Below are positions 1 to 64,000 of a stretch of DNA of 64,000 nucleotides, in pieces. Source of the stretch: Paraspadella gotoi (taxonomy: Eukaryota; Animalia; Chaetognatha); contig CM119269.1 in assembly GCA_051294375.1 (NCBI GenBank), positions 17,927,026 through 17,991,025 of the forward strand, in the 5' to 3' direction. Under the pieces are notes generated by a model. The model did no database searches. It worked only from the letters and a program-made list of their open reading frames with translations, and had not been told where the DNA came from. The position numbers and the translations under genes were made by a program. Positions within the stretch are counted from its first letter, which is position 1; the number at the start of each line of letters is the position of its first letter.

Positions 1-75
1 TCGCAACGCGGACCTACAAGTTGTAGGTGGCAATCGCAGCTGGAAAGTGGGTGGGGAAAGTTAGAGGGGAGGAGC

Positions 76-134
<59 letters not shown>

Positions 135-374
135 AGAGAGAGAAGAGAGAATTGAATTGAACGGGGCTTTGGGCAAATGGTGCCCCTAAAAGCTACATTC
201 AATTTACAAACGATATTCACAAGTTGAAAAGTAATTTAAAGATTAAACGAAAATCGGGTGAGTTTTTATCCTAAACAAAGTAAACCATGTTTCATGAAAT
301 CTTTCCAAGAGGCAGTGCAACAAAGTTCAAAACAAAGGAAAGAAAGAAAGAACAGAAAAGAGAGAGAGAGAGAG

Positions 375-436
<62 letters not shown>

Positions 437-601
437 CAGAAGAGAGAGAAGAGAGAGACTAGACAGTTCTTCTTTCTTCTTTCACGTCCTTAAAACCTTA
501 TATTATTTTTTTAAATCTCGTTCCCCCTCCTCCCGCCGCGCCCACTTTATGCCACTCACTCCACCTCACCCCCCCCCCCCTCAACCCCCCTCCACCCACA
601 G

Positions 602-3600
602 CCTTCGTAGATGCGCTGGCTCCACGGCGGGATCCTCGTCGTCGTCGTCTGTTCTGTCCCGGCGTCCGCCATCATCGTCGTCACCATCTTCGGAAATTCC
701 TTGGTCGCTCCTCTCCATTGCCTCCAACAAACAAATGCAGGACGGGTGACCAACGGTTGATTTTCGCTTCTTTGGCGGTCGCGGAACATCATGGTTTGCG
801 GATGCGTCATGCCGTTAGTGGGGGAGGGAGAGAGAGAGAGAGAGAGAGGAACGACGAAGAGAGCAAGAAGAGAGGAGAGAGAGACGAGATGGGAGGAGAG
901 AGGAGACGAGAGAAGAGAGAGAGCAGACGAGAGAAGAGAGAGAGAGGACAACACTCACGACCTACGTGACAGAAAATAGTCGATGCCACGAACAAACATC
1001 ATTCATTCTCGTTTCAACTTTCCATTACAGATTCTCTACAATCATTTGTCACCTTAAATACATTATAATTATTTTTCTAATTTTTTTCATTTTTTGCTCT
1101 GTTTTATTGCTTGAGAGTATGCGGTATGAGTACATAGTGTTGGTGATTAACATCGTTTTATGAGGAAAACGCATATTATTTTTATTTGAGCAATGTATTT
1201 CGGTTACCATAGTTCATTTGTTTTAAAGCCTGTTTGACTTTAACATATTCTTTTCATATATTTTTCTTGTCAAGGGGTTTTTCGTTCTTTAATTAAAAAA
1301 AACTTTAAAAAAAAAAAAAAAATCTTAAAAAATTTACTTTTTCGCCATATCGATTTTTATGTCATCCCCGACCGTGAAGACACCATTTTATCACAACGAT
1401 TCATCCTTCGCCCGCACCCCCCCCCAGTTTCTCTAATAATAGAATTCCCTTTTGATCTCCCGTCCCCTCCGCGCCCACTTCCCCCCCCCACGGCCCCCTC
1501 AATACCCCACAGCCTCTACGTGGAGATCAAGAGGGGCGTGTGGTCGTTGGGTCAGACTCTTTGCGACACGTACATCTTCGTGGACGTGTATTTTTGCACG
1601 GCGTCGATCCTCAACATCTGCGCGATCGCGCTCGATCGATTTTGGAAGATCAAGCACGATCAGAACTACGTCTACGCCCCGATCTTCAACCGGACGAGGG
1701 TCTGCAAGTTTATGGTGATGCTGGGTGAGTGAGAGAGATTGAGAGGGGCTGCGGCGGCGGCGGCGGCGGCGGTGGCTGCGGCGGCACGTAGTTTATAATA
1801 CTGGACCAGTGAGGGCTATAACGGATCTCACTGTCGCAGTGTCCAGTATAGTACTACTGCGGCGGCGGCGGCGGCGGCGGTTGGCGGCTGTTTTACTGAT
1901 TAGTTCCCTATTGCCCGATTGTCACGCGGTGAATGAATTCAAAAAACAAATAGAAAGCACCAGAAAGCCAAACAAATATCAATCATTCAATATAATCCAA
2001 CTCACCGCAAAAAAAAAAAANNNNNNNNNNNNNNNNNNNNNNNNNNNNNNNNNNNNNNNNNNNNNNNNNNNNNNNNNNNNNNNNNNNNNNNNNNNNNNNN
2101 NNNNNNNNNNNNNNNNNNNNNNNNNNNNNNNNNNGCCGGAAAAAAAAATACGAGTTGAGCCGCGACTAATGTCCGTTTGTGGCCACGGATTGCCTGTATT
2201 TGAACGGGACGCGGGGCAACTCATTAATCAGCTTTTATGGCCTTCGGAGCCTCGATGGCCGCCTCCGGCCATTGGTGCGGTTAAACCTGCGGCAGCTGCG
2301 TTTCACCTCACAACTGTTGTGATTGGCTGAGTGAACTTGAGGCGGTTTTTTTTGCAATCTCTTCACTTCAGCAAGTATATCACTATCTTGTTCATTTCAT
2401 TTATTGCGGATAAAGAGAGGGATCGTGTCTAATTACTAATTAATTAATTCGTCGTAAGACTCTACATACTCTTGACTTCACAAAACAATTATAAAATGGC
2501 CGCAATGTTTAATGAAAAAAGGCCAACTTGGAAAGAAGCCTTGGCTTCGCCTCGAGAAATACTAATGCGATTTATTAAGAGTCGGAACCGTGGCCTTGTA
2601 GGGGGGAGGAGGCTATGGCGGCGGGGGAGATGGCAAAAGAATGGCCGCGGAAACGGCGGCGGTGACAGCGGCGGAGCCGTTGTAGTGGCGGCGTCGGCGG
2701 CGTCGTAGTTTGACAAACCTGATTATCTCAGCAGGAAATTTGTTAAGGCGATTAGCATAGCAATACGCTTCTCGTGATTCTGTGATACTGATATGCAAAA
2801 ATGACTACACTACAAAGTTTTCACTGACTTTTATTCGTTCTTTCTTAGCTTGGATTCTTCCCGCTTTTGTGGCGATGGCGCCATTGCTTGGTTGGCACGA
2901 GGAAAACGTACCGGAAGCTTGCATGCTTAGTCAAGACAAAGGTTAAATGAAATTGAATGTCTCCTATATGTATTTTATTTTCCTCGGTTGTTTACAACTA
3001 CACCCCAATATTCTCTTCTCTTCTCTTCTCTTCTCTTCTCTTCTCTTCTATTCTCTTTTCTTCTCTTCTCTTCTCATCTCTTCTCCTTTTCGCATCTCAC
3101 CTCATCTTCAAATGAAATTCCCCTTTTCCAACACTATCACCGCTAATTAAAAAGTATTAAAAATATTAAAATCAAGTAGAATTCGAATAGTAGATCATTG
3201 ATATATATAACATTTTTTAAAAAATTACACAATTTTCGCATTACGCCCATATTTATGCATAGTACTTACCATTTAGCAAAATGTTAAGTTTTTAAAACGA
3301 TTTTTATTATTTTTTAAAGGATTCGAATTCCTCACGAAAAATAAATATAACTCTTTTTAAAAAATCATTTCATTAAGAGGGTCAAAATCCTAAAAAACTG
3401 TTATAGTTAACCTATAATTAAATTTTAGTATAAGAAATATAGTTTTTTAATTTTTAGCTAACTTAATGAAATAATTTTTAATTAAGACTTATATTTTCTT
3501 CTATCAACTTTTTATGAGGAATTCGAATCTGCGTTCAAAACGGAAAAAAAAAAACTATTTTAAAATTTTGACATTTTCTATGCTAAATACTAAATACTAA

Positions 3601-5443
3601 ATACTATGGGCGTATGCGAAAATTGCGAAATTTAAAAAATATATATATATCATGGTTCGTTAGTATAAGACTGTTTATGAACAACTATTCGAATTTTGAT
3701 CTGCAACTTTCACTACGCCTTACTGCTCATCTCCTCAAACGATGCCTCGACAGAATCTCATCTCGACGGCGCATTGTATTTCTTCTTCCCTGCCCGTGCC
3801 CCCCCCCTCCACGCAGGCTACACCATCTTCTCCACCTTCACTGCTTTCTACATCCCGATGATCCTCATACTCTTCGTTTATTGTCAAATTTTTCGCGTCG
3901 TCAAACAAAAGCAAAACGCGATGAAGCGAATGAGGTACGAGATTACTTGAAAATTGCGAATTAATAACTAATAATTAATAACTAACTTAAGATTTTTATA
4001 TTTTATAATGGGGAGGGGGGATGTTAGAGTTGTTTTCTGGAAAAAAAGGGAGGATCTAGTGGAGATCATGATTATTATTATTAGGAGAAGAAAATAAAAT
4101 CTCGCGGCCAAATTCTTTAAAAAGAAATTGTTTTTAAATTAAAATTGGTCAAACGCCGGTTGCAAAACATTATTTGGGAGTATTTTTAGAATTATTTTCT
4201 TTACAAACATAAACCAAAGTTTTTTCTCTCTCTCGCCTTGTAAAAATGATTGCCACTTCGTGCTATTAGCCAATTCTATTCCATTTCGCCATTTTTATCT
4301 CGACCAAACTATCTAATAGATAGTATCTATCTATACTTTACTTACAACCCAAGGTTACTATACTTTCTATGTTGGATTTTTTATTAGACATTCCACATCG
4401 TTCTTGTTAGGGTGTCATTTTGTTTATAAAAGGCCAAACAGAAAATGGGTGGAAGGGATAATTTTGAGATTATGATTAGATACGATAGGCTATTATTATT
4501 GGAAATTTATTACCAAACTTCTCAAACGTATCATCATGATTTAAAATCTCATGTCGTATACTCCCATCACAGGGCGGCGAATCTCAAAATGAAAGGATTG
4601 GAGAGTCACCACCGCGCGCTCGTTCCGGTCGAAAGTCAGACTCAGGTAAATGTGACGTCTTGGGAATCGAGTTAGGGGCGGTAAGGTCAGTCTAAGATTA
4701 GATTGAGATGATCAGCCTCGATTTGTTAGTTGAATGAAAATTTTAGACTGTATATATCAAGGGTAGTGTCGCTTACTGAGTCCTTGCCCTGAAGTCAAAG
4801 GTCGATGCTTTAATTTTGGTGTGAGAAAAATTGGACCTTTAATTTAAAAATTAAAACATTAAAAAAAAAAACTGCTCCCAGACAATTAACCAAGAATATT
4901 TTACCCCTCTAATCAGTGCGACTACAAAGCCGCTCACCTGACGACCGAGAACACGGCCAGCGTTTCTGTCAGCCCAACAGCTTCCGGATGCGGTAAGCGT
5001 GTCATTGCCGCTGCTCTACCAGGCTGTTGCTGTCTCTCGATGCATCGCAGCGTCCTGAGGCGACTAAGTAATTTAATCAATTAACAAAAAAAAACTTTTG
5101 TTTGGGTTTAGTTAAATTACCGAAGCGCGATTCGCCGAAAGCGACGAAACTGAAACAGACACACAAGTCGGTGAGTCGTAGACTGTAACGTGACTGAGGC
5201 GACAGTTGTGTGACAACTTACATAATCCATATATTGGTTGTACCATTTTCATAAAAAACTTTCTCACAAGAAATCGTTCAGATGAGCAAATGTAAACGTG
5301 TTGAAATTTGATGTAATATGACGTGATGTGATATCAGCTGATATGATGAGAAAAAAAAAAGTCTTCTGACAAGGATAAAAAATGTTAGATACTTGTTCTC
5401 ACTCTGTTTCAATCTTGCTCCAAGCACCGCTCTTTTTACCCTT

Positions 5444-5541
<98 letters not shown>

Positions 5542-7054
5542 CTTTGTCGCTCTCACTAACTTTTAATTTCACGGTTAAATCACAAATTTAATTCGGCCCC
5601 CGAACAAAAAAAGCTTAATTTCCTTCGAAAGATCTCTCCCAATTTACGGTTCTACGGTTTCGTATCTCATTATCTTTTACCACCCTAAATCCCGCCACCC
5701 TCCAACCACTCCATCCATATCCTCCACAGTACCACAAGCGGTCTCGACGATCCACTCGGATCCTCGGCCTCGTCATCGGCACCTTCACCCTTTGCTGGCT
5801 TCCGTTCTTCATCAACGCTCTGGTCCGTGAATAGGGCGTCCTCGATTTTTACATTTATCATGATGATTTACAATAATGAATATTGAGGAAGGAATATTGA
5901 ATGATAGATAATGGATAATTTCAATATAAACCAAAAAAGATAATACGAAAAAAAAAACGACAAGAAAAAGAAGTAGCAGTGACGATAAAATAATTATTAA
6001 TTAATTGAAATGATATTGGGTAATTATTATAATCAATCCACGAAACTGAAAAAAAAAATTTACTTGTCGGTCCCCGTCAAAAACCGGTCCTCTCAAAAAT
6101 TTCATATTTATGGATTCATAGATAAAAGAAATCTTTGCCTTGGAAGGCATGTGGGGTTTTATGAGTAGGCGTTTTGAGTCTCAACATTATTATTTTTCAA
6201 CTAATCTCCGAGAAAGACGTTTGAGAGAATTATTTCCCTGAGGATTGTAGTATTCTCAGCAATTCGAATATAACTTGGAAAGGAAAGGGGTTGTAATATA
6301 AGACCACCAAAAAAAAATATATATTGTATTGTATATATATTGTATATATATTGTATTTTGATGCTAGTGCGGAGTACAATAAGTATTCCCCGATCTAATA
6401 CTTAAGGGAGTGGTCTTTTCATACATTTGAAACATTCTTTGAAATATTATACCACTTCATTGATAGGGAAGCCAGGTACTCTGGGAGTGAATAAACGGGA
6501 CTGTGAGAGAGTCTTGATTGAAAGCTTGCAGGGACCTGCAATGTAATTATCTTGTAAGAGTGATGGAGGCCTTGAACCACCAAGGCCTGTCCAAAGTCAG
6601 GGGCAAGATAGCTTATTTATTAAATGAATGGATAATTTTTATATTGGTTGTACCAATTTCATATATATAGAGTGAAAAAAAATATAAAAACAATAATTCT
6701 GTGAAACAAAAGGATTTGAATAGCTCTACGCAGTATTAGGCAGTGTAACTTTTGAAAGGATACCACAAAAAATGATGTATATCTTTGATATTTGAAAAAA
6801 AAACCAAGTTTTTCACTCCCATTCTAATTTCTATTGAGATCCCATTAAAAGATGCAATGTTTATTCGACCAACCCTTTCCTACATCCTCTGCTAGGTGAA
6901 ACCCTTTGTGTCCTCCTACGCCCTTCCCCCTTCCTTCGCCTCTCTCTTCCTCTGGCTCGGATACTTCAACTCAACCCTCAACCCGCTCATCTACGCCGCT
7001 TGTCACGACGAACTGAGGAACAACTTTTGCCGACTTTTACGGTGCCGGTGCTGA
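602..7054 (+). CDS. Biogenic-amine (5-HT1-like serotonin) class A GPCR, multi-exon; N-terminal exon not identified
   Basis: Exons about 602-818 (TM1 IFGNSLV, TM2 SLAVA(D)..VMP; contains indel errors), 1513-1724 ([29 protein letters not shown], with D3.32), 2849-2941 (AWILPAF..LLGW..CMLSQDK), 3817-3934 ([14 protein letters not shown]), 4573-4645, 4917-4992, 5112-5170 (ICL3), 5730-5822 ([13 protein letters not shown]), 6896-7054 ([17 protein letters not shown]). All GT-AG with compatible phases from 1513 on. Confidence 0.9.
3200..3648. mobile_element. Foldback/MITE-like element in GPCR intron
   Basis: Long imperfect inverted arms: caattttcgcattacgcccata / tatgggcgtatgcgaaaattg and gattcgaattcctca / tgaggaattcgaatc; flanked by TA repeats; non-coding. 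Confidence 0.55.
6352..6663 (+). mobile_element. Dispersed repeat R1, probable Penelope-like (GIY-YIG 3' end) relic
   Basis: Near-identical reverse copy at 28864-29178 and further copies; translates (with frameshift) to [22 protein letters not shown]....SCKSDGGL, resembling the C-terminal part of PLE GIY-YIG endonucleases. Confidence 0.55.
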
Positions 7055-7967
7055 GGGGGGGAAGGTGCCGGTGCTGAGGGGTTGCCGGTTCAGAGAAGGG
7101 GGAAGGGAGAGGGAAAAGGGCGGGAAAGAAAGATTTTTTTTTTTTTCATCAATCAGGTATTTTGGCTGAAGATTAAAAGGAGTCCCCTCCGGAAAAAAAG
7201 AGGTGTGCCAATTTTTTTTACGATATTTAATAGGGTGCTAAATGTTTTTTTTTAATATTTAATAAATTCGTGTACTGATAAGAATTCCATCGTTTTTTTC
7301 ATTTAGCTGGTTTCCAAATATAAGTTTTTCTACAATTACAACGGAATTTTTAATAATATTTTTAACGTGCAAGCTTGATGATGACAAAAAATATATGGAA
7401 GAAAGTTTAAACTTAAAACTGTTTATGAATATCGAACCTTAATCGTGATTACTCGCTACAATAAAGCCAAGACTTATTCTTTAATTATGCTCTAAAGCTC
7501 TTACAATGTTATTAAAATTATTTATCAGCAAGCTCGCCACTTAAATGAAGCATAAGTGAGGTGACGAAATCTTTCTTTTTTAACGATTTTTGACGACTTG
7601 TGATTCGATAGTTATCCTTGTTCGTTGTTGAAACAAAAATAATTTTCGCTGGGGTCGTATGATATAAAAATTACTACCCTGTAGAAATAAATATTTCTCC
7701 GGATTTGTTTTCATATCACTTTGGAATAACATATGCTCATACATTCATATCATTATCATGTTTTAATATTTCTTTACAGTACAAATCTTTTACGGTTTAA
7801 CTGTTTTTTAATCGCAGTTTATTACAATGTTTCTGCGTAAATCAAATTGAAACCCATATTTTGTTTATTCAATGTGATTGTTTTGGTGAATAAATTTGGG
7901 TCCAAACAACTGTTGACTTAATACGTAAAATCAGCGTTAACAGAAAAAAATGACGAAAGATGCATAG

Positions 7968-10263
7968 GACACAATGAAAAATAACGTGGCGTTACTGTCT
8001 CGTGCTGATTTTGTCCCTTTAAAATTGTTTCTGAACCAAATTAATTGATTATTACTTTTGCGTAAATTATGTACGAATATACACTAGCTGGGCATTACTG
8101 TGTGCTGATCCATAACCCTTGACATTCAACAAAAAAGCTAACTAGATCAAAAACTACGTAAAAAAGATGTAAGCGCAATATAGCTCGAAACGCTTACAAA
8201 ATTTTAGACCATTGCTTTTATAAATGCAAAAAAAATATTAATATTATCGTAACAACAAAACTTTAACTGACTATACTTTAATAGTTACCGAGACTAAGAT
8301 GCAATTTTTTACCCACTACATTTCCTCAATATTATATGAATCCATATGTTTGTAATTAGTCAATAATCTAAATAACAATATGACAATTTCATTTTCAATT
8401 TTTTTTATGAATGAAGTTTTCCTCTGCTTATCCCCTTGTGCTCTTAATTATCTAATATTTATTAGAGTTATTTCCAAACACCTTATATAATTACTATATA
8501 TTCTTTTCTTTTTTTTTCAATTCTTCAAACAAAAACAACATCATAAAAACATTTTAAATTAATAAAAATCATTGACTTGAATGATTTTGGCAAAAAATAT
8601 ATTTCTGAAACTCTTGAGAATACATGCGATTTCGACGTATCAGGAAAAAAATTTGCAATTCTAAATAAAATCATCAGCCTCTAGTTTTCAATTTTTCTAG
8701 AGGCTGATTTTTTTATTTATTTTGATATTTTGATTTTCTATGCAAAACCATTATTCTCAATGAGCAAGGTTGGGGGAAATTTTTTGTTCCAACAATTTGA
8801 AAGCAAGAAAATTTCAACTTTTTTAATTAGGCTTTTTTTGGGAAATAAATAAATCAATTCATCTATACGATGAGTACATCGGAAAGCTGATACTATCTCT
8901 AATGACAAAAAACAATTTTCTTCAAGTTTCTATTTTTAAAAATTTAAGTATGTGTATCAATAGAATAATGATGATACTTCTGCTTGCCAAATTTTATTTA
9001 ACAATAGATTTGTTACTGCGTAGTTTGAAAAAAGTTATTTTTTAAATAACTTTTGAAAGAAAAAGCTAGCAAGATGGTGTGGTATCAAATTAAAGCCTAA
9101 TCATGGCGACACCTTCTAAAAAAGTTTTATTAAATTTAAATCCAAAATTTTACACAGCTTTTGTTTTAAATCAGAGTTAAAAGTATATAAAGTTTTTGCT
9201 TTAGAAAATTTCAATGAAGGCATATGAAATTTTTTTATTTTTTCTTTTGTAATTTGAAAAAAGGAAAAGACTGAATTACATTTTGATTATTATTAAATTT
9301 TTTTTATTCATAAAACTGCTTATATTTTTAAGTTAAAGTAAAAAAACAGAGCAAAATTTATGTTGTAAGCTTGACAAAATGTTTTTTTAAAATCAAAATG
9401 ATAAATACAAAAATGTTTCAGCTTTATATATAACAGTCTGGACATCTAACCTTCTTGTCTGTAAAAAAAAAATCGGTATTTTTTCATTATCTTTAACTTG
9501 CAAACTAAAAGCTTTGACACACAGCTTGTTTATCATAATAAAGTTTTAAAAAATTATATAACTGGCAATATATTTGACAAAGCAAGACATCATTGTGTTA
9601 AATTGTATCATTAATTTTCTTTTAAATATAGCAAGGAATTTAATTCTATTAATTTATCATCCATTTTAATTAATAAAAAATTATTTCTCGTAATAGCCCA
9701 TTACGAAAGGGTTCATTTGACTGACTTAATGATCGAATTTTTTAGATATCTTTTACTTGCCCCCATTTCACAGATATAAAAGGTCATGGTTATCAAGTCA
9801 GTAAGTCCAGATTATCTGTACCCTTTATACAACCTGCATTCTGAATTTTCTTTTTTTCCCTTTCAAATGTATTAAATAAAAAAAATTATTTGTTGAGAAC
9901 AAATCGGCATGGAGGATGCCATTGGTAAGCCTTAGTTACCCCACTTCCTGATCGAATTTTTAAATGAGGGTTTTTTTTCCATCTATTTGAGACATAACAC
10001 TAACTATGGTACTATTATTTTTTTTTATTTTTTTCTATTACAATTCTAGAATAAAATATGAATAAGTAACTTTTTTAAAAAAATTTATCATCTTTCACCC
10101 TATATTCGGTCATATCTAAAAAACAAAAAGATTTTGCATTGATATTTTGGATATCGACATATGAAACTATAATGTTTCAAAAAATAAAAAGAAATATAAT
10201 AATATTGAACAGTGAATTTTTTTATGCACGGAACAGTAACGCCACGTTATTTTTCATTGTGTC
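7968..10263. mobile_element. Non-autonomous TIR DNA transposon (2.3 kb)
   Basis: Perfect 31-bp TIRs GACACAATGAAAAATAACGTGGCGTTACTGT (7968-7998 / 10233-10263), 4-bp TSD ATAG on both sides; AT-rich interior with no long ORF. Confidence 0.85.
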
Positions 10264-11029
10264 ATAGATAATTTGGGATTCATTTCGGTTTTGCTGTCAG
10301 ATAGGCTGATGCACTAACAACATCAATATCAGAACGCTTTAATCTAACTGCCTGGATTTTTTTATAGAACGCACTTTAAATGTTACTTTATACTGACTAA
10401 ATATTAATTAATTAGTTAATTAATTAACTTAACATACATTAATCTTGTCATCCATAGATACAGAATCTTTTGTTTAAGTCATAGGAAGTATGAACAAAGA
10501 AAGTTCTATTCTTCAATAAACAAAAAGTTATTGACAAAAGACAAAGCGTCCAGTATAGACGTTTTCGTAACAAATGTTACTCATAATCGAAAAATGAAGC
10601 TGGTTTGTAGAAAAAAAATGAAAGCGTCTATTTTATTGAAAGGTAGTAAATTTTAAGTTCGAAAAAGAACCTGTTATTTGAGTTCATCCGGATCGGTGAG
10701 AGTCAAAGTCAAAGTAAGATATTATGTGTTTTATATAATACTTATTTCGTATTGAGCATTCACTTTTGCATATTTTAAGATACGGCCGAAGTAAACATTG
10801 GTTTTGTTTCATTTTCATTGTTATTTTTATTTTAATCTTGTTTTTGATATTAATAAAGAAAAATAATATGACGTCATGACGTGCTTTTAAAAGAAAAAGG
10901 CTTCTCCGTCTTTGTTTAGCAGTTTCTCAAAATGATTCTACCATGACTAAATACTGTTATGGGTCATCTTTTCCGATTGTACTCTATTTCAGCTTAATTG
11001 TAAAATAGGTTTGTTTCTAGTTTTATCAT

Positions 11030-11205
11030 TTTTTAAGGGTTAAGGATGGAGTTAAGGTTAGCTATTTGGTTATATTTTTGGCTAAGAATTAGGTTAATGG
11101 TTACGGATTGAAATTTGGGATTAGGTTTAGGTTTTAGATTAGGGTTAGAGATTAGAGATTAAGCATCTGGAATAAGATTAGGGTTTAAATTTAGTTCAAG
11201 GATTA
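11030..11205 (+). repeat. Degenerate (TTAGGG)-like hexamer tract
   Basis: Repeated ggtta/ttaggg-like units; similar tract at about 12600-12850. Confidence 0.6.
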
Positions 11206-11631
11206 AAAACAGAAAAATAGTCGCTTGTTTCGACCTGGTTGACTGTCGAAACATTAGGTTCCTTCCTGTGGATCGATTAGTGAAGCCACCTTTTTTCCCT
11301 GCAAAAAGAGAAAATGTTCTATCCATCCCGATATGCCAGAGTGATCGTGATGCTATCATAAATCATTGATTAATAGCTAAAGATTGTTAGAAAATTTCAC
11401 ATCTAATTCCTAATGCGATCCCACTAAAAACAGTTGGTTCTATTGTTTCTATTCTTGCTCTGTATGTTTTTTTTGTTTTCATCAATGCCATAACTGGTTT
11501 CTAACCATGATGATTTTTTCGTCACCTTTGACAAGCAAATCCTTTCATTTTTCTTTTTCTTCTTCCTATTGTTCATTGTCTCCTCAATTTTCTTCTTTCG
11601 TTCCTCCTTTTTTTCTTTCCTCGACGAAAGA

Positions 11632-11637
11632 TATAAA
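11632..11637 (+). promoter_or_regulatory. TATA box of Cys-rich pentraxin gene A
   Basis: TATAAA about 170 bp upstream of ATG 11803; paralog B has TATAAAA at a comparable position. Confidence 0.55.
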
Positions 11638-11802
11638 TACCGATCGGGTCTGCGCCATTCCCAAACTCTCAATCTAATTCAATATCTCTCTCTCCTTAGG
11701 AAAGTCTCTGAATCAAATTCTCTCTCTCTCTCTCTCTCTCTATCTCGCTCCACTCTGCGTCGAAGCTACCCTCGAATTTTTTACTATACCCCCTGAGTCA
11801 AG

Positions 11803-12898
11803 ATGGAACTCAAGGGCCTTCTACTTTTAGTTTTCGTGGTGACGTTGGCTGAAGCCTCTTACATCCGGGGTGAGCGTGACAATAACTTTTTGTGCGTCTA
11901 GTATGTGGCGCAATGCTGATTTAAACCGACAAAGATTGCCTTAAAATTTTTTCCAAAATACTGGCTTTTAAGTAAACTAAAAATGTTTAAAAAATCTCTT
12001 GTCTCTTTCCGGTGACTTTATTCATACTAGGTATATATATATATATATATATATCGTTATATGTTTTCATACATATAACGATAAAAATTCGTTTCTCATA
12101 ATTACCTCCTTTTCCCTTTGCTATTATCATTCAGCTATAAGTTTTTTTCCATATTGACAGATTTGAATAATCAGCTGAGACGCGTTTCTCAAAGGGGAGA
12201 GCTCAAGACTCTCGACCAATTTCTACGCGAGAATCCGGATGTGGTGAGATATTAAAATTCTTTCTAATATCGACTTTCTTTTCAGCTAAGATTTTTTTTT
12301 TTTTGGTAAATGTGAAAAAATAATTGCCGACATTTTTCTTGGACAGGATCGAGTTAAACCAATTAATTTTCGAGAATTTTGACACTATTTTTTTTTCCCA
12401 ACACCCGTTTTGCGTTTCAGCGTCACATCAGTCTATCGAAGCGCAAATCAGTGTAAGTAACAATTTCTCTTCAGATTAATTAGTTTCATTTATTAAACTT
12501 ATGCAATACTGCTTATTCGTTTTCACTCAGAATTATAAGACCAAAGACGTTTTGTGGAAACCTTTCGGCCTCATATTCCCAGAACGCGCATTTCATCTTA
12601 AATTTAGAATTAGATTTTTGTTTTAGTCAAAGATTAAGGCTAAGGTTAAGGATCAGATTTGGAATTAGGTTAGAGATCAAAGTCAGTGATTTGGTTAGTA
12701 ATTAGGGTTAGGGATTTGGGTTGAGACTAGTGTATAGTGTATTAGGGTTCAGGATTAGGTTAGTGGTAAGGATTAGGGTTGGGGATTATGGTAAGAGATT
12801 GGGTTGTAGATTTAAATATATTTCTCGATTAAATATTAATGTTAAAATTAAATTCTGGGATAAACCAACAAAAATTGTGCATTCTCGTAAAAGAGAAC

Positions 12899-12961
<63 letters not shown>

Positions 12962-15900
12962 CTCTGATTTGTTGATTCGCGTTTTAATGATTCAAATATG
13001 AATGTCAAAACGTTAGTACCTACTGTTGCCCTTTAATGCCCCGTCAGGAACTGCAACGAGGTTTGCGGCCCAATTCCCGGAGTCAGCGGAGAAAATGAGT
13101 GCGCAGAATGGGCTCCCGATTACGAGGTGAAGGGCAGTTGTCATTGCATCCATGAATTCAAGTGTTGCCCAAATCCTTGTCCAAAAGCCGACAAGACCGT
13201 TTGTTGGGCAAACAACAAAGAGGGTGAGTTAAAGGACTTTTCTTTAAAAAAATTTATTTTAAAATTTTTATAAGTTGAAAATTGAGTTCAATGCTTGGCC
13301 TGAACATAAATGAGCAATTTTTTTTACATTGACAGACCCGTGTTACCTAAACATACTTATTCATATGCCTGATGATTCATACAAATTTTAATATTTTGCG
13401 AAAAAAAAACTTTACCTTTATTTTTGTCAACTCTTTTTTTTAGGCTTTAAATACCCGGTTGAGACTAGGGACTGTTGCGACTGTCCCATATATAAATGCG
13501 TGACATGCGAACCCGTTGAAGATCCCGCCGCTATCTGCAAAGTAGAAAATCACGATTATCCTCTCAAGTGCTTCGATTATAAAAACCATGGGGCTTCAGT
13601 TAATGAAACTAGATGCTTCAGGTCCACATGCGAATTCAATCCTCCTGATCCTCCCGCAAACGAAGTAAGATACTTTCTTCGATTAATATTTTACTCCTTT
13701 TTTATGAAAATTTGCAAATTACTTGTTTCACTATTTTTTATTTTAATATTTTAATATTTTTATGAAGGATTTAGTATTTAAATCTATTATCGGCAAACGG
13801 CGAGGATAGCCGTGATACCCGGGGCGCGGGGTAATCTCACCAACTGGCGCTAGGGGCTGCGGACCCATCAGTGACCGCCTCCTGTACTGGGCATGTTAAT
13901 ACCGCACCGTCACATTTAAGGCCAGACCCGGATACCCAGGGACTGAACCCGGGACCACGGATGGAATGAGATGATTTAGCCTGCTCGCCCATTGAGACAG
14001 AGGCTCGAGGAGCGGAACAGCAGTGAGGCAGCTTTAAGTCTTAGCTGCCACACACTATATTTATTCAAATATATATTGCTTTCTTTTTAAAAAAATGTTT
14101 TATTTATCTAATAATTCAATTTGGGAGGGGAAGTCAGGGTTGTCTTCTGGAAATAGAGGGAGCATCTATACAACACAAGGTTATATTACTATCTGTCCTA
14201 GTTTTCTAATAGATATCACACATCATTTCTGTTAGAAAGTCATTAATGAAAAATCATAATATCTAAGAGGCTGAACAGAAAGAGGTGGGAATGGATAATT
14301 TTTTGAGGGACCAACGTTATATATGATTTTCTTTACCAATAGGGATAAGACTACCATGTAGAATTGTATGTTCTGATAGGGATATTTTTCTTTTTTTCAT
14401 TTTCTCACTATCATCATTAATTAATTATTAATTCATTGTTTGTTTTTTTTCAACTTGACCCAGCAATGCGACAACGATTGCATGCGGTCTGAAATTGAAA
14501 GGACCGATTGTGGAAAAGACTATGAAGTTTGCGTGAGCGATAGAGTCAAGACAGATTGTCCCTTGGACTCGCAAGCAGAGAGTTCGGCGGAACTGCAACA
14601 TTCGCTCAAATGCTATCACCCTCCAACCGAGGTGGCCCATCCCGAAGGAGGAAAGTTTTACCAATCTCACCAATGCGTCGATTGTGTCAAGTGAGTTAGA
14701 AAAGTTCGCTCATTCGTTCATCTTTTTTTTATGACCCTGATTTGGTTTTAATTTTTAATTACATTTCTCCGTAAAAGGTGGAAATACGACAAGATATCTT
14801 GCGACAAAAAAAATGAGGAAGCCTCCGCTTATGAATGTCATCACGATCACGAAACAAAATACGACAAAGTTTGTTGGAAAAAGATGACAGAACCAGGTGA
14901 ACCTGTCGGTCGCCCATTGCTTGTATTTTATTTGGTGTACATTTCAACTATAATTTTTTTTTCCTTTTTAAGATGAGTGCAAGTGCGATGTTGCCCATTG
15001 CGTAAAAACGCCGGAACGCGACGCTACTCATGTAAGTAGCTTTCTTTTTGGACGATCATAACGTCATGCTTTAAAATCTAGACATTGGTACATGGTACAT
15101 ATTATTTATTTAATCTTTTTTGTTTGTCTAGGAATTTCGCCCGGGAGAACGATGCCCTGAGGGTTACAAAAAAGTGTCCGGAGTTTCTATTTGCGGTTAT
15201 AATCGCGATGTTTGCCTCCAATGTCCGGAAGTCAAAGAACCAGAAAATTGTGACCTGAAATTCAACCGCATTGTCAATGATCACAATTGTAACAATTGCC
15301 CCATTAAGAGGTAATTATAATGTATATCTAAATTTTTTAAGTAAAGGTGTTTGCAAAATATGTCTTCGATTGCATAGAAGTAAGTTCGATCGGTGACAAA
15401 TATATAGTATTTTGGATATAAGTTATAAAGAATTTTAAGAAAAAAATTATTCATTTGATTAACTTTTTGCAACTTTGCTGACACTTGAAAGTTAACATAA
15501 TTTCCATGCCAAACCAATTATTAATTTTTGCGCATAAGAAAATATTAAAACACAGAAGTGATATATAAAAATGAACTTGATAAAATTAATTGGCAAAATA
15601 AGTGCAATGGTTATATTCAAATGATTTTTTTCTTTATTTCTTTTCCTGTTTTCTGCAGATGCGATCCGATTACGATTCCCACGGACGCGTGCGACTCGAA
15701 CACCTATCATTTTGACATAGCGACCAAAACGTTCAGCTGCGTTCCGAAAGGTGGTAAAAGAAAAAGGAAAGTAAATAACTAAATAGGAGAGAAAAGCGCG
15801 AGCCAATTTTAAATTGGCCCGGAAAAATTACATTTCCGTACTTGATATGACACGGCTCGATAGGGAGTTTTTTTCGTTTTGTTTGTTTGTTTTTTTTAAA

Positions 15901-17377
15901 AGACTGATGATGTTGTGAGTGGCACTGAACTCCACTTTAGAAACTAATCTACAATGAGCTAAACTTTCCTACTCCTATCTTGCAATTGTAATTGGTGATT
16001 TTTCAAGATTAAACTTTTCTATTGATGCTTATTTGGTTATCACTGGAAAAAAAAAATAAAATGCTGAAAATAAATTTAGTTTTAATAAATGTATGCTTAT
16101 CATTTAATTCTTTTTTTATCAAAATAATAGAAATAGAAATAATAGAGTTAGTTTTTTCAACTTTAAATATGTTGATACAAATTAGTATTAGTATTAGCAT
16201 CTTTAGTTTTGGTTTAAACTTTTTTACTAAATATTTAGCTAGAAAACATGAACCTTATTAAAAAATTTTTAAAAAAACGGCAGGTGAATTAACTGAGAAA
16301 AGAAGAAATGATGAAGTGATAAGCCACTTTATAAGTGTTGATCTTAACTGCTCTTTGTTCGTCAATTGTGTCATAAATCCCTAATCTTCGGAAACAACCG
16401 AAGACTGATGTAAAAAAAATTGACTTTAAATAAGTCACGGTTCAGGAACTGGAACCAGTAGCCTCGAGCATAGTTCGCGTTGTCGGCTTCCATTATTCCA
16501 TTATAGCGATTCATACTAGGCTAGGGAGGAAACTTCAAATTTCAGTATAGGTACGAAAGTTCAGCATTTAATTATTAAAATTACAGAGATAACAAGAGAT
16601 AGGATTTTTTTTCTCACAATTTTCTCCTCTTTTTTATTTTTAATTCAAATATCTCTTACGATATTTGCGTCATTCACTTTTGTAGTTTAATCATAAGTAC
16701 CTGTTTTTTTATTCAAATGAATCTGTTTGTTTTCTTTGTTTGTAAACAACTTCTTTATTTCTTTTCTTTTCCTCATCAATCTTCTCCACCATATTTCAGT
16801 GACGACCTGCTTCAACTTTCCCGAATCCGAAACGACCGCTCACGTCGACATCCGCCCGCTCAAACGAGAGAACCTCAACTCCTTGACCTTCGACGTCATG
16901 TACACAATGCGAAATGAAACTAAGGACCCGTGGATCCTGAGTTTCGTCAGCACGGACCACAAACACGAGCTGCTCATCGGACCTAACAAGGGATTCCACG
17001 TCAAATCCGGCAGCGTCGCCACCGTCTTGAAGTCCTCCATGGGCAAGAAGATGCGCCTGACGATCGTTTGGAACCTCCTCACCGGAGATTTCTCCGTTTA
17101 CGAGAACATGAAGTTGGAGCGGAAGGGAAATATGAAGACGACCATCTCGACGGAGGGTTTTTTCATGCTGGGACAGATGCTGGGGGTGGATGGATACGAA
17201 TCGGAGAAAAGGTTCATCGGCAAGCTGTGCGGGTTCCAGATGTGGGACAGGGTGCTCTCCAAACAGGAGCTGGAACACCTGTTCCAGGGGGATTTGAGCG
17301 AGAAGGGAAATCTCTTCGATTCGCCCGCCACCTACGAGTTTGAGTTAAAGGATGGGGCAGAGGGTGCAAACCCGTAG
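11803..17377 (+). CDS. Secreted Cys-rich long-pentraxin-like protein, paralog A (610 aa)
   Basis: Exons 11803-11869, 12161-12243, 12421-12452, 13048-13223, 13444-13664, 14464-14690, 14778-14896, 14973-15031, 15132-15310, 15659-15750, 16800-17377 sum to 1833 nt, open throughout. Signal MELKGLLLLVFVVTLAEA; propeptide ending SLSKR; pentraxin motifs FIGKLCGFQMWDRVLS and GNLFD. Confidence 0.92.
12600..12850 (+). repeat. Degenerate (TTAGGG)-like tract in intron 3 of gene A
   Basis: ttagggttagggatttggg-type units. Confidence 0.55.
13788..14054 (-). mobile_element. Solo LTR-like element carrying tRNA-like boxes and a twister-like fold
   Basis: 4-bp TSD CTAT (13784-13787 / 14055-14058); short imperfect inverted termini; minus strand shows a 5' hairpin, A-box-like TGTCTCAATGG, B-box GGTTCAGTCCC, then a twister-like module (13844-13925). 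Confidence 0.75.
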
Positions 17378-18079
17378 TTTTAACTCCCATGGTAATTTAT
17401 TGTCACTTGATAATTTGAACATTCTTGGAAAGGATCGGAATTAAAGAATTTTTTTTTCTGAAATAAAAGAAACAATTTGACAGTTAAGACGATAAAAAGA
17501 TAAAACGATTAAATAATAAAGAATTAAAGAAAGTTTGAAATTAACTTTTTATAGATCAAATTTATTTTTTTAAATTCATTAATTTTTTTTTAAACGGTTG
17601 ATGTTCACACACTAAAAAGAAAAATTCATTCGCACCCACATTGTATAATCTCTCATTAGGGTAACATTTTTATGTGGTGACTCAGAATATATTTTTACGC
17701 TCTATAGCTGAATTCTTTTAAGAAAATTATGAATTGTGAGTCGAATAAAATGTTTAAAAATATAATGGAAATAGGTGTGAGAACCGATCGATTGAATGAG
17801 AAGAAATCACGTCACACTTAATAGGTGTATCCTTGTGTATCGCTATAAACAAAAGAGATAATTGAAGCGTAAAACATTGGTCCATCCTGACACTAACAAC
17901 CGATATTCAATTGACCGAGATTAAACTTTACCAACTCCAGAGATAATATAAAATTTCGACTATTAGCAAAGTATTTTTAGTTGTCTAGACTAACTATTTA
18001 AGCAATCATTTTCCAAAAAAATTTACATTATATGTCTTGAATAATACATTAAATATTACTTGTCTTTTTTTACATTATA

Positions 18080-18535
18080 AAAATTTTTTTTGAAATCTAA
18101 AAATTTCTTGATGGATTCTGATAGAGCATATAAAGTTAAACAAGAAATATAATTACAGCTTTTAAAAATTCTTACGTTTCCTATGTGAAAATATAAAAAA
18201 ATTATAAAATCATTGAAAGATGATGATGATGATGATTTTTTACGGTTTTTCTTATTTTTGACTCACTTATCATGAAAATATCTAAAAAAGAATTATACTT
18301 TGTGCAGACAACTTTTTATGAGCTATCTGAATCTGGTCTTAAAATTTAAAAATTATCAAAAAAATTTGGGCTTTCCTATTTATAAATAAATATTAAAAAA
18401 ATAATTATTTGGGTATAGAGCCACATAAGAAATGTTTTGTTCATTGAAAGTATACTTCAAAATGTATAAATTTTCGTGTGAGCATGTAATCATTCAATTT
18501 TTTTGGCCCACCCCATTGAGTGGGGCTCCCCCTAA
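18080..18535. mobile_element. MITE/DNA-transposon fragment (second copy inverted at about 36109-36570)
   Basis: About 450 bp of clear reverse-complement similarity between the two loci, ending in a GGGG-starting terminus preceded by TA (PIF/Harbinger-like, tentative). Confidence 0.7.
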
Positions 18536-19058
18536 TTTAAGACGAGTTTTCAACCGCGACGATTTAATTTTAGTTTCCTTTGGTTATATTATCTTGAAGA
18601 GGATGAAAGTCTCCCTCTCTCTCTCTCTCTCTCTTTTTTTCTTGCTTTCTCTCTTTCTACGTCAGGGAGATAAACAATCCCGGATACATTAAACCGGTTT
18701 TATTAATCAAAAACATTTTTTACAACGATTTTTATCGTTATTTAGTTCTCAAGGGTTCCCCTTTTGAATTTTTTTTCATCAATTGTAAAAATTGATAGAA
18801 ATTGTTAATAAGGACGGATCCAAATAATATTGAAGGCTGTAGAAACGTGAATAATTGCTGAGATAATCATGAAAGTAATTGCATAAAGATTGAAGGCAAA
18901 GTAAATTTGATGTACTAAATATATTTTACTTCTGATGCTGATTGAAACTGATCTCTTTACAAAATTTATGACAGTAGATAATAAGGCGGGCCAAAATTAA
19001 AAGAGAGAGAAAAAGCTCGAGAAAGAAAGAAAGTGAGAGAGAGAGAGAGAGAAAGAGC

Positions 19059-19096
<38 letters not shown>

Positions 19097-19161
19097 GCAA
19101 ATCTCGTCATTTTCGAAGGTGAGAAAGAAAAAAGAAAGAAAGAAAGAAAGAAAGAAAGAGA

Positions 19162-19241
<80 letters not shown>

Positions 19242-20149
19242 GAGAGATCGCGATCCGCAAATCTCGCCATTTTCGAAGGTCACGATTGATTTCCACGAAC
19301 CGGTTTTTCGAAACCGATTACGTCAGGGAGACGAAAGTGGTAGTGATTATGTCACTGAGCCAAGTGGAAATGATTATGTCATGGTTTATGAAGACGATCG
19401 CATGATGCAGGGTTATTATCACCACACGTGGGAGGAAAGAATAAAAATCACGGGCGAAGCCGAAAATATTTGGTCGGCGAGAAAGTTGACGTCTTTTGTT
19501 TTTGTCGCGTCGAGATAATGCGACTTTTTGCCGTTTATGGCCGAAATAAAAGTTTATGGTTCCTCGCAAATAGAGATATCGCGTGTTTGGTGAATATTGA
19601 CGTTATTTTTGTTGTTGAAAGTTTAACGATTTAATTTATTTTGAGGAATGAAGAAAGTTAACTTCTAATTTCAATTTTATAAGCAAAATAATCAATATTT
19701 AAACAGTCGTCGTCGTTTAGATGTGACAATCCTGCAGACGATGAAAGCAATAGTTATCAAAATAATGAGAGTTATTTGCTCGTTTTAAAATCAGAATAGC
19801 AATTGTAATATTTGAAAAAAATTATTTTTTTAAACAACAACTTCTTTGTCCAGAAATCCTAATCGGTATAATTAAGAATTGATTATTTTGCAATTTTGGC
19901 CTCCGAAACCAATTTACCGAATTTACGATGCGATGATAACCTTTCTCCGGCCACGATCCGGATCGACGATCTCATTCCATGACGCCGGGTGCCGGCGCCT
20001 GGTGCCACGTCCTTGCAGTCTGGCGAGACTCGGACGTTGCCCTCTCTTACCGGACGATTAAAAATTATAGTGATAGTGACAGTGCGGATGCGTTGTTACC
20101 ATAAGTGATACAATTATATCAGGAATGTGCTATTTTATGGAATATGTTC

Positions 20150-20232
<83 letters not shown>

Positions 20233-20575
20233 CTCTTTCTTTCTTTCTTTCTTTTATCATTTCTGTCTTTCTTTCCTTTTTGTTTTTTTTATTTTTGTTT
20301 GTTTACTGTTTTTGTTTGTTTGTTAGTTTCAATCTTCCTGTCAAACTACGATTATTAATTTTTTTTCTCTTTCCCTTTCTTACTTTTAATGTTTCTTTCA
20401 ACTTTCTTCTTCTCTCTAACCATTTTCCTTTCATTCTTTCTTTTTTGTCTCCTCATTCCCACGCAATCCACGTCACCGGTTCCATCACCCCAGACTCGAG
20501 TGGCCCCCGATTTTCTTTTTCTTTGTTTCCCCTTGAGCGATTTTCTGGGAGAGGCGACGTCGGTGCGCCGATGGG

Positions 20576-20582
20576 TATAAAA
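20576..20582 (+). promoter_or_regulatory. TATA box of gene B
   Basis: GGGTATAAAAGG about 110 bp upstream of ATG 20690. Confidence 0.65.
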
Positions 20583-20689
20583 GGAAGACGATGCCAAGGA
20601 ACCTCCGATCTCGATTCCATTCTTTCTCGTTGACTCCTTTCGAAATTGCTCGACTCTCTCGACCATCAGTCTCAATCTTCTCACTCAAG

Positions 20690-23600
20690 ATGGAACCGAA
20701 GAAGGTTTTCCTCTTCGTCTTCGTCCTCGCGGTCGCCGAAGCTTCTTACCTCAAAGGTGAGTTCAGAGCATAAAAGTAATTCGAATCGTAAATAGCCGAA
20801 TTGTCTGGTTTTATTCGTTTGATGGCGTTCTTTTATGGTCGTTTATTTTATGAGGGAATATTTGCATATTGGAGGGACAATTAACAACATTGCACTTTTC
20901 AAATGCAGTTTCTTTTTTTAAACTTTGTATTCGTGATGGAGTATATTGTTTTTTTTTTTTAAATGTTGGATAATATTATATTTAATTTGTTCACTGCAGA
21001 GTTGAGGGATAAACTGAACCTTCTCAACAAAAAGAGTGAGCTCAAGACTCTCAAAGAATTTCTCCGCGAAAATCCGAATCTGGTAAAATGTTCTGTCATA
21101 TCGTATTTCTTTCCTATTGTTTGAAAATAAAAGAAATAGCTATGTGTATTTCTCTGATAAAGTGTGATTGTGAAGCAAACATCGTTAATGTTCACATTTA
21201 TTAATTTTCTTTTATTATTATTTCTTTTATCAGCAGATCCCGACTCTATAATTCACTTTGTCGGTCCGTCGGTCCACCCCCTCAATCTTGTCGGGCATTC
21301 GCTTATATTATGTCCATCCGTCCGTCCGTCGTCCGTCTGTTTATCGGTCCATCCGTCCGTCCGTCAGTCAATTAATCAATTAATTATTCAATCAATCAAT
21401 TTAATTATCTATTAATTAATTATTATATCAATCAATTTATTTATCAATTAATTAATTATTTAATCAATCAATCAATCAAGTCAATTGTTATCGACATTTT
21501 TGTCGTCGTCGCCATCATCGTCGTCGTTGCTTTTGTCTGGTCAGTAATGAAAAAATCTTAAAACAAACATTTCGGATCAAATTAATGGATTTGTTAATTA
21601 ATTACCGTTAATGATCGCGGGCAGATCCGACATTAATTGCTAAACCTTGTTTAATTTTTTTCCACTTTTTCCGAAATACTAGGGACACGAAAGTCTAGAA
21701 AAGCGAGAAACACTGTAAGTACTTTGGTCGTGAACAGTTGTTGAATGCATGCTGTAAACGTTACGAGTTCCATGGATTTTACGTTTTTGTTTCATAATCT
21801 CTTTAAAATTTAAACTTTAAATTATTATTGTTGTGTATGTATAGTTGAACTAACGAAGAAATAAGTTTTTAGGACGTAGGTATCCTGTTTCATTCTATTT
21901 TCGCTCGGATATTCCGTTTTATGAAATTGGTACAACCAGTATAAAAATTATCCATTTATTTAATTGATTTTGAATAATTTTGACTTTGGACAATTGACAG
22001 GCTATACTGGTTTAAGGCCTCCATCCCGCTTACAAGAATCTCTGAGAGTCGAGTTTCTTCACTCCCAAAGTACCTGGCTTCTCTATCAAAGAAGTGGTAT
22101 AATGTTTCAAAAATAGTGTAAATTGTAAAAAGGACCACTCCCCTCGTTGAGCAAGTGTGTGATGTTTTTGAAGTTGGTCGACAATGTGATTTAGCTGTGC
22201 TTCCTGCACGTTTTCCACCAGGGAATGCAACGAAGTTTGCGGTCCGCTGCCAGGCGTCGATGGAAATGTTGAGTGCAGAGAGTGGGCGCCTGATTACAAG
22301 TCGAACGGCAAGTGTCGTTGCATCGTTCAATTCAAATGTTGTCCCGATCCATGTCCCAAACCCAAACAAGAAGTTTGCTGGGGACCCCAAAAGGGTGAGT
22401 GAAAAGGGCAGTCAATTTCCCACTAAACAACGCATGGAATTGAAATGGTTATTCCATACGATTTAAAAAATATATATTTTTTTAAAATTAGTTCTATAAA
22501 TATATTTTAGATATGCGTATTTTTTTGCTACATGCTACTATATAAATTTTCGACACTTATGTTAAACACTAGAAGTTTTGAATAAGCATCTTCCTCTTGT
22601 TCAGGTTATAAATATCCAGTGGTTGAAACCGACTGCTGTGGTTGTGATATTTACGCTTGTCACGACTGCACACCTGTGGCTAAACCAGACGAAATCTGCG
22701 AACTTCCTGGCAAGAATTACCCATTGTCCTGCTTCTCTTACAACGCAACGGGATTGTCGGATAAAGTGACTCAATGCTACGAAGCTAATTGTCCCTTCAC
22801 TCCGCCGCCACCACCGACCGCAGAGGTTCGCCTTATTGACTTAATGACTTACTTCATTTATTAACTCATACGGCAACAGCCGGGTTGCCTGCGATGCCCA
22901 TTGGGATGGGGCATCTCACTGTTGGCTTTTGGGGCTTCCGACCCTCAGTGACACCTCCTGTCACTGGCGCGGTTACCCTAGGACTGTCTCGCTTTGCCAA
23001 CACAGAGGGAAGTCGTTAGGACTGTTGATTGTGAAAGGAACGTAACTCTTGGGATGGTGCGTTCCCCCTCTGAGCCATGAGATTGGCTGAACGATGTGAG
23101 GCGGTGTGAATATACCGCCACACTCATTCATTTATTCATTCTCTCTTTTAATCATCATTTCTCCTAATATTTTACTCTTTTTTTATAACCCTCTTTTTTT
23201 ACCAACCTTGAAAACCTCAACTCACGATCTGATCACAGACGTGTGACTTCGATTGCATGCGGACCGACCCGCGCAAGGACGAATGCGGTCAGGGCTACGA
23301 CGTCTGCGTGAGCAACAAAGTCAAGAGCGACTGTCCCTTGGACTCGCAAGAGGAAAGTGCCGTTGGTCTCAAGTATGGACTTCATTGCTATCACGCTCCC
23401 AAGGAAGTGCCTCACCCGATCGGAGGAAAGTGGTATCTCGCTCACAAATGCGTCGATTGCGTCAAGTGAGTTAGAGGCAACGGTTTCGTATCGGAATAAT
23501 ATTTTTTTGTATTACTTCCTAAACTTTTTAAAAAAAATTATAAATGTGCATTTTATAACTTTATTGCTTCCAGGTGGGACTACCATAAAAAATCTTGTGA

Positions 23601-25232
23601 CGACAAAAATCTGCGCGCTGCCAACTACGCTTGTCCTCACCAAAATAATACTTTCCTCGACAAAGTTTGTTGGGACAAAATTATCAAGCATGGTGCGTCT
23701 GAAAAAAACAAAAAAACATTCTCATTGGGGTAAAAAAAAAAAAATTACGATGGACATAATATTCTTTGTTTCCAGATTCATGTGATTGTGACGTGCCCGA
23801 TTGTGAACGAGCGCCACAACGATCAGCCACGCACGTGAGTCTATCTCTTACTCTACTTCGAACCTATTTCATATGGTCAAATTTTATCGCAATAACGTAT
23901 AATTTTGTCATTTTTTATTTTCAGAAATTCCCCGCAGGCGAAAGATGTCCCACCGGGTACAAAAAAGTGACTGGGGTTTCCATTTGCGATTATCCTCGGG
24001 ATGTTTGCCTCAAATGTCCCGATCTCGAAGATCCTGACGACTGCGACTTGAACATCGCCAAGATTGGCGTCGACCGCGATGCTAACGATTGCCCTGTTAG
24101 GAGGTAAGATCACTCTAATTTTAAATTATAAGAGGGAAAGCATAATTAAATATACGATGTTTACACTATGGTGGACTAAAATCGACCAACCGTTCATCAG
24201 CGACCATTGGTGCCGGAGGCAAGTCATTCGCCTCCCAACCCAAAGGTCCCGGGTTCTAGCTCGATGGTCGCCTAGCAGTTAAGAGGGACGGGGCGCTTAA
24301 CCCGCTTGTAACACGGTGTTACAGCCTGATCCGAAACTCAGGGACTGCTTATATTGAACGGTTCTGTCACATAACAATCATTACTGTCTCTTCAACACAA
24401 TCTTAATTAGCAGCGTGATTAGATTTCTGTCGATAATTTTCATCACAGACATGTAAAAAATTAATCTCTCATTTTACATATAGATGTAAGTGGCCAACAG
24501 TTCCCAAAGGTGATTGCGATTCCGACACTTATTTCTTTGACAAAACCAAGAAAGAGTTTTTCTGCATTCCGAAACGTAAGTAACGAGTTCAACAACTTTG
24601 ATCTTAATTCTTGATCCCTAACCGTTTCGTCACATTTCAATCCAGCGATGACCTGCTTCGAGTTTCCCGCCTCGGAGCTGAAGGCCAACGTGGTTGTCCA
24701 CCCTCTGATCGAAAAGAACCTGAAGGCCTTCACCTTTGACATCCACTATACTATAACGCAAATGACGAGCGACGTGTGGTTCTTTAGCGTGGCTCACTCT
24801 AGACACGACAACATCATCGTCATAGGCCCCAAACGAGGCATTCACTTGGAGTCCGGCGCACTTTACTCGGAACTGACGCCCAGTTTGGGCAAAAGTACTC
24901 GACTGACTCTGACTTACGACGGCGAAACCGGAAACATCAAAGTTTACGAAAACGGTCAGCCAGAGAGAACCGCCAATAGGAAGAACACGGTCCTCCTTCA
25001 AGGCTCCTCCGTAATGCTTGGACAGGAACAGGACAGCGTTGGAGGCAGATTTGACCCCAATCAGAGATTCATCGGCAAGCTGTGCGGATTTCAGATGTGG
25101 GACAGGGTGCTGTCGGATGCGGAGCTGAAGCAGTTGTTCGAAGGGAAGTTGCAAGAGAAAGGAAATGTGTTTGATTCGCCCGCTACTTACATGTACGAGT
25201 TAAACGCGGGAGCGAAAGAGACTGAGCCTTAA
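20690..25232 (+). CDS. Secreted Cys-rich long-pentraxin-like protein, paralog B (612 aa)
   Basis: Exons 20690-20756, 21000-21082, 21683-21714, 22222-22394, 22605-22825, 23239-23465, 23574-23692, 23776-23834, 23925-24103, 24484-24575, 24646-25232 sum to 1839 nt, open; same intron phases as A; propeptide ends SLEKR; intact LGQEQDSVGGRFDPNQ calcium-site motif. Confidence 0.93.
21920..22150 (-). mobile_element. Diverged R1 (Penelope-like) copy in intron 3 of gene B
   Basis: Aligns by eye to the reverse complement of 6352-6663 with many substitutions and a deletion. Confidence 0.65.
22869..23122 (-). mobile_element. Solo LTR-like element related to 13788-14054, with twister-like fold
   Basis: 4-bp TSD CTCA (22865-22868 / 23123-23126); same terminal motifs (TACGGCAA...GCCACA); A-box-like TGGCTCAGAGGG but no clear B box; twister-like module 22920-23002. 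Confidence 0.75.
24167..24394 (+). mobile_element. Solo LTR of the tRNA/twister-like TRIM (intron 9 of gene B)
   Basis: Clearly similar to the LTRs at 27419 and 27842; TA...CA ends; 4-bp TSD ACAC. Confidence 0.88.
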
Positions 25233-26068
25233 ATATTAATAAGAAAAAAAAAGATGAAGACATACGTATACTCGGATTCAACATCCGGACGAAATTTTAC
25301 GTGACGTGGAAAAATGTTGTATGAAGGAAGTTTTTTTTAAAAAATGCATAGTTTTTACTACAAAAATGCAAATTTTCATTTTTAACCATACTCATTTACT
25401 CATATATAATCATAATAAAAGGTAGCCGATTACTTGGTGACATGGAATCTAGTCTATTCTGCATTTTGAAATTAGCACCGCTCTTTTGATGCTTTTATTT
25501 TAACGTTGACAAAACTATTTTTTATTTCACAAATAAAAATCCTTCATTTGAATTCAAAACGTTTCTGAAATTTTTGAAAAAGAATCTCAGAGAAACTATA
25601 ATTATCATTCATCTATTCATCATATTTTTTTTTTTTTTTCTGAAATAAAAGAGACAAATTGACAGTTAAGACGAAAAAAGATTAAACGATTTGAAACAAT
25701 ATGACATTTAAACAATAAATGAGTATTGAGCAAGACTAATTGCACTAATGGCACTAAAAATAAAATTCAAACAATTAAGGATCATTGCGGACATTGCAAA
25801 TTGGAAAAGTATTAAGTATACCAATGAAAAGATAAAAAGATCGTTGGAATTTCTGAAATTTTGTTTATTGGCAAATAAAAAACTCAATACTTGCGACCTC
25901 TGTTAGAAAGAGAAAAAAAACTAAATTTTGTTCTTCTTCAAGGCACAGACAGACCGACTGAAAAAAAAATAAGTTCATTTTTTGGACTGTCTTTGAATTT
26001 TAAAATAATGTTGTGAATAAGGGTTCGCCATCCTCACACTTAGTTTAGAGATCACAAGAGGAAAAAAT

Positions 26069-26111
<43 letters not shown>

Positions 26112-26314
26112 TGTGATATTAATAATCCAGGTCAGACAACAGAATTACAATTCCCAAAACCTACAGAGAAACAACCCTCGGAACCTAAACCTGAGAAGCA
26201 AAAGGCCATAGAACCACCTATAGTTATATATGTATGTATGTATGTATGTATATATATTATATATATATGTAGACGTATACCGACAGAACCGTCTTCAAAA
26301 AAACTTACAGAACA

Positions 26315-26440
26315 TTCTACCTCGTCAAAGCCTTGAAACCGGTCGTCGGAAAGACGACTCGTTTGACGGTCGCGTGGGACTGCGCCACCGGGAAGATCGT
26401 CGTCATGGAGGACTGAAAGGTCCGCGTCCGAGAAAGACCG
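26315..26440 (+). pseudogene. Pentraxin-domain relic (fourth paralog fragment)
   Basis: Reads LKPVVGKTTRLTVAWDCATGKIVVMED*KVR, aligning to B LTPSLGKSTRLTLTYDGETGNIKVYENGQ; in-frame TGA at 26414-26416; no other exons found. Confidence 0.7.
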
Positions 26441-27451
26441 TCATTGGCGGAGGAGTAGTCATTTAATGGTTCGAGTTTGTTTTCGTTGATAAATTTATAT
26501 GTTTAATCCGAGTTATTGATATTCTTTTTAAAACCGTCACTTAATGTCCGTTTATGTCACTAAACATCATCGTTGATGAACTAAAATAAAATTTGTCTCT
26601 TGTTTTAATTATTCATTCATTTTGAAATTTAGATAGAAAAACGTAATGTCAAACTGTGGAACCGCAAGCGACATTGAAATTACAATTACGAATTCGCTCG
26701 AGATATTTATGACATTGTAATTGAGGAACCACGCGACATCCGCCCTTGAGCTAAAAAAAAAATTTATTGACAATAAATATTGAACTTCGTTTGGGGACTC
26801 CACCCAGATTTAAATGTTTCTGATTTCGATGTGGTTGTCTTTGCATGCTAGTGAAAAAAAATATACACTGTCGATGACCGATAATTGTCGCACAAAAGTC
26901 AAAAACCGCCTTTACTTTTGGCCGTAAACTCTCGAATCTTAGTTCTTCCTTTGCTTCTAAAGTAAAACAAAAAGTTTAGGTAATGAAAGAGGCCAAAGTT
27001 TATGATGCCATTAAATTACATATAGACACAGAGTTCGAACAAAAGACGGAGGCGGAAACTATTTTTTTAAAAATTGAATAACGTTTATAAATAGAAGCTT
27101 TTCATATAATTATAACAAATGTTAGTATATAATCAATCCTCAAGCATCGAGCAGGCTGTAAACGCCCCTGGTGTCTGCCATTAGAAATCGAGTACGACAC
27201 GAGTTAGAGACAAAAGACAAAAGATTGAAAAACGTGTGGCGTAATAGATCAAAGTGAGTAACAGGAGGTTTGGGGACAGGTTAAATAAAAATTTCTTGTT
27301 TTCTTTCTATTTGTTTTTTTTTCCGTTTGTAAAAGTATAAAAGTAGTTGTCCCTCTCTCCAATAGGTAGTTCCAGTTCAAACGAAGATTTGCTTCTATAT
27401 TTGGAAAAAATATGCATCTATGGTGGACTAAAATCCACCAATCGTTCATCA

Positions 27452-27524
27452 GCGGCCATTGGTGCCGGAGGCAAGTCATTCGCCCTCCCAGCCCAAAGGT
27501 CCGGGGTTCTAGCCCGGTGGTCGT
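27452..27524 (+). ncRNA. tRNA-derived module inside LTR (Gly-like, probable Pol III promoter; not a functional tRNA)
   Basis: 73 nt; acceptor GCGGCCA/TGGTCGT pairs fully (2 G-U); T-arm CCGGG-GTTCTAG-CCCGG; A/B-box-like motifs; anticodon stem unpaired. Confidence 0.75.
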
Positions 27525-27527
27525 CTG

Positions 27528-27601
27528 GCAGTTAAGAGGGACGGGGCGCTTAACCCGCCTGTAACATGGTGTTACAGCCTGATCCGAAGCTCAGGGACTG
27601 C
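27528..27601 (+). ncRNA. Twister-ribozyme-like fold (P5-type permutation) in LTR1; copies at 27950-28023 and 24275-24348
   Basis: P5 GCAGTT/GACTGC; GA-CGG(T1); TAA; GC(T2); P3 CTGTAACA/TGTTACAG; P4 CCTGA/TCAGG enclosing L4 T-CCG-AA-GC, where CCG pairs with CGG. P2 is short/imperfect and P1 minimal. Confidence 0.6.
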
Positions 27602-28115
27602 TTATATTGAACGGTTCTGTCATTAACACTTATAAATAATTACTGTCTCTTCATTGGTGAGCCCGACTTCCGAACACAACAGCAACAACAACACTTTCAG
27701 GCGACATGCCTCAACCTGGCGATGCACTTTCCGCCCACAACACATCAGGCGACATGCCTCAACTTGGTGATGAACTTTCCACCAACAACAACAATTCACT
27801 AAAGAGACGCCACAGACTTCTCCCTATGGGAGGAGGGGATGTATGGTGGACTAAAATCCACCAATCGTTCATCAGCGGCCATTGGTGCCGGAGGCAAGTC
27901 ATTCGCCTCTCAACCCAAAGGTCCGGGATTCTAGCCCGGTGGTCGTCTGGCAGTTAAGAGGGACGGGGCGCTTAACCCGCCTGTAACATGGTGTTACAGC
28001 CTGATCCGAAGCTCAGGGACTGCTTATATTGAACGGTTCTGTCATTAACACTTATCAATAATTACTGTCTCTTCACATCCATGGTATATCCTTTCTTTTC
28101 GTTGTTGTATAGAGA

Positions 28116-28247
28116 TTTACAAAGAATTTTGAATTGTTACAACGATTTTATCATGATTAAATTGCAGACTCGAAAATCTCAGAGTCGAAACATGTCTGCA
28201 ATTTAATCATAATAAAATCGTTGTAACAATTCAAAATTCTTTGTAAA
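28116..28247. repeat. 54-bp-arm palindrome with a hammerhead-like degenerate loop
   Basis: Arms 28116-28169 / 28194-28247 (1 mismatch); centre CTCGAAAATCTCAGAGTCGAAACATGTC. Confidence 0.8.
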
Positions 28248-28316
28248 AAATATGCAAAAATCTTAAGTCTTAAAATGAATTTTCAACTAAGCTAGTATTG
28301 CCTAAAATATTTGACA

Positions 28317-29447
28317 ATGGACACCAAGAGTGTTTTTCTTCTTTTTCTCGTCGCCGCCATCGCCAAGGCTATTATCCAGGGTAATTGAGTTAATGAGTTG
28401 AAATAACGGCAATACTGAATAGCTCGAAATACGGACACCGTCGAGAATGTAAATATAAAATAATAAATGATTTATGTTTCCTTTGTATTTCAGAGCCCAA
28501 TGAGCAATTGCAGACTTTGGAAGAATACCTGCGAGACAATCCAAACGTAAGTTATATACCTTTTTTTCATATTCTTTTTTTTTAAACTTAATTTTTATGA
28601 TTACTTTTTCTGCAGAAAGGACAGGAAATCTGGACGCGGGGTCAGCGGTAAGTTTATCGGTGTAATGGGTGTGTCTTGCTTAGCTTCAAAACTTTTTACT
28701 TTAGCCTATGGCTATGCTTCTTTTATTTTTGCTTTTTAATTAACCTTCAACGTTTTCTAATTAACGTTTTTGTTTTTGTAATCATAAACGCATGATTTAG
28801 TTGCTGGTACCTTTTTCCGTTACAAGTTGTACATTTATCGTATTATTTACTAGTGTCTATATATATGAAATTGGTACAACCAGATTATTAAAAATTATCC
28901 ATTCATTTAATAAATAAGCTATCTTGCCCCTGACTTTGGACAGGCTTTGGTGGTTTAAGGCCTCCATCACTCTTACAAGATAATGACATAGCAGGTCCCT
29001 GCAAGCTTTCAATCAAGACTCTCTCACAGTCTCGTTTATTCACTCCCAGAGTACCTGGCTTCCCTATCAATGAAGTGGTATAATATTTCAAAGAATGTTT
29101 CAATTGTATGAAAGACCACTCCCTTAAGTATTAGATCGGGGAATACTTATTGTACTCCGCACTAGCATCAAAATACAAGGAGCTGAATTTTATGAAATTG
29201 GTACAACCAATATAAAAATTATCCATTCATTTAATAAATAAGCTATCTTGCCCCTGACTTTGGACAGGCTTTGTGGTTTAAGGCCTCCATCACTCTTACA
29301 AGATAATGACATAGCAGGTCCCTGCAAGCTTTCAATCAAGACTCTCTCACAGTCTCGTTTATTCACTCCCAGAGTACCTGGCTTCCCTATCAATGAAGTG
29401 GTATAATATTTCAAAGAATGTTTCAATTGTATGAAATATATATAAAT

Positions 29448-29502
<55 letters not shown>

Positions 29503-30882
29503 TATAAATATATATAATATGACCGAAAAGTGTTTTGTTGAGTCACGGCTGTAGTCGCATTCTGCATTCTGCATTCACTTTATTCACTTGGTCACCTCAA
29601 TGGTTTCAACTCTCCTCATGCCACACCCAAACATCGTTTAGCACCAACAACGTCATATGCCCCAAATACTGCGGCGGAAAGCCGCCCATCGACAAAAACA
29701 AGAAATGCCGTAAATGGGAACCATTTTACGAGAAAAAGGGAACTTGCCAGTGCATCGTGAAATTCGAATGTTGCCCCGACAAATGTCCGCCAGTCAAAAA
29801 AGACAAATGCTGGGGCAAGAACGAGGGTAAGCGAAAGATATACTCAAATAGTGTACGAGTGTAAGTATTACGGCAATACTATTCCAATTCATTTCGCCTT
29901 TTTACTTTCCACAAGGCCTCACTTACCCTTTGGAAGGCAAAAACTTTTGCGACTGCGACGTGATAACGTGTCTGCCCTGCCAACCTCTGGAACCCCCTTC
30001 AAGGATCTGCAAACTGGACAATAAGAATTTTCCTATTCATTGCTTCCACTACGACGCCAAAAAGTTGAAGAATCGGGTCACCAAGTGCTACGAGGCCGAT
30101 TGTGAATTCAAGCCGAAGAGGACCGTTTTACCGGTTGATTGCTTTTTGTTTAATTTTTATTTACATTTATTTTAGAATGATTCATCAATTGTTTAAGTTT
30201 TACTTTTTTTTTAATCTGTTAAATTTTGTTTTCCAAGTTTTTTTTATTCGTTTTTCTCCAAGAATTGCGACCTTACCTGCACCAAAGCCAAGCCCGATTA
30301 CGACGAATGCGGTCAGCCGACTCACGTCTGCGTGGGGATCAAAGCCAAGGACGGCTGTCCGCTTAACACCAGAGAGAAGAGTTCCGCCGCCCTTCCACTG
30401 GGGCTTCGCTGCTACCACCACAACCCTCAAAAAGTGCCTCACCCAGAAGGGGGAAAGTATTACGACAACGGGAAATGCGTGGATTGCGTAAGGTGACGTT
30501 TTTTATATTTCAAAACTCAGCAAATACAATACGTACAATATTGTATAAAGACTAATATGCTAAATAACTGCTTCATTAAACAATTGAGTTAGAAGAAATG
30601 TATTTATTTCATGACTCGACAGGTGGAAGTACCAGCAAATTCCTTGCAAGAAAAGTGTCGTGTCATGTCCGAACCGCAAGACCAGCCCCTTGGATCCAGT
30701 CTGTTGGAAGAGAGTAGTTTCTGACGGTTCGTTGCCAAGAAATTTCTCGAATTTGATCTTTTACTCTGATTAAAATTCTTTTTTATTTCTTGCCAGACGA
30801 CTGCAAATGCCAAAGTGTGGTCTGCGAACGCGCGCCTGAAAGACCTCCCACTCACGTAAGTTAGAAAGTTTCTTTCTGTTTT

Positions 30883-30954
<72 letters not shown>

Positions 30955-32336
30955 TTTAGAAAGTTTATTTCCATCTATCTTTCTTTCTTTCTTTCTCTCT
31001 TGCTTTCTTTTTTTTTCAAATTTCAATATTTCTCAGCCTTGATTAAAACAGTAAATCTTCTTTCTTTCCTTAAAAGAAATTTTTGGACGGCGAACGATGT
31101 CCTCGGGGCTACAAGAAGATAACGGGCGTTTCCATCTGCGCCTACCCGCGCGACCTCTGCTTCCGATGTCGTAAAGTCAGGGATCCCGTCGATTGCGACC
31201 TGAAGGTGGATAGGATCGTCCACGATCGAGACGCCCACGGGTGTCCCGTTAAGACGTAAGGAGGAGATTTTATTTGGGGGGGGGGAAGAATTAGAGAAAA
31301 ATATAATGGTGGCTTAAAAAAAGGATTTCGAGATTTCGATTTAATAGTTGTAATTAGCTAAAATTAACGAAAGTTACAAAGACCGAGATAAACTTTGAAT
31401 AAAACATTTAATATTTTTTCCGTAACTATGAAGTCTCTCACATTTTTTTCCCAGTTGCCAGCGGTCATCTGTTCCGAAAAAATACTGTCGCTCGTCCACT
31501 TACTATTTTGACAGGCGACAAAAAACCTTCGAATGTATCCCTAAAGGTAAGCCATTTCGTAGGTAAGTCAATCTGTGCCTCTGGTCGTCCGATTATTTTA
31601 TTCAATCCGCTGTCAGGCTCTCAAACTCTTCGGCTTCCAGAACAAATCACCAATTTTATCAACTTGCCTGACCTTCTATTCTCACCTTTTTTCCCTCCGC
31701 CCTCCTCTTTCCCCCCCAGCTTTGTACTGCTTCGTCTTTCCAAAGAACCAGATCGAGGCTAACGTTCATATCAAACCGTTGATCGAAAAAGACATCGACG
31801 CCTTCACCTTCGACGTCTACTACACTATGACCTCCCCGACGAAGGATCCTTGGATCTTGAGCTGCGCTCACAAAAACAAGTACAACGCTCTCGTCATCGG
31901 TCCGAAAGATGGCGTTCTGGTCGGCTCCAAGTCGCTCTACACGAGACTGACGCCCCCTCTGAACCAAGAGACGCACTTGACGATCGTTTGGAACGGCGTC
32001 ACCGGCGACATCCGGGTCTTCGTGGACGGAAAGCTGGAGAGAAGAGGGAAGAATAAGGCGAAGACGGGGAAGACGGGGAAGAAAGTGTTAAAGGGATGTC
32101 GCATGATCTTGGGTCAAGAGCAGGACGAGGTCGGAGGAAAGTTTGACCCGACACAACGATTCGTGGGGAAACTGTGCGGGTTTCAGATGTGGGATAGGGT
32201 GTTGAGCGAGGCTGAGCTGAAGTTGCTGTTTGACGGACGGTTGCCGAAGAATAAAAATGGGAATCTGTTCGACTCACCACCGAGTTATAAGTACGAGCTG
32301 TTGAAGGGAGCCACGAAAATCATTTCCTACGACTAG
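28317..32336 (+). CDS. Secreted Cys-rich long-pentraxin-like protein, paralog C (610 aa, Lys/Arg-rich)
   Basis: Exons 28317-28380, 28494-28546, 28616-28647, 29642-29826, 29916-30133, 30263-30492, 30623-30726, 30797-30855, 31077-31255, 31455-31546, 31720-32336 sum to 1833 nt, open; signal MDTKSVFLLFLVAAIAKA; LGQEQDEVGGKFDPTQ motif. Confidence 0.92.
28864..29435 (-). mobile_element. Tandem full + partial R1 (Penelope-like) copies in intron 3 of gene C
   Basis: 28864-29178 and 29190-29435 are near-identical to each other and to the reverse complement of 6352-6663; partial-tandem arrangement is typical of PLE pLTRs. Confidence 0.7.
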
Positions 32337-33671
32337 AGCTGAAATGCCCAAATGAAAAAGATTACGTCCACTACGAATTATTTTTGTATAGAAACTGCAC
32401 CCAAAATAAATTTTCGTCGTCAGTTGCTCTTGATTGTATTATTTTTACGCTTATAATAATAGTCACTCATTAATTCAAGTTCGGAATGACTTTTGTTTCA
32501 TTTTGCCATATTTTTGAATCGCAACGCGCTCTCTGTTGAGAAATCATGCAACTAAAAAATTTGCGAACAATCGATGTGGAGGATTTAATTGTTCGTTGAA
32601 ACTGGCGACCTGGCTTTACAGGCCTCTGACTGTCTTAGGCTTTGGAACCGGAACCATTAACGGTATATAGAGATACACGAACTTGTGGAGGCACAGCGCA
32701 GTTTCTGAAACGATCTGCTCCACCGAATTTCACGAAGGAAATACCTATCCCTGCCAGTTTACATTTCATCCTACCTTTATAGTCAGTAATATCATTCTTT
32801 CATCTAAAACCATATTTAATCTTTAATAATTAATTGTAAATCGTAATTTTTTTTTATTTTTTTTTGTAAATAAACCAACAATGCGATTTGGCAATGTCCG
32901 CGAAATACCATTCTCCAGATTTCGTTCCAAACGGTTAAACCCCCCCCCGACAAATAATGCCATCGTCTCTCCCCTCATCCTCCTTTCAATCCCAACCATC
33001 CGCCACCTCCCACCTCCCACCTCCATCCCTAAATAATTGACCCATCGAAAAACTCGGACACGAGTTTTTTTTTTTCCTCGTAACTGACCACCACCAATAA
33101 CTCCCCCTTAACGCCCCCCTTTTCCCCTTAACCCGCTCACCAGTGACCCCTGTCTTGCACGTCGCCAGCACAGGAGGGGACAAATCGTAAGAGCTCATAA
33201 TGCGAGGGTTTGAGGGGTAGTTGTTCCGTCTTCGCAAGAGTTGCATTATATATATTGCAAAGAGTTGGAAAAGATTTTTAATGAAATTTACATCGTATAT
33301 ATAAAATTTTACGACCATTTTAACGTAATTTTAAGAACATGAACAAATCTGACCAGAGTAGTTGGTACAATTATTATATAAGCAATTGTTGAAATAGTCC
33401 ACTGGCCGCGTGGAGCAGGGTACGGCGGACAGTTGGGCGGGCGGTTCGGACCAGCGTTCTGACGGCGTGGTCTCGCGATAGGGAGCCGGTCATTACATTG
33501 GCGCCGCCCGCCGTAACGGTCGTCCGACACGGTCGCCCTCTTTCTCTCGCCCGCTTCAAGGTTTGCCCCTCGATTTCCTTTTGCTCGAAACGAAACTTCG
33601 ACTCTTTTGGGTTAAAACTTTGGCAAAAGTTTTCGGTCGAATGAAGACGCGATGGATGTGATGGCATCTAT

Positions 33672-33767
<96 letters not shown>

Positions 33768-34667
33768 CGTTTGTTTTGTCATTTAAAATCGGCGTCGCAT
33801 AATTGAACTCGACGACGACGACAATGACGACGATTACGCCACGACGACGACGAATTACGACGAAGACAACAACGACGACGTCGATGGTTGGGGTGGAGAA
33901 AGATCTGGAGCATCGATTGGGTGGGAGGCACCCATCCGTCGCCCCAACCATTGGGACCAGTCTCCATGGAAACGACGGATCGCTTCGTCGGAATGTCTCT
34001 CTCAACAAGTCGCCCAATCACCCAGATTTTGGTCACTTTTTTGTACTTTTGGTCAAGACTTCTCGCCCTTATTTTCTTTTGTGAGATTCAGTTTCGGACT
34101 TTTAAGGCGGATTTAGGGTCAGGAAGGGTCATATCGGGTCACGCTGTGGGTTACTTTTTTTTGTCTTGGTGGTCAACGCGGTGACCCGATTTCGCAAAGC
34201 TTCGACGAAGATACTTCTTGTGTCGGTTCATTCGGAAATTGCAACCGAAGATCCGGAGAGGGAGTTGAGGTGAGGTAAGTCACAAATCTAAATTTTAAAT
34301 GTCAACAAACATTTTTAAAAAAAGACAGAATTTTTAAGAAAAAAAAATATAAAATATATATTTTGCTCGATATGATGAAAATTTTTTTTGGTAAATTTTA
34401 CCTAAAATCTTTTTTTATAATTAGGGCGATAAATTTGTAGCGTTGTAACTTAGTGTCTAATGATCATTCACACAATTTCATGAATTTTTAATTAAATTTT
34501 TGGCTCAGACAGAGAATATTTCTTCATCGAAGGAGTGTACACAACTAATGTTAATTCTTGAAATGTTATCAAATAAATATAAATAAATACATTCTTCGAA
34601 CTCTCCATCCCAGAGGAGAACGAAAACCACATCGATCAGCTCACTCAACTCACCGGAAGAGAGAAAT

Positions 34668-34727
<60 letters not shown>

Positions 34728-36108
34728 GATTAAATGTCCTCATCCAGAGTTATCACTGTCACTCGCGCCGACTTCAACTCGTGAGAACGAAACGCTGATC
34801 CTAGACTCGGAAACGAATTTTCTCTTACCATCGATTAACATAAAAAGCGATGGTCCGATTCATGTTTTGTTTACGTTTCGCTTGTTTGTTTACTTTTCTC
34901 ATGTATTCATTACGGGATAATCTGATCCGATCGTCGCGATGTCCAGGCGGAAACGAGGGGTCGGTGGGTCATCCTTCTCTCATGAGGAGTTGCTTCGAGG
35001 TGATAGCAAAGTTATAGTTCGAAGTTATAGTTTTAACTTAAAGTTTAAATCAACTTTTTAAGTTCTGAAAAACAAATTCTGAAAATGGGAATATTATGAA
35101 TATAAAATGTTCGGAAACTGGTTACAACCTTTACTCATTTCTCTCTTCTCCTAAAAATCGATTTATTTTCTCTCAATTCGAACCAGAAATCATCACGCGA
35201 TTCGCCCAATTTTTTTTTTTTTTTCGTTCATCGGAATCGATTTTTCCCTCAAAATTCCAAATCCTTAATCCCGAAATTGAGGCTGAATCGATCGACTGGG
35301 AAATTGTTATTTCTTCGGATCGGGAGAGAGAGAGAGAGAGAGAGAGAGACCCGCAGGTCGGACCCACAGCTCGTCTAGACTTACGTGGACAAAGCGGGAG
35401 TACCGACCACCCATTGCCCATCTGCCTTTTTATTTACACACATAAAGTCATACATACTCTTTCTCTCTATCTCTCTCACTCCCCTTTCTCCCTCTCGCCT
35501 TCCCTCTCTCTTTTTTTCTCTATCTAAAAATATACAGATAGAAGTTAATCGATATTCGGTCAAAATCAAAGCGAGCCCGTTTCGCATCTTTTTTCATCTA
35601 TTTTGCCAAAGTTTCAGCTTTATGCAAATCGGTTATGACTTGTTTTTTGTCCTTTGTCTCACGTATTTCTTGTGAATCTTTCTACCTACCTACTTTGTTG
35701 CTTTTTAAATAAAAAGATAAAATAATTAAAACAATTCTAATACAATATTTACAATGCTTTTTCAACTTCTAACTTCCGCTTTATTATGAGAAAAAGTGAA
35801 AGAAAAATCTCAGGATAAAAAAAAAAGGAAAATGAGATTCGTGGCCTTGAGGCGATTTCTTTTCTCGCCCATAAAAATAATCGGCGGGAATTGGAGCCAA
35901 ACGTGAAGGCTGACGGCAAAGCCGACGTCCAAACCATGTAGTTATTAGAAGAAAAAAATGAAAGGATGAGCGAATCGACAAACTCTTCATGAATGGGATA
36001 TTTGAGGCTACCGTATGAATGCCGTACACATCGGGCACGGCTACGGCGGGCTTTGTCTTATGGCGGGAACCACGAAGCTGGAATTCGTCGAGAAGGGTTT
36101 TTATTACA

Positions 36109-36570
36109 CTAGGGGTAGCCGCACTCAATGGGGTGAGTCAAAAATTTAGAGTGAGTACATGCTCAAACGAATATTTAGACATTTTTAAGAATACTTTCAA
36201 TGGACAAAAAATTTCTAATATGGCTCTATACCCGAGTAATTATTTTTTTAATATTTATTTATAGATAGGAAAGGCCAAAAATTTTTTTTTGAATTTTTAA
36301 ATTTTAAGACCAGATTCAGATAGCTCATAAAAAGTTGTCTACACAAAGTATGATTCTTTTTTAAATATTTTTACGATAAGTGTGTCAAAAATAAGAAAAA
36401 CTATAAAAAATCATCATCATCATCATCTTTCGATGATTTTATCAGTTTTTTTATATTTTCACTTAGAAAACGTAAGAATTTTTAAAAGCAGTAATTATAT
36501 TTCTTGTTTAACTTTTTATGCTCTATCAGAATCCATCAAAAAATTTTAAGATTTAAAAAAAATATTTTTA
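36109..36570. mobile_element. Second copy of the 18080-18535 MITE-like element
   Basis: Reverse-complement match including the (CAT)n core and the GGGG.AGCC.CACTCAATGGGGTG terminus. Confidence 0.7.
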
Positions 36571-37193
36571 GCTCTATATAGTAATATAATATTTTTAATT
36601 AGGCGAGTACCCTCAGAAGAAAGCATTTTTGACAAAAAATATTTTAATACCATAATCTATGGTCATGATAGATTATTTTAACGCTGTATACATTAGCATT
36701 TAAATTTCATCGGCTATGGCTAATTACACTAAGATTTATTTATATATGAATCGTTTCTAATAATGTACCCATTGTATCGATTTAATTCTACGCTACGATC
36801 CACTGAAATATGTGCAGTATTTTCTGTAGTAATTCCGACGGAGGCCAGCTTTCGTAAATTTGACTTCAAAGACTATTACCCAAAAAATTATATGCTAAGA
36901 AGGTTGTAAAAACTTCCAACGACGCCTACAACATCTACATACGTCTAATCCTACTCAACCATTGGGTGATATTTATTTAGTTTATTTGTACCGACAACTC
37001 ATACATACAATTAAAAAACGATCCATAAGAAGAGAAAATTCTGAAACTATGTTATTTGAATTGTTTTCAATTTAATACTTTGTTTATTTTAATTTTCTCG
37101 CGTCTGTCGAGAGAATTCGTGCCCCCCGAATCAACTCGACCACTTTCAGAAATCGCGACCCCCGAAAACCGTTGGCGCGGATTTCCATCTCAA

Positions 37194-38870
37194 CACGTGC
37201 ATCGACGTCGTCCCATTCACGCCCGCGCACGTGACTTTGAAAACCGGGCCCCGGGACAACAAATGGACAAACTCGAGACAAAAAGTCACAAAATGGACGC
37301 GAAACAAAAAAAGTCAAAGCGTGAAAAGTGGAAAATGGAAAAAATGAGAAGAAAATCTGTCGCTCGAAATCGTCAGACCGTGGGAAGGAAAGAAAAAGAT
37401 AAAAAAAAGAAAGAAAGAAAGAAAAAGAAAAGATGAGGAGGAATAAAAAGGAGGCAGTTTGAAAAGAAGAGAAGTTGAGGTTTTTATTTGAACAAGTGGG
37501 AGGTTAACATGAATGTAAAAAACTACTATGTAAATTGTACAAAATCAAAATCGCCAAAACTACAGCTTGATTGATTTATTTTGAATATTATGTATGTTCA
37601 ATTTGTTCATATTTAAAGAAATACATTTCCTCAAATTGAAATAAACAAAACCGGTCTACCGTCTGGCGTTGATGTAAAAAAGTAAAAACCAGGCTCATTA
37701 ACGGCGGCAGATGGCGCGCGAGAGAAAGAGGAAGGTCGGCGGCGTCGCCCGACGTTCGTGGCGCCGTTCGGACACGTGAAGCGACGCCGCTCGAGGTCAC
37801 GTGACTCGAAAACGGGCGTCGATGGAATCGGCTCTGGGTTATGGGCTGAAAAGGGGGGGAGTGACGAATCGAATATGAGGATGTAGGGGGAAACAATTAT
37901 TGGAACAATGAAAGGCGAAAAGTCGGAAGAGGAAGAGGAATTAAAGGGGGAGGAGAAGGAGGAGGAGGAGGAAGAAAAAAAAGAACAAAAGAAACGAACT
38001 TTTAAACGATTATATGCGGAGGAGAAAAAACGGAGAATTCGGTTAGGATTGGCTGAATATTCCAAAATAACACTGTTATCATTGTTTCTTTGATTAATAT
38101 TGAAACAAACGTAATTAGGAATTTTTGAGATAAGTTTCTGAACTTCCTTTACTAAAGTGTTGAAGCCAACTGACATTTAGGGGGAGAAGAGGCAGGAGCT
38201 TAATTTATTAAGAGATTGCTTGTTCAATAATGCTAAAGTTAGAATAGAGAATACTAGATTCCTATTTCTTTATGAACATACATCAATCTGTAGCAATGTA
38301 TTCCATCCACCCGTTAATATTAATATAGGTCAACAAAAAGACATCGACAGATGCGGCGGCGTCCGAAATCATTTCGATCCCAGATCAACGTCAAACAAAA
38401 TCGCATCCGAACGACGTTCGATCGTCGCCGAACGTCGCCGCTTAACGGCTTCGCCCCCTTTTCTCTCTTTCCGGTTCGCCGCCTCCGTCGAAGGCCCCTT
38501 TCGACCTCCCCCCCCTCTCAAGGGCCTCATACTACGCCCCCTTTAGTTCTTCCATCTTCCTTGTACCATCCAGCCCTTCTTCATCCCCCTACCCCCTCCT
38601 CTCTCTCTTCCCCTCTACTCTTTTTTGCACGTGCCCCATTTATTTCGTCAAAATGAATTTAAAATGTCAAAATCGGAAAAAATTCGCGCCAGAAATACTT
38701 TTTTTCATTCGCTCTGCCGACGACGACGACGACGACGACCACCACGACCACGCACGTGTTGATCCCTATCGCAATCCTCCGATCCCATTTACGTAACGAT
38801 TTTCTGAATGCTTCTTTTTTGACGAAACTTTTTGATATTTCCGTTTAAAGAACCGAATCAAAGTCACGTG
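37194..38870. promoter_or_regulatory. CACGTG E-box cluster in CpG-rich non-coding islands
   Basis: CACGTG at 37194, 37228, 37773, 37798, 38628, 38753 and 38865. Confidence 0.4.
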
Positions 38871-40656
38871 TCCCGGGCGTCGTTCGCAGCGACGTCTCCG
38901 TCGATACTCATTGTTTTTTTTTTCGATTTGACTTTGACATCAGCATCTACGCCATCTGGTCCTAAATGACGCCTGGCCAACTCTGGTCTCGACCCGGGTC
39001 ATCAGCCTGCTCGCCGACGCCAGATTTTATTATTTGACGCTGTACTGATAGTTTTCTATGGGGTGAATAGAATCGGCTATCGGTACGTGTCAAGTCACAA
39101 TACTAAAGCATTTTTTTTTTTTACTTTTTATTGTTAACCAATCATATCAAAGATTGAATAGGACTTCCCATTTACGTCTCATTTTGTCTTCTTCTTGATT
39201 CCCAATGTCTTTTTTTCTCTTCCTCGTGTCTTTTCCGATATTCGGAGCTTTGGAAAAAAACGTGCCTCTGGGCAAAGTTTTGTTTGACGCAAATCAATCG
39301 ATGAGTCACGGCTTTTTTTGCGATCTCTCTTCTCTCTCTCTCTCTCTCTTCTCTCTTCGCTCTCTCTTTTCTCTCTCTCTTAGTCGGTGTTATCTTTGCG
39401 CTTTCTGCACTCTCTCTCTTTTGAATCTCTCACTTTTCTTCTGTTATCTTTGCGTTTGTGTCTGAGAGCCCTCTCTCTCTTTCTCTCGCTCGTTCTTTCC
39501 CCATCTCTCTCTGCCCGTCATTTCCTTGCCCGTCAGTCGTGTCGCGAGCCCAGCGGGCGTTCAGTCTCGACCATTTTTATCCTCTTCCTGTTTGTTCACT
39601 ACCTTGTAGACTTTTAGTTAAACTTGTCAAATTTTTGGATTGTAGTTTTTCGAGTAAGAATCTTAGAAGCCATTATCGATGTCTAGCTTCAGATACTCTG
39701 AGATGATGTTGCTGTAGCATTGGCAGACTTATTTTTTTCTCTCAAAGATAAATTAATCTAAAATTTTTTTTTCATTGAGAAATTGAAAAAATTATATCTA
39801 GGTGAAAATTTGAGAGGAGATTATTTTTTTGCGGATGTTAAAATCAGCGGATTACATTACAATTTCACTGAGCGTACGCGAAAGGGGAATATTTTAGAAC
39901 CAGAAGCGGGGGGAAAAAGATTGAAAGACAGAGAGAAATTAAAAATTGTCTTATTAACAAATTTGGAAAAAAATAATTACGGCTTACGTAATATTTTTTG
40001 AATTTGCAATCTATGGACATCCAATGGACATTGTACATTGGACACAATGGACATTAGAATGTGAATATAAGGCAACATCGTACATAAAAAGAAAGACAGA
40101 ATGTCAGAAAGAAGAGATAAAAAAAATAACAATTGATCAATTTAAGAGAAAGAGAAACCAATAAGGGAAAAAGTACTAATAAGCAAAAGACACACAAAAG
40201 GAAAAAGAAACATGAAAGGCAGCTGGTTCTTTGTTTAACGTTTCCACCGATGCACCTCCGATGCGTCTTCTCTCTCTCTTTCTCTCTCTCTCTCTATATA
40301 CTCCCTGTCTTTCTCTCACTGCGCTCAGCCGCGCATGATCCGCAAATATCAACAAGAAAACGTTTTGTATAAATGTTTGAATGAATGAAAACTCACGAAC
40401 TAACAGAGAAAGGTTGGCTGTCAACATCCGTAACAAAAGTATATAAATGTGGCAAGACATTTAGCTTCAAATGGTCGGTTTGAAGATATTCCATCGGTGT
40501 GCCAAGAGTGAAATTTGGATAGTATTGTAGATTGGGCATTTTATATCTTTATTCCGGTTGGTTTTAATTTTCTCTACAACTTGAATCTCATTGTGTTTTG
40601 AACCTTTCTTTTTCGTTGTTATCAGGATATTTAGTGAAAAGTTTTGAAGTAGATTT

Positions 40657-40823
40657 CACAACGAATTTATTAGTAATAAACAGACATGTTTCGGCTTTAG
40701 TTAGAGAGAGAGAGAAACTTTTGCCCTCTCTCTCATTCTCTATATATATATTTTGTTTATCAAAATGAAGGCTTGCAAACTAAAGCCGAAACATGTCCGT
40801 TTATTACTAATAAATTCGTTGTG
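40657..40823. repeat. Inverted repeat containing the 3' half of a minimal hammerhead motif (Penelope pLTR-like)
   Basis: Arms 40657-40702 / 40778-40823; TGAAGGCT..AGCCGAAACATGTC followed by AATAAA. Confidence 0.6.
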
Positions 40824-41278
40824 CATACCTAGCCGCTGCCGAACGCTTTATTCTCTGATCCTCTTTCCATTTTTCCGATCGCGCGTGTCGCGCGAGGGTA
40901 GTCGCTCTCGACGCGCGCTCTTAAACGCTCGTCGGAACGCGACTTACTCGACTTACCTATGCCCCCGTTGCTTTCGTCGCTGGTCGTCGCTCGAATGGAT
41001 TTCATGTATGATAGATTTTATTTATATAAGGTTTTTGCCAGACCTGAATCCGATCTCGCTCTTTAATGTTCTAAGCACATTGTTTTCACATCTTTTCATT
41101 ATATCCAATATTTTTCATCTTCATTTCTTTGTTTGATTATTGCTTTCTCATTTTAATAAAGTATATATCCGAAGAAAAAAAAAATCCTATATATTTCTGA
41201 TATGACCGATTGATATGACAACGGAAATTCTCGCCGCTGACATTCAATTATTGCCCCGTGATTATCTTCATCTCTCAG

Positions 41279-42522
41279 GCCTCGATCCCTACAACGGCCT
41301 CGATGCCAATCCATCGCCCTCGACTACCGCTGCCGTCGCTTCAGAGAGTGCGCCTCCGAAGTCGGCCCGCTACCATCGGTCTCCATACGAAGGGCTGGAC
41401 ATCAAAGGAACCCGCTCCGGCTGGCGGGACTCATTGTACCGCACTTCAAGTGGACTACGCGCAAAGAGACGTCCACTAACTAGAGTGCGTATCGTGATTA
41501 TTGGGACATAAACAGTTTAATTTGGAATAGTTGCAAGTCTTGTGTATTAGAATGTATTTTTTTATAAATAGTTATACACTAGTAAATCTGAATCTAATTA
41601 TCTATTTCTATCACCTATAATCCTTCAGAGCCTACCGAAAAATGCAACAAACGGCCTCTCCACCGCCATGGGCCGACGCCGCGGCCCGCTACACGGCGCC
41701 GGCCTTACGGCTCAGACTGCGTCCATCCTTACTTCCCAGCCCGCCGTGCCTTATCCGAGACAGCAGCCGCCCCGAACCGACAGCAGCCGGACCGGATTCC
41801 TTCGACTTCACTTAAGGCCCAAAGCCAACGCAACCTCTAGCGAGCGATGGCGCAGGGCGACGAGGCGGCCTACTGTCCCCTGCCGGAACTAACTTGCAGG
41901 ACATCGACCCGGCGTCGCCTATGAGGGAGGGCACCGCCGTGATAGGAATCTCTTGGCGCGGGGAACCCTCGCATCGGCGAACGCATAGCCTCCACAAGTT
42001 GCCCTCCGGACACCAGAGTTGACCTAAGGCGAAGGTGTGCGCCGCGCAATCACATCCCCGGCGCCAAACACCGCTCCCCACCTCGTCCCCAAATATGTCG
42101 GCGTGTACGTCGAAGCAAATTCCTCCGGCCGTCTACAAAATTCTCGGGTTCTAATCGCACGCAAATTCATCCTTCCGCACATACACCCGTTGACCCGAAA
42201 CGCAAATAAATACCGGCAAAGTCCCGCAGCAAAAACAGCACGCCGCCAGAGTCCCAGCCAAACCTCTGGAAACTTCACCGCAGGTACGCCACCCGCCCTC
42301 AGCCCTCTGCACGCAACAGCCACACGCCGCCCCTCGCCAACGCGCACCCATTCACGCCCACCACGCATACACTTGAAACTCATTAATCGGGCGCAAATAT
42401 CCTAAGAGTAATCCGGCGCACAAACGGAAAACGCTCGCAGGCGGCCGGGTCAAGAATGCCAAATCGTCGTCGATCAAAGCCAGTATACGTTCCTTGGGGA
42501 GACGGGAAGTTGGACCTATTGA
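41279..42522 (+). pseudogene. Hey: Indel-riddled inverted copy of the Hey 3' exons (probable assembly artefact)
   Basis: About 40826-43100 is the reverse complement of about 43250-45286 with scattered indels; contains a degraded Orange exon and a TATACGTTCCTTGG (YRPW-like) tail. Confidence 0.75.
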
Positions 42523-43660
42523 GAAGTGGGGGACGAATTAGGACATAGTGAGATTCTTAGATTCATCTCTCTTCCTGCACTAAAAAAATCTACTCATCTC
42601 AATCTTACCTTCAAATCTCTCTACTCTATTCTCTTCTTCTCTCTCTCTCCTCTCTCTAATTTTACACTGATCCCCATCCCTTGCTTCCGATTTCAAAAGA
42701 AATCTCGTCATTGTAATAACTATACTCAAAAAAAAAAATCCAACATTTTATAACATAAAATAAAAATAATTGTGCAAAAAATAGAAATTTAATCTATGGT
42801 CGCAACGAAACGACTAGAAAAAGCCTTCAACCAAAAAGTGCTTTTATTTTCTCAATAGGAAAAAAGTAAGTGTACGTTTACGGATTTTTTTTTTCATTGA
42901 TTAAAATATTATTTTTCCGTATTAGTAATCTCTATTTATAAGACTCCCAATATTTGAGGGGGAGGGTTCAATAACGATCTCTTTGATATCGGTCCTCGCT
43001 GGAAAGTAGTTCGATTTGAATATCGTGTCTAGAACTCAATGATTCCATATTTTCAAATTTCGAAATAAATTTTTTTTTTCTTGTACATCTTTAATTTTTT
43101 TCCCCTTGTTTTTCCAGGAATACTGAGTTTGAATAATTTAGTAGTTTAATCGAGATCTTCAGACTTGTACGAATAGTTTATATGAAGATTCAAGTTTAGT
43201 GAAAAGTTTTTGGCAGTAGATTTCNNNNNNNNNNNNNNNNNNNNNNNNNAAAAAATTAAAGATGTACAAGAAAAAAATTTTATTTCGAAATTTGAAAATA
43301 TGGAATCATTGAGTCTAAGACACAGATATTCAAATGACTACTTTCCAGCGAGGACGATATCAAAGAGATCGTTATTGAACCTCCCCTCAAATATTGGGAG
43401 TCTATAAATAGAGAATCTAATACGAAAAAATAATATTTTAATCAATGAAAAAAAAAAATCCGTAAACGACATTACTCCATGAGAAAAAAGCACTTTTTGG
43501 TTGAAGGCTTCTAGTCGTCGTGGCTACAGATAATTTATTTTTGCACATTATTTTTATTGGTAACACAAATGTGGTTTTTTTTGAGTAAATTAATAGAAAT
43601 GACGAGATTCTTTGAAATCGGAGCAGGGATGGGGATGCAGAATGAGAGCAGAAGAGAGAG

Positions 43661-43718
<58 letters not shown>

Positions 43719-43754
43719 CGCACGGGAAAAACCACTCAGCAATCGTCCCACCCT

Positions 43755-44814
43755 TCAATAAGGCAACTCCGCCCCCGAAGGACGATACGCGCGCTTGACG
43801 ACGACGATGGCATCTGACCCGGCGCGGCCCCGCGTTCCGTTTGGCGCCGGATACCAGGAAATATGCGCCGAAGTGAGTTCAGTGCAGACGGGTGGGCTGT
43901 GATGGGGCGGGCGAGGGCGGCGGGGCGTGGTGAGGGGCGAGGGCGGTGGCGTACTTGACGTGTGAGAGATCGCCGAGCGTTAGGCGAGGACGATGGCGGC
44001 GTTGGCGGGGACTTGCGGATGCGTCTGGGTCAACGGTGAGGCGGAGGAGATTTGCGGCGAAGAACCCGGATGTGAGACGCCGGAGGAATTGCTCGACGAC
44101 GCCGACATATTGGACGAGGTGGGAGCGGGTGGCGCCGGGGAGTGAGCGGCGCCACCACCGCTAGGCAACATGGTGCCGGAGGGAACTGTGGAGGATGCGG
44201 CGCCGAGCGAGGTTCCGGCTCCGAGAGATCCATAGGCGGCGCTCATAGGCGACGCCGTCGAATGCTGCAAGTAGTCGGCAGGGGAGTAGGCCGTCGTCGC
44301 CGCCGCCATCGCCGCTGAGAGGGCGTGGCTTTGGCCGTAGTGAAGCGAGGAACCGGCGGCTGCGGCGGCGGCTGCTGCCGGATGGACGGCGGGCTGGGAG
44401 AAGGAGGACGCAGTCGAGCCGAAGGCGGCGCCGGTAGCGGCCGCGGCCGCGCCCATGGCGGTAGAGAGGCGTTGTTGCATTTCGGAGGCTCTGAAGGGAT
44501 TAAGGGATAGAAATAGATAAATTAGATTCAGATTTACTAGTGTAAACTATATAAAAAAAAAATTCTAACAGACAGACTTGCACTATGCAAATTAAACTGT
44601 TTAGCCAAAAACGATACGCACCTAGTAGTGGCGTCCTTTTGCGCGGAGTACCACTGAAGGTGCGACATGAGCCGCAGCCGGAGCGGGTCTTGGATGTCCA
44701 GCCCTTCGGAGGAGACGAGGTAGCGGGCGACTTCGGAGGCGCACTCTCTGAAGCCGACGCAGCGGTAGTCGAGGGCGATGGATTGAGCATCGAGGCCGTT
44801 GTAGGGATCGAGGC
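43755..44814 (-). CDS. Hey: Hey (hairy/E(spl)-related with YRPW motif): Orange-domain exon and last exon; bHLH exons not cleanly readable
   Basis: Exon 44622-44814 encodes GLDPYNGLDAQSIALDYRCVGFRECASEVARYLVSSEGLDIQDPLRLRLMSHLQWYSAQK (Hey-type Orange domain). Last exon 43755-44490 is Ala/Ser-rich and ends ..YRP(S/W)GAEL(P/A)Y* when both copies are compared; sequence errors below about 44000. Confidence 0.9.
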
Positions 44815-46499
44815 CTGGAGAAGATGAGGATAATCACGGGGTCAATATAATTGTGAATGTAAGCGGCGTGAANNNNNNNNNNAATTTCGTTGTCATATCA
44901 ATCGGTCATATCAGAAATATATAGGATTTTTTTTTCTTCGGATATATACTTTAATTAAAATGAGAAAGCAATAATCAAACAAAGAAATGAAGATGAAAAA
45001 TATTGGATATAATGAAAAGATGTGAAAACAAATGTGCTTAGAACATTAAAGAGCGAGATCGGATCAGTCTGGCAAAAACCTTATATAAATAAAATCCTAA
45101 TCATACATGAAATCCATTCGAAGCGAACGACCAGCGACGAAAGCAACGGGGGCATAGGTAAGTCGAGGTAAGTCGCGTTCCGACGAGCGTTTAAGCGCGC
45201 GTCGAGAGCGACTTACCCTCGCGCGACACGCGGCGATCGGAAAATGGAAAGAGGATCAGAGAATAAAGCGTTCGGCAGCGGCTAGGTCATTGCATCGCGG
45301 CGACGATCCGACAGGATTACATCTTCGTTTCCGTATTGGGACCCCTACTGTTTTAAGGATTTTATCCCCAGTTTGATCGATTCTATCCCCAGTTTTTCGA
45401 TCCCCGATTTACTCTCGCGATTTCCCGTCACCGACTCAGCGGGGACGACTCCTCGACTCGGCGGGACGGCGGGACGGAACGAGAGGCCGGAGGGAAAACG
45501 GCGACAGACTTGGGGAAGGGAAGACCGGGCGGGGAAGGCGTATTGGCGCCGCGGGGGAGGGGCGTCGTGACGCCGCGGGGGGCGCCGCGAGATGGAGTAG
45601 GTTGGTTTTAGAAAAGGTAAACAGTAGAACTTNNNNNNNNNNTCAAAGAAATGGTAAGATGTGGCTAAACGTAAAATGAGAGGAAAAACCAGAGTCATAA
45701 AAATTTAAAAATTTACGTTGTACAAGCAAAGAGATTGAGTTCAAAATGGATTTCAAGAAAATTGGACGGAAGATGGAAAGAGAAATGGATTGACGACGAC
45801 AAAGCAACGAAATAGAGCGAGAAAAAAAAATCGGGAAAAACTTCGTGGGAAAAATTGAAAAAAAAGCAGCGAAAGGAAAACAAAAGAATAAAAAATGGAA
45901 AAAAACGAAAGCGGAAAATAGAAAATAGAAATTCGGGAAAACAACTAAAAGTACGACGTCCGCCGAACCGAAAATAAGGCGAGGTCTCTCTCTATGTGTG
46001 TGTCTTTCATTTTTTCCCGCCTTTACCAATGTCACTGGTTACGGACGTTGCGCATTCGTCAAACCTTTTTTTTCTGACGTCTTGGATCAAAAGTAAATTT
46101 AGATATCGAAAACTCGTTTGAAGTTTTTCTTGATCGATAGCGACATCCGTCAAAATGAAAACAAACAAAAACACATCTCCTCGAAAAGAAAACAAAGAAA
46201 AAATGTTCACTGGAACAAAAGGGGAGACTTAAAAGTAAACAAGTTGAAATTTCCTCCACGCTCTTTCATAATCGGGAGAGAAAACTTGAGTGAGGTTTGC
46301 TCATCGAGAATCAAAAAAAAATCTGGAAAAAACAAACACGGGGAAAAATTTTCAATCGAGAAAAAGCATCATCAAAAAACCCTAAAACTCTTTCATCAAA
46401 ACTTTTTGACGGGCGAGGAAAAGTCGCGGAAATCGCTCCGCAAACTTTTTTTTCGCGGAGTTGGCGGTAACCATGGAAACTGTTAGAAGTGGGGAGGAA

Positions 46500-49400
46500 G
46501 TGGGGAGAGAGAGGAGGATTTGTGGGTGCCGACTCTCTCTCTCTCTCTATACCGATCTTACGTATGCCTTTTTCAGTCTGTCGGTCTTCATACGTTTTCG
46601 TTGTCCGTTCTTACCTGCTCGTCGTCTTCGCCTCATTGTTTATCTTTGTCGTTTTCAGTTTTTCGTCTGCTTTCATCGTTTTTCGTTGTCGTTTATTACG
46701 TATAATTCAAATTTAATAGGCAATCTTGCCGTCTTCAGTTCTACAACCAAAAATTTTATTTCAAAGAAACGTTATTCAAACACAGTTCTCCCCGCTTTGA
46801 ATCAAGCCTTACATCAGCCGCTCAAATAATTATTGTAGAATTTTCTGTTCAGACAGTTTTGTGCCTGTGAAAGAAGCCGAGCAGCCCAGAGAGAGAGACG
46901 AGGGCCCAAAGCTTTCCCACACTAGAGTTTGCAGAAATGCCAAATAGGGCCCATTCACAGTTGCCGTGCATGGCAAACCAAAATTGCCTCTAATACACAT
47001 ACAACGATAAAGAAAGCGCATTTACATATACACCACTATTGTCAATAAATTTTATAATAAACAACCATCATATAGACAGTGTTCTATGAGTACTCGTCTT
47101 TGCTCCGCTCCATCTCTCACCATCGTCGCTCTTCGTTGTTTCGGCTTCATCTTTTATTCCGTCGCACTTACGCACGTACGTTTTCGTCTTCTTTGTCTCT
47201 TTTCCGTCATCCTCACGGATTTTCGTCTTACCCTAACTCTTTTATTCTATCGTCGTTTATCCATCTAACTTTTATTTATCGCTCCAATTCGCACGTATTT
47301 TTTGTCATTGCTTTGCCTCCGAGTTTCGTCATCAAATCACACCCAATAATAAAATGTCAATTATTAACTTATTAATCCTGTTACTAAATCCCGCCCTAGC
47401 CTTCGTCTAAGATTGTAAACTCTCTCTATCCTCCGCAGTCTTTCTTTCATTCCCTCCTCCTCCCTCTCTCTTTTTGCCCTAGCCCCGCTATTCTTTTGCT
47501 TGTCTTTTCTTCGCTCATATTTTTGTCGTATGATCTTCGCCCTTCGTTCTATCGTCAGGTCGTTTTCTCCTTCCGTTTTTGTACGTCTTCTATCGCTCGC
47601 TTACGTTCGTCGCCTCTTGCTGTCGGTTTTCGCTCATCGTCCTATTCGTTGTACGACCTTTCTCGTCGTCGCTTCTTTAGCTTAAGTCCGCTCTCTCTTC
47701 GCTAGCAACGTTTTTCGCCCCGACTCGTTGTTGTTTTGTGTCATCGCTTATTTGTTGTCGTTCGCTCTTGATGCTTTTTGTCTTGCTCGTCTTCGCCACA
47801 GCTTCAGCCTTTCTCGTCGGTTTTTAACTTGTTGCTCATACTTCTGTCGTTGTCGTCTTCATCGCTGCTTGTCATTCATCTTCTTCGGCCTTCGCTTTCT
47901 CATCCATTGCTGCTTGCCTTGTTCGCCTTGTTTCGTCTTTGCCTTATCATTTACATCGACAGTTTCGTCGTTTGCCCTTTTTGTTTTTCAGTTATCCTAT
48001 ATTTATTACGCTCCTTCGCCGTTCGTTTTCGCCATCCTACTATCTCCTATTCGCACCGTTATTTGTACTTTTTCGTCCCTTTTTCGTTACAATCGCTTCC
48101 TGCTTCATTCGTTTAATTAAGGTCGCGATTTTTCCAAAATTATATTTTTTAGCATGCTAAAGTTTGAGCAATACAAAAAAAAACTTTCCATCACACCATC
48201 TCTTACGCCTAAAGAATCAAAATCGAAACCTTGTCTGAAACGATTTGCCCCCTCCTTAAACGAATTTTTAACACACACCAAAACTAGGCGACCGCCTGAC
48301 AACATCGAATTCTTTTGACCACTTTCCCCCTCTGCCCCCGACTAGCACAAGAATGAATTTACATTATTCGCGAACTCGGTGGCCCGAGCCCATATGACTA
48401 TGCCCGTCACCAAACGTTAATGATATCCTAGCCCTTTTCCACCCACCCCTGACCCCCTCGCATCACTCCGCCCGCGGCCTCCCTAATGCGCCACGCCATG
48501 CCGCGACACCGACGCCTCCTTAACTCAATCTGGCGCGTCAACAATTGCACAAGAGTCGCAAGTCTTTAGCTCTGTCGTCGTCGTCACGTCGCCTCGTCTC
48601 GTCCTTCTTACATAACCTTTACCTTACTTGCCTACTCTCCTCCGGCTATAGCACCGTGCTGGACGGCCGACTGATCCGCCCACGACTCGATTAGCCGATC
48701 CGCGAATCCGGCTAAATCCGAAAATGCTGGACAGCCGACCAGCCGCTGAGCAGAGAGAGAGCACCGCCCAGCATGAAGCGCGAAATTCTACACATTTTTC
48801 GCCTCAGTTTTATTCTACTCCTCCTTTTCCTCTTTGTCTATCTGACGCACGATGAGCAGCAGCATGAGCATGAGGCACGCCGACGCTGCCAGAAGAGCAC
48901 GCCAGAAGATGAGCAGAGCCAGCGAGCAGTCGAGCCCAGAAGCACGACGCAGAGAGATGAGAACTGCAGCCAGCAGAAAGAGAGCAGAGCACAGAATTAG
49001 CTGAGTCAGGCAATTAATATCAACACCATCTATTTCTCCTCTCTCTTAGCCTACGACTGGCCGCCTCCGAGCCCACGGTCGCTCACCGGCTAGCCGCCGC
49101 CCGCCCCCGCGTGCGCCGCCATCTGTTTTTTTTTTTTCTTTTTTTATTTTGTTGCAGCAACAGCTGAGCCCCCCCGGCGACAGCAGCCACGTATTCAGTT
49201 TCAGAGAGCCGCCCTGGCACTGCGTGCTATTACGACCCGTACGCGCACCCGGTATACCGACCTACGCTATCGGCGTCCTATCGCTCGGCTAGATCAATAC
49301 AGCCCGCAGTTATTGCCCAGACTTTTAATGTCTCTCAATGTTTTGCGGAGTGTTAAGATCTCAAAAAGAATAGACAAAAAAAGAAAAAAAAAGCCAGAAT

Positions 49401-52050
49401 ATAATTACTGTACAATAGGAATGTGTTCGGGCGAAGCGACACCCGCGGCTGGGCAGCCGCCCTCCCCGCGTAATCAGCGACAGCTCGGCTGAATAGAAAG
49501 CCCGGCCGGAGCGGATGCGGCGCCCGCGCGGAATTCATTTGACAATGCCAGCCAGGCGCGCCCGACGGAGCGGCAAACGGCGGCGGTTTTAATAGTTTGT
49601 AAGCGAGTTAGCATTGGAAGCATGGACAGTCCGAGTTTGTTCAAGGCCGGAAGCAATTTTAAAAGTCACCCGGCCCTGTGCCTATTGGAGTAGAGAGAAA
49701 CGAGATTTGCATAAATTCAGTTTTCATTCTATACTGGAGAGCCAGCCAGAGCAGCACTCGCATGAGAGATGCAGCACGTCACCTCGCACGGGGGCGGCCC
49801 GAGGAGAGCCGCGAGACCGAACGGAGAGAGATGCACGAAGCAGAACCGGCACGCACTCGGTGCAGCAGATGAGTCCAGAGAGATGAGCTCAGAGAGCAGC
49901 CAGCATTGACTTCTATTCGCGATACTTAATCTGCCCCTACCATGAATCACTTTTAGCCGCTCCGTTCGCCCGTCATTACCAATACTATGCCCCGCAGGCT
50001 TCGTTTTGTTTCCTCTTTTTTACTTACTTCACTTTCTTTTAATACCTTACTGCCACTTGCTTGTAACATTATCATCTCATTAATTATTTTGGAAACCCAT
50101 CTAACCTACCTCTTTAGCTACTCTCTCCTCCATCCTACTCCCTCCCCCTCTCTCGTTCCCTCCACTCCTACTCTCCCTGGATCTTCTCCTCTTCTACTTC
50201 TCTCACTCCTCTTCTACTCTCGTCTCTCCTTCTAACTCTCTCTCTTCACCTCTCTCTACCTACTCCTCTCTTCATATCGTCCTTCCAACCAAATTGTCGG
50301 ATACGTAAATATCGGCAAATACATTTTCTAACGTTCCAGACTTTTCCATCCTCGGATCCACCATATCTACTACCTTCTGTCGCGCACTGGCTTCTGATCC
50401 CTTCTAATCGCCCCCATGACCTCATCACGTCGCCTCAATCTATCACTGCACTCACCCCTTCGCGTCTGCCGCACTCCCATCGAGGCTTTTCTTTTAGCCA
50501 ACTGCACCAGAACGTCGAGCCTCGAGCCAGATCTCGAGGAGAAAGCATGAGCTGAGAGACAGAGACCAGCACAGACGCATGACACGCACGAGATGAGAGC
50601 AGACATGAGACGAGCAGGATGATAGAACCTAGACGAAGACGGACGAGCACTGAGACTGAGCATGAGAAGAGTAAATCATCTGTGCAAATCATTCCGATTA
50701 AACGAAATCGACGACCCGTCGAATCAATATTATGCATCCCGGCAGTCTCAAGAATCCACCCCCCCTATTAATTCGCGCCATTACCACCGCAACACCATAC
50801 ACAGCACATCAATCATCCTCTCATCTCTATCTCTCTCCTACTCTCTCTTCTCTCTACTCTCTTACTCTCTCTCTACTCTCTACTCTCCTCTTCTCTCTCT
50901 CTCTCTCCTCTCTCTCTCCTCTTCAACGCTTCTATTGGCGTAGTCGAACACTACATTGCGGCGCCCTTATAGGCAAGACTTCTTTTGCCCAAGGACGTGC
51001 GGAGCCCGAAAGCAAATCAGAGAGACGAGAGCATGACGATGCGATAGACGCGACGCCACGAGAGAGCCAGACAGAACATGTTTCCTTTATTCCCGTCACC
51101 TTACTTTGCGACGATTTTACGCCGCTAGCCCCATTTTTATTCCATTCGCTGAGGCAAGGCGTCAGTGTGGCTTGAGCGCCATGTACGAATTCGTTTCTGA
51201 ACCGTTATCCTTCCAGCCTATTTCTCTTCTTTCTTCCCTTCCTTCTTATTACTCCCTTCCTCTCGCCCTTCGTCCGCCACTAATCTCGCGCTCACTAATG
51301 CGTGCACTAGAAACATTGCATAATTTTGAAAAAAAAAAAAGCAGCCCGACAGGAATGAAGGATAAAGTCATGCTTTATTACCTATGCCAAAGGTCGAAGC
51401 CCAGGCAATGTGCGCATTCATCGGCCGCTGCCCCGCGCTTCTCAGCTTTCGTCTTCTCCTACCTCTTTTTCCGCACGCGACCGTCTCTATCTCTCTACTC
51501 TCCTCTCTCTCTCTCTCTCTTCTCTTCTATCTCTCTCTCTCTCATCTACTACTCTCCTCATCTCTCTCGTCTCTCCCTCTTTCTCTCTCCATTAATCGCA
51601 CTAATCAGAAATCCTATTGCTTCGCCTTATAGCCCCACCAATCAGAAGTTCGAGCAAGAACATCGATCCACCATTTTCGTTACTGATGTTTGCCTCTTGC
51701 GAAATAATAGGAATATTCCATAAACTTTATGGGTTCGGCAGTGGCCGTCCTTGTCTCGTCGTGGCCTCGTCAAAATAGAGGTGATCGCTTGAGAGAGAGA
51801 GATGAGGATGAAAGATGAGAGGAGAGACGAGAGAAGAGAGAGAGAGGAGGAGAGCAGAGAGNNNNNNNNNNNNNNNNNNNNNNNNNACATCCGAACCCAT
51901 AACGTTATGGGAATATTCCTAAATTAATTTCCAAGAGCAAAATCGAACGAAAATGGTGGATCGATGTTCTTCTCAACTTCTGATTGGCTGGCTATAGCGA
52001 GCAAAGGTTTCTGATTAGTGGANNNNNNNNNNNNNNNNNNNNNNNNNTCA
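46500..52050. other. Low-accuracy (raw long-read-like) sequence, probably containing the Hey 5' exons/promoter
   Basis: Garbled microsatellites, no clean ORFs, inverted copy around the gap 51862-51887; minus strand near 48530-48560 reads SC-QLLTR, similar to the pre-bHLH segment of Hey. Confidence 0.55.
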
Positions 52051-52414
52051 TCGTGTCACGAAAAAAAAGAAAGGATTTTCAAAGGGAATATTCCCGGACG
52101 GATTATTATTGCCAAGAGAAATCGTGGTTTTTCGAACAAAAAATCGCGAAAAAAAGTAAGAAAAAAAAAAAAAAAATATTCTTTCGATTCTTTGATGTGA
52201 AAAATTTAGGGTAAGAATTTCGCCAAAGGAAAGTGAGTCTCTTTCTCACACCTTTATGACGAACTTACTTTTTCTTACTCACTCTTTTTTTCTTTTACTT
52301 CTCTTCCTTACTTCCCTTTAACAACTCAAAAGAAAAGAAAACCTTTCTTTCCTTGCTTACTATTAAAGTACAAAATTTGTTCTATTTTTTTACTATCATC
52401 ATTTTTTTACTTGC

Positions 52415-52447
<33 letters not shown>

Positions 52448-52901
52448 TCTCTCTCTCTCTCTCTCTCTCATCTTACTATAAATGAAGGAATTGAAAACAA
52501 AAAATTTCTTAAATCAAGTTTGATTTGAATATTGGGCTATTTATTATTTTTAACCAAATATTTATAAAATAAGATTTTTTTGTCGTTTTAAAGTTTTTTT
52601 CTTCTTTTTCCAGAAAAAAATTCGTGAAAAAAAATGGTTATGAGGAACAACACGAGAGCGAGAGGATCGTAAGGTTTCAACCTTATTTGGAATTGGACAA
52701 GTGTCCAAAGAGAGAGAGAGAGAAGGAGAGAGAGAGAGACGAGAAGATAGAGAGAGGGAGAGAGAGAGAGTGAGGGGAGAGAGAGAGAGTGAGAAAGACG
52801 AGAGAGAGAGAGAGAGAGAAGAAGAGAGAGAGAGGAGAAAGTCGTCTGTCGCTTCTCCGGCCCCCTAAAAATAATTGTAATATGATTCAGAGAAGCAGAA
52901 T

Positions 52902-52985
<84 letters not shown>

Positions 52986-55119
52986 TCCCGCCGGTTCTGC
53001 TCCGGAAGCGGATTTTTTTCTTCTTTTTTTTGGGAAATAAAAGTGAATAGTCATGTCAGTTTATTTCTTTGTCTCTCATCTGGGATGAATAAATGAATGA
53101 ATGAATGAATGAAGTAAAATCAATAAATAAAAAAATAGTGAATGATTGAATTTATGAATGAAAGAATGAGTGAACGAATAAAGAGTAAAAAATGAGTGAA
53201 TGAATGAATGAATGAATGAATGAATGAATGTTTGAATGTAAAAATGGTAATATGATAAAGTCAATGAATAAAACGCTAATTTACAGAAAGATCATGTATA
53301 TTTATTCTTATTATTTATTATTTAATCTCCTTTTGACCAAATAAATAAAAGTGACGACGAAAATATTTCGCGAGAAAAAAAATAAATTTTGATATGAATT
53401 TATTTTTTTTCGGGAGGGGGCGGTGAGGGGGCGATGAGGGGGCGCCCAAGAATTTTGTCTCGAAAACTTTTTTCTTTTTTTTTTCGCAGAGGAAAGAAAA
53501 ATGTTATTACAAAGAAGCAAAAAGGCAAAAAAAAATTAGCAATTTATTTAATTCATTAAAATGAGTCTCAAGGATTTGTTAGTTTAGTTTAGTTTAGTTC
53601 CATTAATTCCAAAAAGAAAATCGCTTTACCAATCAAAAAATACCTTATTATTATCCAACATGAAAACGAATGATTACAAACTTTATGCTCATTTGTTCTC
53701 CAAAAACACTTTTCTAACCTAAGTCTTGAGAAAAAAAACGTTTGTTTAGGCGAAAAGGAGCAATTACTGACTAAGAATAACGGCCATTAACGACGGAGCT
53801 AAAAAATACCCACCGCGCCCCAGAAGTTTGAGGGGAAAGGCAGCGCGTTTTTCGATTCCCGAAAGTCGTCAGAATGTCGCATTTAATTTTTTGAAAAAAA
53901 AAACAATTCTTAGTTTAAATCCACTGAAAATTATATAATTTCGAATCGAGAGACGAATTTTGAGTCAAAATCGAAAAAGATCATTCAAAATTTCGTCAAT
54001 CTGCGGTATGCTTTAAATAAGGGGTTTTAGAGGTGTTTTTTTTTTTTAAATACCACTTTTACATGATGACTAATTGACTGCCGCTCGCGGTTCCGTATAT
54101 GGTTACCTTTACTTTAACGACAAAACTTGTGCCTTTGTTTGAAAAAAAAGTTTTTGATATAATTAAACGGATTGATACTCGAAAAACGGTAAACGCATGA
54201 ATGATACACAAAGCTAGTTTAAATTTGAATAAATTCCCGCAAAATTATTTATGAAATACAATAAAACTGAAGCAAAATTATCTAAAATTTGATCAGAGTT
54301 GAAAGCGACATCTCCTCATAAAACTTTAAAACTGACCCAAATTCTCTCAGCGATGTTCCTGACATCTTTGGTCGGATTTGTCTTTTGTTTTCGCAGAAAA
54401 AGGCTCGGAGACCAAAATGTGGGCACCCGAATGCCTCGTTTGGTACAGAATAAGCTCTTTAATTCATATAATATATCACGCCTACTTACTTCGTTGATGT
54501 AATATTATATTTGAAAATTCTCTCTTATCACGTTTCTTTATGAGAGGGGCATAGTGGCATACGGATATTCTGGTAATCGTTTTTAAACTACGAACTAGTA
54601 CAAAAACTGTAGTAACTCATTTCTAATCTAACAGTGTTATAAAACGGGGTGAACTATAACAAATTTACTTCGAATCATAAATATATCAATTAATATCAAT
54701 CACGTGAAACATATTTTAGCGGAACAAGTTTTTAGTACGACGATTAATCTCAAGTCAAATACATAAATTTATGTAAACAAACGAAATGGAAGAAAATCTA
54801 AATTTGATGATTAAAGACAAACGCCACATATTTTTTGTCGCTTTTGACATGATTTATGTTGAGACGGCTGGAATAAGACAATCCTGAAAAAAAATAAAAA
54901 ACTAAATAAAAAAAATTTAAAAAAAAAACTGTAGTGGGTTTCGAATTTGTAATAATAACAAATTCACGAGTCATTGGCACTTGGCTTAAATCTTCACGCC
55001 TCAATAATATAATGACATTACAATCAATGTGGTAATTCGGGGGAATCTCTGTAGAATTAAATGACAAAGTTAACAAAGACCTTAAGCACATTTTTAATCA
55101 TTAGAGTTAAAAGCCGGGG

Positions 55120-55405
55120 GCAAATCTTTTTTAGGCTTTGACCAAAATTTTTAGGGACAAGCCCAAGCTAAAAAATGTGGCCCAAATCTCCTTGACCTGG
55201 CTCTCAACTTTTTAGCTTTGGCCATGATTTTGAGAGTCCAGTCAAGCTCAAAGTCTGGAACAAATCTCCAACTTTAGCCAGGATTTTTGACGCCAACCCC
55301 AAGCTCAAAACTGGCGCAAATACCTTGACTTTGGCCAAGATTTTACAGGCAAAGCCCGAAAGCTCAAAATCTGGAACAAATCTCCTTGACTTTGGCAAGA
55401 TTTTA
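55120..55405. repeat. About 58-bp tandem repeat made from the last codons and stop of the ph SAM exon
   Basis: 4-5 diverged units of (minus strand) AAAATCTTGGCCAAAGTCAAGGAGATTTGTTCCAGATTTTGAGC. Confidence 0.75.
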
Positions 55406-58349
55406 AGCGCGCGTTCCCAGTTTGATATTCATGTTGGACATGAGGTGATCTTCCTAAAGCATCAAAGCTTCGCCGTCGATTTCTTGAGAGAAAAATTCGA
55501 CGGCGAATTGTGAAACATCCCTCGATGGAGGAGACAAAATGGTAGACATCTGGACCTGTGGAAGGAGGGAGGGAAGGGGAGAGGGGAAAAGAGAGGGAGG
55601 GAGAGAGCGAGGAGGAGGAAGGGGAGGAGGAGAGGGAGGGGCGGAGGGAAGGAGAGGGGGAAGAAGAAGGAAAGGGAGGAAAGTTAATAGGAAGGGCAAG
55701 AAGGAAGAAAGGGAGGAAAAGAAGGAAGGAAGGAAAGGAAGGAAGGAAGGAGGAAGGAAGGAAGGAGGAAGGAGTAAGGGAGGAAGGGAAAAGAAGAAAG
55801 GAAGGAAGGAAGGAAAGGAGAGGGAGGTAGAGGAAAAAGGAAGGAAGGAAAGAAGAGAAATGAGGAAAAGGGAAAAAAAGGAAGAGAAGAATATTTATTT
55901 TATATTCTAATAAATGTCGTTCATTTTCTTTTTTACATTCCTTTTTTTTTTTTAATCTTTCCACCTCTTTAAAATCTGTTTCAGTTCTGTTTTGCTACAT
56001 ATTACTTTTTTTTCCTATTTTATTTCCATATTTTGTCTGTCGCTTCGTGTATTTTTCTGTTCTTTCCATCCTATCAGTCATTTTTGTAGCTTTATATCTA
56101 TCCAACTATCCATCCGTCCATCTTTTTATCCATCCATCCATCCTCATCAAATCCATCCATCTATCCGTCCCTCCATCTATCCGTCCATCCATCCATCCAT
56201 CCATCCATCTCACCGTCAAGTCGACGGGTGATTCTGTTATGTCGTCGTCGTCGTGAACCAGCTGCGCCGCTCCGTCGAATCCTCTCCCGCAGCCAGCCCG
56301 GCGACGCCGCGGCGGAGGCCAGGGAACGCCGCCAGCGACGACGCCGACTCTGGCGGCGTCGGCGGAGAAGTTCGATCGGCGAATCCGGCGACGAGGAGGC
56401 GCGAGAAGTGGCGGCGCTTCTGACCCCGGAGAGCCGAAGGATGAGAGTGCTCGGGAGTGTTGGCGGGGTTGTGGTGGGGATTGTGGTGGGGATTGTGGGA
56501 TAATGCCCGGTGGGTGGATGCTGTGGGAGTAAGGAGTGGAGAAAGAATGTATTGAGGAGAAGGGTTATTTATTTTTTGGAATATTTAATAAATTTAATAA
56601 ATATTAAATAAATTAGCATATAAAAGAAATATAAAAAAAACAGTATTTTATTGGCATAGCGAGTATCTTAAGCCCAAGCATTTATAAAAAAAAACGAAAA
56701 GAGATTCCCAAACAATGCGAACGAGTTGTGCAAGCAAATAAATGAGAGCCAAGCATATGAATCAAAAACGGAAAAAGAGATACAAGCAGATGTAAGAACC
56801 AATAGCGTGCAGAATAATTCTACGTACTTCGTGCAAAATAAAGTAAGCTTGCGTGTAAATAATGTAAGGCTGCGTGTAAAGATACAAAATTCGTGCAAAA
56901 CAAAAGACGGATGCGCAAAAAAAAAAAAAAAAACAACAACAGGAAAATAATTTTTGAAAACAAAAAATCAAGGCGGTCGACAGGATAGGTTATAAATGTG
57001 AGCAGTAATTTCCTCATTCGGACCGATTATAATTATCATGATATTATCATTATCATATCTCTGATTGTCAGTGATAACTGATGAAACGTGCGTCATTTTC
57101 CCCCGATATCCGCCGCCGCCGGCCACCTTCACCAACGCACCTACCTGACTCGTTTCCGGCGACCGGATTTTTCCGGCACTTTTCCGATTCTCGGCGCCGA
57201 AAGATTCGACTCGATCGAGAGCCGGGGGACGGCGCCCTTTCGTCGTCGTCGTCTCGGCTATCGTCGCTCAAGCGCGCCGTCACGCGCCTGCGATTTCTGA
57301 CGCCGGCGCCATCGAATCGGAGGGCGCCTGTCCACACCCGGACGACGCGGTCCTGACCTGGACAGCGCCGATCCCGACTTCGTTCTTCATCGACTATTTT
57401 CTCTTTCAATTTTGATTTTTTGAAGTTTTTTCTTGTGAACCGGTGAACCCATTTGCCAAGAAGAAGGATGATCCGGTGAACGTTTAAGTTTTAATTTGAT
57501 CTGTTGTGTTTTGTTTGATGTTTTTTTTTATGTTTTTGTTGTTTATTTATTCATATTTTTTATTGATGTTTTAGTGGTTTTTATATGTCAAATATTTAAG
57601 TTGGTTCAAATTTTCCGTGTTTTTGTTTGTAGATATAGATGTTATAGTTAGTTTGTTGATGTTATTGTTTACATATTCGGATTTATTTTCGTTGTGTGTT
57701 TAATGTTTAAGATTTGATGTTTGTTACCAAAAGTCAAACATCGAACGAGCAACAAAGAGGACAAAGAGGACAAAGAGGACGAAATTCCGAAGAAAAAAAA
57801 CGACAAGAGAAAAATCCAGTGAGAAAAAAGACAAAGAAAGAAAGGACAAAGTGGGACAGGGAAAAAGAAAGAGAGAGTGATGAAGACCACGTGAAAAACT
57901 GTGACGAATCTACATTTAAAATACTAAAAAAAATTCTTTTATCTGTTGACTGTATATTTTAAAAAATTTATTTCATTTAAACTATTTTTGAGTTATTTTA
58001 CTAACAATAAGTAATATAATTACCACTAAATAACAATTTATATCACTACTTATATTTATAATAAAAACTTAATTTTTCTCACCCGATTGATCGAATCTGA
58101 CGGATGACTTGAAGGATTCTCTCGACTGGATGACCTCGCCCGCGGCTGGGCTGTGAAGGGGCTGTTGAAGGGGTTGTTGAAGGGCTGTTGATGGGCAGGA
58201 GGCTGGGGCTGTTGTTTTGTTGTTGTTGTGACGTTTCGACGAATTTCTTTTTCGATTGACGATCACATTCATCGCTTCGTGATTTTCGTTTGATTCTAAA
58301 ACTCCTGGAGAGAAAATAGAAGTGATCAGCGGTGGGACACTCTCACTCT

Positions 58350-58409
<60 letters not shown>

Positions 58410-59922
58410 CCCTCATCTCTCTCCTGATTCACTATCTCAAAAATTAAAGGTTTTCATCAATTCTTCGATATTAAAGCGAGTCTTGAAAGAAAGCTTGCAG
58501 GGACCTGCCTATATCATTATCTTGTAAGATGATGGAGGCCTTAAACCACCAAAGCCTGCCCCAAAGTAGGGTCCAGATAGCTAATTTATCAAACGAATGG
58601 ATAATTTACCTGTCGATTGTACCAATTTCATAATACATCAAATTCCATATATAATTATAAAACATAATCTCCCCCCCCCGTCATTTCAACCCACCGTTTT
58701 CCGTCTTCGCCGACATAAGAAGGAGTGACCTCTTCTCTCTCTCTCCCTCCTCCTCTTCCTCCTCCTCCTCCTCGTCGTCAGCATCGATGCAGACGACGCT
58801 TCGGCGTCGTTGTCTCCATCGTCGTCGTGCGTCGGTCGAGAAGGGAACGACGACAGAGGCGTTGTATCGTTTGGCGCAGGTGGTCGAACAGAATCGACCG
58901 GATTTGCGGAATTTCTCCGCCAGATCGAACTTTTAAGGGGAGAGAGGGGTGATAGAAAGGGGGGGTTAGGGGAATTAAAGCCGTAGATGGGGATTGGGAT
59001 GGGGATGCAGATGGGGATGGGGATGTTGTGGGGATGTGGATGGGGTTTGGGATGTTGTGGGACAAAAACGTTTAAAAATGCCCAAAAATGAAGGAATGAC
59101 TTGGACTCAATGATCTCACAATAAGTTTTGAGAAGTCACCTCATGTCATTTCGAATCATCTCATCTCGTTTCGAATCATTTCACTTCATTTTAAGTCACC
59201 TCACCTCACGATCTATTTTTTAACTGAATTATTTTAATCGTACCTTACCCATCAGCCTCGTCTTAAACCACCCCTTACCCGTCCAACTCCCCGATTCAAA
59301 AAATTAACTCACCTTCCCGCATTTCTCGCACTTGAGCTTCGGCTTCGCCTCACCCTGCGTCGCCAGCGCCTGAGCCATGAGCCGCTGCTGATCCCCGGGG
59401 TGAGAGGGCAAATGGCAGGGGTAAGGGCGGAGTGGCGGATGAGCCGCGCGGGGCCGAGCCTTCCGGCTCCATGCCGCCGCCGACGGGGTTCGTCGAGGAA
59501 GGGCTGGAGGAGCGGAGGCGACGCCGGCGCGGACGAGGCTGTCGCTGCTGACGCTGCTGAAGGATCATGCGTCTCCAATCAGGGAAAGTTCGGGCGCTTG
59601 AGAATCAGAATCTGTGGGAAGGGGGAGGGGGATAAGTATTTATTAATTTAATTAATTTAATTATTTCATATCCTCTAGTTTACAACAGAGTATTTAATCA
59701 ATAACAAGTCATTCACAAATCAAATTATTGATCAGTTATTCACAAAAACCAATACAGTCACAAACCAGTAAATGCTCCTCATCTCCCCTCCTCCTCTTCC
59801 CCCTCCTTCCTCCTCATCTCCCCTTCCTCCTCCTCCTCATCTTCCCCCTCCTCCTCACCTGATCTTCCTCTTTCGATTCTCATCGTCAAAGATTTTTTTC
59901 TTTTCTTTTCTTTCTTTTTCCT

Positions 59923-59959
<37 letters not shown>

Positions 59960-61260
59960 TGTCGCGAAGGCGTCGTCGTCGTCGTCGTCGTCGTGTCGTC
60001 TGAGCCGCGAAAGCGAGGAGACGGACCGTCCTGGGGAAGAGAATGATTGCTTTATGACTGATTGATTGTTGATAAGAGTCATACATATTGGCGATTGAAT
60101 AGATTTAGAAAATTAAAGATTGATTGATCGATAGAAAGAAATATCGATTTATTGATTGGTTAATGATCGGTTGATTAATTTAATAATCGATTGATTGATA
60201 ATTGATTGATTGCTTACCTCGATTTGATGTCGATTTGGAGACGCTTCGGACTTACGATCGCGTTGGAGCGACATTCGTTCACATCAGAAAGTGAGGATCT
60301 GTTGACCTGTCAAAGTGAAAATGTAACGTTAATGTAACTCGGGCTATGTGAAATGTAAGCCAGTATTGATAAATCATTCATAAAATTATCGCAAACAAAA
60401 ATGACGTGTCACAAGTATTTATAAAATTTTAGAATCACATATGACAAAGTCAATCACATTTATCACAACTGCCTATCACAACTCACTGGAAAGGCACCCA
60501 GCCTCCTCAATCACATTTATCACAACTGCCTATCACAACTCAATGAGAAAGGCGACCCTGACTTCTCAATCATATTTATCACAAGTGCATATCACAACTC
60601 CTGGCGAAAGGCGACCCTGCCTCCTCAATCACATTTATCACAACTGCCTATCACAACTCACTGGAAAGGGCAAACCTGCCTCCTCAATCAATATATCACA
60701 ACTGCCTATCACAACTACTGGGAAAGGCGTCCCTGCCTCCTCAATCAGAATCCGTCGATCAAATGAGTCAGAATTTTCGATTCGTCGTCCGTCGTTGTTG
60801 TTGTTATCCTCTCGGACGCCGCGGGTCAAACCGGCGCCGTTCGCTTCTTTCTCGGCGTCATTTCGATCGAGCGGACGTCGATTCTTTATACGTCAAAAGG
60901 GCTGCGTCGTTATGGCGGCGTTGAGAGACGAGCGGCGACGTGAGGGTGAGTTTGGTGAGACGAGTCGGTGAGTCGGAGTTTGATTGAGGAAGAGGAGAAG
61001 ATTGAAGGAGGATGACTGACCAATAGGCGTTCGAGTTTCCGCCGTCGTTACGTCGCGTGGGAGACGAAGGAGCTTTCCTATTGTCGAACGGGTTGAAAGG
61101 ATTGTGTTTCGCCGACCAATGGGGAAGCGGGATTTTGTAACCAAGGGGGAATGGATTTCGACCAATGGGAAGCGGGATTTGTAACCAATGAGGAAGAAGG
61201 ATTCCTCGCAATGTCTTTGGAGTCGCGAGGAAGCTGCTGCTGCTGCTGCTGCTGCTGCTG

Positions 61261-61331
<71 letters not shown>

Positions 61332-63500
61332 GTTGTTGTTGTTGTTGTTGTTTTGTTGTAACTTTTCTGTTGTAGTTGCTGCAGCTGTTGTTTCGATCTT
61401 TGTCCTTGCGATTTAGTGAGTTTTAGCGATTTTTGCTGTAAGCGAATTCGACTGCTGATTTTGATGTTGCTGCTGTTGGGCTCCGGCGGCGCCTTTGCTT
61501 TAGCCACGACCCCGGTTTCTCTTTTGGGCGCCGTGTGAGGGAGTCCTCCGTGAACGCCGTGTCCTACAGGCGACGCCGTGGAATCTAGCGGCGACGATAC
61601 AGGGGGCGTAATTGAGCACGGAGTCATTGTGGGCGGCGTCGATGTGAGTGGTGTCGATGTGGGCGGCGTCGATGTGGGCGCCGTCATTGTGGTCGGCGCC
61701 ACGGGTTTAGAGGCGGCGCCGTTTTGACTCGTCGCCGGAAAATGAAGAGAAAGCGCCGGGTGACGCCGCCAATTTGCCGGCGTCAAAGGCGCCGAGACAG
61801 AGAACGCCATCGGAAGCGGCGTCGAAGCCAACGCCGGCGACGTCACGCCCACGCGAATTGCGTGGCGGCGTCGCCCGGCATCGTTAACGCACGTAACGGG
61901 TGGAATGGTTCCGTGTTGCTGCAGGTGCTGCTGTATTTGTTGTTGTTGCTGTAGCTGTTGTTGTTGCTGCAGTTGCTGCTGTTGTTGAAGGGCGGCGAGG
62001 GCTGCGGCGACGGTTGGTTGGTGGCGTTGCGGGTTTTGTCGGTGGACGCGCCTGAAAAAAGACAAGAAAAGACGCAATTTTCAAGTAAGTTTAATAATTA
62101 AATAATAATTAAGGAAAATCGCTCTTGCGAAATTGGCCTGGGTTGTCTAACAGTTCAAGATAAAAAATATTTAAACAATTCACATTGTTAAATAAATAAT
62201 GAAGCTTCCTTTAGCTTTCTCAGATTGCCATGCAAAAAGTACAAGTCTTTATTTCTCAGGAAGAGCTCAATGATCACGTGCTGCTCCACGCGGGAACTTT
62301 GGAAAATTACGCCCACGACCGAAAAATAAAACAAAAGATCCGATTGAGATTTTCTTTCCTTTGCCAAATTACAAAGTTAATTATTGACTAATGAGCCTTC
62401 CTTAATTAGGCCATTATAATTACCTACCTTTTGAATATTTCTATTGTTAATATTCCCATGAGTTGAGCGACACTTCCACCCGGGGAGCCAATGGAACTTC
62501 CGGTTTCTGTGGGCGAGTTGCCCTGCGGGGTGACGGCGGAAGAAAACGACTCGTTGTCGTCGTCGTCGAAATCTTATTGGTCGAAGAGAAAGACTTTGGC
62601 TTCTGATTGGACGAAGATGAGACTCCGACCGACGGAATCGAGATGCTCTGTTGAAATGAAAACAAACAAATGATTAAGTATTAAAAGATTAATTTATTAA
62701 AGATTTTAAAAACGATTTTACTAATTTCTACTGATTACAAAGTTACAATATTACATATGACATATTTTCCGGAAAACAACATTTATCATCCCCATCCCAA
62801 TTATTAGATAAATAATATTAGATTTCGTTAATTTAACATAGAGATTATAGAAATTAGAAATACAATAAAGAAAAAAATAATACGATTATATTTATAATTT
62901 TTTTCTAAAATTAAAATTGTTCTTTCGGCAATGATATATTTAAATTCATTAATATTTTAAATTTATAACGAAATATTTTTGACAATTGTTTTTAAAATAG
63001 CATAAAATTAATAATGGGATAACTCCAACAGAAACATTTAGTTTTTACAAATTAGGCATGCAAAATAATTGACAGATGACAGATGGACTATTGACAAAAT
63101 AGTTGACCAGAATCACTCGACAGATAATAAAACGATTTTACATTGTCGTCGTTGTCAACCATTTAAATGTTAAATTGTTATATAATATTACTGACAGCTG
63201 ATTTAAACAGAATTACAGACGAGACAACTAAAGAGATGGGCTGATTGTGCATGACAGTTTAATCAGTCCCACCTTCAGCGCCGACAGCGGATCAACATCA
63301 ACATCGCCGCCGCTGCCGACTCAGCCTCGCCGCATTCCCGCCGCCGACGCAACGACGCCGCAGCGATCTGTCGCAAATGCGCCGCCGAGAGTCCGACCGA
63401 CGCCGGAAATAATCCGGCGCCGTTAAGCAGCGCGAGAGATGATACTCGTTGAGAGCGGCGACGGCGGCGGCGGCGTATCTCGGGTCGGCGCGGCGTCGGG
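55364..63500 (-). CDS. ph: Polyhomeotic (PRC1 subunit, PHC family), multi-exon; sequence has indel errors; 5' end uncertain
   Basis: HD1 [20 protein letters not shown] (about 60718-60780); FCS zinc finger LKCEKCGK|[23 protein letters not shown] (exon boundaries about 59313 and 58931); SAM SPVD(W)T|[52 protein letters not shown] (56226 and 55364-55555); long Q/P/T-rich exon about 60720-62052. Confidence 0.9.
58476..58632 (+). mobile_element. Partial R1 (Penelope-like) copy in a ph intron
   Basis: gagtcttga..gaaagcttgcagggacctgc..gatggaggccttaaaccacc..gtaccaatttcata matches R1. Confidence 0.7.
60445..60748. repeat. About 60-bp tandem repeat spanning the ph HD1 exon end and splice donor
   Basis: About 5 units of (minus strand) ATTGAGGAGGCAGGG..GCCTTTCC(C)AGTGAGTTGTGATAGGCAGTTGTGATAAATGTG. 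Confidence 0.8.
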
Positions 63501-64000
63501 CGGATAGGGTGAGTCGGTAGCGGCAGCGGCGGGAAAAGAAGAAACAGTGCCGGAAAAGGAAAGTGAAGTGCCGGAATAAAGAGAAGAAGAGACGGAGGAA
63601 CTCGGCGTTGACTGAGAGAGAGAGGAGAGAGAGAGAGAGAGACGCCGTGGGAAAAGGAGGAAAGACGAAAGGCTAACGCGCCGGCCGATGAATCCACATT
63701 GCTCTTCCCACTTTCATAGGAAAAACCTGACTTTATCTTCTTCCCTCGCTCTTTTTTTTTCAAAATTTCATTTTCTTGCACCATATGAGCGCGAATTATG
63801 GCGGAGAGAGGAGAGGAAGGGAGATAAGAAGGAAGGAAGAAAGGCGAAAGGAAACGGTTCAACGAATTCTAATGGCGTCACCCACCCCTTCCTCACGATG
63901 GAATAAAATGGCACCGAAATCGTCGCAAAAAAGTGACGGGAAAAGGAAACATGTTCTCTGCTCTCTCTCTGCTCTCTCTCTCTCTCTCTCTCTCTCTCTC

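What the first reader, a model, noticed from the sequence alone, without database searches (positions are those of the whole stretch)
13788..23122. Two further, divergent solo elements keep the same twister-like architecture with compensatory changes
13788-14054 and 22869-23122 (minus strand, 4-bp TSDs CTAT and CTCA) barely align to the TRIM LTR, yet keep the order 5' hairpin, Pol III-like box(es), then the fold. P5 is CTGGC/GCCAG and TGTTGGC/GCCAACA versus GCAGTT/GACTGC; P4 is GGG/CCC versus CCTGA/TCAGG; L4 is T-CCG-CA-GC and T-CGG-AA-GC; UAA..GC and GA-C(G/A)G are retained; P3 is CAGTGACA/TGTCACTG in the second. Structure conserved across three sequence families argues for a selected RNA fold rather than chance. 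Both copies have mismatches in P2 or T1 and may be inactive.
Basis: partly seen in the sequence, partly recalled or inferred. Interest (0 to 1): 0.8.

Follow-up and report, generated by a model that had tools for sequence, protein, structure and literature searches.

The report
Twister-ribozyme LTRs in animal mini-retrotransposons
Two short repeats in an animal genome, each flanked by a 4-base duplication, carry a predicted self-cutting twister RNA fold shared with a nearby two-LTR mini-retrotransposon, and are likely solo LTRs of elements that would replicate through small RNA circles, a route described so far for plant hammerhead retrozymes.

Summary
E1 (13788-14054) and E2 (22869-23122) have exact 4-bp TSDs. 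Both parse as P5-permuted twister ribozymes with P3: shuffles match as well in 0 of 1500 (E1) and 1-7 of 1500 (E2). Neither reaches an Rfam cut-off. Public runs tested two model predictions. E1's substituted cleavage-site base and E2's T1 mismatch are mostly private to these copies; most read depth carries the model base. E1 is probably dead; E2 may still cut. E1 and E2 are homologous to each other, so they are not two independent families. A two-LTR TRIM in the window has the same layout, with PBS and PPT. No PBS-bearing form of E1 or E2 was seen, and E2 lacks a B box. Best reading: Helenus-like Pol III TRIM LTRs working as animal LTR retrozymes with a twister; the TRIM would yield a 422-nt circle. 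By eye, two published gall-wasp Helenus LTRs carry a type III hammerhead at the same place. Cleavage and circles are untested.

The parts
13788..14054 (-). E1: 267-nt LTR-like element, TG...TA ends, 58% GC in 28% GC flanks, no T4 run, inserted in a high-copy AT-rich host repeat
13784..13787 (+). E1 TSD (CTAT); partner at 14055-14058; a single copy in empty host-repeat contigs
14023..14053 (-). E1 5' terminal hairpin (11-nt arms)
13939..13999 (-). E1 Pol III-like A box (13999-13989, 1 mismatch) and B box (13949-13939, 1 mismatch), 50 nt apart
13844..13925 (-). E1 predicted P5-type twister: P5 5 bp, P2 4/4, GA 13911-10, T1 3/3, T2 2/2, P3, P4 3/3; cleavage-site base at 13898 substituted in this copy
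22869..23122 (-). E2: 254-nt LTR-like element, TG...TA ends, 56% GC, no T4 run; very deeply covered family in public runs
22865..22868 (+). E2 TSD (CTCA); partner at 23123-23126
23096..23122 (-). E2 5' terminal hairpin, followed by the 8-mer ATCGTTCA that also follows the TRIM LTR's 5' hairpin (43 of 2000 shuffles share a word as long)
23067..23077 (-). E2 A-box-like motif (1 mismatch); no B box found
22920..23002 (-). E2 predicted P5-type twister: P5 7 bp, P2 3/4, GA 22988-87, T1 2/3 (mismatch at 22985 private to this copy), UAA with predicted cut before 22974, T2 2/2, P3 8 bp, P4 3/3
27419..28075 (+). Reference TRIM: LTRs 27419-27653 and 27842-28075 (4 substitutions and 1 gap, none in the fold), TA...CA ends, TSD CATC, no T4 run
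27654..27667 (+). TRIM PBS; 13 of 14 letters match the tRNA-Trp PBS printed for Gypsy-32_NVi and Helenus-2_SyJa
   Evidence: comparison by eye
27828..27839 (+). TRIM polypurine tract
27552..27973 (+). Predicted 422-nt cut-to-cut monomer between the two TRIM twisters (27528-27601 and 27950-28023)
24167..24394 (+). Solo LTR of the TRIM family, TSD ACAC, T2 mismatch

Best explanation
E1 and E2 are likely solo LTRs of non-coding, Helenus-like mini LTR retrotransposons whose LTR carries a predicted P5-permuted twister ribozyme, so that full-length family members would replicate as animal LTR retrozymes through a self-cut RNA circle. Shown: boundaries, 4-bp TSDs, the fold's pairings, and a two-LTR/PBS/PPT element of the same layout in the window. 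Inferred steps: (1) Pol III starts at the tRNA-like box in the 5' LTR and, with no T4 terminator, reads through. [quoted passage not shown] (3) A host ligase closes it. (4) A Gypsy-type RT, primed by tRNA at the PBS, copies the circle, and a Gypsy integrase inserts it with a 4-bp TSD. Solo LTRs arise by recombination or from short cDNAs. E1 is likely dead; E2 may still cut.
For: Descriptor tests: E1 0 of 1500, E2 1-7 of 1500 shuffles. A strict scan of the window gives 8 hits at penalty 2 or less, 7 of them in repeats, against 76 hits in 76 shuffled windows; at penalty 1 or less, 5 observed against 3 in 76. Double-sided changes: P2 pairs 3-4 and the outer P5 pair between E1 and E2; two in P3 and two in P4 between E2 and the TRIM; T1 pair 3 and T2 pair 1 in a fourth family that hits Rfam Twister-P5 at E 0.08 and 0.32. 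At 13898 the model base is carried by 74%, 82% and 100% of depth in X3, X2, X9. At 22985 the pairing base is carried by 97-99.6% in 4 of 4 runs. In E2's family 17 of 23 variant rows lie in the 5' half and 6 in the fold, none breaking a core pair. Exact 4-bp TSDs at 4 of 4 elements. Animal Helenus have 4-bp TSDs and tRNA-like LTRs. Plant LTR retrozymes use the same logic, solo LTRs included. By eye, Helenus-2_SyJa and Helenus-2_SyUm LTRs carry a type III hammerhead after the B box and a tRNA-Trp PBS.
Against: No Rfam ribozyme hit for E1 or the TRIM; E2 scores 15.4 bits on twister-P1 against a cut-off of 67.2. The named nested helices lie 7.5-10 kcal/mol above the MFE, pseudoknots not counted, and E1's fold has z +1.3. 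T1 departs from the canonical GRG; P1 is at most 2 weak pairs; P4 is one pair short in E1 and E2; the P2 C-A mismatch of E2 is family-wide. The TRIM has A-U at the 'essentially invariant' P4 G-C. X6 showed no change at 13898 (0 of depth 80), and 14 variant rows were not shown. E2's 3' hairpins are as invariant as its fold, so low variation may reflect a young family. E2 lacks a B box. No PBS-bearing form of E1 or E2 was seen. The descriptor was written after I had seen the elements.
Confidence: 0.6

Rival explanations
1. The twister is real but stands in for the Pol III terminator. RNAs uncut in the 5' LTR and cut in the 3' LTR keep a repeat of about 100 nt and retrotranspose as ordinary linear TRIM RNA, without circles.
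For: No T4 run in E1, E2 or the TRIM, whereas many published Helenus LTRs have a T run right after the tRNA-like part (by eye). Short P1, P2 and P4 and competing folds could make cleavage slow.
Against: The two TRIM ribozymes are identical in sequence, so nothing favours cutting only the 3' copy. Plant retrozymes with this layout make circles.
Confidence: 0.2
2. E1 and E2 are not LTRs but SINE-like or MITE-like single-unit elements that share the promoter-plus-twister module.
For: No paired form seen. Contigs leave both ends of E2 into heterogeneous AT-rich DNA (agreement 0.44-0.54). Similarity to the TRIM LTR is weak. The ends are TG...TA, not TG...CA.
Against: Exact 4-bp TSDs, no A tail or simple-repeat tail, no long TIR. 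Same module order as a proven LTR. Heterogeneous flanks are expected for full-length TRIMs too, and a shared internal part would collapse into few contigs. Some published Helenus LTRs end in TA.
Confidence: 0.12
3. The fold is a chance or fossil likeness to twister, kept by common descent of GC-rich repeats and never catalytic here.
For: Rfam misses. The descriptor was written after seeing the sequences. The loose form hits AT-rich DNA often (1128 hits in 33 shuffled windows). E1 and E2 are homologues.
Against: Composition-matched shuffles almost never match. Two base-level predictions were met in independent reads. Both pseudoknots covary across families.
Confidence: 0.08

Closest known systems
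Helenus TRIMs / TRIMp3 (Kojima 2024, PMC10886601)
   Same: Short non-coding LTR element, tRNA-like A/B boxes in the LTR, 4-bp TSD in animals, tRNA PBS and PPT (shown for the window's TRIM), solo LTRs, LTR length in range.
   Different: No ribozyme is described in that paper ('ribozyme' occurs once, in a reference). Here 100-110 nt holding most of the fold and further hairpins follow the predicted cut, and there is no T run. E2's B box is missing.
Plant LTR retrozymes (Cervera 2016, PMC4918200)
   Same: Ribozyme in each LTR, PBS, PPT, 4-bp TSD, no ORF, solo LTRs; predicted cut-to-cut monomer without an R repeat.
   Different: Animal host, twister instead of type III hammerhead, Pol III-like promoter, 422-nt monomer against about 700 nt; circles not shown.
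Type-P5 twister ribozyme (Rfam RF02684; PMC5408937)
   Same: Termini in P5; P2, P4, T1, T2, UAA and GA in the right order.
   Different: Has P3, a minimal P1 and covaried T1 letters; far below Rfam cut-offs; activity untested.
Twister variants of RTE/Perere-3 non-LTR elements (PMC8501958)
   Same: Twister with weak or absent P1 used by an animal retroelement.
   Different: Those are single 5'-end ribozymes of LINEs; here the fold sits in the middle of an LTR.
Animal non-LTR retrozymes (PMC7229834; 10.64898/2026.07.22.740005)
   Same: Small ribozyme-bearing non-autonomous animal retroelements.
   Different: Tandem type I hammerheads; stated to lack LTR, PBS, PPT and 4-bp TSDs.

Membership tests
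Twister ribozyme class | P2 and P4 stems | tested here: met
   E1 P2 4/4, P4 3/3; E2 P2 3/4, P4 3/3; P4 one pair shorter than canonical
Twister ribozyme class | Pseudoknots T1 (3 bp) and T2 (2 bp) | tested here: met
   E1 3/3 and 2/2; E2 2/3 in this copy, pairing base in 97-99.6% of family depth, and 2/2
Twister ribozyme class | Cleavage-site A (general acid) and following A | tested here: inconclusive
   Met in E2 and the TRIM; not met in the E1 copy; met by 74-100% of E1-family depth in 3 of 4 runs
Twister ribozyme class | General-base G with following A; L4 U...A; closing G-C | tested here: met
   E1 and E2; the TRIM has A-U at the closing pair
Twister ribozyme class | P1 stem | tested here: inconclusive
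   At most 2 weak pairs, variable among E1 copies; P1 reported dispensable
Twister ribozyme class | Site-specific self-cleavage | not testable with these tools
   Needs an in vitro assay
Rfam Twister-P5 RF02684 / twister-P1 RF03160 | Score above the gathering threshold | tested here: not met
   E1 and TRIM no hit; E2 15.4 against 67.2 bits
Helenus TRIM | tRNA-like A and B boxes in the LTR | tested here: inconclusive
   E1 both boxes with 1 mismatch each; TRIM B box and low-threshold ARAGORN cloverleaf; E2 A box only; ARAGORN finds nothing in E1 or E2
Helenus TRIM | 4-bp TSD | tested here: met
   4 of 4 elements; empty site for E1
Helenus TRIM | Two LTRs with PBS and PPT | tested here: inconclusive
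   Met for the TRIM at 27419-28075; not seen for the E1/E2 families
LTR retrozyme (plant definition) | Type III hammerhead in each LTR | tested here: not met
   No hammerhead hit in Rfam scans; a twister-like fold instead
LTR retrozyme (plant definition) | Abundant circular monomer RNA | not testable with these tools
   Only assembled contigs were available; no run on record as RNA

The most novel reading that the evidence does not exclude
Animals harbour Pol III-driven LTR retrozymes in which the ribozyme is an exchangeable cassette behind a tRNA-derived promoter: P5 twisters in at least two LTR lineages of this genome, a type III hammerhead in gall-wasp Helenus-2. They make small RNA circles in the way engineered tandem-twister constructs do, and reach very high copy number.
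Probability: 0.45. Interest if true: 0.82.

Novelty: new variant of a known kind. Interest (0 to 1): 0.68.

Why it matters
The papers read split retrozymes into plant LTR types (type III hammerhead) and animal non-LTR types (type I hammerhead), and describe Helenus TRIMs as having no functional RNA. A twister inside animal TRIM LTRs would join these two classes. It would give genomic twisters a role in LTR retrotransposition and explain how a Pol III TRIM without a terminator defines its RNA ends. It would be a natural counterpart of engineered tandem-twister circular RNA expression. The covaried T1 and the P3-bearing P5 layout also show twisters that Rfam misses. All of this can be tested with a simple transcription assay.

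Tried and rejected
No whole genome is held for this window, so copies could not be counted or paired forms sought directly. Metagenome scan with a 19-nt E2 word: 3 of 3 loci are chance matches of 20-21 nt in unrelated DNA. Viral contigs: 0. Earlier findings of the scan: nothing. No RNA holder listed. X6 is only guessed to be RNA and contigs cannot show ends or circles, so its depth profile was not used. Loose ends could not settle whether PBS-bearing forms exist (357 and 652 rows not shown). Profile searches found no further copy in the window beyond those used to build them, except the fourth-family copy at about 22006-22036. The host taxon was not resolved: pentraxin hits to sharks and rays at 32%, GPCR hits to molluscs and a crinoid at 56-60%. 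The loose descriptor at window level was rejected as unspecific in AT-rich DNA. MAFFT alignments were off register for E1's P2/T2 and the TRIM's P4/P5, so no covariance model or pair count was run, and pairs were tabulated by coordinate. Six L4 motifs searched in the Helenus supplement gave 3 hits, all in internal regions (line breaks can hide matches).
Full report
Setting. The window is microsatellite-rich animal DNA with pentraxin exons and a GPCR fragment. The taxon was not resolved and no genome is held. It has two LTRs of 235 and 234 nt that differ by 4 substitutions and 1 gap, a PBS at 27654-67, a PPT at 27828-39 and a CATC TSD; a solo copy lies at 24167-24394 with an ACAC TSD.

Observation. 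E1 (13788-14054, -) and E2 (22869-23122, -) are GC-rich units (58%, 56%) with TG...TA ends, exact 4-bp TSDs, no tail and no T4 run. E1 sits in a high-copy host repeat; contigs of that repeat join across the element with a single CTAT, as a TSD requires. These are paralogous copies, not proven empty alleles. Both elements begin with a terminal hairpin. E1 has A and B boxes 50 nt apart with one mismatch each; E2 has only an A-like box; ARAGORN at a low threshold finds a cloverleaf in the TRIM LTR but not in E1 or E2. E1 and E2 align weakly to the TRIM LTR (53%, 51% against 47% shuffled) and better to each other (57% against 48%; 0 of 200 shuffles), most in the fold (64%). They are sister families rather than independent witnesses.

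Is the fold a twister? Rfam does not say so: no ribozyme hit for E1 or the TRIM, 15.4 bits on twister-P1 for E2. I wrote a descriptor from the Rfam consensus lines and recalled twister topology, after seeing the elements; the review passages I read alongside agree with it. It parses E1 with one fault, E2 with two and the TRIM LTRs with one. Dinucleotide shuffles of each element reach these scores in 0 of 1500 (E1) and in 7 (loose) or 1 (strict) of 1500 (E2); the antisense strands give nothing at penalty 3 or less. The strict scan finds 8 sites in the window, 7 in repeats, against about 1 per shuffled window. The loose scan is unspecific in AT-rich DNA. Pairs by coordinate: E1 has P2 4/4, T1 3/3, T2 2/2, P4 3/3, but U at the cleavage-site A position (13898). 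E2 has UAA intact, P2 3/4, T1 2/3, T2 2/2, P4 3/3 and an 8-bp P3. Double-sided changes occur in P2 and P5 (E1 against E2), P3 and P4 (E2 against TRIM), and in T1 and T2 in a fourth family (28864-29436 and copies) that itself hits Rfam Twister-P5 weakly. Against: P1 is minimal, P4 is one pair short, T1 departs from the canonical GRG, the TRIM lacks the closing G-C, and the named helices are 7.5-10 kcal/mol above the MFE without pseudoknots.

Independent test. The model predicted which bases of the window copies are decayed. In contigs of public runs of the same organism, 13898 carries the model base in 74% (X3), 82% (X2) and 100% (X9, one contig) of depth, but 0 of 80 in X6. The gap in E1's P3 is filled in many contigs, and the listed variation in the core falls mostly in P1 (14 rows not shown). 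In E2, 22985 carries the pairing base in 97-99.6% of depth in 4 of 4 runs, so T1's middle pair is flipped relative to E1. The P2 C-A mismatch is not listed as variable. Of 23 variant rows, 17 lie in the 5' half and 6 in the fold, none breaking a core pair. E2's summed depth is about 1.5 million against about 200 in the flank, which suggests a very large family, though the tool warns that this is no copy number. The 3' hairpins are equally invariant, so youth of the family can explain part of this. A high-throughput study reports that loss of the general-acid A abolished activity in 5 of 5 cases, that P1, P2 and P4 faults are tolerated, and that A-G mismatches in the 3-bp pseudoknot are among the better tolerated. 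Hence E1 is likely dead and E2 possibly active.

LTR status. No PBS-bearing form of E1 or E2 was seen. Contigs leave both ends of E2 into heterogeneous AT-rich DNA, which fits solo and full-length copies alike. The case for LTRs is inferred: fixed 4-bp TSDs, no tail, no long TIR, the module order of a proven LTR, the predicted cut at a similar offset (157, 149 and 134 nt from the 5' end), and an 8-mer shared by E2 and the TRIM behind the 5' hairpin (43 of 2000 shuffles).

Mechanism (inferred). Pol III transcription from the 5' LTR reads through for lack of a T run. Both twisters cut; the TRIM's monomer is 422 nt (circular MFE -122.5 against -108 +/- 6 for 40 mononucleotide shuffles) and has no R repeat. 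Ligation gives a circle that a Gypsy RT can copy from the PBS, as proposed for plant retrozymes, where solo LTRs are also common. The main rival is a terminator-like role with linear RNA.

Comparison with what is known. The closest element class is Helenus: tRNA-like LTRs, 4-bp TSDs in animals, Gypsy-type PBS, and no ribozyme reported. I read its animal sequences by eye. I saw no twister there, but Helenus-2_SyJa and Helenus-2_SyUm LTRs show a type III hammerhead layout (CUGAUGA and GAAA cores, three helices, complementary loops) right after the B box with no T run, and their PBS is the tRNA-Trp type that the window's TRIM matches at 13 of 14 letters. That reading was not computed. The papers read place LTR retrozymes in plants and deny animal retrozymes LTR, PBS and PPT. 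One notes type III hammerheads in insects as unpublished and truncated twisters at RTE 5' ends. Eight searches listed no paper whose title, abstract start or read passages report twisters in LTRs or TRIMs. The library lacks most subscription papers; I did not see the original twister paper, its sequence lists, Repbase or bioRxiv supplements, and any of them may hold such sequences. Seen: PMC10886601 main text parts 1-4 of 6 and supplement parts 1 and 5-10 of 11; keyword passages only of PMC7761336, PMC8501958, PMC4918200, PMC5408937, PMC6765202, PMC5680766, PMC8782182, PMC7229834, 10.1101/2024.07.11.603121 and 10.64898/2026.07.22.740005.

Verdict. The feature is real. It works like a twister-bearing LTR retrozyme in a Helenus-like TRIM. 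It is not a member of the Rfam twister families at their thresholds, nor of the hammerhead-defined plant retrozymes, and Helenus membership of E1 and E2 is open. New variant of a known kind; interest 0.68.

Noticed in passing
window 28864-29436 (-), 6351-6671 (+), 21917-22142 (-), 58475-58633 (+): A fourth, AT-rich repeat family with a P3-less P5 twister-like fold (Rfam E 0.08 and 0.32). The 1.8-unit copy gives a 323-nt cut-to-cut monomer, lies in TA microsatellite and shows no PBS by eye: a candidate non-LTR retrozyme with a twister.
   Followed up: partly
PMC10886601 supplement, Helenus-2_SyJa-LTR and Helenus-2_SyUm-LTR: By eye, a type III hammerhead with complementary loops follows the B box; the paper does not mention it. 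Candidate insect LTR retrozymes.
   Followed up: partly
window 13812-13885 and 13956-13998: Runs hold a far deeper sister family of E1 (summed depth up to about 260,000 against about 1,000-2,500 for the E1-specific part) that lacks the base at 13867, as E2 does.
   Followed up: no
window 27697-27790: The TRIM internal region holds a 46-nt direct repeat (89%) whose units are complementary over 10 nt to the tRNA-like part of the LTR.
   Followed up: no
window 13045-17377, 22219-25232, 30302-32336: Three tandem copies of a multi-exon gene with a pentraxin domain; E1, E2, the solo LTR and the TRIM lie within this cluster.
   Followed up: partly
window 18078-18540 and 36104-36570; 3199-3652; 28116-28247; 40657-40823: MITE-like or palindromic elements; the one at 28116-28247 begins 40 nt after the TRIM.
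   Followed up: no
window 40827-43100 and 43250-45287: Inverted duplication of about 2.3 kb at 80% identity with an Ala/Ser-rich reading frame and no Pfam hit for the frame tested.
   Followed up: partly
window 1535-1729: Fragment of a rhodopsin-family GPCR (TM3, DRF motif).
   Followed up: partly

What the first reader, a model, noticed from the sequence alone, without database searches (positions are those of the whole stretch)
27419..28075. Miniature LTR retroelement whose LTRs carry a tRNA module fused to a twister-like self-cleaving fold (candidate twister retrozyme)
Seen: a complete non-coding TRIM (two LTRs of about 235 bp, tRNA-Trp-like PBS, PPT, 4-bp TSD). Each LTR is ordered 5' hairpin (TGGTGGA/TCCACCA), 73-nt tRNA-like unit, then a fold matching a P5-permuted twister: UAA, GC for T2, P3, P4 with L4 U-CCG-AA-GC and its T1 partner GA-CGG, all closed by P5. 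Established: Cassandra TRIMs carry 5S sequence in their LTRs; tRNA-bearing TRIMs with 4-bp TSDs in animals have been described (Helenus, recalled from memory); plant retrozymes carry hammerheads in their LTRs and replicate via circular RNA. Inference: Pol III transcription from LTR1 and cleavage at U/A 27551/27552 and 27973/27974 would release a 422-nt unit containing PBS and PPT that could circularise. I am not aware of a tRNA-promoter + twister LTR element having been described. Caveat: P2 is only about 3 bp with a mismatch and P1 is minimal.
Basis: partly seen in the sequence, partly recalled or inferred. Interest (0 to 1): 0.92.

Follow-up and report, generated by a model that had tools for sequence, protein, structure and literature searches.

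The report
Animal LTR element with paired twisters
A 657-base non-coding jumping element, repeated many times in an animal genome, carries a conserved twister-ribozyme fold in each of its two terminal repeats; the two folds are predicted to pair with each other and cut out a 422-base RNA that likely circularises, a plant-style strategy that I could not find described for an animal LTR element or for a twister ribozyme.

Summary
The element is real: two 235/234-bp LTRs (98% identical), a tRNA-Trp-like primer site, a polypurine tract, 4-bp target duplications, a solo LTR nearby and many other insertion sites in sequencing runs.

Rfam does not score its LTR fold, but the twister reading holds up. 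A model built only from phage twisters ranked both LTRs first in the window. It also exposed a second repeat family, with no significant sequence match to the first, whose fold Rfam scores as Twister-P5 (E 1.3e-4, below the curated cut-off). Between the two families all 21 pairs are kept (11 by double change, both pseudoknots included) and 14 of 14 core bases are identical.

New here: P1 is not a hairpin but a self-complementary hexamer in both families, so it probably forms between the two LTRs, like double hammerheads. Best reading: a Helenus-like TRIM working as a twister retrozyme. The tRNA module is degenerate. Cleavage, dimer formation, Pol III transcription and circles are untested.

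The parts
27415..27418 (+). left target-site duplication (CATC)
   Evidence: sequence
27419..27653 (+). LTR1, 235 nt, ends TA...CA
   Evidence: loose ends at both boundaries
27421..27440 (+). 5' hairpin, 7 bp with 6-nt loop
27440..27448 (+). 5' strand of an enclosing helix that pairs with 27608-27616 and brackets the tRNA-like and twister domains (predicted)
   Evidence: MFE fold; the common variant at 27442 turns a G-U into G-C
27452..27524 (+). degenerate tRNA-like unit, putative internal Pol III promoter (A box about 27460-27471, B box about 27505-27515)
   Evidence: no ARAGORN or Rfam tRNA hit
27527..27602 (+). type-P5 twister fold in LTR1: P5 27527-32/27597-602; P2 27536,38,39/27554-56 with bulged A27537; GA 27540-41 (predicted general base G27540); T1 27542-44/27584-86; U^AA 27551-53; T2 27557-58/27589-90; P3 27559-66/27570-77; P4 27578-82/27591-95
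27545..27550 (+). self-complementary hexamer in the place of P1; predicted to pair with its copy at 27967-27972
27551..27552 (+). predicted cleavage site 1 (U^A)
   Evidence: inferred from twister consensus
27655..27672 (+). primer-binding site, tRNA-Trp-like
27697..27790 (+). two imperfect 46-nt internal repeats between CAA runs, non-coding
   Evidence: family D7; no ORF of 150 codons or more here
27828..27841 (+). polypurine tract
   Evidence: sequence
27842..28075 (+). LTR2, 234 nt
27949..28024 (+). twister fold in LTR2, identical to that of LTR1; predicted cleavage site 2 at 27973/27974
28076..28079 (+). right target-site duplication (CATC)
24167..24394 (+). solo LTR of the same family, about 90% identical, duplication ACAC; a G-to-A change in L4 breaks pseudoknot T2
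29245..29304 (-). comparator: homologous twister fold in the second repeat family (E2, copy A); Rfam Twister-P5 28.1 bits, E 1.3e-4; hexamer at 29281-29286
28921..28981 (-). comparator: second twister fold of E2, 323 nt from the first

Best explanation
This is a high-copy, non-coding LTR element (TRIM) whose two LTRs each hold a conserved type-P5 twister fold; it is likely transcribed from the tRNA-derived module of LTR1, and its two ribozymes are predicted to pair through a self-complementary hexamer, cut at both U^A sites and release a 422-nt RNA that would circularise and be copied by a Ty3/gypsy partner. Shown: LTRs, primer site, polypurine tract, 4-bp duplications, many insertions, the fold, its covariation with a second family, and the self-complementary hexamer in both families. 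Inferred step 1: Pol III starts near 27445-27452 and reads through, as the sense strand has no T4 run. Inferred step 2: once LTR2 is made, the hexamers of LTR1 and LTR2 form a 6-bp P1 and two domain-swapped active sites; a solo LTR or the monomeric circle has one hexamer and would cut poorly. Inferred step 3: the 5'-OH and cyclic-phosphate ends, held together by P5, P2 and T1, are joined by a host ligase. Inferred step 4: tRNA-Trp primes reverse transcription on the circle, which rebuilds both LTRs without an R region, and a gypsy integrase makes the 4-bp duplication. The twister may have been captured from a Penelope-like (Naiad-type) tail such as the neighbouring E2 family; that origin is a guess.
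For: Twister identity: blocks match the Rfam P1 consensus and the S. mansoni table, including P3 strand letters that were in nobody's descriptor. Of 59 distinct phage P5-order sequences with a 3-nt P2 strand and P4>=3 bp (from 131 loci), 50 have a perfect 3-bp P2; 9 more (from 35 loci) also carry P3. The T1 variant used here occurs in phage twisters: 23 of 45 distinct candidates from 121 loci have a perfect P2. A model from 30 phage twisters ranks both LTRs first in 64 kb (13.4 bits, E 0.18, rough). E1 versus E2: 21 pairs, 8 same, 2 changed on one side, 11 on both sides, 0 broken; 14 of 14 unpaired core bases identical. Nulls: 0 of 2,000,000 for P5+T1+T2+P1 and 2,506 of 2,000,000 for T1+T2+P1 alone. 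No BLAST match between the families at E<1.9. Selection within the family: 1 of 22 listed LTR variant sites falls in the 70-nt core (binomial P 0.004), though the core has 4 CpGs. Activity prior: natural twisters tolerate defects in P1 and P2 but not in pseudoknots or catalytic bases, which are intact here (PMC11662667). Dimer: both hexamers self-pair fully (-8.3 and -9.1 kcal/mol; top 1.1% and 0.5% of hexamers) with the central pair swapped between families, a pair that cannot form in a hairpin; Rfam aligns E2's P1 with a 0-nt loop; the swapped fold is nested and 5.7 kcal/mol better than two monomers. Precedent: palindromic helix III and dimer hammerheads (PMC4209133, PMC7229834); circle model of plant retrozymes (PMC4918200).
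Against: No cleavage, transcript or circle data: none could be obtained here. Rfam gives E1 no twister hit at E<=10, and both custom models give E1 only marginal scores (E 0.18; E 0.036-0.11). The pseudoknot-free MFE prefers a competing helix (27539-45 with 27554-59) that blocks T1, T2 and P2: -27.3 versus -19.5 kcal/mol for the nested part of the active fold, and -207.3 versus -189.0 for the whole transcript (pseudoknots not scored). The pair closing L4 is A-U here but G-C in 30 of 30 phage sequences. Natural phage P5 twisters nearly all have a long P1 hairpin. Covariation rests on one comparison of two families, with registers fixed by me. The variant table showed 40 of 130 rows and depends on this copy's own mutations; the one core variant breaks T1 in 3-14% of depth. 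The A and B boxes each deviate from consensus, and lack of T4 is weak (43% of shuffles also lack it). The solo LTR has lost T2.
Confidence: 0.58

Rival explanations
1. The twister is active but serves as a 3'-end maker: only the LTR2 site is cut efficiently, leaving a linear RNA with an R region of about 100 nt (tRNA module to the cut site) that is copied by ordinary LTR strand transfer; no circle is needed.
For: The sense strand has no Pol III terminator, whereas many Helenus LTRs in the parts read carry a T-run right after the tRNA module. The competing helix could delay the LTR1 cut. Conventional LTR replication needs an R region (PMC10886601).
Against: The two ribozymes are identical in sequence and the swapped fold builds both active sites at once. 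Plant elements of the same layout cut twice and circularise (PMC4918200).
Confidence: 0.2
2. The twister is a relic: it was captured with a piece of a Penelope-like tail, has since lost activity, and the element moves as an ordinary Helenus-type TRIM.
For: No Rfam hit for E1; stable competing helix; T2 broken in the solo LTR and a T1-breaking minority variant. The covariation with E2 could predate the capture.
Against: Only the catalytic fold, not its flanks, is shared with E2. Common family variants avoid the core (1 of 22 sites). All catalytic and pseudoknot positions are intact in both LTRs.
Confidence: 0.12
3. The twister is active as a monomer without P1 (mini-twister-like), and the palindrome is incidental or serves RNA dimerisation for packaging.
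For: P1 is dispensable for twister cleavage (PMC5408937 abstract; PMC11662667). A 6-nt linker could close the gap sterically (inference).
Against: Two different hexamers of the same length are both strongly self-complementary with a swapped central pair at exactly the P1 position; a 1-bp hairpin costs 3.9 kcal/mol.
Confidence: 0.08
4. The twister resemblance is chance in a GC-rich LTR.
For: Relaxed descriptors hit 0.034 times per shuffled window, so a very large scan would meet some false hits.
Against: P3 and P5, not in the descriptor, are also perfect; a second family has the same fold with 11 double changes and an Rfam Twister-P5 hit.
Confidence: 0.02

Closest known systems
Plant LTR retrozymes (Cervera, Urbina, de la Pena 2016, PMC4918200; passages read)
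   Same: Non-coding; a ribozyme in each LTR; primer site, polypurine tract, 4-bp duplications; a unit-length RNA without an R region predicted from the two cuts.
   Different: Twister instead of type III hammerhead; animal host; tRNA-Trp instead of tRNA-Met primer; smaller unit (422 nt against 600-1000); a tRNA-derived module in the LTR; ribozymes predicted to need pairing. Circles are shown for plants, untested here.
Helenus TRIMs (Kojima 2024, PMC10886601; main text parts 1-4 of 6, supplement parts 1, 6, 8 of 11 and two motif searches)
   Same: TRIM with a tRNA-like unit in each LTR, 4-bp duplications in animals, gypsy-type primer sites including tRNA-Trp; a few wasp families also start with TA.
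   Different: The paper never mentions twister; no twister L4 motif was found in a Helenus LTR (search can miss motifs split by line ends). There the tRNA unit usually sits near the LTR 3' end before a T-run; here it sits near the 5' end and is followed by the ribozyme.
Type-P5 twister ribozymes (Rfam RF02684; phage examples fetched here)
   Same: Block order, U^AA, GA, L4 with both pseudoknots, 3-bp P2, optional P3.
   Different: P1 is a 6-nt palindrome, not a hairpin of 5 bp or more; bulged A in P2; a real P5 stem; A-U closing L4; E1 scores below detection in Rfam.
Dimeric (double) hammerheads of Penelope-like elements and animal non-LTR retrozymes (PMC4209133, PMC7229834; passages read)
   Same: A helix too short to form alone, capped by a palindrome, completed by a second copy in a tandem transcript; proposed to allow cutting of multimers and spare the circle.
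   Different: Different ribozyme class; those elements lack LTRs, primer site and polypurine tract.
Twister variants of Perere-3 in Schistosoma mansoni (Liu et al. 2021, PMC8501958; abstract and sections 3, 17, 19 read)
   Same: Twister used by an animal retroelement; similar P3 and L4 letters.
   Different: Type P1, one copy at the 5' end of a non-LTR (RTE) element; no LTRs, no circle.

Membership tests
TRIM / Helenus | Under 1 kb, non-coding, two LTRs with primer site and polypurine tract | tested here: met
TRIM / Helenus | 4-bp target duplication (animal families) | tested here: met
   CATC and, for the solo LTR, ACAC
TRIM / Helenus | tRNA-derived sequence with A and B boxes in the LTR | tested here: inconclusive
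   No ARAGORN or Rfam tRNA hit; 73-nt span, degenerate boxes; a 13-nt variable-loop/T-arm motif of the solo LTR occurs 13 times in the Helenus supplement, 12 of them in LTRs
TRIM / Helenus | Descent from a described Helenus family | not testable with these tools
   No Repbase or Dfam search; the paper itself proposes several origins
TRIM / Helenus | Pol III transcription from the tRNA module | not testable with these tools
   No raw RNA reads were offered
Twister ribozyme | L1 with U^AA and the general-base G of GA; conserved U and AA of L4 | tested here: met
   (14 of 14 unpaired core bases shared with E2)
Twister ribozyme | Pseudoknots T1 and T2 | tested here: met
   All 5 pairs Watson-Crick; one double change in each against E2
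Twister ribozyme | Stems P2 and P4 | tested here: met
   P2 3 bp with bulged A, P4 4-5 bp, both covarying with E2; 3-bp P2 common in phage type-P5
Twister ribozyme | Stem P1 (a hairpin in type P5) | tested here: not met
   No hairpin can form; a 6-bp duplex between two copies can. P1 is reported dispensable
Twister ribozyme | Score at the Rfam twister cut-off | tested here: not met
   E1: no hit at E<=10; E2: 28.1 bits against 37.6; positive controls scored 48.8-60.5
Twister ribozyme | Site-specific self-cleavage | not testable with these tools
   bench test needed
LTR retrozyme | A self-cleaving motif in each LTR of a non-coding LTR element with primer site, polypurine tract and 4-bp duplication | tested here: met
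   (motif predicted, not assayed)
LTR retrozyme | The motif is a type III hammerhead | tested here: not met
   No hammerhead hit in Rfam scans; the fold is twister
LTR retrozyme | Unit-length circular RNA accumulates | not testable with these tools
   Only assembled contigs were available
Non-LTR retrozyme / Penelope-like derivative | Tandem units without primer site, polypurine tract or 4-bp duplication | tested here: not met
   E1 has all three and forms solo LTRs; the neighbouring E2 family fits this pattern better

The most novel reading that the evidence does not exclude
An animal LTR retrozyme built from three borrowed parts: a tRNA-derived Pol III promoter, gypsy replication signals and an obligate-dimer twister. 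The two LTR ribozymes complete each other's active sites through a palindromic P1, so only full-length transcripts are cut and the resulting 422-nt circle is protected from recutting. The same dimer twister runs a second, Penelope-like family in the same genome, which would also explain why Naiad-type elements appear to lack hammerheads.
Probability: 0.45. Interest if true: 0.9.

Novelty: new variant of a known kind. Interest (0 to 1): 0.82.

Why it matters
LTR retrozymes are described as plant elements with type III hammerheads, and animal retrozymes as non-LTR (bioRxiv 10.64898/2026.07.22.740005, passages). If this element cleaves, the retrozyme strategy arose again in animals with another ribozyme class and a different promoter, and natural twisters can work as domain-swapped dimers. 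That would be a second case, after hammerheads, of a ribozyme gated by copy number in the transcript. It is a small (657-bp), directly testable system for circular-RNA retrotransposition. It also shows a twister subtype that Rfam cut-offs miss, which bears on the reported absence of ribozymes in Naiad elements (PMC8557442).

Tried and rejected
No whole genome is held, so copies could not be aligned. Rfam: no twister, hammerhead or tRNA hit on E1; nothing at gathering level in the whole window. Sequencing runs: no RNA holder listed; one run guessed to be RNA holds the element but may be DNA, so it says nothing on expression. A finer variant table for the ribozyme alone was not obtained, so linkage and rare-variant covariation within the family stay open. 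Metagenome scan with a 16-mer: 117 loci, best match to the element 26 nt or shorter, all treated as chance. The shared E1/E2 motif was absent from viral and prokaryotic collections (0 hits each).

My idea that published Helenus LTRs hide twisters was not supported in the parts read and by motif search. An alternative P1-type fold using the downstream CGG at 27612-27614 was rejected by inspection: no catalytic GA and no P2, and the stretch is paired in the enclosing helix. An early note calling E2's P1 a hairpin was wrong; it has no loop. Several phage hits first counted as P1-type with a 3-nt P2 strand proved to be type P5. A possible Penelope endonuclease beside the diverged E2 copy at 21917-22142 was dropped: the frame is interrupted by stops and the other strand reads as a Cys-rich host exon (no family scan run).

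The host could not be placed below 'animal' (pentraxin and GPCR exons; no homologue at E<=1e-10; Atlas taxa uninformative). The supplement of PMC11662667, which lists tested twisters and might hold a relative, could not be read. Repbase and Dfam could not be searched.

Full report
OBSERVATION. The element spans 27419-28075: LTR1 27419-27653, a 188-nt non-coding middle and LTR2 27842-28075, the LTRs differing at 5 sites, with CATC on both sides. A solo LTR at 24167-24394 (about 90% identical) has its own duplication ACAC. In public runs of the same organism 18,105, 2,762 and 1,100 contigs fell on the stretch, with loose ends clustered at both LTR boundaries, so the family has many insertions and its ends are TA...CA. 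The primer site matches the tRNA-Trp site printed for Gypsy-32_NVi and Helenus-2_SyJa at 12 of 13 bases. A polypurine tract abuts LTR2. The host is an animal (pentraxin and GPCR exons); I could not place it further.

THE tRNA MODULE is the weakest part. ARAGORN and Rfam find no tRNA. It keeps a 73-nt span with acceptor-like and T-arm-like stems, and A and B boxes with about one deviation each from the recalled consensus. A 13-nt variable-loop/T-arm motif of the solo LTR occurs 13 times in the Helenus supplement. tRNA origin is likely; promoter activity is inferred. The sense strand has no T4 run, but 43% of shuffles of the unit also lack one.

IS THE FOLD A TWISTER? Against: Rfam gives no twister hit at E<=10, while phage controls score 48.8-60.5 bits. 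The pair closing L4 is A-U, against G-C in 30 of 30 phage sequences. A pseudoknot-free fold prefers a helix that blocks the active site. For: a relaxed descriptor that ignores P3 and P5 hit only the two LTRs in the window, 11 of 242,732 LTR shuffles and 26 times in 763 window shuffles; none of 27 phage matches to the primary motif had P4. The blocks, including the P3 strand letters, resemble the Rfam P1 consensus and the S. mansoni table.

These searches selected for the 3-nt strand, so they show that the layout is common, not its share of all P5 twisters. The T1 variant is natural too (23 of 45 distinct candidates from 121 loci with perfect P2). In the CHiTA survey, defects in P1 and P2 were tolerated and defects in pseudoknots or catalytic bases were not (PMC11662667, sections 32, 33, 35 read). 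Those positions are intact in both LTRs.

THE DECISIVE COMPARISON came from the window. A covariance model built from 30 phage P5 twisters ranked both LTRs first (13.4 bits, E 0.18, rough) and next a fold in a second repeat family, E2, at 29252-29297 and 28928-28974 on the minus strand. Rfam scores E2 as Twister-P5 at 28.1 bits, E 1.3e-4, below the 37.6 cut-off. E1 and E2 share no BLAST match better than E 1.9. Yet of 21 pairs in P5, P2, T1, T2, P4 and the P1 hexamer, 8 are the same, 2 change on one side, 11 change on both sides and none breaks; 14 of 14 unpaired core bases are identical, including the bulged A of P2. Random placement of the same number of changes never kept all pairs in the helices not modelled as pairs (0 of 2,000,000) and kept T1, T2 and P1 in 2,506 of 2,000,000. 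A model from three E2 copies ranks the three E1 LTRs directly after the five E2 copies (E 0.036-0.11). This is one pairwise comparison with registers set by me. Within E1, 1 of 22 listed LTR variant sites lies in the 70-nt core (P 0.004; only 40 of 130 rows were shown).

P1 PROBABLY FORMS BETWEEN TWO COPIES. In both families six bases separate T1 from the cut site, against hairpins of 5 bp or more from the first position in 39 of the 50 phage examples; 10 more start with a mismatch before a hairpin, judged by eye. Neither hexamer folds alone. Both self-pair over all six positions (-8.3 and -9.1 kcal/mol, top 1.1% and 0.5% of hexamers), with the central pair swapped between families. In an LTR1-to-LTR2 transcript the domain-swapped arrangement is nested, all 48 pairs are valid, and it is 5.7 kcal/mol better than two P1-less monomers, though 18 kcal/mol above the pseudoknot-free MFE. 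This mirrors double hammerheads with a palindromic helix III (PMC4209133 and PMC7229834, passages). I noted this before reading earlier scan notes. Those notes report palindrome-armed P5 twisters in Naiad elements of other genomes; they are unchecked leads, and none of the 8 shown (of 9) describes an LTR element with primer site and polypurine tract.

MECHANISM. Shown: anatomy, copy abundance, fold, covariation, palindrome. Inferred: Pol III transcription from LTR1; paired cleavage at 27551/27552 and 27973/27974; ligation of the 422-nt unit into a circle holding the primer site, polypurine tract and one permuted LTR; tRNA-Trp-primed copying and integration by a gypsy partner, as modelled for plant retrozymes (PMC4918200, passages) and suggested for animal Helenus. 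I put this chain at 0.58. The main rival (0.2) is that only the LTR2 cut matters and yields a linear RNA with an R region. A relic ribozyme (0.12), a monomeric one (0.08) and chance (0.02) follow.

COMPARISON AND NOVELTY. It works like an LTR retrozyme but fails that family's type III hammerhead criterion. It is a TRIM and Helenus-like, with the tRNA criterion inconclusive. The Helenus paper has no mention of twister and no L4 motif was found in its LTRs (FASTA read only in parts 1, 6 and 8). Ten literature searches returned no twister-bearing LTR element, no animal LTR retrozyme and no natural dimeric twister; a 2026 preprint still places LTR retrozymes primarily in plants. The library lacks most subscription papers; Roth et al. 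2014 was not read; Repbase, Dfam and the CHiTA supplement could not be checked. Other papers seen as passages only: PMC6765202, PMC13725137, PMC10085705, PMC8557442; PMC5408937 parts 1-2 of 7.

VERDICT. A real feature and a new variant of a known kind, with two additions a specialist would not expect: a twister retrozyme of LTR type in an animal, and a twister that appears built to act as a dimer. Interest 0.82.

Noticed in passing
window 28864-29436 (minus strand); further copies 6351-6663 (+), 58475-58633 (+), 21917-22142 (-), 5222-5256 (+): Second non-coding repeat family (E2): about 1.8 tandem units of 323 nt with a type-P5 twister in each. All five copies share one 3' end, the others are shorter at the 5' end, and two lie in TA runs. 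This fits a non-autonomous Penelope-like (Naiad-type) derivative or non-LTR retrozyme with a twister; Naiads prefer (TA)n and lack canonical hammerheads (PMC8557442). No autonomous partner was seen. The copies at 58475 and 21917 have damaged folds.
   Followed up: partly
window 28116-28247: Near-perfect inverted repeat (54-nt arms, 98%, 24-nt spacer) 40 bp downstream of the element, MITE-like; gives spurious miRNA-family hits below cut-off.
   Followed up: no
window 16721-17377, 24615-25232, 31563-32336: Three related exons; the first two score as pentraxin domains in Pfam, the third is similar by eye. A tandem gene cluster in which these elements sit.
   Followed up: no
L202, L231, L612, L665, L704, L741: Phage contigs often carry two or three twisters close together, some back to back.
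   Followed up: no
L583-L741 (IMG/VR loci): Many phage type-P5 twisters have a 3-bp P2, whereas the Rfam P5 consensus has 4 columns there.
   Followed up: partly
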